Shown here: one piece after another, positions 1 through 52,700 of the stretch
How the letters are laid out: each line of letters starts with the position of its first letter
Position numbering within the stretch: the stretch's first letter is position 1
Assembly: GCA_020028455.1 (NCBI GenBank)
Contig: JAHZOA010000004.1
Coordinates: 1 to 52,700 of the forward strand
Reading direction: 5' to 3'
DNA: 52,700 nucleotides
From: Armatimonadota bacterium
Lineage (GTDB): Bacteria > Sysuimicrobiota > Sysuimicrobiia > Sysuimicrobiales > Kaftiobacteriaceae
Translations under genes and position numbers: made by a program
Notes under the pieces: generated by a model
Seen by the model: the letters and a program-made list of their open reading frames with translations, nothing else
What the model was told of the DNA's origin: nothing
Database searches by the model: none

Positions 1-978
1 GAGTCTGTTCGATACATCAGCGACGTCGTGCCCTACGGGGGAATCATCCGCGGCGTTCACCGGTATGCGGCCGATGGATTCATCGTCGGGGTCCTGCTGC
101 ATTTGTTCAGGAACTGGTTCACCGACCGCTATTTGTTCTCACGTGACAATCCCTGGATTTCCGGGATGTTCCTCTTGCTGTTTGGCGGCTTCATTGGGTT
201 CACGGGTTATCAGCTCGTGTGGGACGAGCGCGCGCAGCTGCTCACCTCGATGTTCATCGCGATGCTGCGGAGTATTCCGGCCGTCGGTGAGCCTCTCGCC
301 AGGGTCTTTTTGGGAGGCGAGGGGATCGGCGAGGGGACACTCGTTCGGATCTTGTTCCTTCACATCGTTCCGGCGTCGACATTGTACGCGCTGCTGTGGT
401 GGCACTATCTCCGGTTACGCCATCCGAAGATCTGGCCGCCTGGAGTCTGGGTGCTGTTTGTGGTCGGCATTGTCTTCCTTCTTGCCGGGGTCATCCCCGC
501 AATCAGCGGGCAGCCGGCGGCGCCGGCGTCGCGGCCCACGTCCTTCCCGCTGGATGTGTTTTTCATGCTGCCGTTCTGGCTGCTGAACTGGTTGAGCCCG
601 GGCGTCGTCGTCTTCCTCAGTGTGGTGCTGTTCGCCGCGGTGCTGGCAGTGCCGTATTTCAGTAGGCGCGAGACACCGGCGCACATGGGGGTGCGTCACG
701 CGGGCGTGGCGCAGGTGATCGACGGCAACTGCACAGGCTGCGAGCTGTGCTACTTCGATTGCCCGTACAACGCGATCATCATGGTGCCATCACCGGGTCC
801 AGGGCTGAGCAAGGCGGCAGCAAACCGAACGCTGCTGGCGGTGGTGCTGGAGTCTCGCTGCGTCGAATGCGGGATCTGCATCGGGGCGTGTCCATTTGAA
901 GCGCTCGAATTGCCGAAGCTCATGGAACGAGACGTGCTCTCACACATCGCGAACGCCGTGCAACCGGCTCAGATATGA
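1..978 (+). CDS. Di-haem cytochrome b domain fused to a C-terminal 2x[4Fe-4S] ferredoxin domain; 5' end cut by window edge
   Basis: Frame 1 is open from base 1 (ESVRYISDVVPYGG...), so the listed start at 28 is internal. Two His pairs 14 residues apart lie in hydrophobic helices (VHRY..LLHLF and FLHIV..WWHYL), as in cytochrome b. CTGCELCYFDCP and CVECGICIGACP cluster motifs at the C-terminus. Confidence 0.75.
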   Translation, partial: ESVRYISDVVPYGGIIRGVHRYAADGFIVGVLLHLFRNWFTDRYLFSRDNPWISGMFLLLFGGFIGFTGYQLVWDERAQLLTSMFIAMLRSIPAVGEPLARVFLGGEGIGEGTLVRILFLHIVPASTLYALLWWHYLRLRHPKIWPPGVWVLFVVGIVFLLAGVIPAISGQPAAPASRPTSFPLDVFFMLPFWLLNWLSPGVVVFLSVVLFAAVLAVPYFSRRETPAHMGVRHAGVAQVIDGNCTGCELCYFDCPYNAIIMVPSPGPGLSKAAANRTLLAVVLESRCVECGICIGACPFEALELPKLMERDVLSHIANAVQPAQI

Positions 979-1418
979 CCTCCCCTAAGATCGTGGGATT
1001 TATCTGCGACTGGAGCATCGACATCGCGCCGTTGCTCTCGGGGAACCGCCTGAGCGATTTGCCGAACGTGTATATCATCCGCGTGCCGTGCTCGGGATTC
1101 GTCCGGCCTAGCTGGCTGGAAGACGCACTGAATCAGGGGGCGGACGGAGTATTTGTGACCGGCTGTCCGTACGGTGATTGTCTGAACCGTGAGGGCAACT
1201 TCCTGATTCGGGATCGTGTCGATCAGTTGCAACGCCGCCTCCAGCGGCGCCGGATCGATCCGGCGCGGATGGCCATGCTCGCGCATGGGTTGCACGATCG
1301 AACGGAATTCCTCTCCGATGTGCAGGCGTTCTCAGATCGACTCTCGGAGATCGCTACTGCCAAAGCGAAACCTGTCCCCTCGGCAGAGCCTGCGCCCGCT
1401 CCGGGAGGGTCTCCATGA
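975..1418 (+). CDS. MvhD/FlpD-like (methyl-viologen-reducing hydrogenase delta subunit family) iron-sulfur protein
   Basis: IVGFICDWS...IIRVPCSGFV...GADGVFVTGCPYGDC pattern typical of the MvhD family. Start overlaps the upstream stop (ATGA). Confidence 0.65.
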   Translation: MTSPKIVGFICDWSIDIAPLLSGNRLSDLPNVYIIRVPCSGFVRPSWLEDALNQGADGVFVTGCPYGDCLNREGNFLIRDRVDQLQRRLQRRRIDPARMAMLAHGLHDRTEFLSDVQAFSDRLSEIATAKAKPVPSAEPAPAPGGSP

Positions 1419-1522
1419 AGAGACGGCCCCTGCGGGTACATATCGCGTATCTGATCTTCTACCTCCTCTGGTTCATCTTGCTGACATTCATCGCAGCGTT
1501 CGGATTGGTTGCTGAAGCGTAA
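1415..1522 (+). CDS. 35-aa single-pass membrane micro-protein (below ORF-track cutoff)
   Basis: ATG 1415 overlaps the TGA of the MvhD-like gene (ATGA). Translation is MKRRPLRVHIAYLIFYLLWFILLTFIAAFGLVAEA: basic N-terminus plus one hydrophobic helix. Stop TAA at 1520-1522. Confidence 0.3.
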   Translation: MKRRPLRVHIAYLIFYLLWFILLTFIAAFGLVAEA

Positions 1523-1555
1523 ATCGTGAATGGTGAATGGTATGGGAGGGATGTT

Positions 1556-1942
1556 GTGAAGGGACGTTTGTGGTTTGTCTCGATCACGATTCTCGTTGGT
1601 GTGACGAGTGCCGCGTGCGGACCGGGTGGCCCTCCGGGCGGAGGGCCACAGGCCGGGCCGCCGGGCCCTCCCGGCTTAGTTCCGGTGTCAGAAAAGGAAT
1701 GGACGATCACCTTCCCCAGCAGCCCGATCAAAGCGGGCAGAATCACGTTTCGGGTGAAAAACGATGGGGCGATCGAGCACAATTTCGTAATCGAAGCCGC
1801 GCGTCTACAGATCGACGCCATTCAGCCGGGACAGGCGAAGGAAGCCGCAGCCGACCTTAGGGCGGGAACGTATGACGTGTTGTGTAACATTCCCGGCCAC
1901 AAGGAAGCAGGGATGAAAACAACAATCACGGTCACACCGTAG
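1556..1942 (+). CDS. Cupredoxin (type-1 blue copper, plastocyanin/azurin-like) lipoprotein
   Basis: Copper ligand motif CNIPGHKEAGM. Signal helix ends in the lipobox-like VTSAAC, followed by a Gly/Pro linker. GGGAGGG SD lies 5 nt before GTG 1556 (the ORF opens at 1526). Confidence 0.75.
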   Translation: MKGRLWFVSITILVGVTSAACGPGGPPGGGPQAGPPGPPGLVPVSEKEWTITFPSSPIKAGRITFRVKNDGAIEHNFVIEAARLQIDAIQPGQAKEAAADLRAGTYDVLCNIPGHKEAGMKTTITVTP

Positions 1943-1960
1943 GGCTGGGCTTGAGCCAAG

Positions 1961-1993
1961 AAGACGGCGGCCGGGAGGCCGCCGTCTTTTCTT
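1961..1993 (+). terminator. Rho-independent terminator after the cupredoxin gene
   Basis: Perfect 12-bp stem AAGACGGCGGCC / GGCCGCCGTCTT with GGGA loop, followed by TTCTT. Confidence 0.7.
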
Positions 1994-2006
1994 ATCGAAG
2001 ACGAGC

Positions 2007-2978
2007 GTGATGGATCTCTCGCACCTGTATACACCCGTCCAGCACGATCTCGAGAGGCTTCAATCCCTCATGGAACAGGAGCTTGCTTCCGACGATCCTT
2101 TTATCGCTGAACTCGTTCGTCACGTGCTCCGGACGCGGGGGAAGTTGCTTCGACCGGCACTGGTGTGTCTGTCGGCCCAGGCCAGCGGCGGGGCCGGAGA
2201 TGCGCGGCTGTGGATCGCTGCCGCGGTGGAGCTGATTCACATTGCGTCGTTGATCCACGACGATATTATCGACGATGCCGATCTGCGCCGGGGCGAGCCG
2301 ACCGTGAATGTGCAGTGGGGCAACCAGATCGCGGTCCTCCTTGGGGATTACTTGTTTGCGAAGGCGTTTGATCTGCTGAGCCGCGTCCGCCATCCCGAGG
2401 TGGCGCCGACCATGGCCCTGGCGACCGTGAAGATGAGCCAGGCGGAGATCATGCAGATCAAGTACGGCCAGCAGCCACATGAGGACGAGGATGTCTACTT
2501 TCGCATCATTGCCGGAAAGACGGCGCACCTGTTCTCTGCCGCCTGCAAGGCCGGGGCGCTTGTCGCAGGAAACGCGGACGCGGCCCCGCTCTTGAGCACA
2601 TACGGGCTGGAGTGGGGCATGGCGTTTCAAATCACTGACGACGCACTGGACCTGACGAGTAGGGAAGAGTTCCTGGGCAAGCCCATCCATAGCGATATTG
2701 AGAGCGGCAAAGTCACGTTGCCGGTGATCCGGGCGCTTCGTGACGCAACTTCCGAAGACCGCGACCAGTTGGTTCGCCTGCTCAGCGGCCCTGCGCGAGA
2801 CGGACAGCGAGAGGAACTGTTCCAGTTGCTGCACCGGTATCGCGGCATTGACTACGCGCTCGACGTGGCGGCGCGATACTCGCGTCGGGCCGCAACAGCG
2901 CTGACGCCGCTTCCAGATGGAGCCGCCAAGGACAGCCTGATGCGTCTCGCCGAGTTTGTCGTCGTCAGGACCCGTTGA
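2007..2978 (+). CDS. Trans-polyprenyl diphosphate synthase (IspB/HepT type)
   Basis: Both aspartate-rich motifs present (LIHDDIIDD and FQITDDALD). Length and layout fit long-chain prenyl synthases. GTG 2007 or ATG 2010. Confidence 0.9.
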   Translation: MMDLSHLYTPVQHDLERLQSLMEQELASDDPFIAELVRHVLRTRGKLLRPALVCLSAQASGGAGDARLWIAAAVELIHIASLIHDDIIDDADLRRGEPTVNVQWGNQIAVLLGDYLFAKAFDLLSRVRHPEVAPTMALATVKMSQAEIMQIKYGQQPHEDEDVYFRIIAGKTAHLFSAACKAGALVAGNADAAPLLSTYGLEWGMAFQITDDALDLTSREEFLGKPIHSDIESGKVTLPVIRALRDATSEDRDQLVRLLSGPARDGQREELFQLLHRYRGIDYALDVAARYSRRAATALTPLPDGAAKDSLMRLAEFVVVRTR

Positions 2979-3971
2979 ATGCCGCAGGGGGTTGTGGCGG
3001 TGGTAGGCGCATCCGGATTTGTCGGATCGCTGCTCACGAGAGCGCTTGCCGGTGCCGGATGGACCGTCCGAGCCATCGTCCCGTCGGCGGTCGCGGTCGA
3101 CCGTCTGCGCGCCCTTGGGTATCAAGTGGCACTTGCGGATGTGCGGGATCGACGGTCACTCGACGCCGGGCTGGCCGGGTGCCGCGCAGCCGTGCACCTC
3201 GTGGCCATCCTTAGAGAGTCGGGCGATGAGACGTACGACAGCGTCAACCGGCAGGGCGCGGGCAACGTCGCGGAAGCGATCAAAATCGCCGGCCTCGATC
3301 GACTCATACACCTCAGCGCGCTTGGGGCTGGTCCGTCGTGCACGCGGTACTTGCGCTCGAAGTGGGCCGGTGAGGAAGAAGTCCGGCGCTCCGGCGCCAG
3401 GCATGTTATCTTCAGGCCTTCCTTTATTATGGGGCCGGGCGGAGGCTCGGCCGAGCAATTCGCCCAGGCCGTCACATACGGGCCCTGGTACCCGCTCCGG
3501 CTGCTACTGGGCGGGGACAGCGTGTTTGCTGCGTTCGCCAACCTCACGCCGGTCATCCCCATTCTTGGATCGGGGCAGGCGCGCTTCATGCCCGTCGATC
3601 ATCGCGACCTCTTCAGCGCCGTGCTCCAAGCGCTCGAGCGCGACGACGTTCTCGGAGAAACGTTCGAGTTAGGCGGTCCGGACGTGGTCACGTTTGATCA
3701 GATCATGGACACGGTCGCGGAGGTCCTCCGCCTGAGGCGATGGAAACTTCACATCCCAGGCGGTGTGGCATCTATGATCATCCGCATCTTCAGCGTGCTG
3801 CCGAATCCGCCTATCATGCCGGACGAGTACGAGACTCTGCAGGTCGACAATGTGTGCGATAATACGAACGCCGTCCAAACATTCCGGCTGTCGCTCCGCC
3901 CGTTCGCAATGTCACTTCGGGATGCGCTGCAAGGGAGCGTGAGCTCTGGAGGGCTCGTTGGTGGAGAATAG
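2979..3971 (+). CDS. NAD(P)-binding atypical SDR (NmrA/NDUFA9-like epimerase-dehydratase fold)
   Basis: N-terminal Rossmann motif VVGASGFVGSLL. ATG immediately follows the upstream stop. Confidence 0.7.
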   Translation: MPQGVVAVVGASGFVGSLLTRALAGAGWTVRAIVPSAVAVDRLRALGYQVALADVRDRRSLDAGLAGCRAAVHLVAILRESGDETYDSVNRQGAGNVAEAIKIAGLDRLIHLSALGAGPSCTRYLRSKWAGEEEVRRSGARHVIFRPSFIMGPGGGSAEQFAQAVTYGPWYPLRLLLGGDSVFAAFANLTPVIPILGSGQARFMPVDHRDLFSAVLQALERDDVLGETFELGGPDVVTFDQIMDTVAEVLRLRRWKLHIPGGVASMIIRIFSVLPNPPIMPDEYETLQVDNVCDNTNAVQTFRLSLRPFAMSLRDALQGSVSSGGLVGGE

Positions 3972-4353
3972 GGACTCGCCCGGGTCGAGAGAAACTCGGG
4001 TCAATCGGATCCTGAAGAACATCGTGGCGCTCGCTCGCGCTCGATGGGAGCAGGCGCAGCGGGAAGGGCGGGCGGTCGTCCGCGATCTCATTACCGGTGC
4101 CGTCCTGATCGTCGTTGCGATCGTCCTGCTGGCACTGTCTGTGCCGCTTGCCGTGGTGACCATCATCCTCTTGCTCGCAGAAGTCATGCCTGCCTGGGGT
4201 GCTACAGGAATCGTCTTTGCGGCGATGCTGGTGGTGGCGGGCCTGCTGGTGCTCGTCGCCCGGAGCAAATTCCGGCGGCGAGGCTTTCAGGTGGTGCGCG
4301 ATCTGGGGCAAGATTTCATCACCATGCGCGAGTCGCTGAGGCGGGAGGCGTAG
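3958..4353 (+). CDS. Small membrane protein (holin-X/DUF1469-like); function unknown
   Basis: Two long hydrophobic helices flanked by charged regions. Family assignment rests only on resemblance. Confidence 0.5.
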   Translation: MVENRDSPGSRETRVNRILKNIVALARARWEQAQREGRAVVRDLITGAVLIVVAIVLLALSVPLAVVTIILLLAEVMPAWGATGIVFAAMLVVAGLLVLVARSKFRRRGFQVVRDLGQDFITMRESLRREA

Positions 4354-4360
4354 ACAGCCG

Positions 4361-4645
4361 ATGTCCGAGGTCCGGGGTCCGAGAACCGATCCTAGGAAGC
4401 GCGCTGAACAGCTCCGAGCGGATATCAGTCGAGATCTTCACGCGCTGAGAGTAGTGGTGAGTAGGGGCAACCCGGCGGCCATCGCCCGAGAGGCCGCGCC
4501 GTCGGTCCCGGCATGGGTGGCCGGTGCCGTGGCGGGGATTGCAGCAGGTGTCTGGGCGGTATCCCGCCGCAGAGCCCAAACGGGGACGGCCCGTTACTCG
4601 TCCAAAGCTACAGAGCAAGTTATAATTGGACGTGGAGGTGGCTGA
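4361..4645 (+). CDS. Hypothetical protein with one C-terminal TM helix (DUF3618-like)
   Basis: Charged N-terminal helix followed by WVAGAVAGIAAGVWAV. Stop overlaps the tatA start (TGATG). Confidence 0.45.
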   Translation: MSEVRGPRTDPRKRAEQLRADISRDLHALRVVVSRGNPAAIAREAAPSVPAWVAGAVAGIAAGVWAVSRRRAQTGTARYSSKATEQVIIGRGGG

Positions 4646-4827
4646 TGCCCAATATCGGCTGGCCCGAATTGATCGTCATCCTTGTCATTGCTCTACTGAT
4701 CTTTGGACCGCAGCGGCTTGCGGGTATCGGCTCCGCCATGGGAAAGGCCATCAGGGAGTTCCGGGGAGCCGTACGCGACGCCGAGAACGAGATCGACAAG
4801 TCTACAACCCCGGACAAAAGACCTTAA
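4645..4827 (+). CDS. tatA: Twin-arginine translocase subunit TatA/E
   Basis: MPNIGWPELIVILVIALLIFGPQRL... is the canonical TatA N-terminus. GGAGGTG SD lies upstream. This is an internal start within ORF 4513..4827. Confidence 0.9.
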   Translation: MPNIGWPELIVILVIALLIFGPQRLAGIGSAMGKAIREFRGAVRDAENEIDKSTTPDKRP

Positions 4828-4838
4828 CTGCAAAGGCT

Positions 4839-4921
4839 GTTGAAGGTTGAAGGTTGTAGGTTGAAGGTTACGGCGGGTGTGTCCCGTTTGAACCTTCAAC
4901 ATTCAACCTCCGACCTTCAAC
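4839..4921. repeat. Tandem-unit-arm hairpin repeat (unit GTTGAAG)
   Basis: Left arm 4839-4869 is GTTGAAG GTTGAAG GTTGTAG GTTGAAG GTT. Right arm 4891-4921 matches its reverse complement at 27/31 positions. Loop is 21 nt. Confidence 0.85.
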
Positions 4922-4935
4922 GTTTCTGGTGAGTT

Positions 4936-5670
4936 ATGGAAGACCGGCCGATGACGTTGATCGAGCATCTGGAGGAGCTGCGGAGGCGGCTGCTCATCTC
5001 AATTGCCGCTTTTCTTGTCGGGATGATCGTGGGTTGGTTATTTGTGGATCGCGTTCTGGGGGCGCTCATCCGTCCCATCGGGCACGTCGTCTTCCTCGCA
5101 CCAACCGAAGCGTTCTTTGTCCGCCTGAAGGTCGCAGCCCTCGCCGGAGTCTTCGTCAGTCTTCCTGTGGTGCTGGTCCAGATCTGGCTGTTTGTCTCAG
5201 TCGGCTTGACGCGGACGGAGCGCAGGTACACCCTTTCGCTGCTGCCCGTATCGCTGGTGCTCTTCGTCGCCGGCGCTCTGTTTGCGTTCTTTGCCATCCT
5301 TCCCGTCGGCGTGCGCTTCCTGCTCAGTTACCAGACGCCTGATCTGGTCCCGATGATCTCGGTCGCCGCGTACACGTCATTTGCCACCGCGTTTGTGCTG
5401 GCGTTTGGTTTGGTGTTCCAGCTGCCCATCGTGATCCTGTTCCTCGCCCGCCTGGGGATCGTGACCTCCCAGTCGCTTGCCGCCTGGAGGCGCTATGCGG
5501 TGCTGGGAATCGCCGTCGCCTCAGCCGTACTGACACCGGGCGGAGATCTCTTTTCCATGGTCCTGATGGCTGCGCCGACGTATCTCTTGTACGAAGCCAG
5601 TATCTGGATCGCGAGATTCGTGGCGCCGAAGTCCGTCGAGCGGCAGCAGTCCGCCCTGGGCAGCGAGTGA
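4936..5670 (+). CDS. tatC: Twin-arginine translocase subunit TatC
   Basis: LIEHLEELRRRL N-terminus and six hydrophobic segments typical of TatC. Confidence 0.92.
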   Translation: MEDRPMTLIEHLEELRRRLLISIAAFLVGMIVGWLFVDRVLGALIRPIGHVVFLAPTEAFFVRLKVAALAGVFVSLPVVLVQIWLFVSVGLTRTERRYTLSLLPVSLVLFVAGALFAFFAILPVGVRFLLSYQTPDLVPMISVAAYTSFATAFVLAFGLVFQLPIVILFLARLGIVTSQSLAAWRRYAVLGIAVASAVLTPGGDLFSMVLMAAPTYLLYEASIWIARFVAPKSVERQQSALGSE

Positions 5671-5725
5671 CCTCGTAGCACCCCCGAAACACCGCAGGTT
5701 CCCTTTTTCAACGCGGAGAAATCCT

Positions 5726-6004
5726 GTGGCTGCTATGCGCGTGGCCAGGCGGCCCAGAAGCCCGTGGTGGATCCTGGCGATTGTGATCTTCCTCGGCGCG
5801 TTGCTAGGGAGCGTGATCGCGGAGGCCCTCGTCGGCTATCCCGTGCTGTCATTCCTGTCGCGGGACCTCTTCTACGGGGTCGATCCTCCGTTCACGTTGA
5901 ATGCCCGCGTCTTCACATTTACAATCGGCGCCACCATCCGGCTGAACCTAGCGATCGTGCTCGGCATCGTTCTCGCGATATGGCTCTTTCGGCAACTGTC
6001 TTGA
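5726..6004 (+). CDS. DUF4321-like small membrane protein
   Basis: About 90 aa with two TM segments. It sits upstream of radC-mreB, as in Firmicutes-type clusters. Confidence 0.55.
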   Translation: MAAMRVARRPRSPWWILAIVIFLGALLGSVIAEALVGYPVLSFLSRDLFYGVDPPFTLNARVFTFTIGATIRLNLAIVLGIVLAIWLFRQLS

Positions 6005-6059
6005 TTGGCAGGTCGTTTGGCTCACATGGGTTATCCGTTTCGCTGCTATACTGCGCGTC

Positions 6060-6755
6060 ATGGGCCGGCGTCACCATCTCACCATCCAGGCCCTACCACC
6101 TGAGCTAAGACCCCGTGAGCGGCTCTGCATGCATGGTCCCAGGGCCCTCTCGACCGCTGAGTTGCTCGCGATTGTCATCGGTGCTGGAACACGCGATGCC
6201 ACAGCGGTTGACGTAGGGGTTGCACTCCTGGCCCGCCATGAAACGCTGGGCCGCTTGTCCCAGGCATCGGTGCGAGAGTTGGCCGCGCACCGTGGGATGG
6301 GGCAGGCGAAAGCCGCCAAAGTCGTGGCCGCCCTCGAGCTTGGCCGCAGGCTGCTGGAGCCTCGTCCGATGCGGCCAGTGGTGCGGAGCGCGGCCGATGC
6401 GGCGGCCGTCGTGAGGCCGTCGATGGTGGGCCTTGACCGGGAGCATTTCCGCGTCCTCATGCTCAACACCAGGCACGAGATACTTGATATCGTGGAGGTG
6501 TCGGTGGGCGGGTTGAGCTCGGCGCCTGTGCACCCGCGCGAGGTGTTCAAGGAAGCGATTCGGGCCAGTGCAGCCGCGGTGATCGTCGTCCACAACCATC
6601 CGTCCGGCAGCTCTGAACCGAGTCGCGACGATGTGCTCATTACCGAGCAGCTCCGGGCCGCAGGCCGCCTCGTGGGCATCGAACTCCTCGACCATCTCAT
6701 CATCGGCGAGCGGTCATACACCAGCCTGCGCGAGGCGGGGCAGGGGTTTCCGTAG
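6060..6755 (+). CDS. radC: RadC-like JAB-domain protein
   Basis: PRERL..ELLAIVIG N-terminus and the JAMM motif HNHPSGSSEPSRDD. Confidence 0.85.
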   Translation: MGRRHHLTIQALPPELRPRERLCMHGPRALSTAELLAIVIGAGTRDATAVDVGVALLARHETLGRLSQASVRELAAHRGMGQAKAAKVVAALELGRRLLEPRPMRPVVRSAADAAAVVRPSMVGLDREHFRVLMLNTRHEILDIVEVSVGGLSSAPVHPREVFKEAIRASAAAVIVVHNHPSGSSEPSRDDVLITEQLRAAGRLVGIELLDHLIIGERSYTSLREAGQGFP

Positions 6756-6794
6756 AAGCGTGTAAACAGTCGGCGCCTAGAGGAAGGCAAGTGA

Positions 6795-7874
<1,080 letters not shown>

Positions 7875-7878
7875 GGGA

Positions 7879-8772
7879 TTGGACGTGTTCGACGTCATCA
7901 TCGCTCGGCGACGGATCGCGGTTCTCGTTGGGCTGATCCTGTTCACGCTCGCGCTGCTTACGAGTCAGGTGCGCAGCGCCGACCGGCGGCAGGTCGGCCC
8001 CCTAGGGACTGCGGTGCTGACCGTGTTGCTGCCCATTCAGACTGGGATGGCGCATGTCGCCGACGCCGGAACGCGATGGTGGCGCCTCTACACGGAGATC
8101 GGGCGGCTTCGACAGGAGAATGCGCGGCTGCGCTCCGAGGTCGAACGCCTGTCGCAGGATCTCACCGTTGTCAGGGAACAGGCGATCTCCGCGCGCCGCA
8201 TGGAGCGCCTGCTTGAGTTCCGGCCTCAGCCTGGATACCGCACAGTCGCCGCGCGCGTCATTGCGCGGGATGCGGAGCGGTGGTTCTCGACGCTTCTCGT
8301 TGATCGTGGAAGCCGCGACGGTGTACGGCGCAACGCGGCTGTCGCAACCGCGGATGGCGTCATCGGCAGGGTGATCGAGGTGACGCCTACGGCCGCGCGG
8401 GTACTGCTCATCGGAGACTCGCGTAGCGCCCTCAGTGTCATCGTGCAACGGTCCCGCGAAGCCGGAATCGTCGAGGGCCGAGGCGGAGAGATGCTGCATT
8501 TGAAGTACCTGTCGCGGACGGGTGACGTAGCCGCGGGTGACCTCGTGGTCACCTCCGGGTTGGGCGGCGTCTTCCCCCGAGGGCTCGTGGTTGGGCGGAT
8601 CGTCACGATCAATCGCGAGCCCGGGGCGCTGCAGCTGGAAGCAGAAGTGAAATCGGCGGCATCGGTGGCGCGGCTTGAGGAAGTCGTGATCCTGCGGGAG
8701 CGTGCTGATCGTGGCGGCCCTGGTCCAAACCGCATGGCTGGCCAGGCTGCCGGGCGTCGGTGCGGTGATTGA
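7879..8772 (+). CDS. mreC: Rod shape-determining protein MreC
   Basis: N-terminal TM segment, coiled coil (ENARLRSEVERL), beta-rich C-terminal domain, position after mreB. Confidence 0.85.
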   Translation: MDVFDVIIARRRIAVLVGLILFTLALLTSQVRSADRRQVGPLGTAVLTVLLPIQTGMAHVADAGTRWWRLYTEIGRLRQENARLRSEVERLSQDLTVVREQAISARRMERLLEFRPQPGYRTVAARVIARDAERWFSTLLVDRGSRDGVRRNAAVATADGVIGRVIEVTPTAARVLLIGDSRSALSVIVQRSREAGIVEGRGGEMLHLKYLSRTGDVAAGDLVVTSGLGGVFPRGLVVGRIVTINREPGALQLEAEVKSAASVARLEEVVILRERADRGGPGPNRMAGQAAGRRCGD

Positions 8773-9169
8773 TCCCGTGTTGGTGCTGGCCGTGGCGACA
8801 GGCTTTCTGCGGGGAGCAGAATCCGGCGCCGTGATCGGGCTGGCAGGGGGGTTGTTGCAAGATTTACTGAGCGGTGGCCCGCTCGGGATGCATGGGTTGA
8901 GCAAGCTGGTCGCCGGATTTGGTTCCGGTCTTTTTGAGCGGAGTATCTATATCGAGAACCCCTTTCTGCCCGCCGTCGCTGCCTTCGCAGGGACCCTCCT
9001 CGGTGAGGCGCTGTTGAACGTTATCGGCGTGGTGACCGGACTGGGATCGGTCTCATGGACAGAGGCTGTCCCCCGGGTGGTCATCCAGGCGGGACTCAAC
9101 AGTGTCATCGCCCCGCCGCTGTTCCGCGGCGTCCGATCCCTCGATGAGAGGTTCGAGAGACAACATTGA
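8702..9169 (+). CDS. mreD: Rod shape-determining protein MreD
   Basis: Polytopic 155-aa membrane protein after mreC. Overlaps the mreC 3' end by 71 nt in another frame. Confidence 0.75.
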   Translation: MLIVAALVQTAWLARLPGVGAVIDPVLVLAVATGFLRGAESGAVIGLAGGLLQDLLSGGPLGMHGLSKLVAGFGSGLFERSIYIENPFLPAVAAFAGTLLGEALLNVIGVVTGLGSVSWTEAVPRVVIQAGLNSVIAPPLFRGVRSLDERFERQH

Positions 9170-9212
9170 CGTACCGCGCGCCGCGGAACGCGTACCGCGG
9201 AACGCGATACGG
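9170..9212. repeat. Tandem near-palindromic 14-mer (CGTACCGCGGAACG) array
   Basis: Two full copies (9177-9190 and 9191-9204, 12/14 identical) plus partial copies at each side. Each unit is almost self-complementary around CCGCGG. Confidence 0.7.
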
Positions 9213-9227
9213 TAGTTAGGAGCTAAG

Positions 9228-11057
9228 ATGGATTTTCAAGCGCCGCGACAGCGCCTGTTCGCGCTGTCCTTAATCATCGCGATTGCGACCGGAATCCTGG
9301 TGGGCCGGCTCTGGCAGATCCAGGTCCTCCAGGGTACGGCGTACCTGCGCCAGTCGGAAGAGAACCGGATTCGCGATTACGTACTCACCGCGCCCCGCGG
9401 GATCGTCTACGATCGAAAGGGACGCCCCCTCGTTACGAACCGACCCTCGTTCACGGTCGCGATGCTCCCGCTCGAACTGAGAAGGCCTGCCGAAGTTATG
9501 GCAACGCTCGCGCCGATGCTCGGTATGACGCCTGGAGAGATTCGTGCCAGGATTGAGAGCAGCCGCGCCCGTCTGTTTGAGCCCGTCCGGGTGAAGCGCG
9601 ACGTGGGCACGCGCGTCGTGGCGATGATCGAGGAGAACCGGATGGATCTGCCTGGCGTCATCATCCTCGCGGAGCCGGTGCGCTACTACCTACACGGGAA
9701 GATGACTGCGCACGTCATGGGGTACATCGGCGAAATTGATGAGGACGAACTCAAGGCGAGGAAGATCGAGCGATACAAACTCGGAGATCTGGTTGGGAAG
9801 TCTGGCGTCGAGCGCAAGTACGAGGCGGCGCTGCGAGGAAGTGACGGCCGGCTCCGGATGGAAGTCGACGCGCATGGCAGGCCACTGCGGGAGCTGGGGC
9901 GTGTGGCCGCGGTTCCGGGACGATCGATTGTCCTGAGTCTCGATCTGGACGTCCAGCGGGCCGCCTTCGAGGCGCTGCAGGCCAGCGGCCTTCCCTCAGG
10001 CGCGGTCGTGGCGATGGATCCCCGCAGCGGGGAGCTGCTCGCGATGGTGAGCACGCCATCGTTTGATCCCAATCTGTTTGCAACCGGTATCTCGCCTAAA
10101 GCCTGGCAGGGGCTGGTCCGCCACCCGCTCCGACCGCTCCTCAACCGGGCCGCCGGGGCGGCGTTTGAGCCGGGCTCGGTGTTCAAACTGGTGACGGCGA
10201 CGGCCGCCCTGGAGCGCGGCATCGTCAACAGGCAAAGCACATTCCATGCACCGGGATACTTCCGCCTCGGCCGGTGGGTGTTTCGCGACCTCAAAGCCTG
10301 GGGCACAGTAAACTTCATGACCGGCATGGCGAATTCGATCAACGTCGTCTTCTACACCCTCGGCAACCGGCTGGGCGGGGAAGTGCTGGCTCTCTACGCG
10401 AAGATGCTCGGCCTCGGGGAAGTCACCAATATCGATCTGCCCGCCGAGGTTTCCGGAACGATCCCGAGTCCCTCAACGAAGAAGGCGCTGGTCGGCGAGC
10501 CCTGGTATCCCGGTGACAGCGTGAACATGTCCATCGGCCAGGGGGCAGTGACCGCGACTCCATTGCAGGTCGCGCGGATGGTATCGGTTATCGCCAACCG
10601 CGGAACGTTGTATCAACCGCACGTGCTGCTGCTGATGCATGACAGGGGCGGCAAAGCGCGCCGCACAGGACGCGTCCTGCAAGGACGGGTCACGCTGAAG
10701 CCCTCGACGTTCGACGTACTGCACGAAGGGATGCAGGCGGCGGTGGATCGCGGTACAGGCCGCGCTGCGGCGATCAGCGGCGTCATGATCGCGGGCAAGA
10801 CCGGGAGCGCCGAGAACCCCCGCGGGAAGCCACATGCCTGGTTCGCCGGCTTCGCACCCGCCCGCGCGCCGACGGTCGTGGTCGTCGCATTCGTCGAGCA
10901 CGGGTTCCGCGGGGGCATTTCGGCCGCACCGATCGCGCGCAGAGTATTTCTCGCAGCGCTGTCGCAGTCAACACCGGACCGGGGTGCGACCCCGCACCAG
11001 ACGGCGCGCCAGATGGCGCGGGGCAGCGTCCGTGGTACCTCGGAGCCACGTCGATGA
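9228..11057 (+). CDS. mrdA: Penicillin-binding protein 2 (elongasome transpeptidase)
   Basis: N-terminal TM anchor, PBP dimerisation domain, transpeptidase motifs (SVFK, KTGSA). Position between mreD and rodA. Confidence 0.92.
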   Translation: MDFQAPRQRLFALSLIIAIATGILVGRLWQIQVLQGTAYLRQSEENRIRDYVLTAPRGIVYDRKGRPLVTNRPSFTVAMLPLELRRPAEVMATLAPMLGMTPGEIRARIESSRARLFEPVRVKRDVGTRVVAMIEENRMDLPGVIILAEPVRYYLHGKMTAHVMGYIGEIDEDELKARKIERYKLGDLVGKSGVERKYEAALRGSDGRLRMEVDAHGRPLRELGRVAAVPGRSIVLSLDLDVQRAAFEALQASGLPSGAVVAMDPRSGELLAMVSTPSFDPNLFATGISPKAWQGLVRHPLRPLLNRAAGAAFEPGSVFKLVTATAALERGIVNRQSTFHAPGYFRLGRWVFRDLKAWGTVNFMTGMANSINVVFYTLGNRLGGEVLALYAKMLGLGEVTNIDLPAEVSGTIPSPSTKKALVGEPWYPGDSVNMSIGQGAVTATPLQVARMVSVIANRGTLYQPHVLLLMHDRGGKARRTGRVLQGRVTLKPSTFDVLHEGMQAAVDRGTGRAAAISGVMIAGKTGSAENPRGKPHAWFAGFAPARAPTVVVVAFVEHGFRGGISAAPIARRVFLAALSQSTPDRGATPHQTARQMARGSVRGTSEPRR

Positions 11058-12148
11058 GCGCCCGGCTGCTCCGTTACGTCGACTGGACTCTGCTTGGGAC
11101 GACACTGGCCCTGATGGCGTTCGGGGGCGTGATGATCTATAGCGCCACGCAGAACACCGGTGATCCTATGGGCTTCGTGAAGGTCCGTGTCCTTCACGCG
11201 TTATTCGGGCTGACGCTGTTGGCTGTGGCGGCCGCGGTTGACTACCAGGCGATCGCTCGGGCGTGGCGCCCGGTGTTGGGCGGCGCGATGTTCCTGCTCG
11301 TGATCGTCATGCTCGTCGGTATCACCACGATGGGGTCGCAGCGCTGGATCCCACTTGGACCACTGGGAGGCTTTCAGCCATCCGAACTCGCGAAATTAGC
11401 GCTGATCATTGCCCTTGCCAGGAATCTTGAAGCGCATCCCGACCTGGACTCCTGGCGCACGGTGATTCCGGTGTTGCTCATCGCGGCGGTGCCCGTAGGG
11501 CTGATCGTCGAGCAGCCGGACCTGGGCACGGCAATGGTGCTGGTGGCGATTACCGCCGCAATGCTCTTCGCTGCGGGGGCGCCCCGCCGGATCATGATGG
11601 CCCTTGGCGGCGCGACCCTCGCTGGCGTTCCCGTGCTTTGGCAGATGCTTCACGATTACCAGCGCCGTCGCCTCATTGTCTTCATCGATCCGGGTCTGGA
11701 CCCGCAGGGCGCGGGCTACGCGCTGATCCAGTCCAAGATCGCCATGGGCTCGGGTCAAATGTTTGGGAAAGGGCTGCTGCACGGCACACAGAACCTGCTC
11801 AATTTCATTCCCGAGCAACACACGGACTTCATTTTCACGGTCGTGGGAGAAGAGCTGGGATTCCTGGGCGCGATGACTGTGCTGGCACTGTTCGCGATCT
11901 GGCTATGGCGGGGTATGACGATTGTCTATCTGGCGAAGGACAGGCTCGGCATGCTCATGGCGGTCGGCATCGTGAGCATGATTGCGTTTCACGTGGTCGT
12001 GAATATCGGGATGACGGTCGGGCTGATGCCGATCACGGGGATTCCTCTGCCGTTTATCAGCCACGGCGGGAGTGCGCTCGTCGTCATGTTGATGGCGACG
12101 GGCGTCCTGCTCGGCATCGGGATGCGGAGAAAGAAAATCTTGTTCTAA
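11054..12148 (+). CDS. rodA: SEDS-family peptidoglycan polymerase RodA
   Basis: FtsW/RodA/SpoVE polytopic pattern (QPSELAKL, PEQHTDFIF, GIPLPFISHGGS). 4-nt overlap with mrdA. Confidence 0.92.
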   Translation: MSARLLRYVDWTLLGTTLALMAFGGVMIYSATQNTGDPMGFVKVRVLHALFGLTLLAVAAAVDYQAIARAWRPVLGGAMFLLVIVMLVGITTMGSQRWIPLGPLGGFQPSELAKLALIIALARNLEAHPDLDSWRTVIPVLLIAAVPVGLIVEQPDLGTAMVLVAITAAMLFAAGAPRRIMMALGGATLAGVPVLWQMLHDYQRRRLIVFIDPGLDPQGAGYALIQSKIAMGSGQMFGKGLLHGTQNLLNFIPEQHTDFIFTVVGEELGFLGAMTVLALFAIWLWRGMTIVYLAKDRLGMLMAVGIVSMIAFHVVVNIGMTVGLMPITGIPLPFISHGGSALVVMLMATGVLLGIGMRRKKILF

Positions 12149-12166
12149 TGACCGAGGAGTGTAGCG

Positions 12167-13819
12167 ATGAGCAAGGAGATTATCGCCAATATTGAGCCGT
12201 TCGAGACACGTGTCGCTATTCTCGAGGACGGCCAGCTCGTAAATCTCTTCGTCGAACGGGGGGAGCCGCTCGCCGGTAACATCTATAAGGGGCGAGTGGC
12301 GAACGTCCTGCCGGGCATGGACGCGGCGTTCATTGACATCGGACTGGAGCGCAACGCGTTCCTGCATGTCGGCGATGTCCGGGCGCAGCGCCTTGCGGGG
12401 GAAGAGGTCGACGACTCGTTTGGCCGCGGCGCGATCGCCCAGCGCTTGCGGGTCGGTCAGGAGATCTTGGTGCAGGTGACCAAGGAGCCGATGGGCACGA
12501 AGGGCGCGCGTGTGACGACATACGTGGCGCTGCCGGCCTACTACCTCGTGCTCATGCCGACGGTGAACTACGTCGGGGTCAGCCGCCGGATTGAGCGTGA
12601 TCAAGAGCGCCGGCGTCTGCGTCAGCTCGCGGACAAGCTGCGCCCGAAGGGCATGGGCGTCATCGTCCGCACCGCTGCGGAAGGCGCGAGCGAGAAGGAC
12701 CTCGCCGATGACATCCAGTTCCTGCTGCAGGTGTGGTCCCGGGTCGAGGAACGGTCGAAGAACAGCCGCGCGCCGGCGCTGGTGTATCAAGATCTGCGCC
12801 TCATCCGGCGTGTCGTGCGGGACCTGTTCACCGACGACGTAAGCCGGTTTCTCATCGACTCACCCGAGGAGTTTCAACGGGTGCAGGACCTCGTCGCATC
12901 ATTTGCGCCCAAGCTGAAATCGCGCATCAGCCTGCATCGCGCCAGTGAGCCCGTGTTTGAGGCGCTCGGCGTAGAACGCGAGCTGGAGAAGGCTCTGCGG
13001 CGCAAGGTGTGGCTGCGCTCCGGCGGCTACATCGTGATCGACCGGACCGAAGCCCTCACCGTGATCGACGTCAATACCGGCAAATATGTGGGCAAGACTG
13101 ACCTCGCCACGACGATCTTCCGCACCAACCTCGAGGCCGTCGGCGAGATCGTGAGGCAGATCACGCTGCGGGACATCGGGGGCATCATCCTCGTCGACTT
13201 TATTGACATGGAGAACGAATCTCACCGCCAGCGCGTCATGCAGGCGGTCAATGAAGCCGTGCGCAAAGACCGTTCGAAGATTCACATCATCGATCTCACT
13301 GGGCTCGGACTGGTTGAGATTACCCGCAAGCGCGTGTATCAAGATCTGGAAGAAATCATGCGGATTCCTTGTCCCTATTGCGAGGGCCGCGGACGCGTGC
13401 TGTCACCGGAGACGATGAGCATGCGAACCCGCCGGGAAGTACGGCGGCTGATGCGCACGGCCTCTGCCGCGGCCCTCCTGGTCGAGGTGCATCCGGATGT
13501 GTATAAAGAACTGTTCCGCGACGGGCCATCGTGGGTGCGACAACTGGAGGAGCAGACCGGTCGCCGGCTGACCATCCGTGGACGGGATGGGATGCATTTG
13601 GAGCGGATGCGCGTCGTCGAAGGCGAGCGCGTCGAGGACCTGGGCCGGGAGGAGACGGCGCGTGATCGGCGCGGTCAAGTCTACTGGCTTGATCGCGAGG
13701 GAGAGGACACGCTCGTATTCAGCGAGCGTGATGTGGAGCAAGAGCTGGCGCTGGCGGCTGCGGGCAACTCTCGCAATGGATTGATGCGGCGGCTGCTCAA
13801 ACTTCTCGGGCGCTCCTAG
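12167..13819 (+). CDS. rng: Ribonuclease G/E family endoribonuclease
   Basis: N-terminal S1 domain (GNIYKGRVANVLPGMDAAFIDIG) and catalytic region (VIDVNTGKYVG, IILVDFIDM). Confidence 0.85.
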   Translation: MSKEIIANIEPFETRVAILEDGQLVNLFVERGEPLAGNIYKGRVANVLPGMDAAFIDIGLERNAFLHVGDVRAQRLAGEEVDDSFGRGAIAQRLRVGQEILVQVTKEPMGTKGARVTTYVALPAYYLVLMPTVNYVGVSRRIERDQERRRLRQLADKLRPKGMGVIVRTAAEGASEKDLADDIQFLLQVWSRVEERSKNSRAPALVYQDLRLIRRVVRDLFTDDVSRFLIDSPEEFQRVQDLVASFAPKLKSRISLHRASEPVFEALGVERELEKALRRKVWLRSGGYIVIDRTEALTVIDVNTGKYVGKTDLATTIFRTNLEAVGEIVRQITLRDIGGIILVDFIDMENESHRQRVMQAVNEAVRKDRSKIHIIDLTGLGLVEITRKRVYQDLEEIMRIPCPYCEGRGRVLSPETMSMRTRREVRRLMRTASAAALLVEVHPDVYKELFRDGPSWVRQLEEQTGRRLTIRGRDGMHLERMRVVEGERVEDLGREETARDRRGQVYWLDREGEDTLVFSERDVEQELALAAAGNSRNGLMRRLLKLLGRS

Positions 13820-13843
13820 CTCCGCGAGGCGGTGGTGAAGAGC

Positions 13844-13934
13844 GGCGGGACGGGGACCTTGGACCGGGGACCCGGCAATCGGCTATGGAGTGACTTAGTT
13901 ATGGGTCCCCTTTCTCCAAGGTCCCCATCCCGCC
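13844..13934. repeat. Tandem-unit-arm hairpin repeat (units GGGGACC/TTGGACC)
   Basis: Left arm is GGCGGGA CGGGGAC CTTGGAC CGGGGAC CC. The reverse complement of the right arm is GGCGGGATGGGGACCTTGGAGAAAGGGGACCC. Loop is 29 nt and the termini are GGCGGG...CCCGCC. Confidence 0.85.
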
Positions 13935-13965
13935 GCCAAGGCCTCCTCGGCGCAGGCGACGGCCA

Positions 13966-13995
13966 TTGAGGCGTGTGTATCTAGTGTGATAAAAT
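13966..13995 (+). promoter_or_regulatory. Putative sigma-70 promoter of rplU-rpmA
   Basis: TTGAGG, 18-nt spacer, TAAAAT preceded by TGa (extended -10). Confidence 0.45.
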
Positions 13996-14009
13996 ACGCA
14001 AGGTCATGA

Positions 14010-14034
14010 GCGCCGCGCGCGAGTTGCGCGGCGC
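14010..14034 (+). promoter_or_regulatory. 5'-UTR hairpin upstream of rplU (possible L21-leader-type element)
   Basis: Perfect 9-bp stem GCGCCGCGC / GCGCGGCGC with a 7-nt loop, 8 nt before the GGAGGA SD. Confidence 0.3.
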
Positions 14035-14052
14035 GTGTGTCTGGAGGATGGG

Positions 14053-14367
14053 ATGTACGCGGTCATTGAGACAGGCGGAAAACAGTACAAGGTTGAGAAG
14101 GGTGGCACGATTCAGGTCGAGCTGCTCGACGCGGAGCCAGGCAAGGATCTCACGCTCGACCGAGTCGTGCTGTTCGCGGACGGCAAGACGGTGAAGGTCG
14201 GCTCGCCCGTGGTCAAGGGTGCGAAAGTACAGGCGAAAGTCGTTGGCCACAGCCGGGGGAAGAAAGTGATCGTGATGAAGTACAGGGCGAAGTCGCGCTA
14301 CCGTCGAAAGACCGGACACCGGCAGCACTATACGACCCTGAAGATTGAAGATATTCTGTTGGAGTAG
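14053..14367 (+). CDS. rplU: 50S ribosomal protein L21
   Basis: [18 protein letters not shown]-terminus. GGAGGA SD. Internal start within ORF 14035..14367. Confidence 0.95.
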
Positions 14368-14385
14368 AGTAAAGGGGTTATCGAG

Positions 14386-14646
14386 ATGGCTCACAAGAAG
14401 GGCATGGGCTCGTCCCGCAACGGGCGGGACAGCAAAAGCAAGCGGCTGGGTATCAAGCGCTTCGCCGGGCAGTTTGTCACTGCGGGAAGCGTGATTGTCC
14501 GCCAGCGCGGCACCAAGGTGCGGCCCGGAACGAATGTCGGTCTCGGTCGAGATTTCACACTGTTCGCACTCGTCGATGGTGTGGTGGCGTGGGAGCGGCG
14601 CGGTCGCGACAATCGCCAGGTGAGCGTGCATCCAGCGCAAGCATAG
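14386..14646 (+). CDS. rpmA: 50S ribosomal protein L27
   Basis: [24 protein letters not shown]. No Firmicutes-type N-terminal propeptide. Confidence 0.97.
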
Positions 14647-14710
14647 AGTTCGCAGACGGTTTCGGCAGGGGCTTGGTCGTCCGTGACCGGCCCCTGCTGC
14701 TTTCCATCGT

Positions 14711-15763
14711 ATGTTCATCGATAGAGCGATCATCAACGTCAAAGCGGGTGACGGCGGGAATGGCTCTTTGAGTTTCCGCCGCGAGAAATTTGTGCCTAAA
14801 GGCGGCCCGGACGGTGGGGACGGCGGTCACGGCGGTGATGTCGTCCTCGTGGCAGACCAGAGCCTGTCGACGCTGCTGGATTTCCAGCACCGCCAGCATT
14901 TTCGCGCGCAGAGCGGAAGCCACGGAGAAGGCAGCAAGCGACATGGCAAGCGCGGAGGCACGCTCGTTGTTCCTGTTCCTGTGGGCACCGTTGTGAAGGA
15001 TGCGACCACCGGCGAGGTCATGGCCGATCTCGCGCAGCACGGACAGAAGATCGTCATCGCCCGGGGTGGGAGAGGGGGCCGGGGGAACGCCAGGTTTGCG
15101 ACACCGACCCGCCGAGCACCACGGATCGTGGAGCCCGGGGGCCCGGGTCAGGAACGCCGGCTGGAACTGGAACTCAAACTGATTGCCGATGTGGGCCTCG
15201 TTGGCTTTCCTAACGCAGGGAAGTCCACGCTCCTGAGTCGTGTGTCCGCAGCCCGCCCGAAGATTGCCGACTATCCGTTCACGACGACCGAACCACATCT
15301 TGGCGTCGTCGTACTTCCCGACGGGCGCAGTTTCGTTTTGGCCGACCTCCCCGGTCTCATCGAAGGAGCGCATCACGGCGCGGGCCTGGGTCACGCGTTC
15401 CTGCGTCACATATCGCGTACTAGAGTCCTGATCCACCTTGTGGATCTCTCGGTACCGGATCGCGATTCGCGCACAGACTTCGAGGCCGTCAATTCTGAGC
15501 TCTGGCAGTACGATCCCGCGCTCAAGGAACGTCCGATGCTCGTGGCGCTCAACAAGATCGACGTTCCAGAAGCGCGCGCAAAAGTTCAGGACCTCTCAGC
15601 GGCATTGGGGGCGCAGGGGTATCGCGTCTTCGCGATCTCTGGGGCAACGGGCGAGGGCGTGGACGCGCTCATGAAAGCCGCCGCACAGGTCCTCGATGAG
15701 ACTCGCAGCCGGGAGCCAGTGTTGGCCGACCCCGGATCCCGGGCCCCGGACGCCGGGAGCTAG
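14711..15763 (+). CDS. obg: GTPase Obg/CgtA
   Basis: Gly-rich Obg fold (GGDGGHGGDV, RGGRGGRGN) followed by G-domain motifs GFPNAGKST, DLPG and NKID. Confidence 0.95.
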   Translation: MFIDRAIINVKAGDGGNGSLSFRREKFVPKGGPDGGDGGHGGDVVLVADQSLSTLLDFQHRQHFRAQSGSHGEGSKRHGKRGGTLVVPVPVGTVVKDATTGEVMADLAQHGQKIVIARGGRGGRGNARFATPTRRAPRIVEPGGPGQERRLELELKLIADVGLVGFPNAGKSTLLSRVSAARPKIADYPFTTTEPHLGVVVLPDGRSFVLADLPGLIEGAHHGAGLGHAFLRHISRTRVLIHLVDLSVPDRDSRTDFEAVNSELWQYDPALKERPMLVALNKIDVPEARAKVQDLSAALGAQGYRVFAISGATGEGVDALMKAAAQVLDETRSREPVLADPGSRAPDAGS

Positions 15764-15772
15764 GAGACGCGC

Positions 15773-16381
15773 GTGGCACGAATCGGCATCATGGGCGGGA
15801 CATTTGATCCCATCCACTACGGACACCTCGTGACTGCGGAAGAGGCGAGAGTCCAGTTTGAGCTCTCACAAGTCCTGTTCGTGCCCAACCACTATCCACC
15901 GCACAAAGATCTCAACGGCGTCACCGATCCCGAGCACCGCTACCGGATGACATTGCTGGCGACCATGACGAACGAGCACTTCGCCGTCTCTCGGATTGAG
16001 ATCGACCGGCCCGGGCCATCGTTCACCATCGAGACGATCGAGATGCTCCGGAAGCCCTATGCAGCGTCGGATCTGTTTTACATCACAGGCGCGGACGCGA
16101 TCTTGCAGATTGTGCGGGGAGAATGGGAACGTTCGGCGGAGCTGCTGGCGCTGTGCCAGTTCATCGCCGCGAGCCGTCCGGGATTCTCGCTGAACGCAGA
16201 GGACATGCGCCGCAGCAACGCGACGGGACGCCGGCTCGACAATGTCCATGTGATGGAGATCCCAGCGTTGGCGATCTCCTCGACCGATATCCGCCGGCGT
16301 GTCACGCAGAGCCGTCCGATTCGGTACCTCGTACCAGATCCGGTCGAGGCTTACGTCGTCAAACACCGGCTCTACCGATGA
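15773..16381 (+). CDS. nadD: Nicotinate-nucleotide adenylyltransferase
   Basis: GIMGGTFDPIHYGH nucleotidyltransferase motif and ISSTDIRRR near the C-terminus. Confidence 0.92.
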   Translation: MARIGIMGGTFDPIHYGHLVTAEEARVQFELSQVLFVPNHYPPHKDLNGVTDPEHRYRMTLLATMTNEHFAVSRIEIDRPGPSFTIETIEMLRKPYAASDLFYITGADAILQIVRGEWERSAELLALCQFIAASRPGFSLNAEDMRRSNATGRRLDNVHVMEIPALAISSTDIRRRVTQSRPIRYLVPDPVEAYVVKHRLYR

Positions 16382-16719
16382 CGTCATCACTGCGCTTGGC
16401 CCAGGTGGCCGCCGGGGCGATGGACGATCGGAAGGCCGAGGACGTGCTCGTGCTCGACATCAGCAAGCACACGCTGGTCGCGGACTATTTTGTGATCGGT
16501 TCCGCCGAGACAAACGTGCAGATCAAGGCGATTACGGAGGGTGTGGAGGAGGCTGTGGAGGAGGCGGGAGGCAGGTTGCTGGCCCGCGAGGGCCATGAGC
16601 GGGCGCGATGGGTGTTGCTGGACTTCGGGTCAGTTGTGGTGCACGTGTTTGGGCCCGAGGCGAGAAATCTGTATCGGCTGGAGCGTCTCTGGGCCGACGC
16701 GCCCATCGTCGCGCGTTGA
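16378..16719 (+). CDS. rsfS: Ribosome silencing factor RsfS (iojap)
   Basis: DDRKAEDVLVLDI...DYFVIGS...WVLLDFGSVVVHVF. ATGA overlap with the nadD stop. Internal start within ORF 16123..16719. Confidence 0.9.
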   Translation: MTSSLRLAQVAAGAMDDRKAEDVLVLDISKHTLVADYFVIGSAETNVQIKAITEGVEEAVEEAGGRLLAREGHERARWVLLDFGSVVVHVFGPEARNLYRLERLWADAPIVAR

Positions 16720-16729
16720 GGAGTGTGCC

Positions 16730-16759
16730 TTGACGTGTCTTATCAACGCTGCCTATAAT
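16730..16759 (+). promoter_or_regulatory. Sigma-70 promoter of the T-box leader/tRNA-Ala/ilvE-leuS transcript
   Basis: TTGACG (16730-16735), 18-nt spacer, TATAAT (16754-16759), directly after the rsfS stop. Confidence 0.6.
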
Positions 16760-16776
16760 GTTCAAAGTCTCATATA

Positions 16777-16872
16777 GCGATGATCGGAAGTAGTAGGCAG
16801 GTGATGGGCGGAGCGAGCCGGAGGAATGGGTGAGATGACCGGCGCCTGAGCCAGCCGAACTCGTCCGGGAGC
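16777..16872 (+). promoter_or_regulatory. T-box riboswitch Stem I, specifier CUC (Leu)
   Basis: Hand-folded. K-turn GCGAUGA/GAGC. Specifier Loop AGUAGUA opposite GAA-CUC-G (codon 16860-16862). AG bulge GAGCGAG (16811-16817). Distal loop AGGAAUGGGUGAGAUGA (16822-16838). Confidence 0.8.
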
Positions 16873-16888
16873 AGCCTGCCCGAATAAG

Positions 16889-16971
16889 GCGGTCGTGGGT
16901 CGTAGGTCATAGGTCGTAGACAAGACAAAAGAGGCATTTGCCACGACCTACGACCGACGACCTATGACCGC
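16889..16971. repeat. Tandem-unit-arm hairpin repeat, GGTCGTR subfamily (copy 1)
   Basis: Left arm is GCGGTCGTGGGTCGTAGGTCATAGGTCGTAG. The reverse complement of the right arm is identical at 26/31 positions, and two of the differences still give G-U pairs. Loop is 21 nt and the termini are GCGG...CCGC. Confidence 0.9.
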
Positions 16972-17028
16972 AGTTACCAGGGGGGCCGGGGCTTCACTCA
17001 CGATACGAGTGATGAGCGGATAGCGTAA

Positions 17029-17103
17029 GGGCCTGTAGCTCAGGGGGAGAGCGCCCGCTTGGCGTGCGGGAGGTCGCGGGTTCAATTCCCGCCAGGTCCA
17101 CCA
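17029..17103 (+). tRNA. tRNA-Ala (anticodon GGC), CCA encoded
   Basis: Cloverleaf folded by hand: 7-bp acceptor stem with G3:U70 (17031:17097), D arm GCTC/GAGC, anticodon loop TTGGCGT (GGC at 17061-17063), T arm GCGGG-TTCAATT-CCCGC, discriminator A, CCA at 17101-17103. Confidence 0.93.
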
Positions 17104-17121
17104 TTCGACGGGCACGCTATC

Positions 17122-17181
17122 AAATTGGGTGGTACCGCGGAGACCCTCCGTCCCATGGACGAGAGGGCCTTCCTATTTCTT
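17122..17181 (+). promoter_or_regulatory. T-box sequence with antiterminator/terminator switch upstream of ilvE
   Basis: AAAUUGGGUGGUACCGCGG. Antiterminator is GGG[UGGUACC]GCGGAG-ACC-CUCCGU-CCC. The competing terminator is CCCUCCGUCC/GGACGAGAGGG followed by CCUUCCUAUUUCUU. Confidence 0.85.
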
Positions 17182-17207
17182 GACGTCATGCGTGGGGAGA
17201 AACAGAG

Positions 17208-18152
17208 ATGACGATCGGAGCGCATGTCTGGATGAATGGACGGGTGGTCGCGGAAAGGGAGGCGACCGTGTCCGTGCGCGCGCACGCGCTGCACTACGGC
17301 AGCAGCGTGTTCGAGGGCATTCGAGCATATGCGACCCCGCGGGGGCCGGCCGCGTTCTGCCTCCAGCAGCACGTGGACCGGCTCTTCGACTCATGCCGGA
17401 TCTTCAGGATGGCCCTGCCGTACGCGCCCGATGAGATCACGAAGGCGATCGTCGATCTCATCCGCCGCAACGGCCACAACAACTGCTACGTCCGGCCCAT
17501 CGTCTACCGCGGAGCGGGCTCATTCAACCTGGACCACCGGAAGTCTCCGCTAGAAATGGCGATCATAACGCTGGAATGGGGTCGGTACCTGGGGGTCGAG
17601 GCAATTGAGCAAGGCGTTGATGTCATGGTCAGCTCCTGGCGACGAATGGCGCCGAATACGTTTGCTCCCATGGCGAAGATCGGCGGACAGTACGTGAATT
17701 CATCGTTTGTCGCCATGGAGGCCACAGACGGGGGATTTGTGGAAGGCATCGCGCTGGACGTCGAGGGTAACATCAGCGAAGGCAGTGGCGAGAACATCTT
17801 CCTCATTAAAGAAGGGGTCGTCTATACTCCCCCGCTCAGCAGCGCCATTTTGCCAGGTGTCACCCGCATGGCCGTCATGACGTTGTGCCGCGATCTCAAG
17901 TACCGTGTTGAGGAGCGGGCGCTGCCACGTGAGTTCCTGTACACGGCGGATGAAGTATTCTTTACCGGCACAGCCGCGGAGATCACACCCATCAAATCCG
18001 TGGATCGGGTACCCGTGGGGAAGGGAGGCAGAGGAGCCATCACGGCCCGCCTGCAGGGCGAGTTTTTTGGGATCACCGCCGGCAAGATCCCCGATCGCCA
18101 CATCTGGCTTACGTATGTGCACGCAGGTAAGCAGACTGTGAAGACCGGGTAG
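17208..18152 (+). CDS. ilvE: Branched-chain amino acid aminotransferase (class IV PLP fold)
   Basis: About 310 aa with BCAT-type motifs (VFEGIRAY, KIGGQYVNS, EGSGENIF, GVTR). GGGGAG SD. Confidence 0.9.
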   Translation: MTIGAHVWMNGRVVAEREATVSVRAHALHYGSSVFEGIRAYATPRGPAAFCLQQHVDRLFDSCRIFRMALPYAPDEITKAIVDLIRRNGHNNCYVRPIVYRGAGSFNLDHRKSPLEMAIITLEWGRYLGVEAIEQGVDVMVSSWRRMAPNTFAPMAKIGGQYVNSSFVAMEATDGGFVEGIALDVEGNISEGSGENIFLIKEGVVYTPPLSSAILPGVTRMAVMTLCRDLKYRVEERALPREFLYTADEVFFTGTAAEITPIKSVDRVPVGKGGRGAITARLQGEFFGITAGKIPDRHIWLTYVHAGKQTVKTG

Positions 18153-18184
18153 ACTGTGCAGACGTCATTCGAGGGAATTGGATC

Positions 18185-20683
18185 GTGACAGAACGCCATA
18201 ATCCGACCGCAATCGAGAAAAAGTGGCAGGCTCGGTGGGAGCAAGACCGCCTGCATGAGGCTAAGGATTTCGATCCAAAGCCGAAGTGGTATTTCCTGAC
18301 CATGTACCCGTATCCGTCCGGCGATCTGCACATCGGCCACTGGTACGCCATGGCGCCCTCCGACGCCGCAGCCAGATACAGGCGCATGCAAGGGTACAAT
18401 GTTGTGTTCCCGATCGGATTTGATGCGTTCGGGCTGCCGGCGGAGAATGCGGCGATCCAGCACGGCATTCACCCCTACAAATGGACCACAGACAACATCA
18501 ACCGCATGCGCACGCAACTGCGGTCGATGGGCGCGATGTGGGACTGGTCGCGGGAGATCGTCACCTGCGATCCTGAGTACTACCGGTGGAACCAGTGGTT
18601 CTTCTTGCGTATGTACGAGCGCGGACTGGCGTACCGGAAGCTAGCGCCGGTGGACTGGTGCCCGAAGGATAACACGACACTGGCACGCGAGCAGGTGGTG
18701 GGCGAGGAGCGCGTTTGCGAACGATGCGGTACCCCCGTGATCAAGAAGAACCTGGAACAGTGGTTCCTAAAAATCACCGCATACGCCGAGGAACTGCTGG
18801 ACTTCTCTGGGATTGCGTGGCCGGACCGTGTGCGGGTCCTGCAGGAGAACTGGATCGGGAAGAGCGTCGGCGTGGAGTTCGCCATGGAGGTGAAAGACCA
18901 CCCTGGCGTCTCGTTCCGGGTCTTTACGACCCGGCCCGACACCGTCTACGGGATGACATTCGCGGTGCTGGCGCCGGAGCATCCTCTGGTCGATCAATTG
19001 GTCACGCCGGACCGGCGCCGTGAGGTCGAGGCGTACAAGTTCAAAGCCGCCCGCGCATCGGATATCGAGCGGCTGTCCACTGAAAAGGACCGCGACGGTG
19101 TGTTTATCGGGGCCTTCGCCGTCAATCCGATGAGCGGCGAGCCGATGCCGATCTACATCGCCGATTACGTCCTGCTGACCTACGGCACCGGCGCCATCAT
19201 GGGCGTGCCGGCGCACGACGCGCGCGATTTCGAGTTTGCAAAGAAATACCAGCTCCCGATCCCGGTAGTGATCGCCCCACCTGGATGGGACGGCACGCCG
19301 TTGCGCGAGGCCTATCTGGGAGAGGGTACGATGGTCAATTCAGGCGCCTTCAGCGGCCTGCCATCAGTAGAAGGCTGGGAACGGATCGCAGACGCGATGG
19401 CAGCGCGCGGCATCGGTGAGCGAAAGATCAATTACCGCCTGCATGACTGGCTGATCAGCCGTCAGCGGTACTGGGGCACGCCGATCCCGATTATCTACTG
19501 CACGCACTGCGGCACCGTGCCTGTGCGGGACAATGAACTGCCGGTGGTGTTGCCGCTCGATGCAGAGTTCCGCCCGACAGGCGAATCACCATTGAAATTT
19601 CACGAGGGTTTCCGCCGCACGACATGCCCGAATTGTGGGCGCGGGGCCGAGCGAGAGACGGACACGATGGACACATTCATCGACTCGTCCTGGTACCAAT
19701 ACCGCTACGTGAGTCCCCATGAGGAACGTCACCCGTTCGAGGCCAAGAGGGGAACGTACTGGCTGCCGGTTGACCAGTACACCGGAGGCGTCGAACACGC
19801 GGTCATGCACCTCCTGTACACGCGCTTTTGGACGAAGGTGATGCGCGACATGGGGATGGTGCCGTTCGGTGAGCCGATGCTCCGGCTGTTCAACCAGGGA
19901 GTCATCCTTGGTGAAGACGGCGAGAAGATGAGCAAGTCTCGCGGCAACGTCGTCAACCCCGACGATTATGTTCAGAACGCCGGCGCCGACACGGTCCGCG
20001 GCTATCTGATGTTCATCGGTCCCTGGGACGGTGGCGGACCGTGGAACAGCAGGGGGATCGAAGGCATCAGCCGCTTTCTCCAGAGAGTTTGGAACCTAGT
20101 CACCGAGACAACGGGAACACGGGAACACGGGAACACGGGAACACGGAAGGATCCCGCAGCGTCTGATACGCGTTCCCGCGTTCCCGCGATCCCTGGTTCC
20201 CGAGATTTGGAGCATTGGACTCACAAAACCATTAAGAAGGTCACCGAGGATCTGGAAGGGTTCCACTTCAATACCGCGATCTCGTCATTGATGGAATACG
20301 TCAATTTCCTCTACGGCATACGCGATGAGCAGGTTGGTTCGGCGCAATGGGGTGAGGCGATGCGGAGCCTGGTCCTGTTGCTGGCACCAATGATGCCGCA
20401 CGTCGCGGAAGAACTGTGGGAGCAGATGGGTGAACCCTACAGCGTCCATCTTCAGCGCTGGCCGTCGTACACGGAAGGCTTGGCGAATGCCGAGGTGGTC
20501 ACGCTGGTGCTGCAGGTTGATGGCAAGGTTCGGGACCGCGTCCAGGCAGCGGCGGGTCTGCCTGAGTCTGAAGCGAGGACGATTGCGCTCGCCAATGAAA
20601 GGGTGAAGAAGTTCATGGATGGCCGCCAGGTCGCGGACGTGATTGTTGTACCCGGAAGACTCGTGAACGTCGTCACAAAATAG
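18185..20683 (+). CDS. leuS: Leucyl-tRNA synthetase, full length with CP1 editing domain
   Basis: PYPSGDLHIGH (HIGH), KMSKSRGN, editing motifs TTRPDT and GTGAIMGVPAHD, C-terminal tRNA-binding domain. Confidence 0.97.
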   Translation: MTERHNPTAIEKKWQARWEQDRLHEAKDFDPKPKWYFLTMYPYPSGDLHIGHWYAMAPSDAAARYRRMQGYNVVFPIGFDAFGLPAENAAIQHGIHPYKWTTDNINRMRTQLRSMGAMWDWSREIVTCDPEYYRWNQWFFLRMYERGLAYRKLAPVDWCPKDNTTLAREQVVGEERVCERCGTPVIKKNLEQWFLKITAYAEELLDFSGIAWPDRVRVLQENWIGKSVGVEFAMEVKDHPGVSFRVFTTRPDTVYGMTFAVLAPEHPLVDQLVTPDRRREVEAYKFKAARASDIERLSTEKDRDGVFIGAFAVNPMSGEPMPIYIADYVLLTYGTGAIMGVPAHDARDFEFAKKYQLPIPVVIAPPGWDGTPLREAYLGEGTMVNSGAFSGLPSVEGWERIADAMAARGIGERKINYRLHDWLISRQRYWGTPIPIIYCTHCGTVPVRDNELPVVLPLDAEFRPTGESPLKFHEGFRRTTCPNCGRGAERETDTMDTFIDSSWYQYRYVSPHEERHPFEAKRGTYWLPVDQYTGGVEHAVMHLLYTRFWTKVMRDMGMVPFGEPMLRLFNQGVILGEDGEKMSKSRGNVVNPDDYVQNAGADTVRGYLMFIGPWDGGGPWNSRGIEGISRFLQRVWNLVTETTGTREHGNTGTRKDPAASDTRSRVPAIPGSRDLEHWTHKTIKKVTEDLEGFHFNTAISSLMEYVNFLYGIRDEQVGSAQWGEAMRSLVLLLAPMMPHVAEELWEQMGEPYSVHLQRWPSYTEGLANAEVVTLVLQVDGKVRDRVQAAAGLPESEARTIALANERVKKFMDGRQVADVIVVPGRLVNVVTK
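20112..20202. repeat. Tandem-unit-arm hairpin repeat inside the leuS reading frame (unit CGGGAACA)
   Basis: (CGGGAACA)x4+CGG at 20112-20146. Imperfect inverted copy CGCGTTCCCGCGTTCCCGCGATCCCTGGTTCCCG at 20169-20202. Translated in frame as TGTREHGNTGTRKDPAASDTRSRVPAIPGS. Confidence 0.85.
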
Positions 20684-20755
20684 CGGTCGTGGGTCATGGG
20701 TCGTAGGTCGTGGAGACTGCATACCTACGACCCACGACCAACGACCTACGACCGC
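20683..20755. repeat. Tandem-unit-arm hairpin repeat, GGTCGTR subfamily (copy 2)
   Basis: Left arm GCGGTCGTGGGTCATGGGTCGTAGGTCGTGG, 10-nt loop, right arm ...CCTACGACCGC. The first base is the G of the leuS TAG stop. Confidence 0.9.
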
Positions 20756-20795
20756 AGTCGAGGGAGTTGATGCTGTTGGAACTCATGTCAGGAAG

Positions 20796-22724
20796 GTGAA
20801 GCAGAAGTTTGACGTTCGCGCCATCGAAGACCGGTGGCGCCGGGCCTGGGAAGAGCAGGGGATCTACCGCACGCCGGAGCCTTCCACCAGGCCGAAAATG
20901 TACGTCCTCGATTTCTTCCCTTATCCCTCCGGCGATGGGCTCTCTGTGGGCCATGCGAGGAATTACGTACCCACCGACGTTCTGGCCCGCTATTTCCGCA
21001 TGCGCGGACATGCCGTGCTTCATCCGATGGGCTGGGATGCCTTTGGACTTCCCGCTGAGAACGAGGCTCTCCTAAAGCGCCGTCACCCGCGCGACACCAC
21101 CAGAGATTACTCGGCGAACTATCGGAGGCAGCTGCGGTTGATCGGCTGCTCGTACGATTGGTCGCGAGAGATCAGTACAAGCGATCCCGAGTTCTACCGG
21201 TGGACACAGTGGGGATTCCTCCTGCTGCTGCGTCGTGGGCTGGCGTACCGAGCGATGGGCTGGCAATGGTGGTGCCCGAAGTGCCGCACGATCCTGGCGA
21301 ATGAGCAGGTAGAGAACGGCCGTTGCTGGAGGCACACCGACACACCTGTCGAGAAGCGAGAGCTCGAGCAGTGGTACGTCCGCACGACCGCATACGCCGA
21401 TCGACTTTTGCACGATCTCGAGCGCGTGGACTGGCCCGAGCACATCAAGACGATGCAACGGAACTGGATCGGTCGTTTCGAAGAGGGGGGAACAGTCCGC
21501 TACCATTTGCATGACTGGCTCGTCAGCCGCCAGCGATACTGGGGCGCTCCAATACCGGTTGTGTACTGCGATCAGTGCGGGATCATCCCGGTGCCGGAAC
21601 ACCAGCTTCCTGTACTCCTTCCTGAAGTGGAATCGTACGAACCTGCGGGGACGGGGCGGTCACCGCTCGATGCGATGCCGGAGTTCGTGCACACATCGTG
21701 CCCGCGCTGTACGGGTCCCGCCCGGCGCGAAACTGACACACTGGATGGGTTCGCGGACTCGAACTGGTACTTCTTGCGGTTCGCCGATCCTTCGTATCGA
21801 GCCGGTCCATGGAATCCCGAGGCGATCCGCTATTGGATGCCGGTGGATTGGTACGTCGGCGGCGCGGAACAGGCGATCATGCACCTCCTGTATGCTCGGT
21901 TCTTCACCAAAGTGTTATTTGACGAGGGCCTCATTGAGTTTGAAGAGCCGTTCACCCGGCTGCGGAGCCAGGGGAGCATGCTGTCGCCGGTTGACGGTCT
22001 GCGCATGAGCAAATCTCGGGGCAACGTCGTGACGCCTGATGAGGTCGTAGACATCTACGGTGCTGATGCGCTGCGGGTCGCCGTGATGTTCATTGGACCG
22101 TTCGAGCAGGATGTCGCTTGGAATCCGGCGGTCGCCGCGGGCGCTGCGCGATTTGTGAGGAGGCTGTACCGGCTGCTGACACAACCTTCCACACACGGAG
22201 TCGGAAGTCGGGCCTCGGGAGTCGCCGGACAGAGGCATGATGTCCGATTACGCGTACATCAACTGATCAAATCTGCCGGAGAGGCGATTGAAAAGTTTCG
22301 GTTCAACACGCTGATCTCGGAAGTGATGACGTTCCTCAACGACGTAGAGGCGTGGAAACCTCAGTTTACAGGCACCGCGCTGTGGGACGAAATGACGGAC
22401 ACCCTGGTCAGAATCTGCGCACCTGTCACCCCCTTCGTGGCCGAAGACGCCTGGCACACCATGGGTCGGGAGGGAAGTGTGCATCACGCTCAATGGCCGG
22501 AGTATGATGCGTCACTGGTCCAGGACGTGACGCAGACCGTCATCATCCAGATTGATGGGAGAGTGCGAGACCGGATCACGGTGCCGCCGGATGCCGATCG
22601 CGATACCCACGTGCAGCTGGCGTCCGCGCGGTCTCGGGTGCGGGATGCCATTGGAAAACGGACCGTGAAACAGGTGGTGGTTGTGCCGGGGAAGGTCATC
22701 AACTTCGTGACCATAGACGCCTGA
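20796..22724 (+). CDS. Leucyl-tRNA synthetase paralog lacking the CP1 editing domain
   Basis: Collinear with LeuRS except that the 190 aa between NWIG and YxLHDWLxSRQRYWG are replaced by FEEGGTVR. HIGH reads SVGH and KMSKS reads RMSKS. Zn motifs CPKC..CWRH and CDQC..CPRC and the C-terminal domain are retained. Confidence 0.85.
   Translation: MKQKFDVRAIEDRWRRAWEEQGIYRTPEPSTRPKMYVLDFFPYPSGDGLSVGHARNYVPTDVLARYFRMRGHAVLHPMGWDAFGLPAENEALLKRRHPRDTTRDYSANYRRQLRLIGCSYDWSREISTSDPEFYRWTQWGFLLLLRRGLAYRAMGWQWWCPKCRTILANEQVENGRCWRHTDTPVEKRELEQWYVRTTAYADRLLHDLERVDWPEHIKTMQRNWIGRFEEGGTVRYHLHDWLVSRQRYWGAPIPVVYCDQCGIIPVPEHQLPVLLPEVESYEPAGTGRSPLDAMPEFVHTSCPRCTGPARRETDTLDGFADSNWYFLRFADPSYRAGPWNPEAIRYWMPVDWYVGGAEQAIMHLLYARFFTKVLFDEGLIEFEEPFTRLRSQGSMLSPVDGLRMSKSRGNVVTPDEVVDIYGADALRVAVMFIGPFEQDVAWNPAVAAGAARFVRRLYRLLTQPSTHGVGSRASGVAGQRHDVRLRVHQLIKSAGEAIEKFRFNTLISEVMTFLNDVEAWKPQFTGTALWDEMTDTLVRICAPVTPFVAEDAWHTMGREGSVHHAQWPEYDASLVQDVTQTVIIQIDGRVRDRITVPPDADRDTHVQLASARSRVRDAIGKRTVKQVVVVPGKVINFVTIDA
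22197..22224. repeat. Solo tandem heptamer array inside the leuS paralog
   Basis: GGAGTCG GAAGTCG GGCCTCG GGAGTCG, read in frame as GVGSRASGV. I found no inverted partner nearby. Confidence 0.6.
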
Positions 22725-22741
22725 CGGGTCACAAGAAAAGA

Positions 22742-22778
22742 GAGCACGGGGATCTCGGAAAACGCAATCCCCGTGCTC
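22742..22778. terminator. Bidirectional hairpin between convergent genes
   Basis: 11-bp stem GAGCACGGGGA / TCCCCGTGCTC with a 15-nt loop, between the leuS-paralog stop (22724) and the minus-strand stop at 22808. Confidence 0.55.
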
Positions 22779-22807
22779 CTGTCCTGCTTGCTTGCCCTGA
22801 ACCAGTG

Positions 22808-24055
22808 TTACCTTACCGTGATCGTGAACGACCGCTGTTCCTGACCGAGGTCACTGTGCGTCGCCGTCACTGTGAGATTGTGGGGTGTATTGGGTGCGAT
22901 CAACGTCACCGGCACCCGCATGGTGAACTGTCCCTCGCTATTAGCCGTCACGGTCTGACTTCCGACCGGGAAGCCCAGGAAGAATGTGACGGTGGCTACG
23001 ACCTGCGAACGCGCGGCCGTACGGCCGCGCACGGTGAACGGATTGCCCACCGTGGCCCCCGGATCCGGCTCGCGAATGTTCAGGATCATCTGGCCGGACG
23101 GCGGCATTTGGGCGGCGCCGCTGACGATGTTGATCTCCCACGCCTCGCGTGAGGTCGGGTTCAGCCTGAGGGGATCCAGGACCTGACCCGCCTGCAGCGC
23201 ATCGGCACCACCTTGGGCCGGCTGTCCGTTACGGGTGACTACGACGTTCGACACATATCTGATGGTGCGCCCATCGGTGAGAATAATCGTTCGTCCGGAT
23301 TTGGCAATCTGATCAATCCGGCCGATGGTCTCCATGTAGGTCGCGCGGATGCGCGTGGCGACGTTGTTCGTAAAGGTCACCTCAGCATCATCACCACGCC
23401 GCAGCGCTGCGACGCCCACCGAGCCACCCACGTTGCTCGACACGTTCACTCGCGTGACAGCTGTATCGACATTGATGGTGATTGTGTAGGCGACATTACC
23501 AGACTCAATGACGATCCTGGACTGATCGCCGGCCTGCTGCGCCGGACGAATGTCAGTGACCACGCCCTTGATCGTCTGACCCGCCGTAGGTGGCGGTGGC
23601 GGTTGCCCAACAGGCGCGCCGGTGGTCGAGATCACGACCGTGCGGCTCTCCTCACGGTACTCGACGGACGCGCCGAGCGACTCGCTGATGAACCGGAGCG
23701 GTACAAGCGTCCGTCCCCGGAGGATCGTTGCCGGAACGTCCAGCGTCACCGGCCGATCGTTCACCCTGGCGATGCGGCTGCCAATCTTCAGTTCGACCAG
23801 GGTGTTTGTTCTCGCCGCCAGCACCGTTCTGGTCGACGGATGCCATTCCACCGTGGCGCCCATCTTCTCAAACACGCCACGTACGGGTACGAGCACCCGG
23901 CTGCCTTGAACGACAGGCGGCTGATCAAACAACACCTGCTCACCGTCGACGAATACCCGAACGGCTCCCTGACCCAACACCGGGACGGTCACGAGCGAAG
24001 CGCTCAGGAGGACGGTCAGCAGGAGTGCGAATAATCCACGAGCTTGCATCTGCAT
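22808..24055 (-). CDS. Secreted protein with copper amine oxidase N-terminal-like (stalk) domain and C-terminal Ig-like domain
   Basis: Signal peptide. VFVDGEQVLFDQPPV...GRTLVPLRFISESLGASVEY is typical of Cu_amine_oxidN1 domains. Pro-rich linker and beta-rich C-terminus. Confidence 0.7.
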   Translation of the reverse strand: MQMQARGLFALLLTVLLSASLVTVPVLGQGAVRVFVDGEQVLFDQPPVVQGSRVLVPVRGVFEKMGATVEWHPSTRTVLAARTNTLVELKIGSRIARVNDRPVTLDVPATILRGRTLVPLRFISESLGASVEYREESRTVVISTTGAPVGQPPPPPTAGQTIKGVVTDIRPAQQAGDQSRIVIESGNVAYTITINVDTAVTRVNVSSNVGGSVGVAALRRGDDAEVTFTNNVATRIRATYMETIGRIDQIAKSGRTIILTDGRTIRYVSNVVVTRNGQPAQGGADALQAGQVLDPLRLNPTSREAWEINIVSGAAQMPPSGQMILNIREPDPGATVGNPFTVRGRTAARSQVVATVTFFLGFPVGSQTVTANSEGQFTMRVPVTLIAPNTPHNLTVTATHSDLGQEQRSFTITVR

Positions 24056-24161
24056 TCCTCCTCGTTATTCGATCTTGTGGAACTGCCTCGCCCGTACGTA
24101 CGGCCCCGACTGTCTTACGTTCGGATCCCCGACACGGTTCCGAGGGTTGGTGAGTTTGCGT

Positions 24162-24197
24162 ACAGACAGCCCGGCTCGGATGCACCGGGCTGTCTGT
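24162..24197 (-). terminator. GC-rich hairpin downstream of the 79-aa gene (no U-tract)
   Basis: Perfect 13-bp stem ACAGACAGCCCGG / CCGGGCTGTCTGT with a 10-nt loop. Confidence 0.3.
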
Positions 24198-24225
24198 GAA
24201 TGCTATTGCTTGCTAGAGAACAGAC

Positions 24226-24465
24226 CTATCGGCCGGCCGCAATCTGCTGCTGCACGATCCGGGCCGCCTCTGCATATGTGATCCAGCTTCCAGTCTGCTG
24301 GAAGACCAGCCATCTGAGGTAGCCGGGCAGTGACATAAAGCCCGCTTCCGGTGCAAACGGCTTCAGGTTCGACACGTTCGGATACTGCTGCGCGAACGCA
24401 GGCGCGATCGCGGCGGCGAGGACCAGAACGGTGAGAACCATCACGAAGATGCCTCGAAGCGTCAT
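24226..24465 (-). CDS. Small secreted hypothetical protein
   Basis: 79 aa with a clear signal peptide (AAAIAPAFA-QQ). I recognise no family. Confidence 0.5.
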   Translation of the reverse strand: MTLRGIFVMVLTVLVLAAAIAPAFAQQYPNVSNLKPFAPEAGFMSLPGYLRWLVFQQTGSWITYAEAARIVQQQIAAGR

Positions 24466-24631
24466 GTTGTTCTCTCCCTTCCTTCAGGTATAGTGCGCCG
24501 AGACCATTGGTCTGCGCGCTGTTCCCTGCAGGTCGTGCAGGGCTTGGCGATTATTTCCCCCTCCGCACGCTTCTCAAACCTCAGAAAGGTCGGGGAACCA
24601 CGATCGGAACGACGAAGTTTCTACACATATC

Positions 24632-26407
24632 ATGACGCCCGAGATCACGACCCTGCTCCTCATTCTGGGTGGCGCACTTATTCTGTTTATCACCGATTGG
24701 GTGTCCGCGGACGTGGTCGGCCTCAGTGTGCTCGTGCTCCTAATCCTTACGAATCTGCTTCCTGCGAAGGACGCGTTTGCGGGCTTCGGCAGTGATACGG
24801 TTCTGATGATCCTCGGCCTGTTTATCCTCACCGCCGCTCTCCTCCGTACTGGGGTGGTCGACCTCGTCGGCCGCTTCATCGTGCGGCGCGCGGGGGACCG
24901 TCCCGAGCATGTGATTGCGCTCGTGATGCTTGGTGTTGCGGGATTGTCGGCATTCATCAGCAACACGGCGGCGACGGCGTTTTTCCTGCCAGTGGCGATT
25001 GGCGCGGCGCTGCGGACCAAGATCAGCCCTTCACAAATCCTGATGCCGCTGGCGTTTGCCTCGATTCTCACCAGCTCGGTTACACTTGTCAGTACGTCGA
25101 CCAACATCGTTGTGAGCGGCGTGATCGCCAACTATCAGCTACCGCCGATTGGAATGTTTGAACTGGCGCCTGTGGGGATTCCGATTTCGATCATCGGCCT
25201 GGCATACATGTGGGTCTTTGGACGTCGCCTCATCCCGACCCGCGTCGCAGCATCCGACCTGGCTGAGGAGTTTGGACTCGGGTCGTACCTCAGCGAGGTC
25301 CTGATTCTGCCCAACTCTAAACTCGTCGGTAAGACACTTGCGGAGTCAGCGCTTGGGCGAGACCTTGATCTGACCGTGATGCAGATCGTCCGCGACAAGG
25401 CGCGCACCTTAACTCCCCGCGCCTCCACCAAGCTCGAGAGCGGCGACGTGCTGCTGGTTGAAGGACGCCGCGACGAGATCCTCAAGATCAAAGACATTGC
25501 TGGCATCGAGATCAAAGCTGATGTGACGCTTTCGTTTCCTGAACTGCAGTCCGAGGACACCCGGCTTGCCGAAGTCGTTCTGCTGCCGCGATCCCGGTTA
25601 ATCGGTCGCACACTCAAGGGTGTGGGGTTTCGCGAACGGTACGGGCTGCAGGTTCTGGCGGTCAATCGTGCCGGTGCGTCCATCCGCACGAAAATCAGCG
25701 AGGTTCGGCTGCGGATGGGGGATGTGTTGCTGGTGCAAGGTCACCGAGAGAACCTGGCGGCCCTCGACAAGGATGGGACGTTCCGAGTGTTAGGAGCGCT
25801 GCAAAGTGAGCGTCCGAAGGTGCGTCGCGCGCCTGTGGCGATACTGATCTTCGTCGGCGCGCTTGGAGCAGCCACGGTGGGTGTGGTCTCTTTGCCCGTG
25901 GCCGTGCTGATCGGTGCAGTCCTCGTGTTCCTCACGCGCTGCCTTACGCCAGAAGAGGCTTACCGTGAGGTGGAATGGAAGGCACTCGTGCTTATCGGGA
26001 GCATGCTCGCGCTCGGCGTGGCCATGGAACGCACCGGCACGGCAAAGTTTCTGGCGGCGCGCATCGTCGACTTCGCGGGCGACGCCCGTCCCCTCTGGTT
26101 GCTGTCAGGCTTCTTCGGACTGACGGTCTTGCTCACCCAGCCCATGTCCAACCAGGCGGCTGCGGTCGTCGTCGTTCCGATCGCTGTTCAGATGGCCATG
26201 CAGTTGGAGTTGAATCCAAGAACGTTCGCCATGATGATTGCCATCGCGGCGAGCACGTCGTACCTGACCCCATTGGAGCCGTCTTGCTTGATGGTCTATG
26301 GACCAGGGCGATACCGGTTCATGGATTTCTTGAAAGTTGGGGCGTTGCTGACCGTCCTGATCTACGGTGTCTCGATACTCCTCGTGCCGAGAGTCTGGCC
26401 ATTGTAA
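24632..26407 (+). CDS. SLC13/DASS-family permease with two central TrkA-C (RCK_C) domains
   Basis: Two polytopic membrane halves flank two repeats of the LxExxLxxxSxLxGKTLxE...GDxLLVxG type. Confidence 0.85.
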   Translation: MTPEITTLLLILGGALILFITDWVSADVVGLSVLVLLILTNLLPAKDAFAGFGSDTVLMILGLFILTAALLRTGVVDLVGRFIVRRAGDRPEHVIALVMLGVAGLSAFISNTAATAFFLPVAIGAALRTKISPSQILMPLAFASILTSSVTLVSTSTNIVVSGVIANYQLPPIGMFELAPVGIPISIIGLAYMWVFGRRLIPTRVAASDLAEEFGLGSYLSEVLILPNSKLVGKTLAESALGRDLDLTVMQIVRDKARTLTPRASTKLESGDVLLVEGRRDEILKIKDIAGIEIKADVTLSFPELQSEDTRLAEVVLLPRSRLIGRTLKGVGFRERYGLQVLAVNRAGASIRTKISEVRLRMGDVLLVQGHRENLAALDKDGTFRVLGALQSERPKVRRAPVAILIFVGALGAATVGVVSLPVAVLIGAVLVFLTRCLTPEEAYREVEWKALVLIGSMLALGVAMERTGTAKFLAARIVDFAGDARPLWLLSGFFGLTVLLTQPMSNQAAAVVVVPIAVQMAMQLELNPRTFAMMIAIAASTSYLTPLEPSCLMVYGPGRYRFMDFLKVGALLTVLIYGVSILLVPRVWPL

Positions 26408-26494
26408 GGATCCTTTCCTCTTCCCTCTGCCGGAGGAAAAGCGGAGAAATCGGGCAAATGACGGTATGAGATCATCAAATCCAATTCGAGAAGG

Positions 26495-26902
26495 GTGATG
26501 CCTGTGGAGCAACAGTCCCAAGCGCCGGACGCCTCGTCCGTGGAGCGAATCGAGCTCACCGTTCCCGGCCGGCCGGAGTACGTCGTCGTCGTCAGGCTGG
26601 CTGCCGCGGCGGTCGCCGGTCGCATGCCCTTTTCTTTCGATGACATTGAAGATCTGAAAGTTGCCGTCGGCGAAGTGGCCACCGCCGCCATCCTCTCCGG
26701 CGCGCCGAAGATTTCCGTATGGTTCGACGTCGGCGCGCAGCGCCTGGAGATCCGGGTCGTACACCGTCCCACCCGCACGGATCGCCCCACACAGGAGCGC
26801 GAGCTCGACAAGCTCCTCGTTCAGGTGCTCATGGATGAGGTCCGCACCGACCAGGATGGGGCCGATCACGTCACCCACATGGTCAAAAACATCCCAGGGT
26901 AG
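26495..26902 (+). CDS. RsbW/SpoIIAB-like anti-sigma factor with degenerate ATPase motifs
   Basis: 135 aa with the HATPase_c_2-like layout, immediately upstream of the sigma gene. The N-box reads GEVATAAI (no Asn) and no DxGxG box is visible. Confidence 0.6.
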   Translation: MMPVEQQSQAPDASSVERIELTVPGRPEYVVVVRLAAAAVAGRMPFSFDDIEDLKVAVGEVATAAILSGAPKISVWFDVGAQRLEIRVVHRPTRTDRPTQERELDKLLVQVLMDEVRTDQDGADHVTHMVKNIPG

Positions 26903-26914
26903 GTTAGGTTACCT

Positions 26915-27679
26915 GTGCCGAGGCAGCAGCGTAAGCAGGCAGATCGAGAGGCGATCCGCGTCCTCTTCCAGGAGCACTGGAAGACGAAGGACCGCGCGAT
27001 CCGCGAGCAGCTCGTGCTGGCCCACGGCAGCTTGGCGAGCTATCTCGCCCGGAAGTTCAGCAACCGTGGTGAACCGCTCGACGATCTCGGCCAGGTCGCC
27101 CAAATCGGATTGCTGAAGGCGATTGGCCGCTACGATCCGACTCGAGGCATTGAGTTTACGACGTACGCGACCGTGACGATTGTCGGCGAGATCAAACGGC
27201 ACTTCCGTGACAAGTACTGGTCGGTCCGTGTCCCAAGGCGCCTCCGAGAGCTGAACAACGCTCTGATGAAGACGGTCGAAGTGATGGCCCAGCGTCTGGG
27301 ACGTTCGCCTACACTCCCCGAGATCGCGGCAGAGACCGGGGTGCCGTTTGAAGAAGTTGTCGAGGCGTTCGAACTAGGGCGCGCGTATAACCCCGCGTCC
27401 CTGGACGCCGAGGTGGCGGAGGGCGATGATGAGCATCCGTCGTCGCTCATGGATTATCTGGGAGAAGTTGATCCCGCGCTCAGCCGGTTAGAAGATCGCC
27501 ACACGGTGCAAGGCGCGCTGGCCTCGCTGCCCGACCGGCATCGTGAGGTCCTAAAGATGCGCTATTACGATGGACTTTCTCAGGCCGAGATCGCGCGGCG
27601 CCTGGGAATCTCGCAGATGCACGTCTCGCGCATACAGCGGGATGCTTTGAAGAAGTTGAGGGCGATGATCGAGGCTTAG
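26915..27679 (+). CDS. Group-3 sigma factor (SigB/SigF type)
   Basis: Region 2 (GEPLDDLGQVAQIGLLKAIGRYDP, FTTYATVTIVGEIKRHFRD), region 3, and region 4 (YYDGLSQAEIARRLGISQMHVSRI). Confidence 0.9.
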   Translation: MPRQQRKQADREAIRVLFQEHWKTKDRAIREQLVLAHGSLASYLARKFSNRGEPLDDLGQVAQIGLLKAIGRYDPTRGIEFTTYATVTIVGEIKRHFRDKYWSVRVPRRLRELNNALMKTVEVMAQRLGRSPTLPEIAAETGVPFEEVVEAFELGRAYNPASLDAEVAEGDDEHPSSLMDYLGEVDPALSRLEDRHTVQGALASLPDRHREVLKMRYYDGLSQAEIARRLGISQMHVSRIQRDALKKLRAMIEA

Positions 27680-27688
27680 CCTTACGGC

Positions 27689-30151
27689 TTACTGCCTAGT
27701 GCTTTCTGCCTTCGCCGTTTCTTTCTCAGTGAGTGTCCACCGCAATTCGACCTTCGTTCCCGCAGGTCCGGCCACGGTCTCCACGCTGTCCGCAAAGCCT
27801 TCCATAAGCCGGCGGCCTCGTCCGCGGCCACGCTCCTGCACGGGGCGCCATTCCCCGGTGTCACGTAAGGACACGGTAAGCGTGCTGTCGCGCACTCTCG
27901 CGTCTACTGCCACCTCGCCGGTCTCGCCCCGGTAGGCGTGCTCGACGATATTGAGCGCAGCCTCCCCGACGGCGGCGACGATCTCCTCGACTCGGCGGGG
28001 CGGAAATCCCACCCGTTCAGCGTAGATTCGCACCGCATGGCGGACGCGGCGTAAGTTTTCTGGAGCGGCCCGGAGCGCAAAAGATAAGGGCGCGGAGGAG
28101 GGCAAGACGTCGAGCATCAGGAGGGCGATGTCGTCTTCTTGCCGGTCGCCTCGCAACACATCCGTGACTAACGTGCGTGCTGCACGGTCGCCAGGCTGCC
28201 CGAGCGTGGCGGCGATGGCGTCTCTCAGCCGCCGTTCACCTTCGATCGGGTCCCGGGTCACTTCAATGAGCCCATCTGTGTACGCGATGAGCCGCTCTCC
28301 GGAAGCGAGTTGCGCGCGGTCATCTTGATACGTAACGGAAGAAGAGAATCCGATCGGCGGCGATTGGCTGGTCAGTTCGCGAATGCCATCGGTTCCCTGC
28401 ACGAGCACCGGTGGGTGTCCCGCCCCTCCATAGATCAGTTCGCCCGTGGTCGGGTCGAGCGTCGCGAGCCACATCGAGAGGTTCGTGGGTTCAGGCAGCT
28501 GCAGGAGGTAATGATTGACCGCCGCCATCACATCCGCAGGGCGGCGGCCCTCGATCGCCAGCGCCCGAACCAGATAGCGGACCTGAGCCATGGCCGCGGC
28601 TGCAGCGATCCCGTGTCCGGCCACGTCGCCTATGCTGATTAACAACCGATCGTCGGGCAACAGCAACGCGTCGTACCAATCACCTCCGACGCGGGCTTCC
28701 GGATCCGCTGCCTGGTAGAGCGCCGTGATTGCCACGAAGGGGACCCGGGGCAATTCCGCAGGAAGAAGCGCACGTTGCAGCGTGACGGACAATTCACGGG
28801 CTTTGCGCTTCGTCTGTTCGAACAACTCCAAGCGCGATACCGTCAGCCCGAGTTGGTCTGCGATCGGTTGTGAGAGCTGCGCGTGCTCGGCGGTGTAGAA
28901 CCCCGGCACATCGTGCCCAAAGTTCAGCGTGCCGATGACGCGTCCACCCACGGTCATCGGCACCACGACGTAGGAGCGGATGCCCGCTTCCGCGAGCAGC
29001 GCATCCTCAGCAAACTGCTGGGACTGAACGGTGTCATCACGGATGAACGCCTGGCCGAGGTCGATGACCCACCCGCGGGCGGTGTCGGCTTTCGGCCCTT
29101 CTAATCGCTCCGGTGGGGCGGTGAGTCGCGGACCTTTGAAGTACGGCATCGTCAGAGTCTCGGACTCGGGATTGTAGAGGGAGACCGTGACGCGAACGAA
29201 CGGCACGAGGGTGCGCAAGACCTCGCTAAATTCATCGAAGACATGGCTCAGGTCGAGCGCGCCAGCGGCCATGGCGATCAGCCGGTTCGTCGCGTTGACT
29301 CGGCGAAGTGCAGCCTCCGTCTCGTCCCGAGCCTGTCGCTCTGCTGCGAGCAAGTGCGCGTTGTCGATAGCGACAGCGGCACGGGCGGCAAGTTCTTCTG
29401 CTAATGCGAGGTCCGCGGCCGAGTATCGCCGGGACGGTCCGCCGATGAAGGAGATTGCCCCCAGGGTGCGGCCGCGCGCAATGAGGGGGACCACGATGTG
29501 TGAGTGGATTCCCAGGGATCGGAGAAGATTGAAGTGCACCTCATCCCGTGCCCGGTCGCGGAGGTCTGCTTCCGTGACTTCCGGAGTGAGTTCGGCCTGA
29601 CCGCTGCGAAGCACGCGCAGGATCACGTGCTGGGGATTTGGAGTCGGCGGGTAGCGGAGGCGCAACTCGCGCACCAGGGATTCTTTGCTGGGATCGCTGT
29701 GCGCGATGCCGACCTGCCGGATTGCGCCCTGATCGTCGAGCAGGTCGACGATACACCAGTCGGCGATCGTCGGGACTGCTAGCCGCGCGATGCTCGCCAG
29801 CGTCGCCTCATACTCGAGCGATGCGGCGAGAATGCGGCTGGCTTCGGCCAACAGGGCCAATCGTCTGACGGCCTCTTCTTCCTTCGCTAACGCGCGGTCC
29901 AGCATTTCGGTCAGGGCGACCGCGCGACGATGCCCCGCTTCGGCTTTCCGCGCGCGCTCCGTCACCATGCGAAGCTTTCGCTCGGTCCGCGAAGCCGTCT
30001 TCGATGCGCGGCGCCGCGCCAGAGTGGTTCGACTGGGCACGTTTCGCTTGCGTTCAGTCATTGACGGAGTAGAGGGCGGGCCTAGATGAACAGAATCGGT
30101 CGCGGAGGTGTCAGGCTTTGGGCGAGCCTTTCGCCCAACTCCTGGCGGCAT
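27689..30151 (-). CDS. Multidomain partner-switching protein: coiled-coil N-terminus, 2x GAF, PP2C (SpoIIE/RsbU) phosphatase, C-terminal RsbW-like kinase domain
   Basis: PP2C motifs (GGDWYD, IGDVAGHG, YTDGLIE). The C-terminal domain has an intact N-box (EAALNIVEHAY) and G boxes (RDTGEW, GRGRG). An alternative start at 30061 is possible. Confidence 0.85.
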   Translation of the reverse strand: MPPGVGRKARPKPDTSATDSVHLGPPSTPSMTERKRNVPSRTTLARRRASKTASRTERKLRMVTERARKAEAGHRRAVALTEMLDRALAKEEEAVRRLALLAEASRILAASLEYEATLASIARLAVPTIADWCIVDLLDDQGAIRQVGIAHSDPSKESLVRELRLRYPPTPNPQHVILRVLRSGQAELTPEVTEADLRDRARDEVHFNLLRSLGIHSHIVVPLIARGRTLGAISFIGGPSRRYSAADLALAEELAARAAVAIDNAHLLAAERQARDETEAALRRVNATNRLIAMAAGALDLSHVFDEFSEVLRTLVPFVRVTVSLYNPESETLTMPYFKGPRLTAPPERLEGPKADTARGWVIDLGQAFIRDDTVQSQQFAEDALLAEAGIRSYVVVPMTVGGRVIGTLNFGHDVPGFYTAEHAQLSQPIADQLGLTVSRLELFEQTKRKARELSVTLQRALLPAELPRVPFVAITALYQAADPEARVGGDWYDALLLPDDRLLISIGDVAGHGIAAAAAMAQVRYLVRALAIEGRRPADVMAAVNHYLLQLPEPTNLSMWLATLDPTTGELIYGGAGHPPVLVQGTDGIRELTSQSPPIGFSSSVTYQDDRAQLASGERLIAYTDGLIEVTRDPIEGERRLRDAIAATLGQPGDRAARTLVTDVLRGDRQEDDIALLMLDVLPSSAPLSFALRAAPENLRRVRHAVRIYAERVGFPPRRVEEIVAAVGEAALNIVEHAYRGETGEVAVDARVRDSTLTVSLRDTGEWRPVQERGRGRGRRLMEGFADSVETVAGPAGTKVELRWTLTEKETAKAESTRQ

Positions 30152-30545
30152 TCACCGCGTCGCCCTCGGCGTGGAACACGGGAAACACGTCGTGAAGGCC
30201 CGTAATGGAGAATATCTTCTCGATCTGAGGCTGATTGTAGACAACTGCAAGGTCGCCTCCGTTCTCGCGCGCCTGCTTGAGGGCTGCGGTGAGGACCGAG
30301 AGCGCCGTGCTGTCCAGATAGGTCGTTTTCAGGAGGTTCACGACAAGCCTGGCATGGCCTTCACTGATGAGATCCTGAATCGCAGTCTTGAGTTTCGGAG
30401 ACGTGTAGATATCGAGCTCGCCCGCGACGTCGAGGACCGCCACACCGTTCACAATGCGCCGTTGCAGCTGGACTTCCACTCTGGCCTCCTCTAAAGAGGG
30501 CAATGACAATTCGTCCGACCGGCAAGTAACAGTGGTATTTACCAC
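30111..30545 (-). CDS. STAS-domain anti-sigma-factor antagonist (RsbV/SpoIIAA type)
   Basis: LDVAGELDIYTSPKL...YLDSTALSVL carries the conserved phosphorylatable DS motif. Confidence 0.8.
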   Translation of the reverse strand: MVNTTVTCRSDELSLPSLEEARVEVQLQRRIVNGVAVLDVAGELDIYTSPKLKTAIQDLISEGHARLVVNLLKTTYLDSTALSVLTAALKQARENGGDLAVVYNQPQIEKIFSITGLHDVFPVFHAEGDAVNAARSWAKGSPKA

Positions 30546-30641
30546 GGCGCTGCGGCGCTTCCTTCCCGTTTGCGCTGAACGGTTTGAGTCCGACCCCCGA
30601 GGGAAAATAGTGGCAAACAGTTAGGGAAGGAGGACTTTGGG

Positions 30642-30929
30642 ATGAGAAAGCACGGCGCACAGATTATGCTGATCCTCTTACTGATGCTCGTCGGCGGGAC
30701 AGGGCTGGCGTTTGCCCAGGAGCAGCCGCCGGCCGCTCCGGGCCCACCTGGACCGCCTGGACCTCCCGGGGCGCCCGGTGCACCTGGCATGCCTGGCCAG
30801 ACCACAACGGTCTTCGGTCTGGACCCCACAACGGCGATTATCATTGGTGTCGTTCTTGTACTGGTGGTGATCGTCGCGATCGTCGCGGTATCCCGCGGGG
30901 GCGGCAGCCAGACGCAGCGATCGACATAA
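30642..30929 (+). CDS. Small secreted/membrane-anchored protein with a short collagen-like GXY run
   Basis: Signal peptide (LAFA-QEQ), seven G-X-Y triplets (GPPGPPGPPGAPGAPGMPGQT), C-terminal TM helix. Confidence 0.5.
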   Translation: MRKHGAQIMLILLLMLVGGTGLAFAQEQPPAAPGPPGPPGPPGAPGAPGMPGQTTTVFGLDPTTAIIIGVVLVLVVIVAIVAVSRGGGSQTQRST

Positions 30930-31033
30930 TTCGTGGCCGATAAGGCCAGCGCATCTTGCGAGTCGAACAAGGGAATAAAGGAACACACCAAGGTTCCTGC
31001 GTTCCCTTGTTCAATATGTAGGAATATAAGGGG

Positions 31034-31300
31034 GTGATCGAAGTGAGTTTCCTGGCCTGGATTGTAGTCGGACTTATCGCAGGCTGGCTTGCTAGAATGA
31101 TATCTCCCGGGCCGGAGCGCGGGGGACTGCTGGCCACACTGCTGATCGGCGTCGTCGGGGCGATCGTCGGTGGATGGATTGCCGGTGCCCTGGGGTACGC
31201 AGGGGCCGGCGGCGTGAACTTATACTCAGTGCTCGTGGCCACGCTCGGCGCCGTCGTCTTCTTGTGGATTTGGAAGATGATGTCCCGGCGGACGGCATAG
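31034..31300 (+). CDS. GlsB/YeaQ/YmgE (transglycosylase-associated) family membrane protein
   Basis: WIVVGLIAGWLARMI...GVVGAIVGGWI repeats typical of the family. Confidence 0.85.
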   Translation: MIEVSFLAWIVVGLIAGWLARMISPGPERGGLLATLLIGVVGAIVGGWIAGALGYAGAGGVNLYSVLVATLGAVVFLWIWKMMSRRTA

Positions 31301-31313
31301 ATCGACTTCAGCA

Positions 31314-31349
31314 CATACGGCGGTGGCCCGCATGGGTCACCGCCGTATG
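31314..31349 (+). terminator. Strong hairpin after the GlsB-family gene (no U-tract)
   Basis: Perfect 12-bp stem CATACGGCGGTG / CACCGCCGTATG, extendable by 4 further pairs around a GCAT loop. Confidence 0.45.
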
Positions 31350-31548
31350 ACCAATGCGAACTATCCCGCGGCATCGCAGACCACACTGGGTCTGTGTTGT
31401 TATAGTGAGATGGAAGGCGGCGCCCACCAGTGTTGCGCAGCCGGCGGCGCACAGAGGCCGAGCTGCAGCAAGGCCGGGGGAATTTTGCTTGGTGCCGGGT
31501 TGAGGAAAGAGGCAGGCGTGGAAGCTCCGGCGAGGGCGGAGGCAATCC

Positions 31549-32082
31549 GTGCGGTGGACTCGCGCCGAGGAAGTTGCGGCGCTGCTTGTTTCGTGCGCGG
31601 CAATCCTAGGCAGCGTCGTGTTGTTGGCAGTGCGCCGTCCAGCGCCGCCCGTGGAGGTCATTGCCCAGGCGCTGGCCGCGACCGTTGTCGTGCAAGTAGA
31701 CGGCGAGGTCCTCCGTCCTGGAATCTATCAACTACCCGCCGGCGCTCGAGCCGGCGATGCGATCCGTGCCGCGGGTGGGCCGTCCCCGCTCGCTGACGCT
31801 GCGGCGGTCAATCAGGCGCGGCTGCTCCGTGATGGCGACCGGCTCACACTGCCAGCGCGTTCGGCCTCCGCGGTCGTGGCTGAGGGATCGCGCGTTCTCC
31901 TCAACACAGCGGGCGAGGCAGAGCTCATATCGCTTCCCGGGATCGGTCCGGTGCTCGCCCGAAGGATCATTGCCCACAGGCAGCGGGACGGACCGTATCA
32001 GCGCCTGGAAGATCTCTTGCAGGTCGAAGGCATCGGCCCCAAGCTGCTGGAGCGGCTCAGGCCTCTCGTAACCGTGGAATAG
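31549..32082 (+). CDS. comEA: Competence protein ComEA (SLBB domain plus helix-hairpin-helix DNA-binding domain)
   Basis: TM anchor, VQVDGEVLRPGIYQLPAGARAGDAI (SLBB), LNTAGEAELISLPGIGPVLARRII..VEGIGPKLLERL (2x HhH). Confidence 0.8.
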   Translation: MRWTRAEEVAALLVSCAAILGSVVLLAVRRPAPPVEVIAQALAATVVVQVDGEVLRPGIYQLPAGARAGDAIRAAGGPSPLADAAAVNQARLLRDGDRLTLPARSASAVVAEGSRVLLNTAGEAELISLPGIGPVLARRIIAHRQRDGPYQRLEDLLQVEGIGPKLLERLRPLVTVE

Positions 32083-32120
32083 GAACGGAACTATCAGCCC
32101 CGCCCGTCCCGTATGTAAGA

Positions 32121-32741
32121 GTGGCGGACGGGTTGACGTTGGAGAGAGACGTGGCTCGATCCGGCGCGACATCGTTCCCGAGCTACCGGCGTGAGGAACT
32201 CGAGGCGTTCGAGGTCCTCATCCAGCGGTACGGCCGGCGAATCTATAACATCGCATACCGGATGGCGGGAAACGATGCCGATGCGAAGGACCTCACCCAG
32301 GAGGCCTTCATCCGGATCTTCCGCGCGTTCCGGCGGATCAATCCTGACGCCAGTCTGGAAAGCTGGCTGTACCGGATCGTGTCCAACCTCTATATAGATA
32401 TGCTGCGGCGGCGGCCGAAGGTGCGGATCGAGTCCCTCGACGCACCGGTGATGACGCCCAAAGGCGGAGAGATACAGCGCGAAGTTCCGGACGAGCGCGC
32501 AGATCCAGCGGTGGAGGTACTCAACACCCAACTGGACGCGGGTGTGCAGCGGGCGCTGCTTGCCCTCAGTCCTGACCTACGCGCCGTCGTGGTACTGAGC
32601 GACATCGAAGGCTACTCGTACGAAGAAATCGGGATGATTTTGCGCGTCCCGGTGGGAACCGTCAAGTCAAGATTGCACCGCGCACGACGAACGCTGCAAG
32701 ATCGCTTGCAGCATCTCAGACCACAAGGGAGTGAAGGATAA
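32121..32741 (+). CDS. ECF (group 4) sigma factor
   Basis: Region 2 (DAKDLTQEAFIRIF, WLYRIVSNLYIDMLRR) and region 4 (DIEGYSYEEIGMILRVPVGTVKSRLHRAR). Confidence 0.9.
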   Translation: MADGLTLERDVARSGATSFPSYRREELEAFEVLIQRYGRRIYNIAYRMAGNDADAKDLTQEAFIRIFRAFRRINPDASLESWLYRIVSNLYIDMLRRRPKVRIESLDAPVMTPKGGEIQREVPDERADPAVEVLNTQLDAGVQRALLALSPDLRAVVVLSDIEGYSYEEIGMILRVPVGTVKSRLHRARRTLQDRLQHLRPQGSEG

Positions 32742-33253
32742 TGGGTCACGCGCGTCTGGAGCGGCAGCTCTCGGCGTACATCGACAATGAATTGACGGCA
32801 GATGACACGCAGCAGGTGCGCGCGCATCTGGAAACGTGCGTTGGGTGCCGTGAGGAACTTCAGCGCCTCGAGCACGTCAAACGGCTGCTCGGCTCGCTGC
32901 CCGAGCGCGCACCCGTTCCGCAGGTGTTTGAAGAATTGCGCCAGCAGATCATCTCGCAGGCACCGCGAGAATCGGGGAGTGTACTCGAAGCGATCAGCAA
33001 CGCGTTTCGCCGGCCCGCCCTCGCGTTTGCGGCAGCCGCGATCGTCGTCCTGCTGATCGCGTTTCCGCTGGTCAAAGGCCGCATCGACCGGCTCCGAGCC
33101 GCGGAAGTGGGGCCAGACGTATTCGTGCGGGAGCACGCCCTCTCAGCCGTGGCCGATCCCTTTGCTGACCGCGCGTACGTCGGCCTGCTTGTCACCGATG
33201 CGAACCTCGCGCTCATTGGGGAGCCGCGATCTCGCGGCGGGAGTCTGCGGTGA
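32741..33253 (+). CDS. Zinc-finger (ZAS-type) anti-sigma factor
   Basis: The HLETCVGCREEL H-x3-C-x2-C motif, one TM helix, TAATG overlap with the ECF sigma gene. Confidence 0.7.
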   Translation: MGHARLERQLSAYIDNELTADDTQQVRAHLETCVGCREELQRLEHVKRLLGSLPERAPVPQVFEELRQQIISQAPRESGSVLEAISNAFRRPALAFAAAAIVVLLIAFPLVKGRIDRLRAAEVGPDVFVREHALSAVADPFADRAYVGLLVTDANLALIGEPRSRGGSLR

Positions 33254-34302
33254 GGGTGAGCTCCACCGCTCTGGCACTCGTCTGGTGTGCGGCCATCCTG
33301 GCCGCGGCCATGCCGGTGTGGGGACAGAGGACTTCGAAGCCGGGGCTGCTGGCGGGGGCAAACGCGGCATCGGTGATCCAGTCCGTTTTGAGTGCACCGA
33401 CACTTGTCGATTACGAAGGGACCAAGATCGTCACGGCAGTCCGCGGGGAACAGGCGGAGACGGTTACCATCCTCGAGTCATACAAGCGGTTTGGCAAGCT
33501 GCGACTGGAGTTTCTTTCTCCGGAGTCGACCAGCGGCCGCCTCATCGTGGATGACGGCGCGAGCAGCTGGCACTATGAACCGTCGCTGCATGTGGTGATT
33601 CGCGGTCCCTCGTTCGTCACGACATCTACACGCACAGACGCCGAGGCAATTCTGAAACGCTATGATGCACGCGTCCTAGGCAGTGAGCAGGTCATCGGAC
33701 GCCAGACCCTGGTGCTGGAGCTGCTACCCAAGACCAGGCGCCTGACGAGACGGCTGTGGGTCGATCAGGCGACCGGCGTCGTTCTGCGCACGGAAGAGCG
33801 GTCGCAAAGTGGCGAGCTGCTGTTCAGCAGTTTCTTCAGCCGCATCAGCTATAGCCTGAATCTTCCGTCGGCGCTCTTCCGGTTTCATCTCCCGGCCGGC
33901 GCCAAGATCTTTACCTTCTATCTCTCCGGCGATCCCATCCAGGATCTGCAGGAGCTCTCCAGGCAGGCGAAGTTCGCGGTGAGGGCGCCGGGCACACTCG
34001 GTGGTGTCTACACGTTCCAAAGTGGCACGATCGCGCGGCACGGGGCGCTCATGGCCGTCTCGCTGCTCTATAGCGACGGCGTCAACATCGTGTCACTCTA
34101 CGAAACCCCATCGTCCAAAATGGCGTTTCCCGCATTGGGCACATCTCTGGTGATGCGCAGCGGCCGGGGACGTTGGCTCGATCTGGGCTATTTTCGCGTG
34201 GTCATATGGGAATCAGGGGGCATTTCCTTCGCGATCCTCGGTACGCTTCCCGCCGAGTCGCTCGTGGCCATGGCCGAAGAACTGAACGCCGTCAAACCCT
34301 AA
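33250..34302 (+). CDS. MucB/RseB-like (LolA-fold) periplasmic regulator
   Basis: Signal peptide, beta-rich sequence, third gene of the ECF sigma/anti-sigma operon. Family assignment by resemblance and context. Confidence 0.55.
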   Translation: MRVSSTALALVWCAAILAAAMPVWGQRTSKPGLLAGANAASVIQSVLSAPTLVDYEGTKIVTAVRGEQAETVTILESYKRFGKLRLEFLSPESTSGRLIVDDGASSWHYEPSLHVVIRGPSFVTTSTRTDAEAILKRYDARVLGSEQVIGRQTLVLELLPKTRRLTRRLWVDQATGVVLRTEERSQSGELLFSSFFSRISYSLNLPSALFRFHLPAGAKIFTFYLSGDPIQDLQELSRQAKFAVRAPGTLGGVYTFQSGTIARHGALMAVSLLYSDGVNIVSLYETPSSKMAFPALGTSLVMRSGRGRWLDLGYFRVVIWESGGISFAILGTLPAESLVAMAEELNAVKP

Positions 34303-34305
34303 ACT

Positions 34306-34439
34306 GCGGTCGTGGGTCGTTGGTCGTAGGTCGTGGCGCAACCCCGCCGGCCTCGCAAGGAAATCGGCTGCCATTTCCGAAAGGATTCCTATTTTCAGGC
34401 GTGTTATCTACGAGCTACGACCCACGACCTACGACCGCT
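34306..34439. repeat. Tandem-unit-arm hairpin repeat, GGTCGTR subfamily (copy 3, long loop)
   Basis: Left arm GCGGTCGTGGGTCGTTGGTCGTAGGTCGTGG is 29/31 identical to the copy-2 arm. The reverse complement of the right arm matches at 27/31. Loop is 72 nt. Confidence 0.9.
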
Positions 34440-34443
34440 GTCC

Positions 34444-34740
34444 ATGACTTTGCGTGAGTTCCAGCAGCGTATTGATGCCATCTACGGGGCCAGGGACCGG
34501 CGCCGCGGAATCGATGCGACATTCCGCTGGCTGGTCGAGGAAGTCGGCGAGCTGGCGCGCGCTCTTCGAAGACGCAACCCACAAGCTCTGGCAGAGGAAG
34601 TCTCAGACGTGCTGGCCTGGACTGTTAGTGTCGCGACGCTGGCCGGCGTGGATGTCGAAAAATCTGCCGCCCGTTACGCGTCCGGCTGCCCGAAATGCGG
34701 CGGGACACCATGCGAGTGTCCGGCCGATCTCCCCGCCTGA
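34444..34740 (+). CDS. MazG-like nucleotide pyrophosphohydrolase domain protein with C-terminal Cys cluster
   Basis: LVEEVGELARAL...EEVSDVLAWTVSVA EExxE-type motifs, then CPKCGGTPCEC. Internal ATG within ORF 34333..34740. Confidence 0.7.
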   Translation: MTLREFQQRIDAIYGARDRRRGIDATFRWLVEEVGELARALRRRNPQALAEEVSDVLAWTVSVATLAGVDVEKSAARYASGCPKCGGTPCECPADLPA

Positions 34741-35744
34741 TGCTTGGGGCGGCGACGTTCGCCCTCGTGGTGTCCACCATCTCACCGGCTGTGTCGAGTT
34801 TGCACCGTGAGGCCAAAGTTGTCGACCTTCACAGCGACACGCTGCTCGATGTCGCCTCAGGCAAACGCGACATTTCGCGCCGCGGGACGGCCGGGCACAT
34901 TGATCTGCCCCGACTGCGCGAAGGCGGTGTGGACGTCCAAGTATTTGCCGCATTTATCCATCCGCGCGAGGCGGAGCGGGGGTTCGAGCGTGCCCTGGAG
35001 CTGCTCGATGCCTTCGACCGAATGGTGAGCTCACACGCCGACGTGCTCGGGCGGGCGCTTACGTTCGCAGACATCGAGCAGCTGGAGCGCAGCGGCAAGG
35101 TGGCTGCAGTGCTGTCGATCGAGAGTGGGGACGCCGTGCAGGGAAATCCGGCCAACGTCGATCGGCTGTACCGGCGCGGCGTGCGGATCATGAGTCTGAC
35201 CTGGAACAATAGTACGGCCCTGGCTGATGGAGCGCTGGAACAACGGCACGGCGGGCTCACTCCTGTAGGCCGGAGAGTGCTCGCCAGGATGGCGGCGCTC
35301 GGGATTGTCGTCGACGTGTCACACTTGTCTGCAAAGAGCTTCTGGGACGTGCTCGAAGCCACGCGCGGTCCCGTGATGGCCACGCATTCCAATGCCGCCG
35401 GACTCACGCCCCACGTGCGAAACCTCACGGACGAACAGTTGCGGGCTCTGGCCCGGCGCGGTGGCGTCGTGGGTGTCAACTACTACCCGGCGTTTACAGG
35501 CGGACCGACGCTCACGCATGTGCTGGCGCACATTGACTATCTCGTGAAAGTCGTCGGCGCTGACCACGTCGCATTGGGGTCAGATTTCGACGGGTTCGCG
35601 CAGACCGTCGATGGACTCGAGGACGTCTCGCGCCTCCCCAACCTCACCGCTGGGCTCCTCGCACGGGGCTATTCCCGCGACGACATCAAGAAGATCTTAG
35701 GAGGGAATGCTCTCAGAGTGTTTAAAGCGGTCTGGCGGAAATGA
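34740..35744 (+). CDS. Membrane dipeptidase (peptidase family M19)
   Basis: VVDLHSDTL zinc-binding start of M19 enzymes. The signal-like N-terminus begins at ATG 34740, which overlaps the upstream TGA (the ORF opens at 34695). Confidence 0.85.
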   Translation: MLGAATFALVVSTISPAVSSLHREAKVVDLHSDTLLDVASGKRDISRRGTAGHIDLPRLREGGVDVQVFAAFIHPREAERGFERALELLDAFDRMVSSHADVLGRALTFADIEQLERSGKVAAVLSIESGDAVQGNPANVDRLYRRGVRIMSLTWNNSTALADGALEQRHGGLTPVGRRVLARMAALGIVVDVSHLSAKSFWDVLEATRGPVMATHSNAAGLTPHVRNLTDEQLRALARRGGVVGVNYYPAFTGGPTLTHVLAHIDYLVKVVGADHVALGSDFDGFAQTVDGLEDVSRLPNLTAGLLARGYSRDDIKKILGGNALRVFKAVWRK

Positions 35745-36570
35745 CGAGGATGGCTTCCCGCACAATGGTCGCCGCGAGTACCGCGGTTCGGCCTGATGGG
35801 TCATAGGGCGGAGAGACTTCCACGACATCAAATCCTACAATGCGGAGACCACCAAGCTTCCGGATGAACGAGAGAAGCTCACGCGCGGCGATTCCTTCAG
35901 GCTCGGGATTTCCCGTACCCGGCGCATCGGAAGGGTCGATGAGGTCGATGTCAAGCGTGACGTAAACTGGACGCTGCTCGAGCCACGACCATATCTCCGC
36001 CGGCATGTTCAGCGCAGAACTACTGAACCGCAGCGATCGCGCCGTTTCAAACTCGCCGGCGGTTCCGGCCCGCGTCCCGATCTGGACGACAGATTGGGAG
36101 CCGACTAAGTCGGCAACCCGCCGCATCACGGTGGCATGAGATACCGCTAACCCTTCGTACTCGTCCCGCAGGTCGGTGTGCGCATCGAGCTGGAGCACTG
36201 CGAGATCGCTGTACAATCGGTGGAGTCTTTCAACAATCGGAAAGGTCACGGTGTGCTCACCCCCGAGCACTGCCGGCACCGCATGGGAAGGTAGAGCCGC
36301 GAGGTGTGCGTCAGCCGCGGAGCGCATGCCGTCGACGCCGGCGCCGGCCACATCGACATCGCCAGCGTCAAACAACTCGACGTCTTCCAGTGCTCTCCGC
36401 AACACTGGGCTGTAGGTTTCGATGCTCTGGGAGGCCCACCGGATTGCCGCAGGCCCATGCCTGCTCCCGCGCCGGAAGGTCGAGGTACCATCGAACGGCA
36501 CGCCGATGATGGCCATGGCCCCCTTGCCCTCACGCGGAACGGGGGCGGTTCTGGCAGCGAGAAAGGTCAT
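35722..36570 (-). CDS. speB: Agmatinase (ureohydrolase/arginase family)
   Basis: Mn-binding motifs (GGEHTVT, LDAHTDL, VTLDIDLIDPS) and polyamine-gene context. Confidence 0.85.
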   Translation of the reverse strand: MTFLAARTAPVPREGKGAMAIIGVPFDGTSTFRRGSRHGPAAIRWASQSIETYSPVLRRALEDVELFDAGDVDVAGAGVDGMRSAADAHLAALPSHAVPAVLGGEHTVTFPIVERLHRLYSDLAVLQLDAHTDLRDEYEGLAVSHATVMRRVADLVGSQSVVQIGTRAGTAGEFETARSLRFSSSALNMPAEIWSWLEQRPVYVTLDIDLIDPSDAPGTGNPEPEGIAARELLSFIRKLGGLRIVGFDVVEVSPPYDPSGRTAVLAATIVREAILVISARPL

Positions 36571-37427
36571 CCGTCGATGAGGGGCGGAAGGGTGAACGCC
36601 ATCGGGTGCATGTGCGGCTGGTAATAGCGCGTCGAGACCGATTTCAGCCGGCCGGCGATCTGCTCGGGGGGCAACGCGCGCGGATCATGGCGCTTGCTTC
36701 CGCATGTGAAACTCCAGAGCACGCCGGGGTACGCGGGGATCGCCGCCCAGTAGGTCATTGCCAATGGGAACAGAGAGCGCAGATGCTCCCGGACGAGCTT
36801 TGTGAGTCCCCGTTGAAAAATGTACGAACCACTCTGAGCGACAACCATTCCCTCATCCGTCAGCACGCGGCCGCAGGCAGCATAGAATGCCTCCGAGAAC
36901 AGCGCAACCCCAGGGCCTTTGGGATCGGTCGAGTCCACCAGGATGACGTCGAACTTCTCGTGCGTCCGCCGCACAAACGCGATGCCGTCGTCGATCAACA
37001 AGCGGACGCGGCCGTCGTCAAACGCCCGCCCGCAGATCGATGGCAGGAGCGCGCGGCTGACCTCGACCACGTCTCGATCGATCTCCACCAGCGTGACGTG
37101 CTCGACGGCATGTTTGAGCACTTCTTCCAGCGTGCCTCCGTCTCCACCACCGATGACCAACACGCGACGCGGGTGGGGATGACTGACCAGAGCCGGGTGG
37201 GCGAGCATCTCATGGTAGATGAATTCGTCCACCTCCGTCGTTTGCACCGCGTGATCCAGGATAAGCATGCGCCCGAACATCGGACTGATGGCGACCTGGA
37301 TGTGCTGAAACGCCGACCGGCCCTCGTACAGAATGGATTCCACTTGAATCGATTGGGCATAGCCCGGTCCCACAACGTCAGAGATCCACTGCGTCATGGC
37401 CAAAACACCGCCGCTGCTACCGCACAT
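36567..37427 (-). CDS. speE: Spermidine synthase
   Basis: YHEMLAH...VLVIGGGDGGTLEEVLKH...VDSTDP aminopropyltransferase motifs. Confidence 0.9.
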   Translation of the reverse strand: MCGSSGGVLAMTQWISDVVGPGYAQSIQVESILYEGRSAFQHIQVAISPMFGRMLILDHAVQTTEVDEFIYHEMLAHPALVSHPHPRRVLVIGGGDGGTLEEVLKHAVEHVTLVEIDRDVVEVSRALLPSICGRAFDDGRVRLLIDDGIAFVRRTHEKFDVILVDSTDPKGPGVALFSEAFYAACGRVLTDEGMVVAQSGSYIFQRGLTKLVREHLRSLFPLAMTYWAAIPAYPGVLWSFTCGSKRHDPRALPPEQIAGRLKSVSTRYYQPHMHPMAFTLPPLIDG

Positions 37428-37852
37428 CCAATCCGTTCCACGACGTGATCTTTTGCCGCCACGATGACATTGTCGATAGGAAGATCGCGCCCGGCCATGG
37501 CCTCCTCCACCATGCCGCGAACGATCGCCTCGGCGTTGTCAGCCGTGCCAGGGTGCTCGTATTCCATGATCACTCCATAACTATGTTTCGAAAGCCCGAG
37601 CCCGATTGCGGCCGCGATGCGCTCACCGGGCGTGTGACTCGCGATGCGCGCGTACACGACGGGCGTCAGCCCGCCGGGCGCAAACGAGGGAACGGGCACG
37701 ATCCGGACCCCGGCAGGCAAGATGCTCGTGACGCGAATGAAGTTGAGGTTGGCGATTCCCGCATCCATGAGGGCGCGGTCGAAGGCCGTGAGCTCCGTGC
37801 GACCCTCCCCACTCCCGGCGACAACTGAAACTGATGAAGGTCGCTCCCACAT
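37394..37852 (-). CDS. pdaD: Pyruvoyl-dependent arginine decarboxylase
   Basis: AGSGEGRTELTAFDRALMDAGIANLNFIRVTSILP matches the PdaD self-cleavage region. I place the start at ATG 37852. The 39-codon extension up to 37969 has no PdaD counterpart and would overlap the divergent gene start at 37961. Confidence 0.8.
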   Translation of the reverse strand: MWERPSSVSVVAGSGEGRTELTAFDRALMDAGIANLNFIRVTSILPAGVRIVPVPSFAPGGLTPVVYARIASHTPGERIAAAIGLGLSKHSYGVIMEYEHPGTADNAEAIVRGMVEEAMAGRDLPIDNVIVAAKDHVVERIGCAVAAAVFWP

Positions 37853-37960
37853 GCGGAGGATATTCAATTGGAGAATGACTTGACCTTCGCGACTCGTACT
37901 TACCCATGCAGGGTAAATACTTGCCGGATCGCTACCAACCAACAGAGAAGGAGCCTTCTC

Positions 37961-39604
37961 ATGCCGCATCGTTTCATCGCACTTGCCATTGTGCTCACGT
38001 TGCTGGTGGTGTCGCTTCCCTCAAGCGCCGCGGTTGCGCCAGAGCCGTCTTTGCCCGTGGGGTTCGTCACCGCCGGGCCCGCCGATTTTGCCGGAATGCG
38101 CGCCGCTGGGGCCACCGCGGTCAAGTTGATCGCCGACTGGTCAGCGATTGAGAGAGACAAAGGGAAGTTTGTCTGGGAAGTGCTCGACGAGTCGGTGACC
38201 GCCGCCCGGCGCGCGGGGCTGAACGTGGTGATGGTGCTGTCGTACACCCCCAAGTGGGCCTCGCTTGCGACGGGCGTCGAGTTGAATGATCCGATGATCT
38301 TCAGCCGCCAGCCTCCAAAGCGCATCGCTGATTGGGAAGCGTTCGTGACGGCCATTGTGACCAAATACCGCGCTCAGGTGAAGGACTGGCAGGTCTGGAC
38401 GGCGCTGAGTCTCCCGCTCTATCGTGGCACCGATCGGGAATATCTCGCGCTGGTGCGGGCCGCGCGCGCGAAGGCCAGGGCGGTGGATTCATCGAGCCGC
38501 ATTGTTCTGGCGACGCCCTTTGGTGTCGACCTCATTTCTATTCGCAAGGCGATGCTTGAGGCAGGCGACGCATTCGACATCATTTCCCTGTCCCCCCGCG
38601 CGCTTGCACCCGAATTGCTCATGCGCCCGCTGGGCGTGCTGACACAGCGTGTGCTGGGACGAACCGGGAAGCGAATCTGGATTGAATGGGATCCGCGTTC
38701 TGTGGGTGATCGTCAGACGTGGCCGGCACAGGCGATGAAATTAATGGCAATCGCCAAGGCCTTCGCCGTCGAGCACGTGTTCTGGGCTGCTGAGCCGGTA
38801 CCCGGGATGACGGCCGCAGTCAGTGCATTCACCGCCGAGGTGGGCAGCCGTCCGTTCGCAGGCTTTGTGATGGCCGAGCGTGGCATTGCATTCCTTTTCG
38901 GGGATGCGGAGCCGGCCGCGGCCGTGGCATGGAGCATGACCGGCGAGGCATCGTTCAAATTTGATGGAAACCTCAAAGCGCTGTCACCAACTGGAGACGC
39001 CAAGGCTGTCGGGAGTGTCGGAACGGAGCCGGTCCTGTTTGCCGGGATCGGCCCCGCGTCGGTGGCCGAGGCGAAGAGCACACTGCAGTCGCGCGGACTT
39101 CCCGTGCCGCCTCCGCAAGAGGATTTCAGCCAGCAGACCGAGGTCTCGGCAAAACTCGGCCGCACGAACGTCGAGCGTGGCCTCTACAATGCGCCGTACC
39201 GCAGCCGCCGGAATGGCGCTGTCGAACCGGTCGAGGTCGGTGGCTCGGACGCAGTGCGCACGAGCAATGCGAAGGATATTGTGTTCATCTATTTTGATGT
39301 GGACGACAGCTTCCTATTCTATGTGGACGGCCGGTCAGTGGTCGAGATCAGCATTGAAGTGCACGGAGCGTCCGCGCCGGACCAGCTTGGGTTCAACGTC
39401 CTCTACGACTCAATGAGCGGATATCGTTTCACGAGCTGGCAGGTGGTGGAGGCCAAGGATGGATGGGTGACGCAGACCATCCGCCTCAATGACGCCGGCT
39501 TCTCGAACACCTGGGGATGGGATTTCACCATCAACGCCGGCGGCAACCGCAAGGAAGACCTCACCGTCCGCAGCGTGACCGTCAAGAAAGTCCCCAGGCC
39601 TTAG
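37961..39604 (+). CDS. Secreted protein, putative TIM-barrel glycoside-hydrolase-like N-domain plus beta-sandwich C-domain
   Basis: Signal peptide starts at ATG 37961 (MPHRFIALAIVLTLLVVSLPSSAA). The segment AGATAVKLIADWSAIE..GKFVW..LD..V..A...GLNVVMVL resembles GH clan-A enzymes. The function call is weak. Confidence 0.5.
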   Translation: MPHRFIALAIVLTLLVVSLPSSAAVAPEPSLPVGFVTAGPADFAGMRAAGATAVKLIADWSAIERDKGKFVWEVLDESVTAARRAGLNVVMVLSYTPKWASLATGVELNDPMIFSRQPPKRIADWEAFVTAIVTKYRAQVKDWQVWTALSLPLYRGTDREYLALVRAARAKARAVDSSSRIVLATPFGVDLISIRKAMLEAGDAFDIISLSPRALAPELLMRPLGVLTQRVLGRTGKRIWIEWDPRSVGDRQTWPAQAMKLMAIAKAFAVEHVFWAAEPVPGMTAAVSAFTAEVGSRPFAGFVMAERGIAFLFGDAEPAAAVAWSMTGEASFKFDGNLKALSPTGDAKAVGSVGTEPVLFAGIGPASVAEAKSTLQSRGLPVPPPQEDFSQQTEVSAKLGRTNVERGLYNAPYRSRRNGAVEPVEVGGSDAVRTSNAKDIVFIYFDVDDSFLFYVDGRSVVEISIEVHGASAPDQLGFNVLYDSMSGYRFTSWQVVEAKDGWVTQTIRLNDAGFSNTWGWDFTINAGGNRKEDLTVRSVTVKKVPRP

Positions 39605-39803
39605 GCCAGCTTTCGGGGGCTCCGAGGCCTCTCCCCGAAAAGAAACTACCACGGGGACCCCTCTGGCCTCGGAACCCCCGGCGCTGGCCTCTTTCGATAC
39701 GAGGGGCTGGGGAGGGCCTTCCTTCCCTAGCCCCGAAACTTTTCCTCGAATCCCTCGTCAAGGATGGACCTTATCCGCAATTTAGCGTGAAGAGGTGAGA
39801 GCA

Positions 39804-41090
39804 ATGGGGCGAGACTCGCATTGGCCGCTCTGGCGGGCGGTGCTCTTGCTGCTGGCAGCCGTTCTGGCGGTCGGCTACGCACCGGCGCAGGCACAGCAAC
39901 CCGTTCCAACTTCGATCAAGGTTGGGGCTCTGTTCGACACGACGGGTCCGACATCGGACGTGGGCGTGGACTACTCGAGGGGCGTGCTCGACCATGTGCG
40001 ATACATCAATGAGGTCGAAGGCGGCATCCGCGGGCGGGTGAAGATCGACCTCGTCTGGTCTGACTATGGGTATCGGATCCCCGACGCGCTCACACTCTAC
40101 CGCAAGTACCGGGACGTCGATCGGGTAAACGCGATCCTGGGATGGGGGACGGCCGATACGGAAGCGCTCTCCCAGCAAGTGGGGGACGACCAGATTCCCT
40201 ACATTTCGGCCAGTTACTCGTCGCATTTGAATGACCCGGCAAAGACACCGTACAACTTCTACCCGGTGAGCAGTTATTCGGATCAGATCCGTGCCGTGCT
40301 GAAGTACATCAGTGATGTGGCGCGAGAAGAACGCATCAGCCGGCCAAAGATCGTGTTCATCTACCCCGACCACCCGTACGGTCGCGCTCCGATTCCCGCG
40401 GGCAAGGCGTACGCCCAAGAACTAGGCTTCGAGGTAGGGTCGGACCAGATCGTGGCCCTGACGGCGCTCGAGGCCCGCTCCCAGGTGGCAGCGGTGAGGG
40501 CATTTGGCGCGCACTTTGCGTGGATCGGCGGCACAACGAACTCCGCTTCCGTGATCGTGCGTGATGCGAAGGCGGCAGGGCTCACTACTCGCTTCTTCGT
40601 GAACGTGTGGGGCTTTGACGAGAACATGATCAAGCTCATCGGCAGAGACGCCGAAGGCGTGCTGGCCAGCACGCCCCATATCTATTATGGCGAATCGGCC
40701 TCCTCTCCCGGGATGCGGAAGATGTTCGATGCCCTGCGCCGGTTCCACAACAGGCAACCAAACTTCACCTGGGGTACGACGGACACACCGTTCATCGCGT
40801 CGTATGTCCGCGGGTGGCTCAACGCGTTGATGCTGAGACGGGCCTTGGAGGTTGTGGTCGACAACTGGAATACATACGCGCGCCTTGGAGGCGTCAACGG
40901 TCCTGGCGTGCGCGTCGCACTTGAGACGCTGAAGGACTGGGACCCTGAGGGCCTTGCTTCGCCGATTACCGTGACCCGCACCGATCACCGGCCGTCGACG
41001 ACCACACGTATCGTGACGGTGCGAAACGGACGCATCGTCGTGCTGCGGACGGTGAACATCGAGCGGAGGAAGGACTGGCTGGGATTCTAA
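39804..41090 (+). CDS. Liv-type (Peripla_BP_6) ABC transporter substrate-binding protein
   Basis: Signal peptide, IKVGALFDTTGPTS start typical of LivK-like binding proteins, operon context. Confidence 0.85.
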   Translation: MGRDSHWPLWRAVLLLLAAVLAVGYAPAQAQQPVPTSIKVGALFDTTGPTSDVGVDYSRGVLDHVRYINEVEGGIRGRVKIDLVWSDYGYRIPDALTLYRKYRDVDRVNAILGWGTADTEALSQQVGDDQIPYISASYSSHLNDPAKTPYNFYPVSSYSDQIRAVLKYISDVAREERISRPKIVFIYPDHPYGRAPIPAGKAYAQELGFEVGSDQIVALTALEARSQVAAVRAFGAHFAWIGGTTNSASVIVRDAKAAGLTTRFFVNVWGFDENMIKLIGRDAEGVLASTPHIYYGESASSPGMRKMFDALRRFHNRQPNFTWGTTDTPFIASYVRGWLNALMLRRALEVVVDNWNTYARLGGVNGPGVRVALETLKDWDPEGLASPITVTRTDHRPSTTTRIVTVRNGRIVVLRTVNIERRKDWLGF

Positions 41091-41110
41091 CAGTTAATAA
41101 CATCGAGGTC

Positions 41111-41866
41111 GTGTATGGGGGGACGATTCTCGTCCTCAAGGGCGTCTCGCTGAACGCCGCCGAGGGGAGGATTACGGCACTGATGGGGGCAAACGGAGCG
41201 GGGAAGACGACGACGCTGAAGGCGATCTCAGGATTGCTGAAGCTGGAACGGGGCGAGGTGACACGCGGCAGCATCGAGTTGGAAGGCCGGCGAATCGAAA
41301 ACCGGCTCCCCGAGGAAGTTGCCCGCATGGGCATCGTTATGGTTCGCGAAGGTCGCCGGTTGTTCGAGGAGCTGACGGTTGAGGAGAACCTGCTGGTTGG
41401 CGCGGCGTTGTATCACGGCCGGCGGAGTCAGATTGACGAAGTCTTCCGGTTTTTCCCGCGCCTTTCGGAACGCCGCAGGGTCCGTGCCGGCTACCTCTCA
41501 GGCGGCGAGCAGCAGATGCTGGCGATTGGATGCGCCATGATGGCCGGGCCCAGGTTATTGCTGCTGGATGAGCCCAGCCTCGGATTGGCACCGCTCGTTG
41601 CCCGCGAGATCTTCGATCTCATCCGCCGGCTTAACGAGGACGCACGGATGACCATCCTGCTCGTTGAACAGAATGCCAAGATGGCGCTCGAGCTCGCGTC
41701 GTATGGCTACGTGATGGAGAACGGGCGCCTTGTCCTGGATGGTCCGACCGAGAAACTCCGCGAAGATGCGGACGTCGAGGAGTTCTATCTAGGGATTCGC
41801 GGTGCGGAACGACGCAGATTCACCGACGTTAAAAGCTACAAAAGGCGTAAGCGCTGGCTGGCGTAA
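41111..41866 (+). CDS. Liv-type ABC transporter ATP-binding protein (LivF-like)
   Basis: Walker A GANGAGKTT, signature LSGGEQQ, Walker B LLLLDEP. The first canonical start (GTG 41111) truncates the conserved N-terminal strand (see findings). Confidence 0.85.
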   Translation: MYGGTILVLKGVSLNAAEGRITALMGANGAGKTTTLKAISGLLKLERGEVTRGSIELEGRRIENRLPEEVARMGIVMVREGRRLFEELTVEENLLVGAALYHGRRSQIDEVFRFFPRLSERRRVRAGYLSGGEQQMLAIGCAMMAGPRLLLLDEPSLGLAPLVAREIFDLIRRLNEDARMTILLVEQNAKMALELASYGYVMENGRLVLDGPTEKLREDADVEEFYLGIRGAERRRFTDVKSYKRRKRWLA

Positions 41867-41890
41867 CGCGGAACGATAATTCGCCCGATT

Positions 41891-41913
41891 GGCGGGACGG
41901 GGACCTTGGACCG
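41891..41913. repeat. Solo arm of the GGGGACC hairpin repeat
   Basis: GGCGGGACGGGGACCTTGGACCG is identical over 23 nt to 13844-13866. There is no full inverted partner. Confidence 0.8.
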
Positions 41914-41946
41914 AGGCCTTCCCGGTCTCGCCACCAAGCACCTGCA

Positions 41947-42987
41947 TTAGTACGCGAAGGGCCATAAGTCGAGTTTCCGCTTCAGTTTCTTCAGCAGCAC
42001 GGCGATCCCGCCCGGTTCCCAGATCAGGAGGGCGATCAGGATCGAGCCGAACACGATCTCCCGCAGCGGTGTGGCGATTTTGGCGAAGACTGGAAGCACC
42101 GCGATGACCTCCGGCGTGATGATTTTCAGGCCCTGCGAGAGCAGGATGACCAGCGCTGCGCCCAGGTGTGGACCCCATACGCTCGTCAGCCCGCCCATGA
42201 CGACCATCGCCACGTAGTCGATCGATGTGACGATACTGAAGTGCTCCGGAGTGATCAGTCTGCTGTAGTGTGCCCACAGGCTGCCCGCAATACCGGCATA
42301 GAATGCGGCGATGCCGAACGCCAGCGCCTTGTAATACAGTAGATCGATCCCGAGAACCTGCGCTGCATAATCTCGATCACGCACGGCCATGAATGCAAGA
42401 CCAATGCGGCTTTTGATGAGATTACTGGCGATGACCCCCGAGAGCACCCACACGACCAATAGCATGTAGTAGAACTGCGTCTCCGTTCGCAGCTGCCAGG
42501 AGCCGATGGAGGGCGCCCGAACCGAAATAGCCCCGACTCCTCCGGCCATGTGGATGATCGCATACTCCGTCAGGAACTGAAACGCCAGCGTCGCGATCGC
42601 CAGGTACAGTCCCTTGATCCGCACGGACGGCAGGGCCACGACCGCGCCGAAGATGAAACTGACAAATCCTGCCAGCGGCAGAGCAACGAGAAACGGCAGG
42701 CCCAACGACCCTGTGATGATTGCCGACGCATAGGCGCCGATCGCCATGAATGCCGCATGACCCAGTGAGATCTGGCCGGTAAACCCCGTGAGGAGCCCCA
42801 GGCCGCAGGCGCCGACTGCAAAGATGCCGATCGTGGTCAGCAGGAAGATGAACTCCCGGAGCCAGAAGGGCGCCAGCACCAACGCGGCGAGGAGTGCGCC
42901 GAAGCCCACACGGTTGAACGTGGAGTCCAGCACCGCCATATCCTGCGCATAGCTGATCTTGAAATCGCCCGCCGGCCGGATGCTCAT
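41947..42987 (-). CDS. Liv-type ABC transporter permease (LivM-like)
   Basis: Polytopic. The start MSIRPAG at 42987 overlaps the LivH-like stop (ATGA). The longer ORF up to 43242 lies inside the upstream gene. Confidence 0.85.
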   Translation of the reverse strand: MSIRPAGDFKISYAQDMAVLDSTFNRVGFGALLAALVLAPFWLREFIFLLTTIGIFAVGACGLGLLTGFTGQISLGHAAFMAIGAYASAIITGSLGLPFLVALPLAGFVSFIFGAVVALPSVRIKGLYLAIATLAFQFLTEYAIIHMAGGVGAISVRAPSIGSWQLRTETQFYYMLLVVWVLSGVIASNLIKSRIGLAFMAVRDRDYAAQVLGIDLLYYKALAFGIAAFYAGIAGSLWAHYSRLITPEHFSIVTSIDYVAMVVMGGLTSVWGPHLGAALVILLSQGLKIITPEVIAVLPVFAKIATPLREIVFGSILIALLIWEPGGIAVLLKKLKRKLDLWPFAY

Positions 42988-43862
42988 AGACGCTCGATGT
43001 GCTCGGTGCCAAACAGTCCATATGGGCGGATCATGAGCACGACAAGAATGATCACGAAGGCAATGATCTCTTTGAACCCGTAGATGATGTTGGCATCGAT
43101 GTACCCGCCGACGATCGTCTCGATGACGCCGATCGCAAAGCCGCCGACGATCGCACCGGGGATGCTGTCGAGTCCTCCCAGGATCACGGCGGCCAACGCT
43201 TTCAACCCAACAAACGCCAGCGCGAAGTTGACGCCGAGCCATAACCCCAGCAAGATCCCGCCCACGGCCCCTGCCATGGCCGCAAATGCCCAGGCGTAGG
43301 CGAACACCCGCCTGAGGCTCACCCCGAGTGTGCTCGCGGTGAGCTGTTCATTGGCGACGGCCCGCATCGCAATGCCTGCCAGTGAATACCGGAAGAACAG
43401 CCAGAAGATGACCAGCAGCGTGACCGCCGTAGCGGCGCTCCACACACCGACCCGCTGGATGGGGATGCCGCCGATGCTCAAGACACCACCCGTGATGCCT
43501 GGGAATTGCCGCGTATCTCCGCCCCAAACCCCGACCATTACGCCTCGGACGATATAGCCCAGCGCCAAAGTGACAATGATGACCGACAGGAGCGGTTGGC
43601 CGAACAGCGGCCGCATCACCACGCGTTCGATGGCGAATCCCAGGACTGCCGCCGCCACAAGCGTGAGCACAATGGCCACGGGCAGCGGTACGATATTGCT
43701 CAACGCGATCGCCAGGTAACCGCCGAACAGGACGAGTTCGCCGTGAGCGAGATTGAGAATCTTCGTGGACTTGTAAAGCAGTGCGAACCCGAGGGCGATC
43801 AGGGCATAGATGCTCCCGACCGCCAGACCATTCATCAGGCCGCCGAGGATAAATTCGCTCAT
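42984..43862 (-). CDS. Liv-type ABC transporter permease (LivH-like)
   Basis: MSEFILGGLMNGLAVGSIYALIALGF is a typical LivH N-terminus. GGAGGAAACAGC precedes ATG 43862. Confidence 0.88.
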   Translation of the reverse strand: MSEFILGGLMNGLAVGSIYALIALGFALLYKSTKILNLAHGELVLFGGYLAIALSNIVPLPVAIVLTLVAAAVLGFAIERVVMRPLFGQPLLSVIIVTLALGYIVRGVMVGVWGGDTRQFPGITGGVLSIGGIPIQRVGVWSAATAVTLLVIFWLFFRYSLAGIAMRAVANEQLTASTLGVSLRRVFAYAWAFAAMAGAVGGILLGLWLGVNFALAFVGLKALAAVILGGLDSIPGAIVGGFAIGVIETIVGGYIDANIIYGFKEIIAFVIILVVLMIRPYGLFGTEHIERL

Positions 43863-43876
43863 GCTGTTTCCTCCGG

Positions 43877-43943
43877 GCGGTAGCCGCGATCCGGGTAGCC
43901 GGGTAGCCAACCGCATTTCAATTTATGGCTACCTGGCTACCGC
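43877..43943. repeat. Tandem-unit-arm hairpin repeat (unit GGGTAGCC)
   Basis: GCGGTAGCC GCGATCC GGGTAGCC GGGTAGCC, 18-nt loop, GGCTACCT GGCTACCGC. The right arm overlaps the last 15 nt (including the stop) of the acyl-CoA ligase gene. Confidence 0.8.
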
Positions 43944-45896
43944 AGTCACATCCCGAATTTGCAGGGTCGTGTGGACGTCGGTCGTGCGCCCATCCTCGTA
44001 TCGTACGGTAAATGTCGCACTGTATTCTGGAGCGCCGGCGCAGATGGCACGGATGAGGTCCTGATACCGCTCTGAGATGAAGTGCCGCCGCAGCTTCCGC
44101 GTCCGGGTCAGCTCGTCGTCGTCGGGGTGGAACTCTTTGTACAGGGATACAAATCGCGCAATCCGCCACTCCGGCCGCAGACGCTGGTTGACCCCGGCGA
44201 CGATCCCTTCCAGCAGGTCGATGACCTGGGTCTTCTGCGAGAGGTCGGCGTAGGAAGTGTACGCGATGCCGAGATCTTCGGCCCACTTCCCCACGCTGCG
44301 CTGATCGATATTGAGGATGGCTGATAGGGTCTTGCCATCAGGGCAGCAGGTCACCATGGCCTCCTGAATGTACGGCGTGAACTTGAGCATCGCCTCGATG
44401 ACCCACGGACTCATCTTCGTGCCGTCGGCGAGGGTGATCACGTCCGACATGCGGTCGAACATGATGATGTCTCCGGTCGGGTCCAGCGTCCCATAATCAC
44501 CAGAGTGCAGCCATCCATCGCGCAGCGCCTTGGCCGTCGCCTCGGGGTTGTTGTAATACCCGAGGAAGAGGCTCGGACTTCGTTCAATGATCTCGCCCTC
44601 ATCGGTGATGCGCACTTCTGTGTTCGCGATTGGATAGCCCATGGTCCAGAAATGGACTGCCCCTGCGCGGTGCACACATGAGATCCCCGCGATTTCCGTC
44701 TGGCCGTAGATTTGCTTAAGATTGACGCTCAGTGAGTGGAAGAATTTGAAATAGTCGGGGCCCAACGGCGACCCTCCGTTCCAGGCCACACGCATGTGCA
44801 GGAAGCCGATTTTGTCGAGGATGGGGCGATAGACAAGCCAGTGCGCGATCCATCGGGCCAGAGTCATCCATACTGGGATCGGTTTGCCTTCGGAGCGGCG
44901 ATCCACAATCCGGCCCCCCAGCCGGAGCGCCCAGTCGTAGATGGCCTTCCGGAGCCACCCGGCATCCAGGATCCGAACGGTTACCGCGGTGTGGAGTCCT
45001 TCATAGATCCGGGCGGGGGCAAACGTGAATTGGGGCGCAATCTCACGGAAGTCTCGTTGGGCCGTCTCGGGTTCTTCAGGGAAGTTGACCGTAAATCCCA
45101 CGAGCAAATGAAGGGTGGTAGAGATCATCTCCTCGCCGATCCACGCGAACGGCAGATAGGAGACGAACTCGTCCTGGCGCGTGATGTGCGGCTCGACGGC
45201 GTGGAAGTTCAGGCCCTGTGAAATGAGATTGCGGTACGACAGCATCGCCAACTTCGGCAGTGCGGTCGTGCCGGAGGTCTGGCAGAAGATGGCGACGTCG
45301 TCGCCGCGCCCCGCGTCAACGAGCCGGTCAAAGGATTCAGGATCACGAGCGAGCGCGGCCCGGCCCAGCTGTTCCATTTCGTCGAAGCCGACAAGCGCGG
45401 CGTGGCGGTAGCGCCACATGCCCCGTCTGTCCTCGACCACAATCCGCTGCACTTTCGGTAGCAGCGGCAGGAGCTCCAGCACCTTGTCCGCCTGTTCCTG
45501 ATCCTCGCAGAAGACCAGGCGCGCGGTAGAGAAGTCGATCAGCTGCGCCAGCTGTTCGGGCAGGCTGTCCTGGTACAATCCGTATGTCGTGCCGCCGACG
45601 CCCTGGGCGCCCATCGCGGCATAGAAGAGCTCAGGACGGTTATCCCCAATAATGGCCAGCACGTCGCCGCGCCCGAACCCCAGTTCGGTCAGTCCCATGC
45701 CGAACGCCCGGGCGCGCTCGTAGTATTGGCGCCAGGTGATCCGCTGCCAAATCCCGAGCTCCTTCTCCCGGAAGGCGATGCGGTCGGAAGAAGATTGCGC
45801 ATTCCGGCGGAGCAGCTTGGGAAACGTATCCGCCGCGGGATCGATGTCCAGGATGACGCGGCCGGCGGCTGGGCGTTCGAGGACAGTCTGGGCCAT
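43929..45896 (-). CDS. AMP-forming acyl-CoA synthetase (long-chain-fatty-acid-CoA ligase-like)
   Basis: AMP-binding signature FCQTSGTTALPK and later ligase motifs (YGQTE, GWLHSGD). Confidence 0.85.
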   Translation of the reverse strand: MAQTVLERPAAGRVILDIDPAADTFPKLLRRNAQSSSDRIAFREKELGIWQRITWRQYYERARAFGMGLTELGFGRGDVLAIIGDNRPELFYAAMGAQGVGGTTYGLYQDSLPEQLAQLIDFSTARLVFCEDQEQADKVLELLPLLPKVQRIVVEDRRGMWRYRHAALVGFDEMEQLGRAALARDPESFDRLVDAGRGDDVAIFCQTSGTTALPKLAMLSYRNLISQGLNFHAVEPHITRQDEFVSYLPFAWIGEEMISTTLHLLVGFTVNFPEEPETAQRDFREIAPQFTFAPARIYEGLHTAVTVRILDAGWLRKAIYDWALRLGGRIVDRRSEGKPIPVWMTLARWIAHWLVYRPILDKIGFLHMRVAWNGGSPLGPDYFKFFHSLSVNLKQIYGQTEIAGISCVHRAGAVHFWTMGYPIANTEVRITDEGEIIERSPSLFLGYYNNPEATAKALRDGWLHSGDYGTLDPTGDIIMFDRMSDVITLADGTKMSPWVIEAMLKFTPYIQEAMVTCCPDGKTLSAILNIDQRSVGKWAEDLGIAYTSYADLSQKTQVIDLLEGIVAGVNQRLRPEWRIARFVSLYKEFHPDDDELTRTRKLRRHFISERYQDLIRAICAGAPEYSATFTVRYEDGRTTDVHTTLQIRDVTAVAR

Positions 45897-45899
45897 GGA

Positions 45900-46682
45900 C
45901 TATCCCTGCGTGGTTCCGACTTCTTGGCCGATGTAGGCGCGGATGACGTCGGGGTTTCGTTGCACCGACACCGGTGGACCTTCGGCGATCACTTTGCCAT
46001 AGTCCATCACCACGATGCGGTCGCAGAGATCCATCACCACCCCCATATCGTGCTCGATGAGGATCATGGGAAGGTGGCGGACCTCCTTCAGCTCCAGGAT
46101 GTAGCGGGCCATATCCATTTTCTCGTCCAGGCTCATGCCGGCCATCGGTTCATCGAGGATCAAGAGGCGTGGTTCCATGGCCAGGGCCCGGCCGAGTTCC
46201 ACCTTTTTCTGCAGCCCGTACGGGAGATCGGCGACGCGGTGGTGGCGCGCTTCCTCGATCTCCAGAAAGTCGATGATGTCCTCGACGATGGCTCGCTGGG
46301 TAACATGCTCGCGATGTGCCGGACCGGCGTACACGCTGCAGGCGAGCACACCCGCCCGCATTCGGATGACGCGGCCGGTCATGATGTTGTCGAGGACTGT
46401 CATGCCCGGATACAGGGCGATGTTCTGAAACGTCCGAGCGATGCCCAGCTGCGCGCGCCGGTGGGGAGGCCAAAAAGAAATCTCCTGTCCGGCATAAACA
46501 ATGCGCCCGTGCTGCGGGTGATAGAATCCGTTGATGCAATTCAGTACGCTCGTCTTGCCCGCGCCGTTAGGACCGATGATACCGAGAATCTCGTGGGGCG
46601 ACAGGTCGAAGCTTACGCCGGCGAGCGCCTGGATTCCGTGAAAGCTCAGGTGGAGGTCTTGGGCCCGCAGGATGAAGTCCAT
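45900..46682 (-). CDS. Liv-type ABC transporter ATP-binding protein (LivG-like)
   Basis: MDFILRAQDLHLSF start, Walker A GPNGAGKTS, LPYGLQKK signature variant, Walker B LLILDEP. The ORF-track extension up to 47090 is non-homologous. Confidence 0.88.
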   Translation of the reverse strand: MDFILRAQDLHLSFHGIQALAGVSFDLSPHEILGIIGPNGAGKTSVLNCINGFYHPQHGRIVYAGQEISFWPPHRRAQLGIARTFQNIALYPGMTVLDNIMTGRVIRMRAGVLACSVYAGPAHREHVTQRAIVEDIIDFLEIEEARHHRVADLPYGLQKKVELGRALAMEPRLLILDEPMAGMSLDEKMDMARYILELKEVRHLPMILIEHDMGVVMDLCDRIVVMDYGKVIAEGPPVSVQRNPDVIRAYIGQEVGTTQG

Positions 46683-46736
46683 ACCGGTAGTACGAAACCT
46701 GTTACGGGCTATCAGATATGGGCTCCTGCAGATAAC

Positions 46737-46814
46737 GGTATAAGGTAAGGGTCTAAAGTATAAGGAGGGCAAAACCCAGGCTTTCCTTAAACCGTATACC
46801 TTAAACCTTATACC
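46737..46814. repeat. Tandem-unit-arm hairpin repeat (AT-rich units GGTATAA/GGTTTAA)
   Basis: Left arm GGTATAAGGTAAGGGTCTAAAGTATAAGGA. The reverse complement of the right arm is GGTATAAGGTTTAAGGTATACGGTTTAAGGA. Loop is 17 nt. The element ends at the TTG start of the next gene. Confidence 0.7.
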
Positions 46815-48053
46815 TTGAAATCCGATTTGTACTCCGATTCCGAATCGCGGCCCCACGCCGAGCGTCTGGCGTGGCAGGAAGAACGCCTCCGCGCGGTGGT
46901 CCAGCGAGCTGAACGGATGGCGCCAGCGCTCAGCGCGGCGCTTCAGGTCGCCGGACTCGCGGCGCAGGATCTCACCATCGCCGGGCTGTCCCGCATCCCC
47001 ATCCTGCGCAAAGAGACACTGCCGCTGCTGCAAGCGCAGCGTCCTCCGTTCGCAGGCTGGCTGGGGCGACCGATCGCAGACGCGAGGCATGTGTTCGTGT
47101 CGCCTGGTCCGATCTACGAACCCGTGAGCCGCGATGCCGATCCTTGGGGAGTCGCGCCGGCGCTACATGCGGCAGGATTCCGGCGCGGTGACATCGCGGT
47201 CAACAGCTTCTCGTACCACCTCACGCCGGCGGGCCAGATGTTCGACAGCGCGCTCGATGCACTCGGCTGTGTTGTGGTCCCTACCGGCGTCGGAAATCTG
47301 GAGATTCAGGTAAAGACGATCCTTGACCTGGGCGCGAGAGGGTTCATCGGCACGCCGAGCTTTCTGGCCTCGGTGTTGGAGAAAGCCGGTGAGCAAGGGA
47401 CCCCGCCGCCGCTGGCCGTCGCGTTCGTATCGGGCGAGCCGCTACCAGAGAAGCTGCGGCGCGCGCTTGAAGAGCGGTTTGGAATCCGTATCAGCCAGGC
47501 GTATGCCACGGCGGACGTCGGTCTTATCGCCTACGAGTGTCTGCGCCGTACGGGGTTGCATCTCGCCGATCGCGTGATCGTGGAACTTGTCGATCCCTCT
47601 TCAGGAGGTCCGGTCAAAGAGGGACAGGCCGGCGAGGTGGTCGTGACATATCTTAGCGAGGTCTATCCGCTGCTGAGGCTTGGGACCGGGGATCTCTCTC
47701 GGCTGGTCTCCGGCGAGTGCAGCTGCGGGAGGACCGCGCCGAGGTTAGATCGGATCCTGGGGCGGGTGGGAGAGGCGATCAAGGTCCGCGGGATTTTTCT
47801 TCATCCCCACGATCTCGATCGGGCGATGTCCAGTCATCCAAAGCTCCACGCGTACCAAGCCGTCATCACCCATACCGGTCATCAGGATAATCTGTTGGTC
47901 CGTGTGGAGGCACTCGAAGGCGAAGCACTGGTTTCTGCCATCGCGGAGAGTGTACGTGATGTCACGAGGCTTCGAGCCGAGGTGGAAGTCGTGCCCCCGG
48001 GCACGATTGGGTCGGACGCAAAGAAGATAGTTGACGAGCGGAAGTGGGAGTAG
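46815..48053 (+). CDS. Phenylacetate-CoA ligase-like (PaaK / coenzyme F390 synthetase family) adenylate-forming enzyme
   Basis: About 410 aa with the PaaK-like layout (IPILRKETL..., SGEPLPEKLRRALEERFGI...YATADVG, C-terminal ACT-like end). TTG start. Confidence 0.65.
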   Translation: MKSDLYSDSESRPHAERLAWQEERLRAVVQRAERMAPALSAALQVAGLAAQDLTIAGLSRIPILRKETLPLLQAQRPPFAGWLGRPIADARHVFVSPGPIYEPVSRDADPWGVAPALHAAGFRRGDIAVNSFSYHLTPAGQMFDSALDALGCVVVPTGVGNLEIQVKTILDLGARGFIGTPSFLASVLEKAGEQGTPPPLAVAFVSGEPLPEKLRRALEERFGIRISQAYATADVGLIAYECLRRTGLHLADRVIVELVDPSSGGPVKEGQAGEVVVTYLSEVYPLLRLGTGDLSRLVSGECSCGRTAPRLDRILGRVGEAIKVRGIFLHPHDLDRAMSSHPKLHAYQAVITHTGHQDNLLVRVEALEGEALVSAIAESVRDVTRLRAEVEVVPPGTIGSDAKKIVDERKWE

Positions 48054-48066
48054 AGCGGAGCGAACG

Positions 48067-48411
48067 ATGGACGACTGTATCTTCTGCAGGATCATTTCCG
48101 GCGCGATTCCCTCGCAGCGTGTCTATGAAGATGACGAAGTCCTCGCCATCCGTGACATTAACCCTCAGGCGCCCGTGCACATGCTCTTGATGCCCAAGAG
48201 GCACATCACATCACTGGGCGATGTGTCGGATTCCGAGGGGCCGCTTATCGGCAGAATTGCACTGGTAGCGGCATCTCTGGCACGCGACGAGGGCCTCGCC
48301 GAGCGCGGCTTCCGCTTTCTTACGAACGCCGGACCCGAGGGTGGGCAGGCCGTGGCGCATCTGCACTTTCACCTGCTCGGGGGGAGACAGATGGCCTGGC
48401 CCCCTGGCTGA
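48067..48411 (+). CDS. HIT-family nucleotide hydrolase/transferase
   Basis: CIFCRI N-terminus and the histidine triad HLHFHLLGG. Internal ATG within ORF 48031..48411. Confidence 0.9.
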   Translation: MDDCIFCRIISGAIPSQRVYEDDEVLAIRDINPQAPVHMLLMPKRHITSLGDVSDSEGPLIGRIALVAASLARDEGLAERGFRFLTNAGPEGGQAVAHLHFHLLGGRQMAWPPG

Positions 48412-48420
48412 CCTGGAACT

Positions 48421-48513
48421 GCGGAATCAGGAAGCAGGTAGCAGGAAGCAGCTACGACTCAAAAATTTGGCAGTCAGCTTGTTATCTGCTACCTGTTCCT
48501 GTTACCTGTTTCC
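48421..48513. repeat. Tandem-unit-arm hairpin repeat (units GGAAGCA/GGTAGCA)
   Basis: GCGGAATCA GGAAGCA GGTAGCA GGAAGCA GC. The reverse complement of the right arm (48486-48513) is GGAAACAGGTAACAGGAACAGGTAGCAG. Pairing is imperfect. Confidence 0.75.
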
Positions 48514-48518
48514 TGGGG

Positions 48519-48524
48519 TATAAT
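48519..48524 (+). promoter_or_regulatory. Candidate -10 box (TATAAT) upstream of rpsU
   Basis: Perfect TATAAT 5 nt after the hairpin repeat and 69 nt before the rpsU ATG. I found no convincing -35. Confidence 0.3.
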
Positions 48525-48592
48525 GTTTCAAGTTTGATCGCCCAGCCTGCATGTTCGGAGCGCGAACGAGACGGGCAGTTGGGGGTGGGGAG

Positions 48593-48766
48593 ATGACTGA
48601 GGTTCGAGTTGGCAAGGATGAATCATTGGACAGTGCCCTGCGACGGTTCAAACGTCAGGTCAAGCGCTCGGGAATTCTGACGGATGCAAAGCGCCACGAG
48701 CACTACGAATCACCCAGTGCGAAGCGCAGGAGAAAGCTTGCCCGTCGCCGCCGGCGAGGACTGTAG
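48593..48766 (+). CDS. rpsU: 30S ribosomal protein S21
   Basis: [29 protein letters not shown]... with a basic C-terminus. Internal ATG within ORF 48551..48766. Confidence 0.92.
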
Positions 48767-48822
48767 AGCCCGGGCTCGATAGCGCGCATGCCGGGTTCCT
48801 GTCATGGCGGGAAGCCCATGGA

Positions 48823-48851
48823 GGGGGACACCAGTCCCCCTTTCGGCTTTT
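48823..48851 (+). terminator. Rho-independent terminator after rpsU
   Basis: GGGGGAC-acca-GTCCCCC followed by TTTCGGCTTTT. Confidence 0.7.
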
Positions 48852-48883
48852 AGTGGGGGCGCGGATTGCGCCCAACCTCTTCT

Positions 48884-48918
48884 CCCTCTCCCCGTTGGGG
48901 AGAGGGTCGGGTGAGGGG
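48884..48918. repeat. CCCTCTCCCC-GTT-GGGGAGAGGG palindrome with a GGGTGAGGGG tail
   Basis: Perfect 10-bp inverted repeat at 48884-48906, followed by TCGGGTGAGGGG. Confidence 0.6.
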
Positions 48919-48932
48919 TTACACTGTAACCC

Positions 48933-49379
48933 ATGGCGTTAGCTCAACGACTCGAGCAGGATCTTAAAACAGCGTTACGAGCCGGCGACGCCGTTCGCGT
49001 GTCGACGATCCGCCTTGCGCGAGCGGCGATTCATAACGAGGAGATTGAGCGCGGGCGGCAGCTTTCGGACGATGAGATCCGCGTCGTGCTGAGCAAAGAA
49101 GCAAAGCGCAGGCGCGAAGCGATCGAGATGTTCGAGAGAGGTAGCCGTGACGACCTCGTGGCCAAAGAGTCACTCGAACTTGCCATCATCACGGAGTACC
49201 TGCCTGCGGCAATGTCCCCGGAGGAACTGCGGAAGATTGTCGCGGAGGGGATCGCCGAGGTTCGGGCGACTGCGCGCAAGGACATCGGGAAGGTCATGGC
49301 TTTCGTCATGCCGCGTGTAGCCGGGCGCGCCGACGGACAAACAGTCAACCGGATCGTACAGGAGATGTTGCCCGACTGA
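48933..49379 (+). CDS. GatB/YqeY domain protein
   Basis: L..DLK.ALRAGD..R..TIRL...A..NEEI... pattern and about 148 aa length typical of YqeY. Confidence 0.85.
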   Translation: MALAQRLEQDLKTALRAGDAVRVSTIRLARAAIHNEEIERGRQLSDDEIRVVLSKEAKRRREAIEMFERGSRDDLVAKESLELAIITEYLPAAMSPEELRKIVAEGIAEVRATARKDIGKVMAFVMPRVAGRADGQTVNRIVQEMLPD

Positions 49380-49380
49380 T

Positions 49381-49482
49381 GGTCTCCCAGGTCTACTAGG
49401 TCTCCTCGGTCTTCTAAGTCTCCAATCATTTTGACGTTGCTTGAGACCTAGTAGATGTAGAAGACCAAGAGACCTAGTAGAC
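49381..49482. repeat. Tandem-unit-arm hairpin repeat (9-nt units GGTCTCCCA/GGTCTACTA)
   Basis: Left arm GGTCTCCCA GGTCTACTA GGTCTCCTC GGTCTTCTA AGTCTCC. Right arm GAGACCTAGTAGATGTAGAAGACCAAGAGACCTAGTAGAC. Loop is 19 nt. Confidence 0.85.
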
Positions 49483-49490
49483 TAGAGCGT

Positions 49491-49970
49491 ATGTCACAGG
49501 TTCAGCGCCGCGGTCGCAAACCGGTGAAGCAGGCGCGCAGCGCCGGAGGCGTCGTGTTCAGGAGAGACGGCGACCGTCCGCACGTGCTGCTGCTGAAGCA
49601 TACGAGCGGGAAATGGATGCTTCCCAAAGGCACGATTGAATCCGGCGAGACGCCTGAGGGTGTCGCACTGCGTGAGGTTCGTGAGGAGACCGGCCTCTCG
49701 AATGTCCGAGTGGTGGCGGATCTCGGCGAGGAGCGATATTACTTCTTCTGGCGGTCTGAAGACACGTTCTATGACAAGACCGTCCGGTACTTTCTGTTGG
49801 AGTTTCTGGGCGGACAAGAACCTGCCCCCCAGGCAGAGGAGGGATTCGTCGCCTGCGAGTGGGTGGCGCTCGACGAAGCCATCGAACGCATCAAATACAA
49901 AGAGACGAGAGAAGTTGTGCGAAGGGCACAGATAACGCTGACCGGCGGGGACCTCGATGCTACCAGATAA
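49491..49970 (+). CDS. NUDIX hydrolase
   Basis: Nudix box GTIESGETPEGVALREVREETGL. Confidence 0.85.
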   Translation: MSQVQRRGRKPVKQARSAGGVVFRRDGDRPHVLLLKHTSGKWMLPKGTIESGETPEGVALREVREETGLSNVRVVADLGEERYYFFWRSEDTFYDKTVRYFLLEFLGGQEPAPQAEEGFVACEWVALDEAIERIKYKETREVVRRAQITLTGGDLDATR

Positions 49971-51240
49971 TCCGGACCGCCTCGCGGCCGAGACGCTGGA
50001 GAAATACGGACGTTTCGTCAACGCCGGCCTCCAACGCCTCTACCGCTTCGCCAACGTCTCCACCGTGGAGTGGGAAGCGCGGGGCGCCGTGATCCACGAT
50101 GCTCACGGCAAGGAGTATCTCGACTGCTCCGGCGGGCCCGCGATCTTCAACGTTGGCCATCGGCACCCCAAGGTCGTCGCGGCCGTGAAAGAACAACTCG
50201 ATCGTATGCCGATGTCCGTCCGCGCCCTGCCGCGCCACCTGGAGGCAGAGCTTGCCGAGCTTCTTGCAGAGATCACGCCGGGGGACCTGCAGTACACCTT
50301 CTTCTGCAACAGTGGCGCCGAGGCCAATGAGGGCGCACTGAAGCTCGCGAGGCTTGTCACCAAGCGCGCAGAGATCATCGGAACGACCGGGGCGTTTCAC
50401 GGGAAGACGATGGGCGCGCTGTCTGCGTCAGGCCGCGATACCTACAAGACTCCGTTTGAACCACTCGTGCCGGGGTTCCGGCACGTGGCCTTCGGCAACC
50501 TCGACGCGATGGCCTCGGCGGTCAGTGCGCGGACCGCAGCCGTCATCCTGGAACCGATCCAGGGCGAGGGCGGGGTCGTCATCCCGCCCGACGGGTATCT
50601 TCCAGGGGTGCGCCGCATCTGCGATCGTCATGGAGCACTGCTCATCGTCGACGAAGTGCAGACCGGTCTCGGCCGGACAGGCAAAATGTTCGCCTGCGAA
50701 CATTGGGGTGTCACGCCCGACATCATGACCATGGCGAAGGCACTCGGCGGTGGCGTCGTTCCGATCGGAGCGTTTACCGGTCGGCCGCACTTGTGGAAAG
50801 CGCTCGAGCAGAACCCGTATCTGCACTCCACGACCTTCGGTGGGAACCCGCTGGCGTGCGCCGCTGGCATCGCCACCATCAACGTGATTCTCGAAGAGCG
50901 TCTCGTCGAGCGGGCGGCAGAGTTGGGGACATATTTCTTGGAGCGGCTGCGCCCTGTGGCACGGCGACATTCCCGGTTCGTAAAAGACGTCCGCGGAAAG
51001 GGACTGCTCATCGGCATGGAATTCACCGATCCCGACCTCGTGCTGTTGGTGACGGCCGAGGCGCTGACGCGGGGCGTGATCGTTTTCTACAGTTTGAACA
51101 AGCCGGAGACATTTCGCATCGCTCCGCCACTCATCATCAGCCGTGAGCAAATTGACCGCGCCGTGGCGGTTCTCGACGAGTCGGTCGCGGTCGCCGGCGC
51201 ATTGGTCGATCAGGTGGAACAAAAGGCAGAAACGCGGTAG
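49957..51240 (+). CDS. Class-III PLP aminotransferase (acetylornithine/putrescine/GABA aminotransferase type)
   Basis: FFCNSGAEANEGALKLAR, DEVQTGLGRTGKMFA and the Schiff-base Lys in TMAKALGGG. Confidence 0.88.
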   Translation: MLPDNPDRLAAETLEKYGRFVNAGLQRLYRFANVSTVEWEARGAVIHDAHGKEYLDCSGGPAIFNVGHRHPKVVAAVKEQLDRMPMSVRALPRHLEAELAELLAEITPGDLQYTFFCNSGAEANEGALKLARLVTKRAEIIGTTGAFHGKTMGALSASGRDTYKTPFEPLVPGFRHVAFGNLDAMASAVSARTAAVILEPIQGEGGVVIPPDGYLPGVRRICDRHGALLIVDEVQTGLGRTGKMFACEHWGVTPDIMTMAKALGGGVVPIGAFTGRPHLWKALEQNPYLHSTTFGGNPLACAAGIATINVILEERLVERAAELGTYFLERLRPVARRHSRFVKDVRGKGLLIGMEFTDPDLVLLVTAEALTRGVIVFYSLNKPETFRIAPPLIISREQIDRAVAVLDESVAVAGALVDQVEQKAETR

Positions 51241-51258
51241 ACTACCGATAGATTTGAC

Positions 51259-51421
51259 GCGATGATGGGACTCGCCACCCCGGAGCGGCACGGTTCCTAC
51301 CGATATCGGGAACAAGCGCTGGTTGTCGCGTTAGCGCGTTGCCGCGTAACCGCGTCAGCCGGAAAATGGGTGGTACCGCGGGAGGATACCTCTCGTCCCT
51401 GTGACGAGGGGTTCTTGTTTT
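51259..51421 (+). promoter_or_regulatory. T-box riboswitch with ultrashort Stem I, specifier GCC (Ala), upstream of alaS
   Basis: K-turn GCGAUGA/GAGC. 4-bp helix closing a 9-nt loop ACUCGCCAC (GCC at 51274-51276, followed by A). T-box AAAAUGGGUGGUACCGCG at 51363-51380. Terminator CCUCUCGUC/GACGAGGGG plus UUCUUGUUUU at 51389-51421. Confidence 0.8.
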
Positions 51422-51422
51422 C

Positions 51423-52700
51423 ATGATGACCTGGAAGCAGACGGCTGATGAGTTCCTCGAGTTCTTCCGAGGGCACGGGCATACGATCGTGCCCAGCGCC
51501 TCGCTTGTACCGGCGAACGACCCGACACTGCTGTTCACTAACGCGGGAATGGTGCAGTTCAAAGACACCTTCCTGGGTGTGGAACGGCGGCCATATGTGC
51601 GCGCGGCGACGTTACAGAAGATCATGCGCGTTCAGGGCAAACACAACGATCTGGAGAACGTTGGGCCGAGCCCGTGGCACCATACGTTCTTCTTCATGCT
51701 CGGCAACTTCAGCTTCGGGGATTACTTCAAAGACGACGCGATTGCATACGCGTGGGAGTTGATGACCCGCCGCTATGCAATTGAACGCGACCGTCTCGTG
51801 ATCACCGTGTTGCAGGGTGATGATGAGGCCGAAGGCGCATGGCGGAAGCTCGGTATTCCGACGGAACGCCTCCTGCTTCTGGGAGAGAAAACGAACTTCT
51901 GGATGATGGGCGATGTGGGTCCGTGCGGGCCAACCTCGGAGCTGCACTTTGACTGGGGATCCGAATACTGTACCTGCAAACAACCCGATTGCAGCGTCGC
52001 CTTGGACAACGGGTGTCTGCGGTGGCTCGAGACGTGGAACCTGGTCTTCATGCAGTTCGACCAGCGCCCGGACGGCACACGCGTGCGACTACCGAAGCCG
52101 GGCGTTGATACGGGTATGGGGTTGGAACGTATTACATCTGTCCTCCAGGGCGTTCATGATGATTACCGCACTGACATCTTTGATCCTCTCATGGGGCGGG
52201 TGAGAGATCTCGTCGGCGATCAGACCGTGCCTGCCCGCGTGATGGCCGACCACTCTCGGGCGATGACTTTCCTGATGGCGGACGGAATTGTGCCGGGCAA
52301 CGAAGGGCGTGGATACGTCCTGCGGATGATCATGCGGCGGGCCATGCGATTCGCGCGCAGCACAGGGGTGACGAAGCCGTTTCTTGGAGATCTAGCCGAC
52401 GTGGTGATCGGACAGATGGGGAACGCGTTTCCTGAGCTGGAACGCCAACGGTCATTCATTATGGACGCCGCACGGGCCGAAGAAACCCGCTTCGCCCAAA
52501 CCCTCACCTATGGACTCACGCGTCTGGAGGAAGTTATCGCAACGGTGCGCAGCCGTGGCGAGAGCGTGGTACCCGGCGACGACGTCTTCCGCCTTTATGA
52601 CACGTTCGGATTTCCATTCGAGATGACCCGCGACATCGCCGGTGAGCACGGACTCGAAATTGACGAAGCTGGATTTGCTGCGGCCATGGAATCGCAACGT
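51423..52700 (+). CDS. alaS: Alanyl-tRNA synthetase (5' part; continues past window end)
   Basis: MMTWKQTADEFLEFFRGHGHTIVPSASLVPANDPTLLFTNAGMVQFKD is the canonical AlaRS N-terminus. The frame stays open to base 52700 and is absent from the ORF track because it has no stop. Confidence 0.95.
   Translation, partial: MMTWKQTADEFLEFFRGHGHTIVPSASLVPANDPTLLFTNAGMVQFKDTFLGVERRPYVRAATLQKIMRVQGKHNDLENVGPSPWHHTFFFMLGNFSFGDYFKDDAIAYAWELMTRRYAIERDRLVITVLQGDDEAEGAWRKLGIPTERLLLLGEKTNFWMMGDVGPCGPTSELHFDWGSEYCTCKQPDCSVALDNGCLRWLETWNLVFMQFDQRPDGTRVRLPKPGVDTGMGLERITSVLQGVHDDYRTDIFDPLMGRVRDLVGDQTVPARVMADHSRAMTFLMADGIVPGNEGRGYVLRMIMRRAMRFARSTGVTKPFLGDLADVVIGQMGNAFPELERQRSFIMDAARAEETRFAQTLTYGLTRLEEVIATVRSRGESVVPGDDVFRLYDTFGFPFEMTRDIAGEHGLEIDEAGFAAAMESQR

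What the first reader, a model, noticed from the sequence alone, without database searches (positions are those of the whole stretch)
4839..4921. Founding example of a hairpin repeat class whose arms are themselves tandem 7-9-nt repeats
Seen: an 83-nt imperfect palindrome lies between tatA and tatC. The left arm is GTTGAAG GTTGAAG GTTGTAG GTTGAAG GTT, the right arm matches its reverse complement at 27/31 positions, and the loop is 21 nt. The same architecture recurs at 13844, 16889, 20112, 20683, 34306, 43877, 46737, 48421 and 49381, with fragments at 22197 and 41891. Shared features are: arms of about 31 nt (17-43); each arm built from 3-5 degenerate tandem copies of a 7-9-nt unit that usually begins GG; loops of 10-34 nt (one of 72); frequent GCGG...CCGC terminal clamps. 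The unit sequence differs between loci: GTTGAAG, GGGGACC, GGTCGTR, GGGTAGCC, GGTATAA, GGWAGCA, GGTCTNCNA, CGGGAACA. The elements occupy most intergenic gaps longer than about 70 nt, roughly one per 5 kb, and often abut stop or start codons within 0-14 nt. Inference: a constant architecture with variable sequence is not what copy-paste MITE or REP families look like. It suggests either a structure-selected RNA/DNA element or a local generating mechanism such as slippage plus template switching. I do not recognise it as REP/BIME, ERIC, a TIR+TSD MITE or CRISPR.
Basis: partly seen in the sequence, partly recalled or inferred. Interest (0 to 1): 0.7.

Follow-up and report, generated by a model that had tools for sequence, protein, structure and literature searches.

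The report
Hairpin repeats with tandem-heptamer arms
The window really is dotted with very stable hairpin-forming repeats whose two arms are runs of 7-9-base units, but they are small, fast-turning-over multicopy repeat elements of a kind already noticed in cyanobacteria, Geobacter and Xanthomonas, not the first example of a new class.

Summary
The 83-nt tatA-tatC palindrome is exactly as described, and 10-13 hairpins of the same build lie in 52.7 kb, against about 0 in dinucleotide shuffles. Fold z-scores run from -3.4 to -10.

Slippage is shown directly: one arm differs by exactly two 9-nt units between near-identical genomes. But the elements do form copy families. Three GGTCGTR copies share GCGG/CCGC ends. 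One element recurs full-length, loop included, at another locus in a sister genome (86/91 identical). The GGTAGCC arm recurs at tatA-tatC in a relative.

Between genomes 97-99% identical, about 7 of 12 comparable elements are gained, lost, rearranged or replaced by unrelated hairpins at the same site.

One element lies in frame inside leuS and is shared by a clade. Others supply the stop codon and C-terminal tail of the upstream gene.

The architecture is already published: cyanobacterial STRR hairpins, Geobacter metallireducens paired tandem-repeat sites, and Xanthomonas convergent GGGAATC pairs. I also found it in Acidobacteriota, Gemmatimonadota, Chloroflexota and Verrucomicrobiota MAGs.

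New here are a strand-symmetric polarity (G-rich 5' arm, 103 versus 26) and enrichment at gene 3' ends. Function is inferred only: an mRNA 3'-end or operon-internal stem-loop, not a classical terminator.

The parts
4839..4921 (.). El1, the finding itself. Hairpin with unit GTTGAAG x4.4, 31-nt arms and a 21-nt loop, between tatA (4645-4827) and tatC (4936-5670).
   Evidence: RNA fold -51.8 kcal/mol, z = -10.0. The same element occurs in relatives with 98% and 86% TatC identity. It is replaced or absent in others.
13842..13936 (.). El2. Hairpin GCGGCGGGACGGGGACCTTGGA...TCCAAGGTCCCCATCCCGCCGC with GGGGACC-type units, between rne/rng and rplU.
   Evidence: z = -7.4. A full-length copy, 86/91 identical including the loop, lies at another locus in L259. 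L125 has a different hairpin at this site.
16889..16971 (.). El3. GGTCGTR-family hairpin with GCGG...CCGC ends, upstream of the tRNA at 17029.
   Evidence: z = -9.2. Absent from L125, which is 97% identical.
20111..20206 (+). El4. Hairpin of ACGGGAAC x4.5 against GCGTTCCC, in frame inside leuS (18185-20683). It encodes ~TGTREHGNTGTRK...SRVPAIPGSR in the linker before the anticodon-binding domain.
   Evidence: Inserts at the same site occur in LeuRS homologues of at least 75% identity. They are absent at 74% identity and below.
20683..20755 (.). El5. GGTCGTR-family hairpin that begins at the last base of the leuS stop codon TAG.
   Evidence: z = -9.0. Absent in L125, where leuS ends ...VVTKG* instead of ...VVTK*.
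22197..22224 (+). One-armed heptamer array GGAGTCG x4 inside the second leuS-like gene (20796-22724), at the equivalent linker position.
   Evidence: Sequence. Domain positions.
30965..31012 (.). El13. Short hairpin with 8-mer units (GAACAAGG/GAATAAAG).
   Evidence: z = -7.3. The L125 copy has period 8 with autocorrelation 0.92.
34306..34438 (.). El6. GGTCGTR-family hairpin with a 75-nt loop. It fills the mucB/rseB-like to mazG spacer, 3 nt after the stop and 5 nt before the start.
   Evidence: z = -7.2. The orthologous site holds an 8-mer-unit hairpin in L126 and a 9-mer-unit hairpin in L127.
41889..41934 (.). El11. Remnant hairpin whose left 23 nt are identical to the left arm of El2.
   Evidence: L259 has two full inverted copies here, and the window retains the outer arms only.
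43877..43945 (.). El7. GGTAGCC-family hairpin between the acyl-CoA synthetase gene (43929-45896, minus strand) and livH (start 43862, minus strand). It encodes the last 5 codons and the stop of the synthetase.
   Evidence: L259 has an unrelated hairpin at this site. The arm family recurs at tatA-tatC in L265.
46737..46816 (.). El8. AT-richer hairpin (GGTATAA/CCTTAAA units) in the divergent livG to paaK-like spacer.
   Evidence: z = -4.6. Identical in L259 apart from a 1-nt indel.
48421..48515 (.). El9. GGWAGCA-unit hairpin 9 nt after the HIT-family gene stop.
   Evidence: z = -4.8. Near-identical in L259.
49381..49484 (.). El10. 9-mer-unit (GGTCTNCNA) hairpin that fills the yqeY to NUDIX spacer.
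   Evidence: z = -5.1. L259 lacks exactly two units (18 nt) of the 5' arm.
51322..51355 (.). El12, a weak member. Self-complementary CGCGTTAC/GTAACGCG units, within a 135-nt segment absent from L259.

Best explanation
These are small, non-coding, multicopy palindromic repeat elements. Each is two convergent arrays of a 7-9-nt unit around a variable spacer. They are the same kind of thing as cyanobacterial STRR hairpins, the Geobacter metallireducens paired tandem-repeat sites and the Xanthomonas inverted GGGAATC pairs.

Shown here:
- They exist as families that are copied between loci within a lineage.
- They are gained, lost and swapped at gene 3' ends far faster than point substitutions accumulate.
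- Their arms grow and shrink by whole units, which is replication slippage.
- The two arms stay complementary through change.
- They land where they are tolerated: after stop codons, between convergent genes, inside operon spacers, occasionally in frame in a permissive protein linker (leuS), or in the last codons of a gene, where the element then supplies the tail and the stop.

Inferred:
- Because they are co-transcribed with the flanking genes, they form long stem-loops in mRNA.
- The stem-loops act like REP/BIME or STRR hairpins, as 3'-exonuclease barriers and segment stabilisers or as partial transcription/translation insulators. At tatA-tatC this would favour TatA over TatC output.
- They are not canonical Rho-independent terminators.
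- The copying machinery is unknown. It could be a trans-acting enzyme, or ectopic conversion combined with hairpin-templated repair.
For: Families and copying:
- Searches show shared arms and whole elements at different loci.
- One search shows genome-specific units re-used at several sites. The orthologous mucB-mazG site carries 7-, 8- and 9-mer units in three genomes.

Turnover at 97-99% nucleotide identity:
- El3, El5 and El12 are present or absent.
- L259 has an extra GGGGTTCG hairpin.
- El2 and El7 are replaced by unrelated hairpins.
- El11 is rearranged.
- El4, El8, El9 and El13 are conserved.

Slippage: the two-unit deletion in El10, arm homogenisation in leuS and the unit-number change at tatA-tatC.

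Complementarity kept.

Location, from 130 elements in many phyla: 59% have an ORF of at least 90 codons ending within 30 nt of an edge, against 19.5% of random positions. Both edges (convergent genes) score 19% against 1.3%.

Coding effects.

Stability.

Published parallels: PMC2670836, PMC2700814 and PMC4692102. Heptamers are the commonest long simple sequence repeat (SSR) class, and slippage has been proposed as the cause (PMC4679880 citing Mrazek 2007).
Against: - No target-site duplication or clean insertion boundary appears in the four filled/empty comparisons.
- No mobilising gene was identified. Only 52.7 kb plus flanks could be inspected.
- Copies with the same arms often have unrelated loops. 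This applies to the three GGTCGTR copies and to El7 against L265. It is unlike ordinary MITEs.
- There is no RNA-level signature. Sense-strand G.U against A.C mismatches are 45 against 57.
- There is no U-tract.
- The tatA-tatC element persists to about 75-86% TatC identity, so some copies are long-lived.
- There are no expression data.
Confidence: 0.6

Rival explanations
1. Each hairpin is generated and maintained locally, by slippage plus intra-hairpin template switching, under selection for an RNA or DNA structure such as a terminator or attenuator. There is no copying between loci.
For: - Slippage and concerted arm change are real.
- Many units are unique within the window.
- Same-arm copies have unrelated loops.
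- The tatA-tatC element evolves in place over a long time.
Against: - There is 86/91 identity, loop included, between El2 and an element at a different locus.
- A 23-nt exact match links 13844 and 41891.
- The irregular 31-nt GGTAGCC arm is shared by two unrelated loci.
- Three GGTCGTR copies have identical ends.
- Unrelated hairpins occupy the same site in genomes 97% identical.
- There is no G.U excess on the sense strand and no U-tract.
Confidence: 0.15
2. The tandem units are arrays of binding sites for a DNA-binding or nucleoid-associated protein, arranged as inverted pairs. This is the IHF/HU 'global regulator site' idea proposed for Geobacter and the unidentified heptamer-binding factor proposed for Nostoc. 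On this reading the hairpin potential is incidental.
For: - PMC2700814 interprets the Geobacter families this way.
- bioRxiv 10.1101/2022.06.06.494920 reports effects of heptamer repeats on promoter activity in Nostoc.
- One window element (El8) lies in a divergent promoter region.
Against: - At least eight unrelated units occur within 52.7 kb, so no single protein could read them all.
- Units differ at orthologous sites in sister genomes.
- The main location is gene 3' ends and convergent gaps, not promoters.
- One element is an in-frame coding copy.
Confidence: 0.08
3. The hairpins are scars of DNA break repair. G/T-rich unit repeats are added to both 3' ends of a break by a slippage-prone polymerase or reverse transcriptase, and the ends are then joined. 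This would automatically give the convergent polarity, with the G-rich strand running 5'->3' towards the centre.
For: - The polarity is strong and strand-symmetric: 103 against 26 overall, and 56 against 23 for by-catch elements that my search patterns did not select. Ordinary inverted repeats give 114 against 88.
- Xanthomonas pairs are described as always convergent.
- Unrelated hairpins occupy the same site in near-identical genomes.
Against: - The idea is pure inference, with no enzyme candidate.
- Whole elements, loops included, are copied between loci.
- Loops of 15-100 nt of unique sequence are not predicted by simple end joining.
Confidence: 0.07
4. Chance low-complexity sequence or an assembly artefact.
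For: None beyond the repetitive nature of the arms.
Against: - Shuffle controls rule out chance.
- Identical elements occur in independent assemblies from JGI, ENA, NCBI and Logan.
- Orthologous copies are conserved in relatives.
Confidence: 0.01

Closest known systems
Cyanobacterial STRR (short tandemly repeated repetitive) heptamer hairpins, e.g. the hupS-hupL spacer
   Same: - Tandem 7-bp units form a hairpin between co-transcribed genes or near gene 3' ends.
- They are multicopy, and their function is unknown.
- A role in transcript stability or translational coupling has been proposed (PMC2670836).
- STRR also occur inside a structured RNA gene (Vioque 1997; title only).
   Different: - The host is not a cyanobacterium. 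Relatives are labelled Armatimonadota or 'Bacillati bacterium ANGP1' MAGs.
- Units differ and include 8- and 9-mers.
- Many copies have GCGG/CCGC clamps.
- Coding insertions, stop-codon donation and strain-level turnover are documented here.
Geobacter metallireducens paired tandem-repeat 'global regulator binding sites' (classes 1-3) and the GGACCGG x4 family (Aklujkar 2009, PMC2700814)
   Same: - Each site has 3-5 tandem repeats of 7-9 nt.
- Sites are paired on opposite strands with variable spacing.
- There are several species-specific multicopy families.
- Copies are intergenic and intragenic.
- The GGACCGG unit resembles the units of El2.
   Different: - The Geobacter sites were interpreted as IHF/HU sites, and no hairpin or turnover analysis was done.
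- Copy numbers of 16-49 per family are known there. Only a 52.7-kb sample is available here.
Xanthomonas GGGAATC heptamer repeats in convergent inverted pairs (Rehm 2015, PMC4692102)
   Same: - There are about 70-75 pairs per genome.
- The pairs are always one on the plus strand and one on the minus strand, in convergent orientation. That is the G-rich 5' arm polarity measured here.
- They are intergenic, and their length varies between species.
   Different: - In Xanthomonas one dominant unit is studied as a G-quadruplex former.
- Most units here lack G-tracts, and many families coexist.
REP/BIME/REPIN elements of proteobacteria
   Same: - They are extragenic palindromes at gene 3' ends and between convergent genes.
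- They occur as inverted doublets that form long hairpins.
- They are multicopy.
- They have known roles as mRNA 3' stabilisers and in regulation close to the stop codon (established knowledge, not tested here).
   Different: - REP arms are not tandem short-unit arrays.
- REPs have a conserved 5' GTAG and an associated RAYT transposase. Neither could be shown here.
Rickettsia palindromic elements (RPE)
   Same: They are palindromic repeats inserted in frame into protein-coding genes and retained as extra peptide segments. El4 in leuS is the analogue.
   Different: - RPEs are 100-150 nt and are not unit-periodic.
- Only one clear coding case was seen here, plus one array in leuS2.
Rho-independent terminators
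   Same: They are GC-containing stem-loops just after stop codons and between convergent genes.
   Different: - The stems are far longer, at 17-54 bp.
- There is no 3' U-tract or 5' A-tract.
- Many sit inside operons directly before a start codon.

Membership tests
STRR-type hairpins (cyanobacteria) | Arrays of at least 3 tandem heptanucleotide units | tested here: met
   TRF periods are 7 (or 14) at 4839, 16891, 20685, 34308, 46785 and 48423. Periods 8 and 9 occur at 20111, 43879 and 49381.
STRR-type hairpins (cyanobacteria) | Arrays occur as complementary pairs able to form a stem-loop between genes | tested here: met
.
STRR-type hairpins (cyanobacteria) | Host is a (heterocystous) cyanobacterium, and units are CCCCAGT, TTGGTCA or CAACAGT | tested here: not met
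   Closest proteins are from MAGs labelled Armatimonadota, 'Bacillati bacterium ANGP1' or bacterium. The units differ. Only the GGTCAT(A/G) variants resemble TTGGTCA.
Geobacter-type paired tandem-repeat sites | Each site has 3-5 tandem repeats of a 7-9-nt unit | tested here: met
   The definition comes from PMC2700814.
Geobacter-type paired tandem-repeat sites | Two sites on opposite strands with a variable distance between them | tested here: met
   Loops run from 14 to 78 nt in the window and up to about 200 nt in other genomes.
Geobacter-type paired tandem-repeat sites | Lineage-specific multicopy families, some copies intragenic | tested here: met
   There are three GGTCGTR copies. El2 and El7 family copies occur at other loci in relatives. 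Genome-specific units are shown. The intragenic copy El4 is shown. Copy number per genome could not be measured.
Geobacter-type paired tandem-repeat sites | Bound by IHF/HU-type proteins (the authors' hypothesis) | not testable with these tools
   No binding data are available. The diversity of units argues against a single reader protein.
Xanthomonas convergent heptamer pairs / G-quadruplex repeats | Convergent orientation: the G-rich repeat on the plus strand is followed by one on the minus strand | tested here: met
   The 5' arm is G-rich in 103 of 129 elements. For the by-catch subset the count is 56 against 23.
Xanthomonas convergent heptamer pairs / G-quadruplex repeats | At least 4 G-tracts of at least 3 G, able to fold into a quadruplex | tested here: not met
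   Only El2 (GGGG) and El4 (GGG) have G-tracts. GTTGAAG, GGTCGTR, GGTATAA, GGWAGCA and GGTCTNCNA do not.
REP/BIME/REPIN | Conserved 5' GTAG followed by a short imperfect palindrome | tested here: not met
   GTAG occurs only inside some units (GGTCGTAGG). The ends are (ACT)GCGG...CCGC(AGT) in 5 copies and different in the others.
REP/BIME/REPIN | RAYT (IS200/IS605-like Y1 transposase) in the genome, flanked by the repeats | not testable with these tools
None of the 22 window ORFs scanned against Pfam or NCBIfam matched a transposase family, and the gene calls for the related loci carry no transposase domain.
REP/BIME/REPIN | Enrichment at gene 3' ends and between convergent genes | tested here: met
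   59% against 19.5% for any edge, and 19% against 1.3% for both edges.
MITE (TIR + TSD) | Terminal inverted repeats, with full-length copies at unrelated loci | tested here: met
   The arms are inverted repeats. The El2 family is 86/91 identical across loci.
MITE (TIR + TSD) | Target-site duplication flanking the insertion | tested here: inconclusive
   No clear direct repeat appears at four filled/empty sites: El3, El5, El12 and the L259 41090 insert. The boundaries are blurred by flanking changes.
Rho-independent terminator | Short GC-rich stem followed by a U-tract | tested here: not met
   Pooled flanks of 126 elements show no T-run. T or A is at most 0.30 at any position. The window elements are followed by sequences such as GCAGT or CAAGG.
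Any Rfam family | Match at the gathering threshold | tested here: not met
   Only a tRNA at 17029-17100 matched.

The most novel reading that the evidence does not exclude
STRR hairpins, the Geobacter paired sites, the Xanthomonas convergent heptamer pairs and the elements found here in Acidobacteriota, Gemmatimonadota, Chloroflexota, Verrucomicrobiota and this uncultured lineage would be one unrecognised, pan-bacterial class of mobile or self-renewing DNA.

Its module would be a convergent pair of about 7-nt tandem arrays with an intrinsic 5'-G-rich polarity. A dedicated but unknown mechanism would make or move it, such as a hairpin- or array-specific enzyme, or repair synthesis at breaks.

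This class would continually rewrite gene 3' ends, supplying stops, C-terminal tails, operon spacers and even protein linkers.
Probability: 0.25. Interest if true: 0.75.

Novelty: new member of a known kind. Interest (0 to 1): 0.4.

Why it matters
The function and origin of heptamer-repeat hairpins have been open since STRR sequences were described in 1990. The scattered reports from cyanobacteria, Geobacter and Xanthomonas have never been joined up.

This window, with its sister genomes, gives a compact natural experiment. The same sites are seen filled, empty, resized by whole units or refilled with an unrelated element, at 1-3% background divergence.

The window also shows that such elements can donate stop codons and C-terminal tails. 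One has settled as a peptide linker in an essential enzyme (LeuRS) across a clade.

The strand-symmetric polarity and the dominance of 7 nt across phyla are simple, testable constraints on any mechanism.

Practically, these elements will break assemblies, mislead gene callers at 3' ends and inflate long ORFs in high-GC MAGs.

Tried and rejected
- **Sliding 130-nt MFE scan of both strands.** It is not specific in a 62% GC genome. Many coding windows fold as well as the elements, so I abandoned it for detection based on inverted repeats plus periodicity.
- **Ungapped detector.** It misses elements with indels (El7-El10). Counts from it are therefore lower bounds.
- **Metagenome scan for the GTTGAAG unit.** Only 17 of 120 hit loci were hairpins. 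It returned no further loci of the window's own genome, so it did not give a within-genome census.
- **RNA-strand test.** Sense-strand G.U against A.C mismatches were 45 against 57, so there is no evidence of RNA-level purifying selection.
- **'All-frame stop cassette' idea for the polarity.** 5' arms carry stops in all three frames somewhat more often than unit-shuffled controls do (27 against 18.7 +/- 3.2). But 61 of 134 have none, and only 3 of 11 window elements qualify. I rejected this as a general explanation.
- **A-/U-tract search in flanks.** Negative.
- **Loop clustering across all loci.** Few shared loops appeared, mostly within one genome or between two Thermoanaerobaculia MAGs.
- **Target-site duplication.** Not found.
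- **Taxonomic placement by name look-up.** It failed.
- **Literature searches.** Several timed out. Elhai 2008 and Vioque 1997 could not be read.
Full report

Yes. At 4839-4921 the two arms (4839-4869 and 4891-4921) are 31 nt each, 27/31 complementary, and 21 nt apart. TRF calls the left arm GTTGAAG x4.4.

The element lies between a 60-aa TatA gene (4645-4827) and TatC (4936-5670), 11 nt after the stop and 14 nt before the ATG.

As RNA it folds to -51.8 kcal/mol. Shuffles give -22.9 +/- 2.9, so z = -10.0.

Hairpins of the same build are confirmed at 13842, 16889, 20111, 20683, 34306, 43877, 46737, 48421 and 49381, and also at 30965 and (weakly) 51322. Their z-scores run from -3.4 to -9.2.

A strict ungapped detector finds 5-6 in the window and 0.0-0.17 on average in dinucleotide shuffles. 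It requires an inverted repeat of at least 17 nt plus arm autocorrelation at period 6-10.

The hairpins are present in independent assemblies from JGI, ENA, NCBI and Logan. Rfam matches only a tRNA.

**2. Corrections to the description**

The element at 20111-20206 is not intergenic. The ORF 18185-20683 is a full-length bacterial LeuRS (Pfam; NCBIfam leuS_bact 977 bits). The hairpin is read in frame as ...ETTGTREHGNTGTRKDPAASDTRSRVPAIPGSRD... It sits in the variable linker between RFLQRVWNLV and LEHWTHKTIKKVTEDLE, just before the anticodon-binding domain (alignment to T. thermophilus LeuRS).

Among 118 aligned LeuRS homologues the pattern is as follows:
- Those at 74% identity or below mostly have a linker region of 50-59 residues.
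- Those at 75-98% identity often have 57-78 residues at this site. The inserts are translations of the same octamer in three frames (GNAGTRERGNA ... SRVPAIP.SRD).

The DNA still folds as a hairpin in the window, L125, L126 and, shortened, in L127.

The 'fragment' at 22197 is a GGAGTCG x4 array at the equivalent linker of a second, editing-domain-less LeuRS paralogue (20796-22724).

The 'fragment' at 41891 is what is left of two adjacent inverted full elements that are intact in a sister genome.

About half of the gaps longer than 70 nt carry such an element. The rest carry ordinary hairpins.

**3. Families, not just an architecture**

- The three GGTCGTR elements (16889, 20683, 34306) share four units and GCGG...CCGC ends, often extended to ACTGCGG...CCGCAGT. 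Those ends are also seen on the GGTAGCC and GGWAGCA elements.
- El2 (13842-13936, rne-rplU spacer) is 86/91 identical, loop included, to an element at a different locus in L259. One of the five differences pairs with another as a compensatory C-G to T-A change in the inner stem.
- The irregular 5' arm of El7, GGTAGCCGCGATCCGGGTAGCCGGGTAGCC, recurs at 28/31 in the tatA-tatC spacer of L265 with an unrelated loop.
- Each related genome re-uses its own unit at several sites: CGGGAAC in L126, ATCTRTTGG in L127. The orthologous mucB/rseB-mazG spacer carries a 7-mer element in the window, an 8-mer element in L126 and a 9-mer element in L127.

This is the signature of intragenomic spread or homogenisation.

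**4. Turnover**

Two sister genomes cover 42 kb of the window at 97-99% nucleotide identity (L125; L259). Of the 12 elements that can be compared:
- Four are conserved (El4, El8, El9, El13).
- One differs by exactly two 9-nt units in one arm (El10).
- Three are present only in the window (El3; El5; El12).
- One is present only in L259, a GGGGTTCG-unit hairpin after the stop of the orthologue of 39795-41090.
- Two are replaced by unrelated hairpins with conserved flanks (El2 in L125; El7 in L259).
- One is rearranged (El11).

I saw no target-site duplication.

Insertions reach into coding 3' ends:
- leuS ends ...VVTK-TAG, followed at once by El5, in the window. It ends ...VVTKG-TGA in L125.
- The acyl-CoA synthetase ends IRDV-TAVAR* in the window and IRDV-GAKAEKLES* in L259. 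In each case the tail and stop are encoded by the resident element.

**5. The founding example through evolution**

| TatC identity | Locus | State of the tatA-tatC spacer |
|---|---|---|
| 98% | L263, L264 | Same element: two changes in the 3' arm, a 1-nt loop deletion |
| 89% | L265 | Only 1.8 GTTGAAG units remain, next to a GGTAGCC-family element |
| 86% | L267 | Same loop core (CGGGTGTGTCCCG), 5-6 units; GCTGAAG variant units on both arms; remaining non-Watson-Crick pairs include several G.U on the sense strand |
| 76% | L269 | Empty 34-nt spacer with a Shine-Dalgarno motif |
| 75% | L268 | Related GGAGGTT/GGTTGRA unit with another loop |

So this copy is old in some lineages. It changes by whole units, keeps its pairing, and can be overwritten or lost.

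**6. Distribution and general properties**

These were mostly MAGs of Acidobacteriota (Terriglobia, Thermoanaerobaculia), Gemmatimonadota, Chloroflexota, Verrucomicrobiota and Planctomycetota.

Many of the hits are hairpins of this build. The same 8-kb loci carry further hairpins with other units, such as GGTGAAC, TGAATGT, TTAGCTC and GTAATTGA.

Over 130-134 elements from all loci:
- Period 7 dominates: 105 of 130 overall, and 54 of 81 among by-catch elements that my patterns did not select.
- 59% have a long ORF ending within 30 nt of an edge, against 19.5% of random positions. The 'both edges' (convergent) class is 19% against 1.3%.
- There is no A-/U-tract.
- Sense-strand G.U and A.C mismatches are equal, at 45 and 57.
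- The 5' arm is G-rich and the 3' arm C-rich in 103 against 26 elements. The by-catch count is 56 against 23 (p = 3e-4). Ordinary inverted repeats give 114 against 88.

For an inverted repeat the 5' arm reads the same on both strands. This polarity is therefore intrinsic to the element and not an orientation relative to genes or replication. I have no secure explanation for it.

**7. What is known**

- PMC2670836 states that STRR sequences, usually 7-bp repeats, can form hairpins. [quoted passage not shown] Their function is unknown, with transcript stability or translational coupling proposed.
- The G. metallireducens genome paper (PMC2700814) annotated species-specific families of paired sites on opposite strands, each of 3-5 tandem 7-9-nt repeats with variable spacing. 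It also annotated a GGACCGG x4 family at 49 intergenic and intragenic places, and guessed at IHF/HU binding.
- Rehm et al. (PMC4692102) found 70-75 convergent inverted pairs of GGGAATC repeats per Xanthomonas genome.
- PMC4679880 summarises Mrazek 2007. Heptanucleotide SSRs are the most abundant long SSR class in most prokaryotes, possibly because 7 nt matches a polymerase contact length that favours slippage.

The architecture is therefore published, though scattered, unnamed as a class and mechanistically unexplained.

**8. Mechanism**

Shown:
- Copying between loci.
- Rapid gain, loss and replacement at gene 3' ends.
- Whole-unit slippage.
- Maintained complementarity.
- Tolerance in a protein linker.
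- Donation of stops and C-terminal tails.

Inferred: the elements are transcribed within operons and 3' UTRs. There, hairpins of 25-54 bp would block 3'-exonucleases and partly insulate transcription and translation, as REP/BIME and the proposed STRR role do. At tatA-tatC this would raise TatA over TatC.

Not supported:
- A role as a classical intrinsic terminator, because there is no U-tract.
- A single protein-binding code, because there are too many units.
- RNA-strand-specific selection.

The copying machinery and the cause of the polarity remain unknown. A break-repair origin would predict the polarity but is speculative.

**9. Verdict**

It is a new member (in fact a set of families) of a known but neglected kind, not a founding example.

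Added value from this analysis:
- The cross-phylum reach.
- The polarity.
- The measured turnover.
- The leuS in-frame copy.
- The stop and tail donation.

Noticed in passing
window 20796-22724: A second bacterial-type LeuRS lies directly downstream of leuS. It is 642 aa and scores 723 bits on leuS_bact in two stretches, and it lacks the CP1 editing domain. It is absent from L125 (97% identical), where only GTG-AAG-ACG-CCT-TGA remains (first 2 and last 3 codons). This looks like a clean deletion in L125.
   Followed up: partly
window 22197-22224: A GGAGTCG x4 heptamer array lies inside the leuS paralogue. It is at the same linker position (before the anticodon-binding domain) where leuS carries its hairpin. 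That linker seems to be a tolerant or preferred landing site.
   Followed up: partly
all loci: There is a strand-symmetric polarity. The 5' arm is G-rich (G/T-rich) and the 3' arm C-rich in about 80% of periodic-arm hairpins across phyla. This matches the 'convergent' Xanthomonas pairs. It is unexplained.
   Followed up: partly
window 8694/8695 vs L125 545-599: L125 has 55 extra nt at the mreC-mreD junction. These carry the mreC stop and the spacer. In the window the two ORFs run together.
   Followed up: no
window 31410-31500: A non-periodic segment of about 90 nt is present in the window and absent in L125. It lies downstream of an ordinary terminator-like hairpin at 31314-31349.
   Followed up: no
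L259 (reverse strand) 6563-6639, orthologous to window 41090/41091: A 77-nt hairpin with GGGGTTCG/CGAACCCC units is present in L259 only, right after the TAA of the upstream gene. TTCTAA and TTCTTAA lie at its two ends and may or may not be a target duplication.
   Followed up: partly
window 9121-9206: CGCGGAA/GTTCCGCG repeats form an imperfect hairpin just upstream of the PBP2 gene start (9228). The L125 version scores as an 8-mer periodic hairpin. It is a possible further member.
   Followed up: no
window 22740-22780, 39614-39680: Strong non-periodic hairpins lie at a convergent gap and after the gene ending at 39604. These are ordinary terminator-like structures that coexist with the periodic class.
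   Followed up: no
window 16536-16565 and 7352-7418: Two in-gene tandem repeats: a 12-nt unit x2.5 inside rsfS and a 33-nt unit x2 inside the MreB-like gene. They are unrelated to the hairpin class.
   Followed up: no
L009 7434-7524 vs L015 1346-1434 (two Thermoanaerobaculia MAGs): Two GGTCGTN-armed hairpins share an inner GGGGGC...GCCCCC stem and a 19-nt loop core in opposite orientation. This shows whole-element families with conserved loops in another phylum.
   Followed up: partly
window 48516-48932: A TATAAT-like motif (GGGGTATAATG) lies directly after El9. A 417-nt stretch before yqeY has no gene call in any of the related loci. It is a possible small gene or RNA.
   Followed up: no

What the first reader, a model, noticed from the sequence alone, without database searches (positions are those of the whole stretch)
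20796..22724. Tandem second leucyl-tRNA synthetase with the CP1 editing domain cleanly excised and HIGH degenerated to SVGH
Seen: a 642-aa paralog lies directly behind the full-length LeuRS (832 aa; LHIGH, KMSKS, editing motifs TTRPDT and GTGAIMGVPAHD). Aligned by eye, the segment between NWIG(K/R) and Y(R/H)LHDWL(I/V)SRQRYWG is 190 aa in LeuS but only 8 aa (FEEGGTVR) in the paralog. The entire CP1 post-transfer editing domain is therefore gone. Both Rossmann-fold halves, the Cys clusters (CPKC..CWRH, CDQC..CPRC), RMSKSRGN and the C-terminal tRNA-binding domain remain, with no frame disruption. HIGH reads SVGH. Established: CP1 hydrolyses mischarged Ile/Met/norvaline-tRNA-Leu and is the site where benzoxaborole inhibitors trap tRNA-Leu. 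A naturally CP1-less LeuRS is known as the sole enzyme of Mycoplasma mobile. An extra LeuRS serves as self-immunity in the agrocin 84 producer. Inference: an editing-less LeuRS encoded in tandem with, and probably co-regulated with, a normal one could have several roles. It could be a stress-induced, error-tolerant or faster synthetase. It could be a resistance copy against editing-site or adenylate-mimic antibiotics. It could be a Leu-tRNA or leucine-binding protein recruited to a non-translational role, given the altered HIGH. I am not aware of this tandem arrangement being described.
Basis: partly seen in the sequence, partly recalled or inferred. Interest (0 to 1): 0.8.

Follow-up and report, generated by a model that had tools for sequence, protein, structure and literature searches.

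The report
Accessory editing-less leucyl-tRNA synthetase gene
Directly behind its normal leucyl-tRNA synthetase gene, this bacterium keeps a second, well-conserved synthetase from a different subfamily that has precisely lost its proofreading domain, and related bacteria have lost the same domain several times independently.

Summary
Gene 20796..22724 encodes a 642-aa bacterial-type LeuRS. It passes the NCBI leuS equivalog cutoff but has no CP1 editing domain, which is replaced by a 7-8-residue beta-hairpin. It lies 112 nt behind a full-length LeuRS.

- It is not a recent tandem duplicate. The two proteins are 42-47% identical.
- "SVGH" is not a decayed HIGH motif. It is the conserved signature (PYPSGxGLSVGH) of a large LeuRS subfamily, mostly Chloroflexota, and most members keep an intact CP1.

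In this Armatimonadota-like lineage:
- The pair ilvE-leuS-leuS2 follows a Leu-specific (CUC) T-box leader.
- The second copy occurs with full CP1, with shortened CP1, with no CP1, or is absent, so it is accessory.
- It is under strong purifying selection (dN/dS 0.07-0.27).
- It keeps 134 of 138 near-universal LeuRS residues.
- Its predicted fold matches the CP1-less Mycoplasma mobile enzyme.
- CP1 was lost at least four times within the subfamily, including in place at an orthologous Chloroflexota locus.

Most likely it is an active, editing-free LeuRS co-expressed with an editing-proficient partner. Activity and biological role are untested. I found no prior description, but the paper search failed for half the session.

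The parts
16730..16759 (+). sigma-70-like promoter TTGACG-18-TATAAT (11 of 12 matches) just upstream of the leader
   Evidence: The -10 element aligns with TATAAT in L081, L084 and L090.
16771..17158 (+). T-box leader with specifier GAA-CUC-G (Leu codon CUC) and T-box sequence AAAUUGGGUGGUACCGCG. It controls ilvE-leuS-leuS2.
   Evidence: Rfam RF00230 scores 70.4 bits (below the gathering score of 93 because of two large insertions) at E 3e-15. L081 gives 70.2 bits. The specifier and T-box sequences are invariant in 7 loci.
17029..17103 (+). complete tRNA-Ala(GGC) gene embedded inside the T-box leader, in the loop of the helix just 5' of the T-box sequence
   Evidence: ARAGORN and Rfam, 67.9 bits. 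The same position is occupied in L081, L084, L088, L090, L092 and L094. The enclosing helix covaries.
17139..17181 (+). terminator-like hairpin followed by a U-rich tract, overlapping the 3' half of the T-box antiterminator region
   Evidence: -22.9 kcal/mol, z-score only -1.9, weak on its own. The consensus of relatives ends in CGTTnCTnTTTnT.
17208..18152 (+). class IV aminotransferase (ilvE-like), first gene of the operon
   Evidence: PF01063, E 3e-52. Conserved upstream of leuS in all relatives.
18185..20683 (+). housekeeping LeuRS (832 aa; LHIGH, KMSKS, CP1 with TTRPDT and GTGAIMGVPAHDARD)
   Evidence: It is present in every related locus, including those without leuS2.
20685..20753 (+). 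69-nt palindromic element built of GGTCGTR heptads. It fills the leuS-leuS2 spacer and is not followed by a U-tract.
   Evidence: Hairpin of -57 kcal/mol, z-score -5.5. Three copies in the window, 18 pattern hits against 0.14 expected. Relatives have 7-25-nt spacers or 4-17-nt overlaps instead.
20796..22724 (+). leuS2: 642-aa SVGH-type LeuRS without CP1
20943..20954 (+). codons for S50-V51-G52-H53, the HIGH-equivalent motif of the SVGH subfamily
21477..21497 (+). codons for F228-V234 (FEEGGTV), the linker that replaces CP1. It is predicted to form a beta-hairpin (strands 228-230 and 233-235).
21504..21512 (+). codons for H237-L238-H239, equivalent to E. coli R416-L417-R418, the residues that handle the tRNA acceptor end
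   Evidence: Roles of R416 and R418 are taken from PMC3664829.
22002..22016 (+). codons for R403-M-S-K-S407 (KMSKS loop), preceded by P398-V-D-G401 in place of a leucine-specific domain
   Evidence: M. mobile has 398-GKDG-401 at this position (PMC3643597).

Best explanation
leuS2 encodes a catalytically competent LeuRS with no post-transfer editing. It is an accessory enzyme, co-transcribed with the housekeeping, editing-proficient LeuRS from an operon (ilvE-leuS-leuS2) whose expression rises when tRNA-Leu is uncharged, through a Leu-specifier T-box attenuator.

Shown: it is a complete bacterial LeuRS scaffold. It has the Rossmann core, the ZN-1 and second Cys clusters, a KMSKS loop, the anticodon-binding domain and the C-terminal tRNA-binding domain. 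CP1 is replaced by a short beta-hairpin, as in the active M. mobile enzyme. It is under purifying selection nearly as strong as its neighbour's. It belongs to the SVGH subfamily, most of whose members have intact CP1 and are annotated as LeuRS in Chloroflexota MAGs. It is present in only part of the lineage, where CP1 is full, shortened or absent.

Inferred: it activates leucine and charges tRNA-Leu. With an editing-proficient LeuRS always made alongside it, its own CP1 became dispensable, because mischarged tRNA-Leu can be cleared in trans by the partner or tolerated. CP1 was therefore deleted. The acceptor-end residues equivalent to E. coli R416 and R418 were then retuned to His, because no shuttling of the CCA end between two sites is needed.
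For: Family membership and missing domain.
Collinearity with the M. mobile LeuRS structure 3ZIU: one stretch, 7-638 against 11-636. AF2 model pLDDT 88.2 and pTM 0.86. TM 0.82/0.85 to 3ZIU and 0.82-0.85 to T. thermophilus, E. coli and N. gonorrhoeae LeuRS.
Catalytic residues: 134 of 138 columns that are at least 95% conserved in 153 CP1-containing LeuRSs are kept. Two of the four changes lie in the obsolete CP1 linker.
Selection: dN/dS is 0.27, 0.12 and 0.12 (NG86) for leuS2 against 0.16, 0.12 and 0.10 for the adjacent leuS in the same genome pairs.
SVGH motif: invariant in 111 of 111 homologs that cover the region, 85 of them with CP1.
Conserved synteny with full-CP1 (L084), shortened-CP1 (L090) and no-CP1 (window, L081, L087-L089) second copies. 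The locus lacks leuS2 in L092-L095.
CP1 constraint: CP1 diverges 1.65 times faster than the enzyme body in the lineage's CP1-containing leuS2, against 0.90 times in the canonical leuS.
Regulation: a Leu T-box is conserved in 7 loci.
Acceptor-end residues: the position equivalent to E. coli R418 is His in 47 of 54 CP1-less sequences, and the R416 position is non-basic in 30 of 54 against 11 of 482 CP1-containing sequences. The roles of these residues in moving the CCA end between CP1 and the synthetic site come from PMC3664829.
Precedent: M. mobile LeuRS and E. coli LeuRS carrying the M. mobile linker both aminoacylate (PMC3643597).
Against: There is no biochemical or expression evidence.
The first His of HIGH is Ser. 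I could not show that any genome relies on an SVGH-type LeuRS alone, so its catalytic competence is inferred from conservation only.
The window protein carries H359Q at the position of T. thermophilus His541, next to the synthetic site, although close relatives keep His.
In the window a strong hairpin element separates leuS from leuS2 and could lower leuS2 expression.
The Chloroflexota cases show CP1 deletion at what may be the only leuS locus. If so, a partner enzyme is not a precondition for CP1 loss.
The T-box scores below Rfam's gathering threshold, and its terminator hairpin is not statistically unusual on its own.
Confidence: 0.55

Rival explanations
1. Resistance or back-up copy. leuS2 is an active LeuRS kept because it is insensitive to a natural LeuRS inhibitor, either an adenylate mimic or an editing-site trap. 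When the main enzyme is inhibited, uncharged tRNA-Leu opens the T-box and raises expression of both. The inhibited partner could still edit in trans.
For: Second aaRS copies commonly play this role, for example IleRS2 and SerRS2 (review PMC9437257). AgnB2 LeuRS is also an example, from my own knowledge and PDB entry 5AH5. The divergent synthetic-site signature (SVGH, FFPYPSG) and the absence of the benzoxaborole target site fit. T-box control is how some back-up aaRS genes, such as B. subtilis tyrZ, are regulated (reference). leuS2 has a patchy distribution within the lineage.
Against: No biosynthetic or resistance genes are nearby, and the neighbourhood is housekeeping. leuS2 is co-transcribed with the supposedly sensitive enzyme rather than separately induced. 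No natural editing-site inhibitor of LeuRS is known to me. CP1-containing members of the same clade sit in the same position, so CP1 loss is not what defines the accessory gene.
Confidence: 0.15
2. Redundant relic. leuS2 is a functionally redundant second LeuRS undergoing stepwise reductive loss: full CP1, then shortened CP1, then no CP1, then gene loss. It has no distinct role.
For: All four states are found at the same locus in one lineage. CP1 evolves faster than the enzyme body in leuS2. leuS2 has a somewhat higher dN than leuS.
Against: The CP1-less form persists with an intact frame across relatives that are 76-100% identical (dS up to more than 1) at omega 0.07-0.27. It keeps 131-137 of 138 near-universal residues. 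A dispensable gene would accumulate stops and frameshifts over that much divergence.
Confidence: 0.15
3. Non-translational LeuRS-like protein. It binds tRNA-Leu and/or makes Leu-AMP but does not supply the ribosome, as proposed for Sulfolobaceae LeuRS-I and Halobacteria LeuRS2. It might act as a leucine or tRNA sensor, or as a donor for another pathway.
For: The known duplicated LeuRSs have reduced or absent aminoacylation (PMC9437257). leuS2 has an altered HIGH motif and H359Q.
Against: Unlike LeuRS-I, the C-terminal tRNA-binding domain, KMSKS and the Leu-AMP pocket residues (D81, F319, S322, Y325, H363) are conserved. The SVGH motif is shared with CP1-containing homologs annotated as the LeuRS of many Chloroflexota MAGs. 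No partner genes such as transferases or carrier proteins lie next to it.
Confidence: 0.1

Closest known systems
Mycoplasma mobile LeuRS (PDB 3ZIU), the characterised natural CP1-less LeuRS
   Same: Same minimal architecture. In M. mobile, CP1 is replaced by a 9-residue acidic/Gly linker (227-KEEIDGKIT-235); here it is 228-FEEGGTV-234. In M. mobile, the leucine-specific domain is replaced by a tetrapeptide (398-GKDG-401); here it is 398-PVDG-401. The two align collinearly over the full length, and the predicted fold matches with TM 0.82/0.85.
   Different: Only about 35% identical and from a different LeuRS subfamily (SVGH rather than HxGH), so the loss is independent. The M. mobile enzyme is the sole LeuRS of a reduced parasite genome. 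leuS2 is an accessory gene next to a normal LeuRS in a free-living bacterium with ~62% G+C.
SVGH-type bacterial LeuRS with CP1 (Chloroflexota and Chthonomonas-like Armatimonadota MAGs; e.g. P0010, P0101, P0419)
   Same: Same subfamily. Shares the PYPSGxGLSVGH signature, (R/K)MSKS and the Cys clusters, at 53-71% identity. P0010 occupies the same tandem position.
   Different: They retain a CP1 domain with editing motifs. leuS2 has none, and it has His at the positions equivalent to E. coli R416 and R418.
Duplicated archaeal LeuRSs: Sulfolobaceae LeuRS-I and Natrialba magadii LeuRS2
   Same: A second LeuRS gene kept alongside a canonical one. LeuRS-I has a disrupted CP1 (PMC9437257; PMC4005665 abstract).
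   Different: LeuRS-I is an archaeal-type LeuRS. The N. magadii enzymes combine a bacterial-type LeuRS body with an archaeal tRNA-binding domain, in an archaeal host (PMC4005665). LeuRS-I also has a very divergent C-terminal domain and does not aminoacylate. leuS2 is entirely bacterial-type with a conserved C-terminal domain, complete CP1 excision, and co-operonic placement.
AgnB2, the self-immunity LeuRS of Agrobacterium radiobacter K84 (PDB 5AH5)
   Same: An extra bacterial LeuRS in one genome. It is a structural match (TM 0.81-0.83).
   Different: AgnB2 keeps CP1 and is encoded on the plasmid that carries the agrocin 84 biosynthesis genes (my knowledge). leuS2 has no CP1 and sits in a housekeeping chromosomal context.
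T-box-controlled aaRS and amino-acid biosynthesis operons
   Same: The leader has a stem I K-turn, AG-bulge-like and GGUGNRA distal motifs, a specifier loop, the T-box sequence and a terminator.
   Different: It carries a whole tRNA-Ala gene inside the leader and, in the window, a palindromic repeat insertion. It scores below Rfam's gathering threshold because of these insertions.

Membership tests
Bacterial-type leucyl-tRNA synthetase (LeuRS-B; NCBIfam TIGR00396 leuS_bact) | Scores above the curated equivalog cutoff | tested here: met
   723 bits against a cutoff of 548
Bacterial-type leucyl-tRNA synthetase (LeuRS-B; NCBIfam TIGR00396 leuS_bact) | Class I Rossmann core with HIGH and KMSKS signatures | tested here: inconclusive
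   RMSKS is present. HIGH reads SVGH with a one-residue insertion, and this is invariant across the subfamily, including 85 CP1-containing members. Whether Ser supports catalysis was not tested.
Bacterial-type leucyl-tRNA synthetase (LeuRS-B; NCBIfam TIGR00396 leuS_bact) | CP1 editing domain (PF13603) inserted after the ZN-1 module | tested here: not met
   No PF13603 hit. A gap corresponds to T. thermophilus residues ~229-411. No other CP1-like coding sequence in the window.
Bacterial-type leucyl-tRNA synthetase (LeuRS-B; NCBIfam TIGR00396 leuS_bact) | Anticodon-binding helical domain and C-terminal tRNA-binding domain | tested here: met
   PF08264, E 7e-23. Alignment to T. thermophilus LeuRS runs to residue 875 of 878. 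The model has a confident C-terminal alpha/beta domain at residues 580-640.
Bacterial-type leucyl-tRNA synthetase (LeuRS-B; NCBIfam TIGR00396 leuS_bact) | Leu-AMP pocket residues (T. thermophilus D80, F501, S504, Y507, E540, H541, H545; numbering derived from the alignment, roles from my recollection of the 1H3N structure) | tested here: met
   D81, F319, S322, Y325, E358 and H363 are conserved. Only H541 is changed (H359Q), and that position varies among close relatives.
Bacterial-type leucyl-tRNA synthetase (LeuRS-B; NCBIfam TIGR00396 leuS_bact) | Leucine activation and tRNA-Leu aminoacylation activity | not testable with these tools
   Needs enzyme assays or genetic complementation
Minimal CP1-less LeuRS of the M. 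mobile kind | CP1 replaced by a short linker that joins the two beta-strand connectors | tested here: met
   FEEGGTV, with predicted hairpin strands 228-230 and 233-235. M. mobile has KEEIDGKIT.
Minimal CP1-less LeuRS of the M. mobile kind | Leucine-specific domain replaced by about four residues before KMSKS | tested here: met
   PVDG-L-RMSKS. M. mobile has GKDG. The window's canonical LeuS also lacks this domain.
Minimal CP1-less LeuRS of the M. mobile kind | Sole LeuRS of a reduced genome, and descent from the mollicute lineage | tested here: not met
   A canonical leuS lies 112 nt upstream. The protein is about 35% identical to 3ZIU and nests within the SVGH clade.
Self-immunity aaRS linked to an antibiotic gene cluster (AgnB2-like) | Encoded within or next to the biosynthetic genes for an aaRS inhibitor | tested here: not met
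   The neighbours are rne, rplU, rpmA, obg, nadD, rsfS, ilvE, a transporter and sigma/anti-sigma genes.
T-box riboswitch (RF00230) | Stem I with specifier codon, conserved T-box sequence, and a terminator/antiterminator alternative | tested here: inconclusive
   E 3e-15 but 70 bits against a gathering score of 93. The specifier CUC and the motif GGGUGGUACCGCGG are invariant in 7 loci. The terminator hairpin with a U-rich tail is modest.

The most novel reading that the evidence does not exclude
The SVGH-type LeuRS subfamily tolerates loss of its proofreading domain unusually well. CP1 has been deleted cleanly and repeatedly, each time with retuning of the residues that handle the tRNA acceptor end. 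In the window's lineage this yields a natural two-enzyme division of labour: an editing-free charger and an editing-proficient partner that proofreads in trans, both driven by one Leu T-box. In some free-living Chloroflexota the CP1-less enzyme may even be the only LeuRS. That would overturn the view that CP1-less LeuRS is confined to degenerate parasites.
Probability: 0.2. Interest if true: 0.85.

Novelty: new variant of a known kind. Interest (0 to 1): 0.62.

Why it matters
LeuRS editing is regarded as essential for free-living cells. The only characterised natural CP1-less LeuRS belongs to a mistranslating mycoplasma. Here there is a conserved, selected, editing-less LeuRS beside a normal one in free-living bacteria. 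There are also at least four independent clean CP1 deletions in one subfamily, and close pairs with and without CP1 that are 90% identical.

Together these form a natural experiment on several questions: when proofreading is dispensable, whether editing can be supplied in trans by a paralog, how the residues that shuttle the CCA end co-evolve with CP1, and whether a Ser can replace the first His of HIGH.

It also predicts enzymes that are intrinsically insensitive to benzoxaborole drugs. It offers compact LeuRS scaffolds for engineering.

Tried and rejected
(1) GTDB genome scan with the paralog. It did yield L001 (a CP1-less candidate in an Actinomycetes MAG) and outgroups for the tree.

(2) Testing whether the Chloroflexota MAGs with a CP1-less LeuRS also encode a CP1-containing one, by matching contig lengths and NCBI accession blocks. 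No co-occurrence was found, but the method is weak and the result is inconclusive.

(3) Pseudogene or assembly artefact. Rejected on intact frames in many independent assemblies and omega of 0.07-0.27.

(4) Recent tandem duplication. Rejected on identities and phylogeny.

(5) Recent horizontal acquisition. GC, GC3 and codon usage are indistinguishable from neighbouring genes. Older transfer remains possible. I could not decide which of the two LeuRS types is ancestral in the lineage.

(6) A separate CP1-like editing protein in the window. None found.

(7) The spacer hairpin as an intrinsic terminator. It has no U-tract, and it is one of three copies of a repeat element.

(8) One or two CP1 losses inside the window's lineage. 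This is unresolved (bootstrap 21% and 30%).

(9) Literature. Full-text searches worked only at the start and failed from then on. The novelty check is therefore incomplete.
Full report
**1. The observation.** The + strand carries two consecutive LeuRS ORFs, 18185..20683 (832 aa) and 20796..22724 (642 aa). Pfam places the LeuRS editing domain PF13603 at residues 221-405 of the first and finds none in the second. Both have the class I catalytic and anticodon-binding domains. Both exceed the curated cutoff of NCBI's bacterial leuS equivalog model (977 and 723 bits against 548). BLASTP aligns the N-terminal 227 residues (47% identity) and the C-terminal ~405 residues (42% identity), leaving ~188 residues of LeuS opposite 6-8 residues of the paralog. 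Against T. thermophilus LeuRS the break corresponds to residues ~229-411, which is the CP1 insertion.

**2. The paralog is not a copy of its neighbour, and SVGH is not decay.**
- The nearest relatives of the 642-aa protein are 64-71% identical proteins, many of which contain CP1. Its own neighbour is only 42-47% identical.
- Of the best 120 database hits, 111 cover the motif region, and all 111 read PYPSGxGLSVGH. Of these, 85 have CP1 with TTRxxT and GxGxxMxVPxxDxRD editing motifs.
- In a 64-sequence alignment with 51% mean identity, L49, G52 and H53 are invariant and S50 and V51 are at least 90% conserved.
- A motif this constant across this much divergence is a constrained subfamily signature.
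- Members are annotated as leucine-tRNA ligase in many Chloroflexota MAGs, including multi-megabase contigs, and in a Chthonomonas MAG (L006).
- From general knowledge, Thr or Ser in place of the first His occurs in the wider HxGH nucleotidyltransferase superfamily (for example TxGH in phosphopantetheine adenylyltransferase), so catalysis with Ser is plausible. It was not tested here.

**3. Genomic setting and history in the window's lineage.**
- The order rne-rplU-rpmA-obg-nadD-rsfS-...-ilvE-leuS-leuS2 recurs in MAGs that NCBI labels Armatimonadota, 'Bacillati bacterium ANGP1' or simply 'bacterium'.
- The second gene varies. It is 876 aa with full CP1 in L084/L085, 756 aa with shortened CP1 in L090/L091, and 642-680 aa without CP1 in the window, L081, L087, L088 and L089.
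- In L092-L095 the same locus (ilvE-leuS-comEA-like-ECF sigma...) has no second gene.
- The HIGH-type leuS is therefore the universal housekeeping gene and the SVGH-type gene is accessory.
- The two genes overlap by 4 nt (L088) or 17 nt (L089), or are 7-25 nt apart (L081, L084, L087). This suggests co-transcription and, in some genomes, translational coupling.
- In the lineage's CP1-containing leuS2 genes, CP1 diverges 1.65 times faster than the rest of the protein. In the partner leuS the ratio is 0.90. This fits relaxed constraint on editing before the loss.
- GC, GC3 and codon usage of leuS2 match neighbouring genes, so any transfer is old. Which type is ancestral in the lineage could not be decided.

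**4. The gene is maintained by selection and looks catalytically intact.**
- Pairwise dN/dS (Nei-Gojobori) for leuS2 is 0.27 at dS 0.16, 0.12 at dS 0.96 and 0.12 at dS 1.3. The adjacent leuS gives 0.16, 0.12 and 0.10 in the same genome pairs.
- Of 138 alignment columns that are at least 95% conserved in 153 CP1-containing LeuRSs of all subfamilies, the window protein keeps 134.
- The four changes are S228F and G230E (the now-redundant N-terminal CP1 connector), H359Q (T. thermophilus His541, beside the synthetic site; His in close relatives) and E551D.
- Other CP1-less proteins keep 131-137 of the 138.
- The AlphaFold2 model is confident (pLDDT 88.2, pTM 0.86) and shows a beta-hairpin (strands 228-230 and 233-235) where CP1 would emerge.
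- Foldseek gives TM 0.82-0.85 to T. thermophilus, E. coli and N. gonorrhoeae LeuRS. The best reciprocal match is M. mobile LeuRS 3ZIU, at 0.82/0.85 and 0.80/0.89.
- In M. mobile, CP1 and the leucine-specific domain are replaced by 227-KEEIDGKIT-235 and 398-GKDG-401. That enzyme charges tRNA and mischarges Ile, and its linker can replace CP1 in E. coli LeuRS while preserving aminoacylation (PMC3643597).
- The window protein has 228-FEEGGTV-234 and 398-PVDG-401 at the corresponding positions.

**5. CP1 loss is recurrent.**
- On a neighbour-joining tree of 178 LeuRSs with CP1 columns removed, CP1-less proteins fall in several places inside the SVGH clade.
- In bootstrap trees, parsimony needs 5-6 state changes in 60 of 60 replicates. 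All CP1-less sequences are monophyletic in 0 of 60. The lineage's leuS2 clade is recovered in 60 of 60 and the window's subclade in 100 of 100.
- Whether the lineage itself had one or two losses is unresolved. A conservative count is at least four independent losses.
- A full scan of 1.84 billion representative proteins adds about a dozen more short clusters of 626-707 aa that lack the TTRxxT CP1 motif, among the best 150 hits. Those whose motif could be read carry HVGH, HIGH, HMGH or SVGH, and several lack a recognisable KMSKS, so their status is less certain.
- A 637-aa relative occurs in a Sulfomarinibacteraceae MAG.
- Where the CP1 junction could be read, the linkers have the same form: WIG, then 5-14 mostly acidic or Gly residues, then (Y/F)x(L/I/M/F)(R/H)DW.

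**6. A second setting: deletion in place.** In Promineifilaceae-like Chloroflexota, a CP1-containing LeuRS (P0419, 824 aa, L096) and CP1-less LeuRSs (P0053, L082; P0089, L097; 646 aa) occupy the same locus, FeoABC-leuS-LysM-efp. Outside CP1 they are 83-90% identical. There, CP1 was deleted from an orthologous gene, not from an extra tandem copy. I could not establish whether those genomes have another LeuRS. If they do not, a free-living bacterium lives with an editing-less LeuRS only.

**7. Co-variation at the tRNA acceptor-handling residues.**
- In E. coli LeuRS, R416 and R418 of the 416-RLRDWGVSRQRYWG-429 motif follow the CP1 insertion.
- R418 contacts A73 and promotes transfer of the CCA end into the synthetic site. 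R418A retains 14% of catalytic efficiency, and R418Q and R418N retain more than R418E and R418D (PMC3664829).
- The window protein reads H237-L-H239 at these positions.
- Across the sequences collected here, the R418-equivalent is His in 47 of 54 distinct CP1-less proteins.
- The R416-equivalent is non-basic in 30 of 54 CP1-less proteins against 11 of 482 CP1-containing ones.
- R239H separates CP1-less proteins from at least 95% of SVGH CP1-containing proteins in nearly every clade.
- These counts are not phylogenetically independent, and the lineage's own CP1-containing canonical LeuS also has His at the R418 position.
- Still, the pattern fits enzymes that continue to bind the acceptor end but no longer shuttle it.

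**8. Regulation.**
- A near-consensus promoter (16730-16759) precedes a T-box leader (16771-17158; RF00230, E 3e-15, 70 bits, below the gathering score of 93 because of two long insertions).
- The specifier loop reads GAA-CUC-G (Leu). The specifier and the T-box sequence GGGUGGUACCGCGG are invariant in seven related loci, including those without leuS2.
- A hairpin with a U-rich tail follows.
- The operon is thus probably induced by uncharged tRNA-Leu, so both synthetases respond to the same signal.
- In the window only, a 69-nt palindromic repeat element occupies the leuS-leuS2 spacer. It may modulate the ratio of the two products.

**9. Mechanism and rivals.**
- The best-supported reading (confidence 0.55) is an active LeuRS without post-transfer editing, co-expressed with an editing-proficient LeuRS. 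The partner can clear mischarged tRNA-Leu in trans, or the errors are tolerated.
- The steps from 'conserved scaffold' to 'charges tRNA-Leu', and the trans-editing idea, are inferences.
- The rivals are an inhibitor-insensitive back-up copy (0.15), a redundant relic (0.15) and a non-aminoacylating LeuRS-like protein (0.10). They are weighed in their own sections of this report.

**10. Novelty.**
- The 2022 review of duplicated aaRSs lists only Sulfolobaceae LeuRS-I and Halobacteria LeuRS2 for LeuRS (PMC9437257).
- The literature I could search treats M. mobile as the CP1-less case.
- I found no description of an SVGH LeuRS subfamily, of a co-operonic CP1-less LeuRS, or of recurrent CP1 deletion.
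- The paper search failed from then on, so this check is incomplete.
- I classify the finding as a new variant of a known kind and score interest at 0.62. It is a real, conserved and rather surprising arrangement that opens testable questions, but it has no functional data.

Noticed in passing
window 16771-17158 (tRNA at 17029-17103); also L081 6202-6497, L084 ~6052-6126, L088 5969-6043, L090 6208-6282, L092 4871-4945, L094 4872-4946: A complete tRNA-Ala(GGC) gene (68 bits) sits inside the Leu T-box leader. It lies in the loop of the helix immediately 5' of the T-box sequence, where stem III would be. The arrangement is conserved in seven loci. The enclosing helix shows compensatory changes: GAUAGC/GCUAUC, GACAGG/CCUGUC in L092, and GAUGGA/UCCGUC in L094. 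The constitutively made leader transcript may double as a tRNA precursor. I know of no described T-box with an embedded tRNA gene, and the literature search failed when I tried to check.
   Followed up: partly
window 16891-16969, 20685-20753, 34308-34436; related element in L088 leader: A palindromic repeat element built of tandem GGTCGTR heptads and their complements occurs three times in the window (18 pattern hits against 0.14 expected). One copy is inside the T-box leader after stem I, one fills the leuS-leuS2 spacer (hairpin of -57 kcal/mol), and one is near 34.3 kb. L088 has a diverged heptad hairpin at the same leader position. It looks like a REP- or MITE-like element.
   Followed up: partly
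L096 10001-12475 versus L082 10001-11941 and L097 10001-11941: Closely related Chloroflexota MAGs carry, at the same FeoABC-leuS-LysM-efp locus, a LeuRS with CP1 (824 aa) or without CP1 (646 aa). The two forms are 83-90% identical outside CP1. This is a presence/absence polymorphism of the editing domain among near relatives. Whether the CP1-less gene is the only LeuRS in those genomes is unknown.
   Followed up: partly
proteins P0272, P0281, P0323, P0324, P0329, P0331, P0341, P0344, P0360, P0503; locus L001 9863-11998: Further LeuRS-like proteins of 626-707 aa that lack the TTRxxT CP1 motif occur in other LeuRS subfamilies (HVGH, HIGH and HMGH motifs where readable). They also occur in other taxa: an Actinomycetes MAG, a Sulfomarinibacteraceae MAG, and some low-GC-like sequences. 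CP1-less LeuRS therefore appears far more widespread than the single characterised M. mobile case. Some lack a recognisable KMSKS or HIGH and may not be active.
   Followed up: partly
window 26495-27679 and 27689-30151; L081 13904-18807; L084 12712-14450: Genomes with leuS2 also carry a partner-switching module between leuS2 and the comEA-like gene. It consists of an RsbW-like HATPase_c_2 kinase, a SigB-like sigma factor, a STAS protein and, in some genomes, a GAF-SpoIIE-kinase protein. The module is missing in the leuS2-less loci L092-L095, and L090 has only the STAS gene. No functional link was examined.
   Followed up: no
window 18185-20683, residues ~158-182 of the canonical LeuS: The housekeeping LeuS has a variant ZN-1 cluster, CPKD...CERC. 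The CP1-less paralog keeps the T. thermophilus-like CPKC...CWRH. The two enzymes may differ in zinc binding.
   Followed up: no
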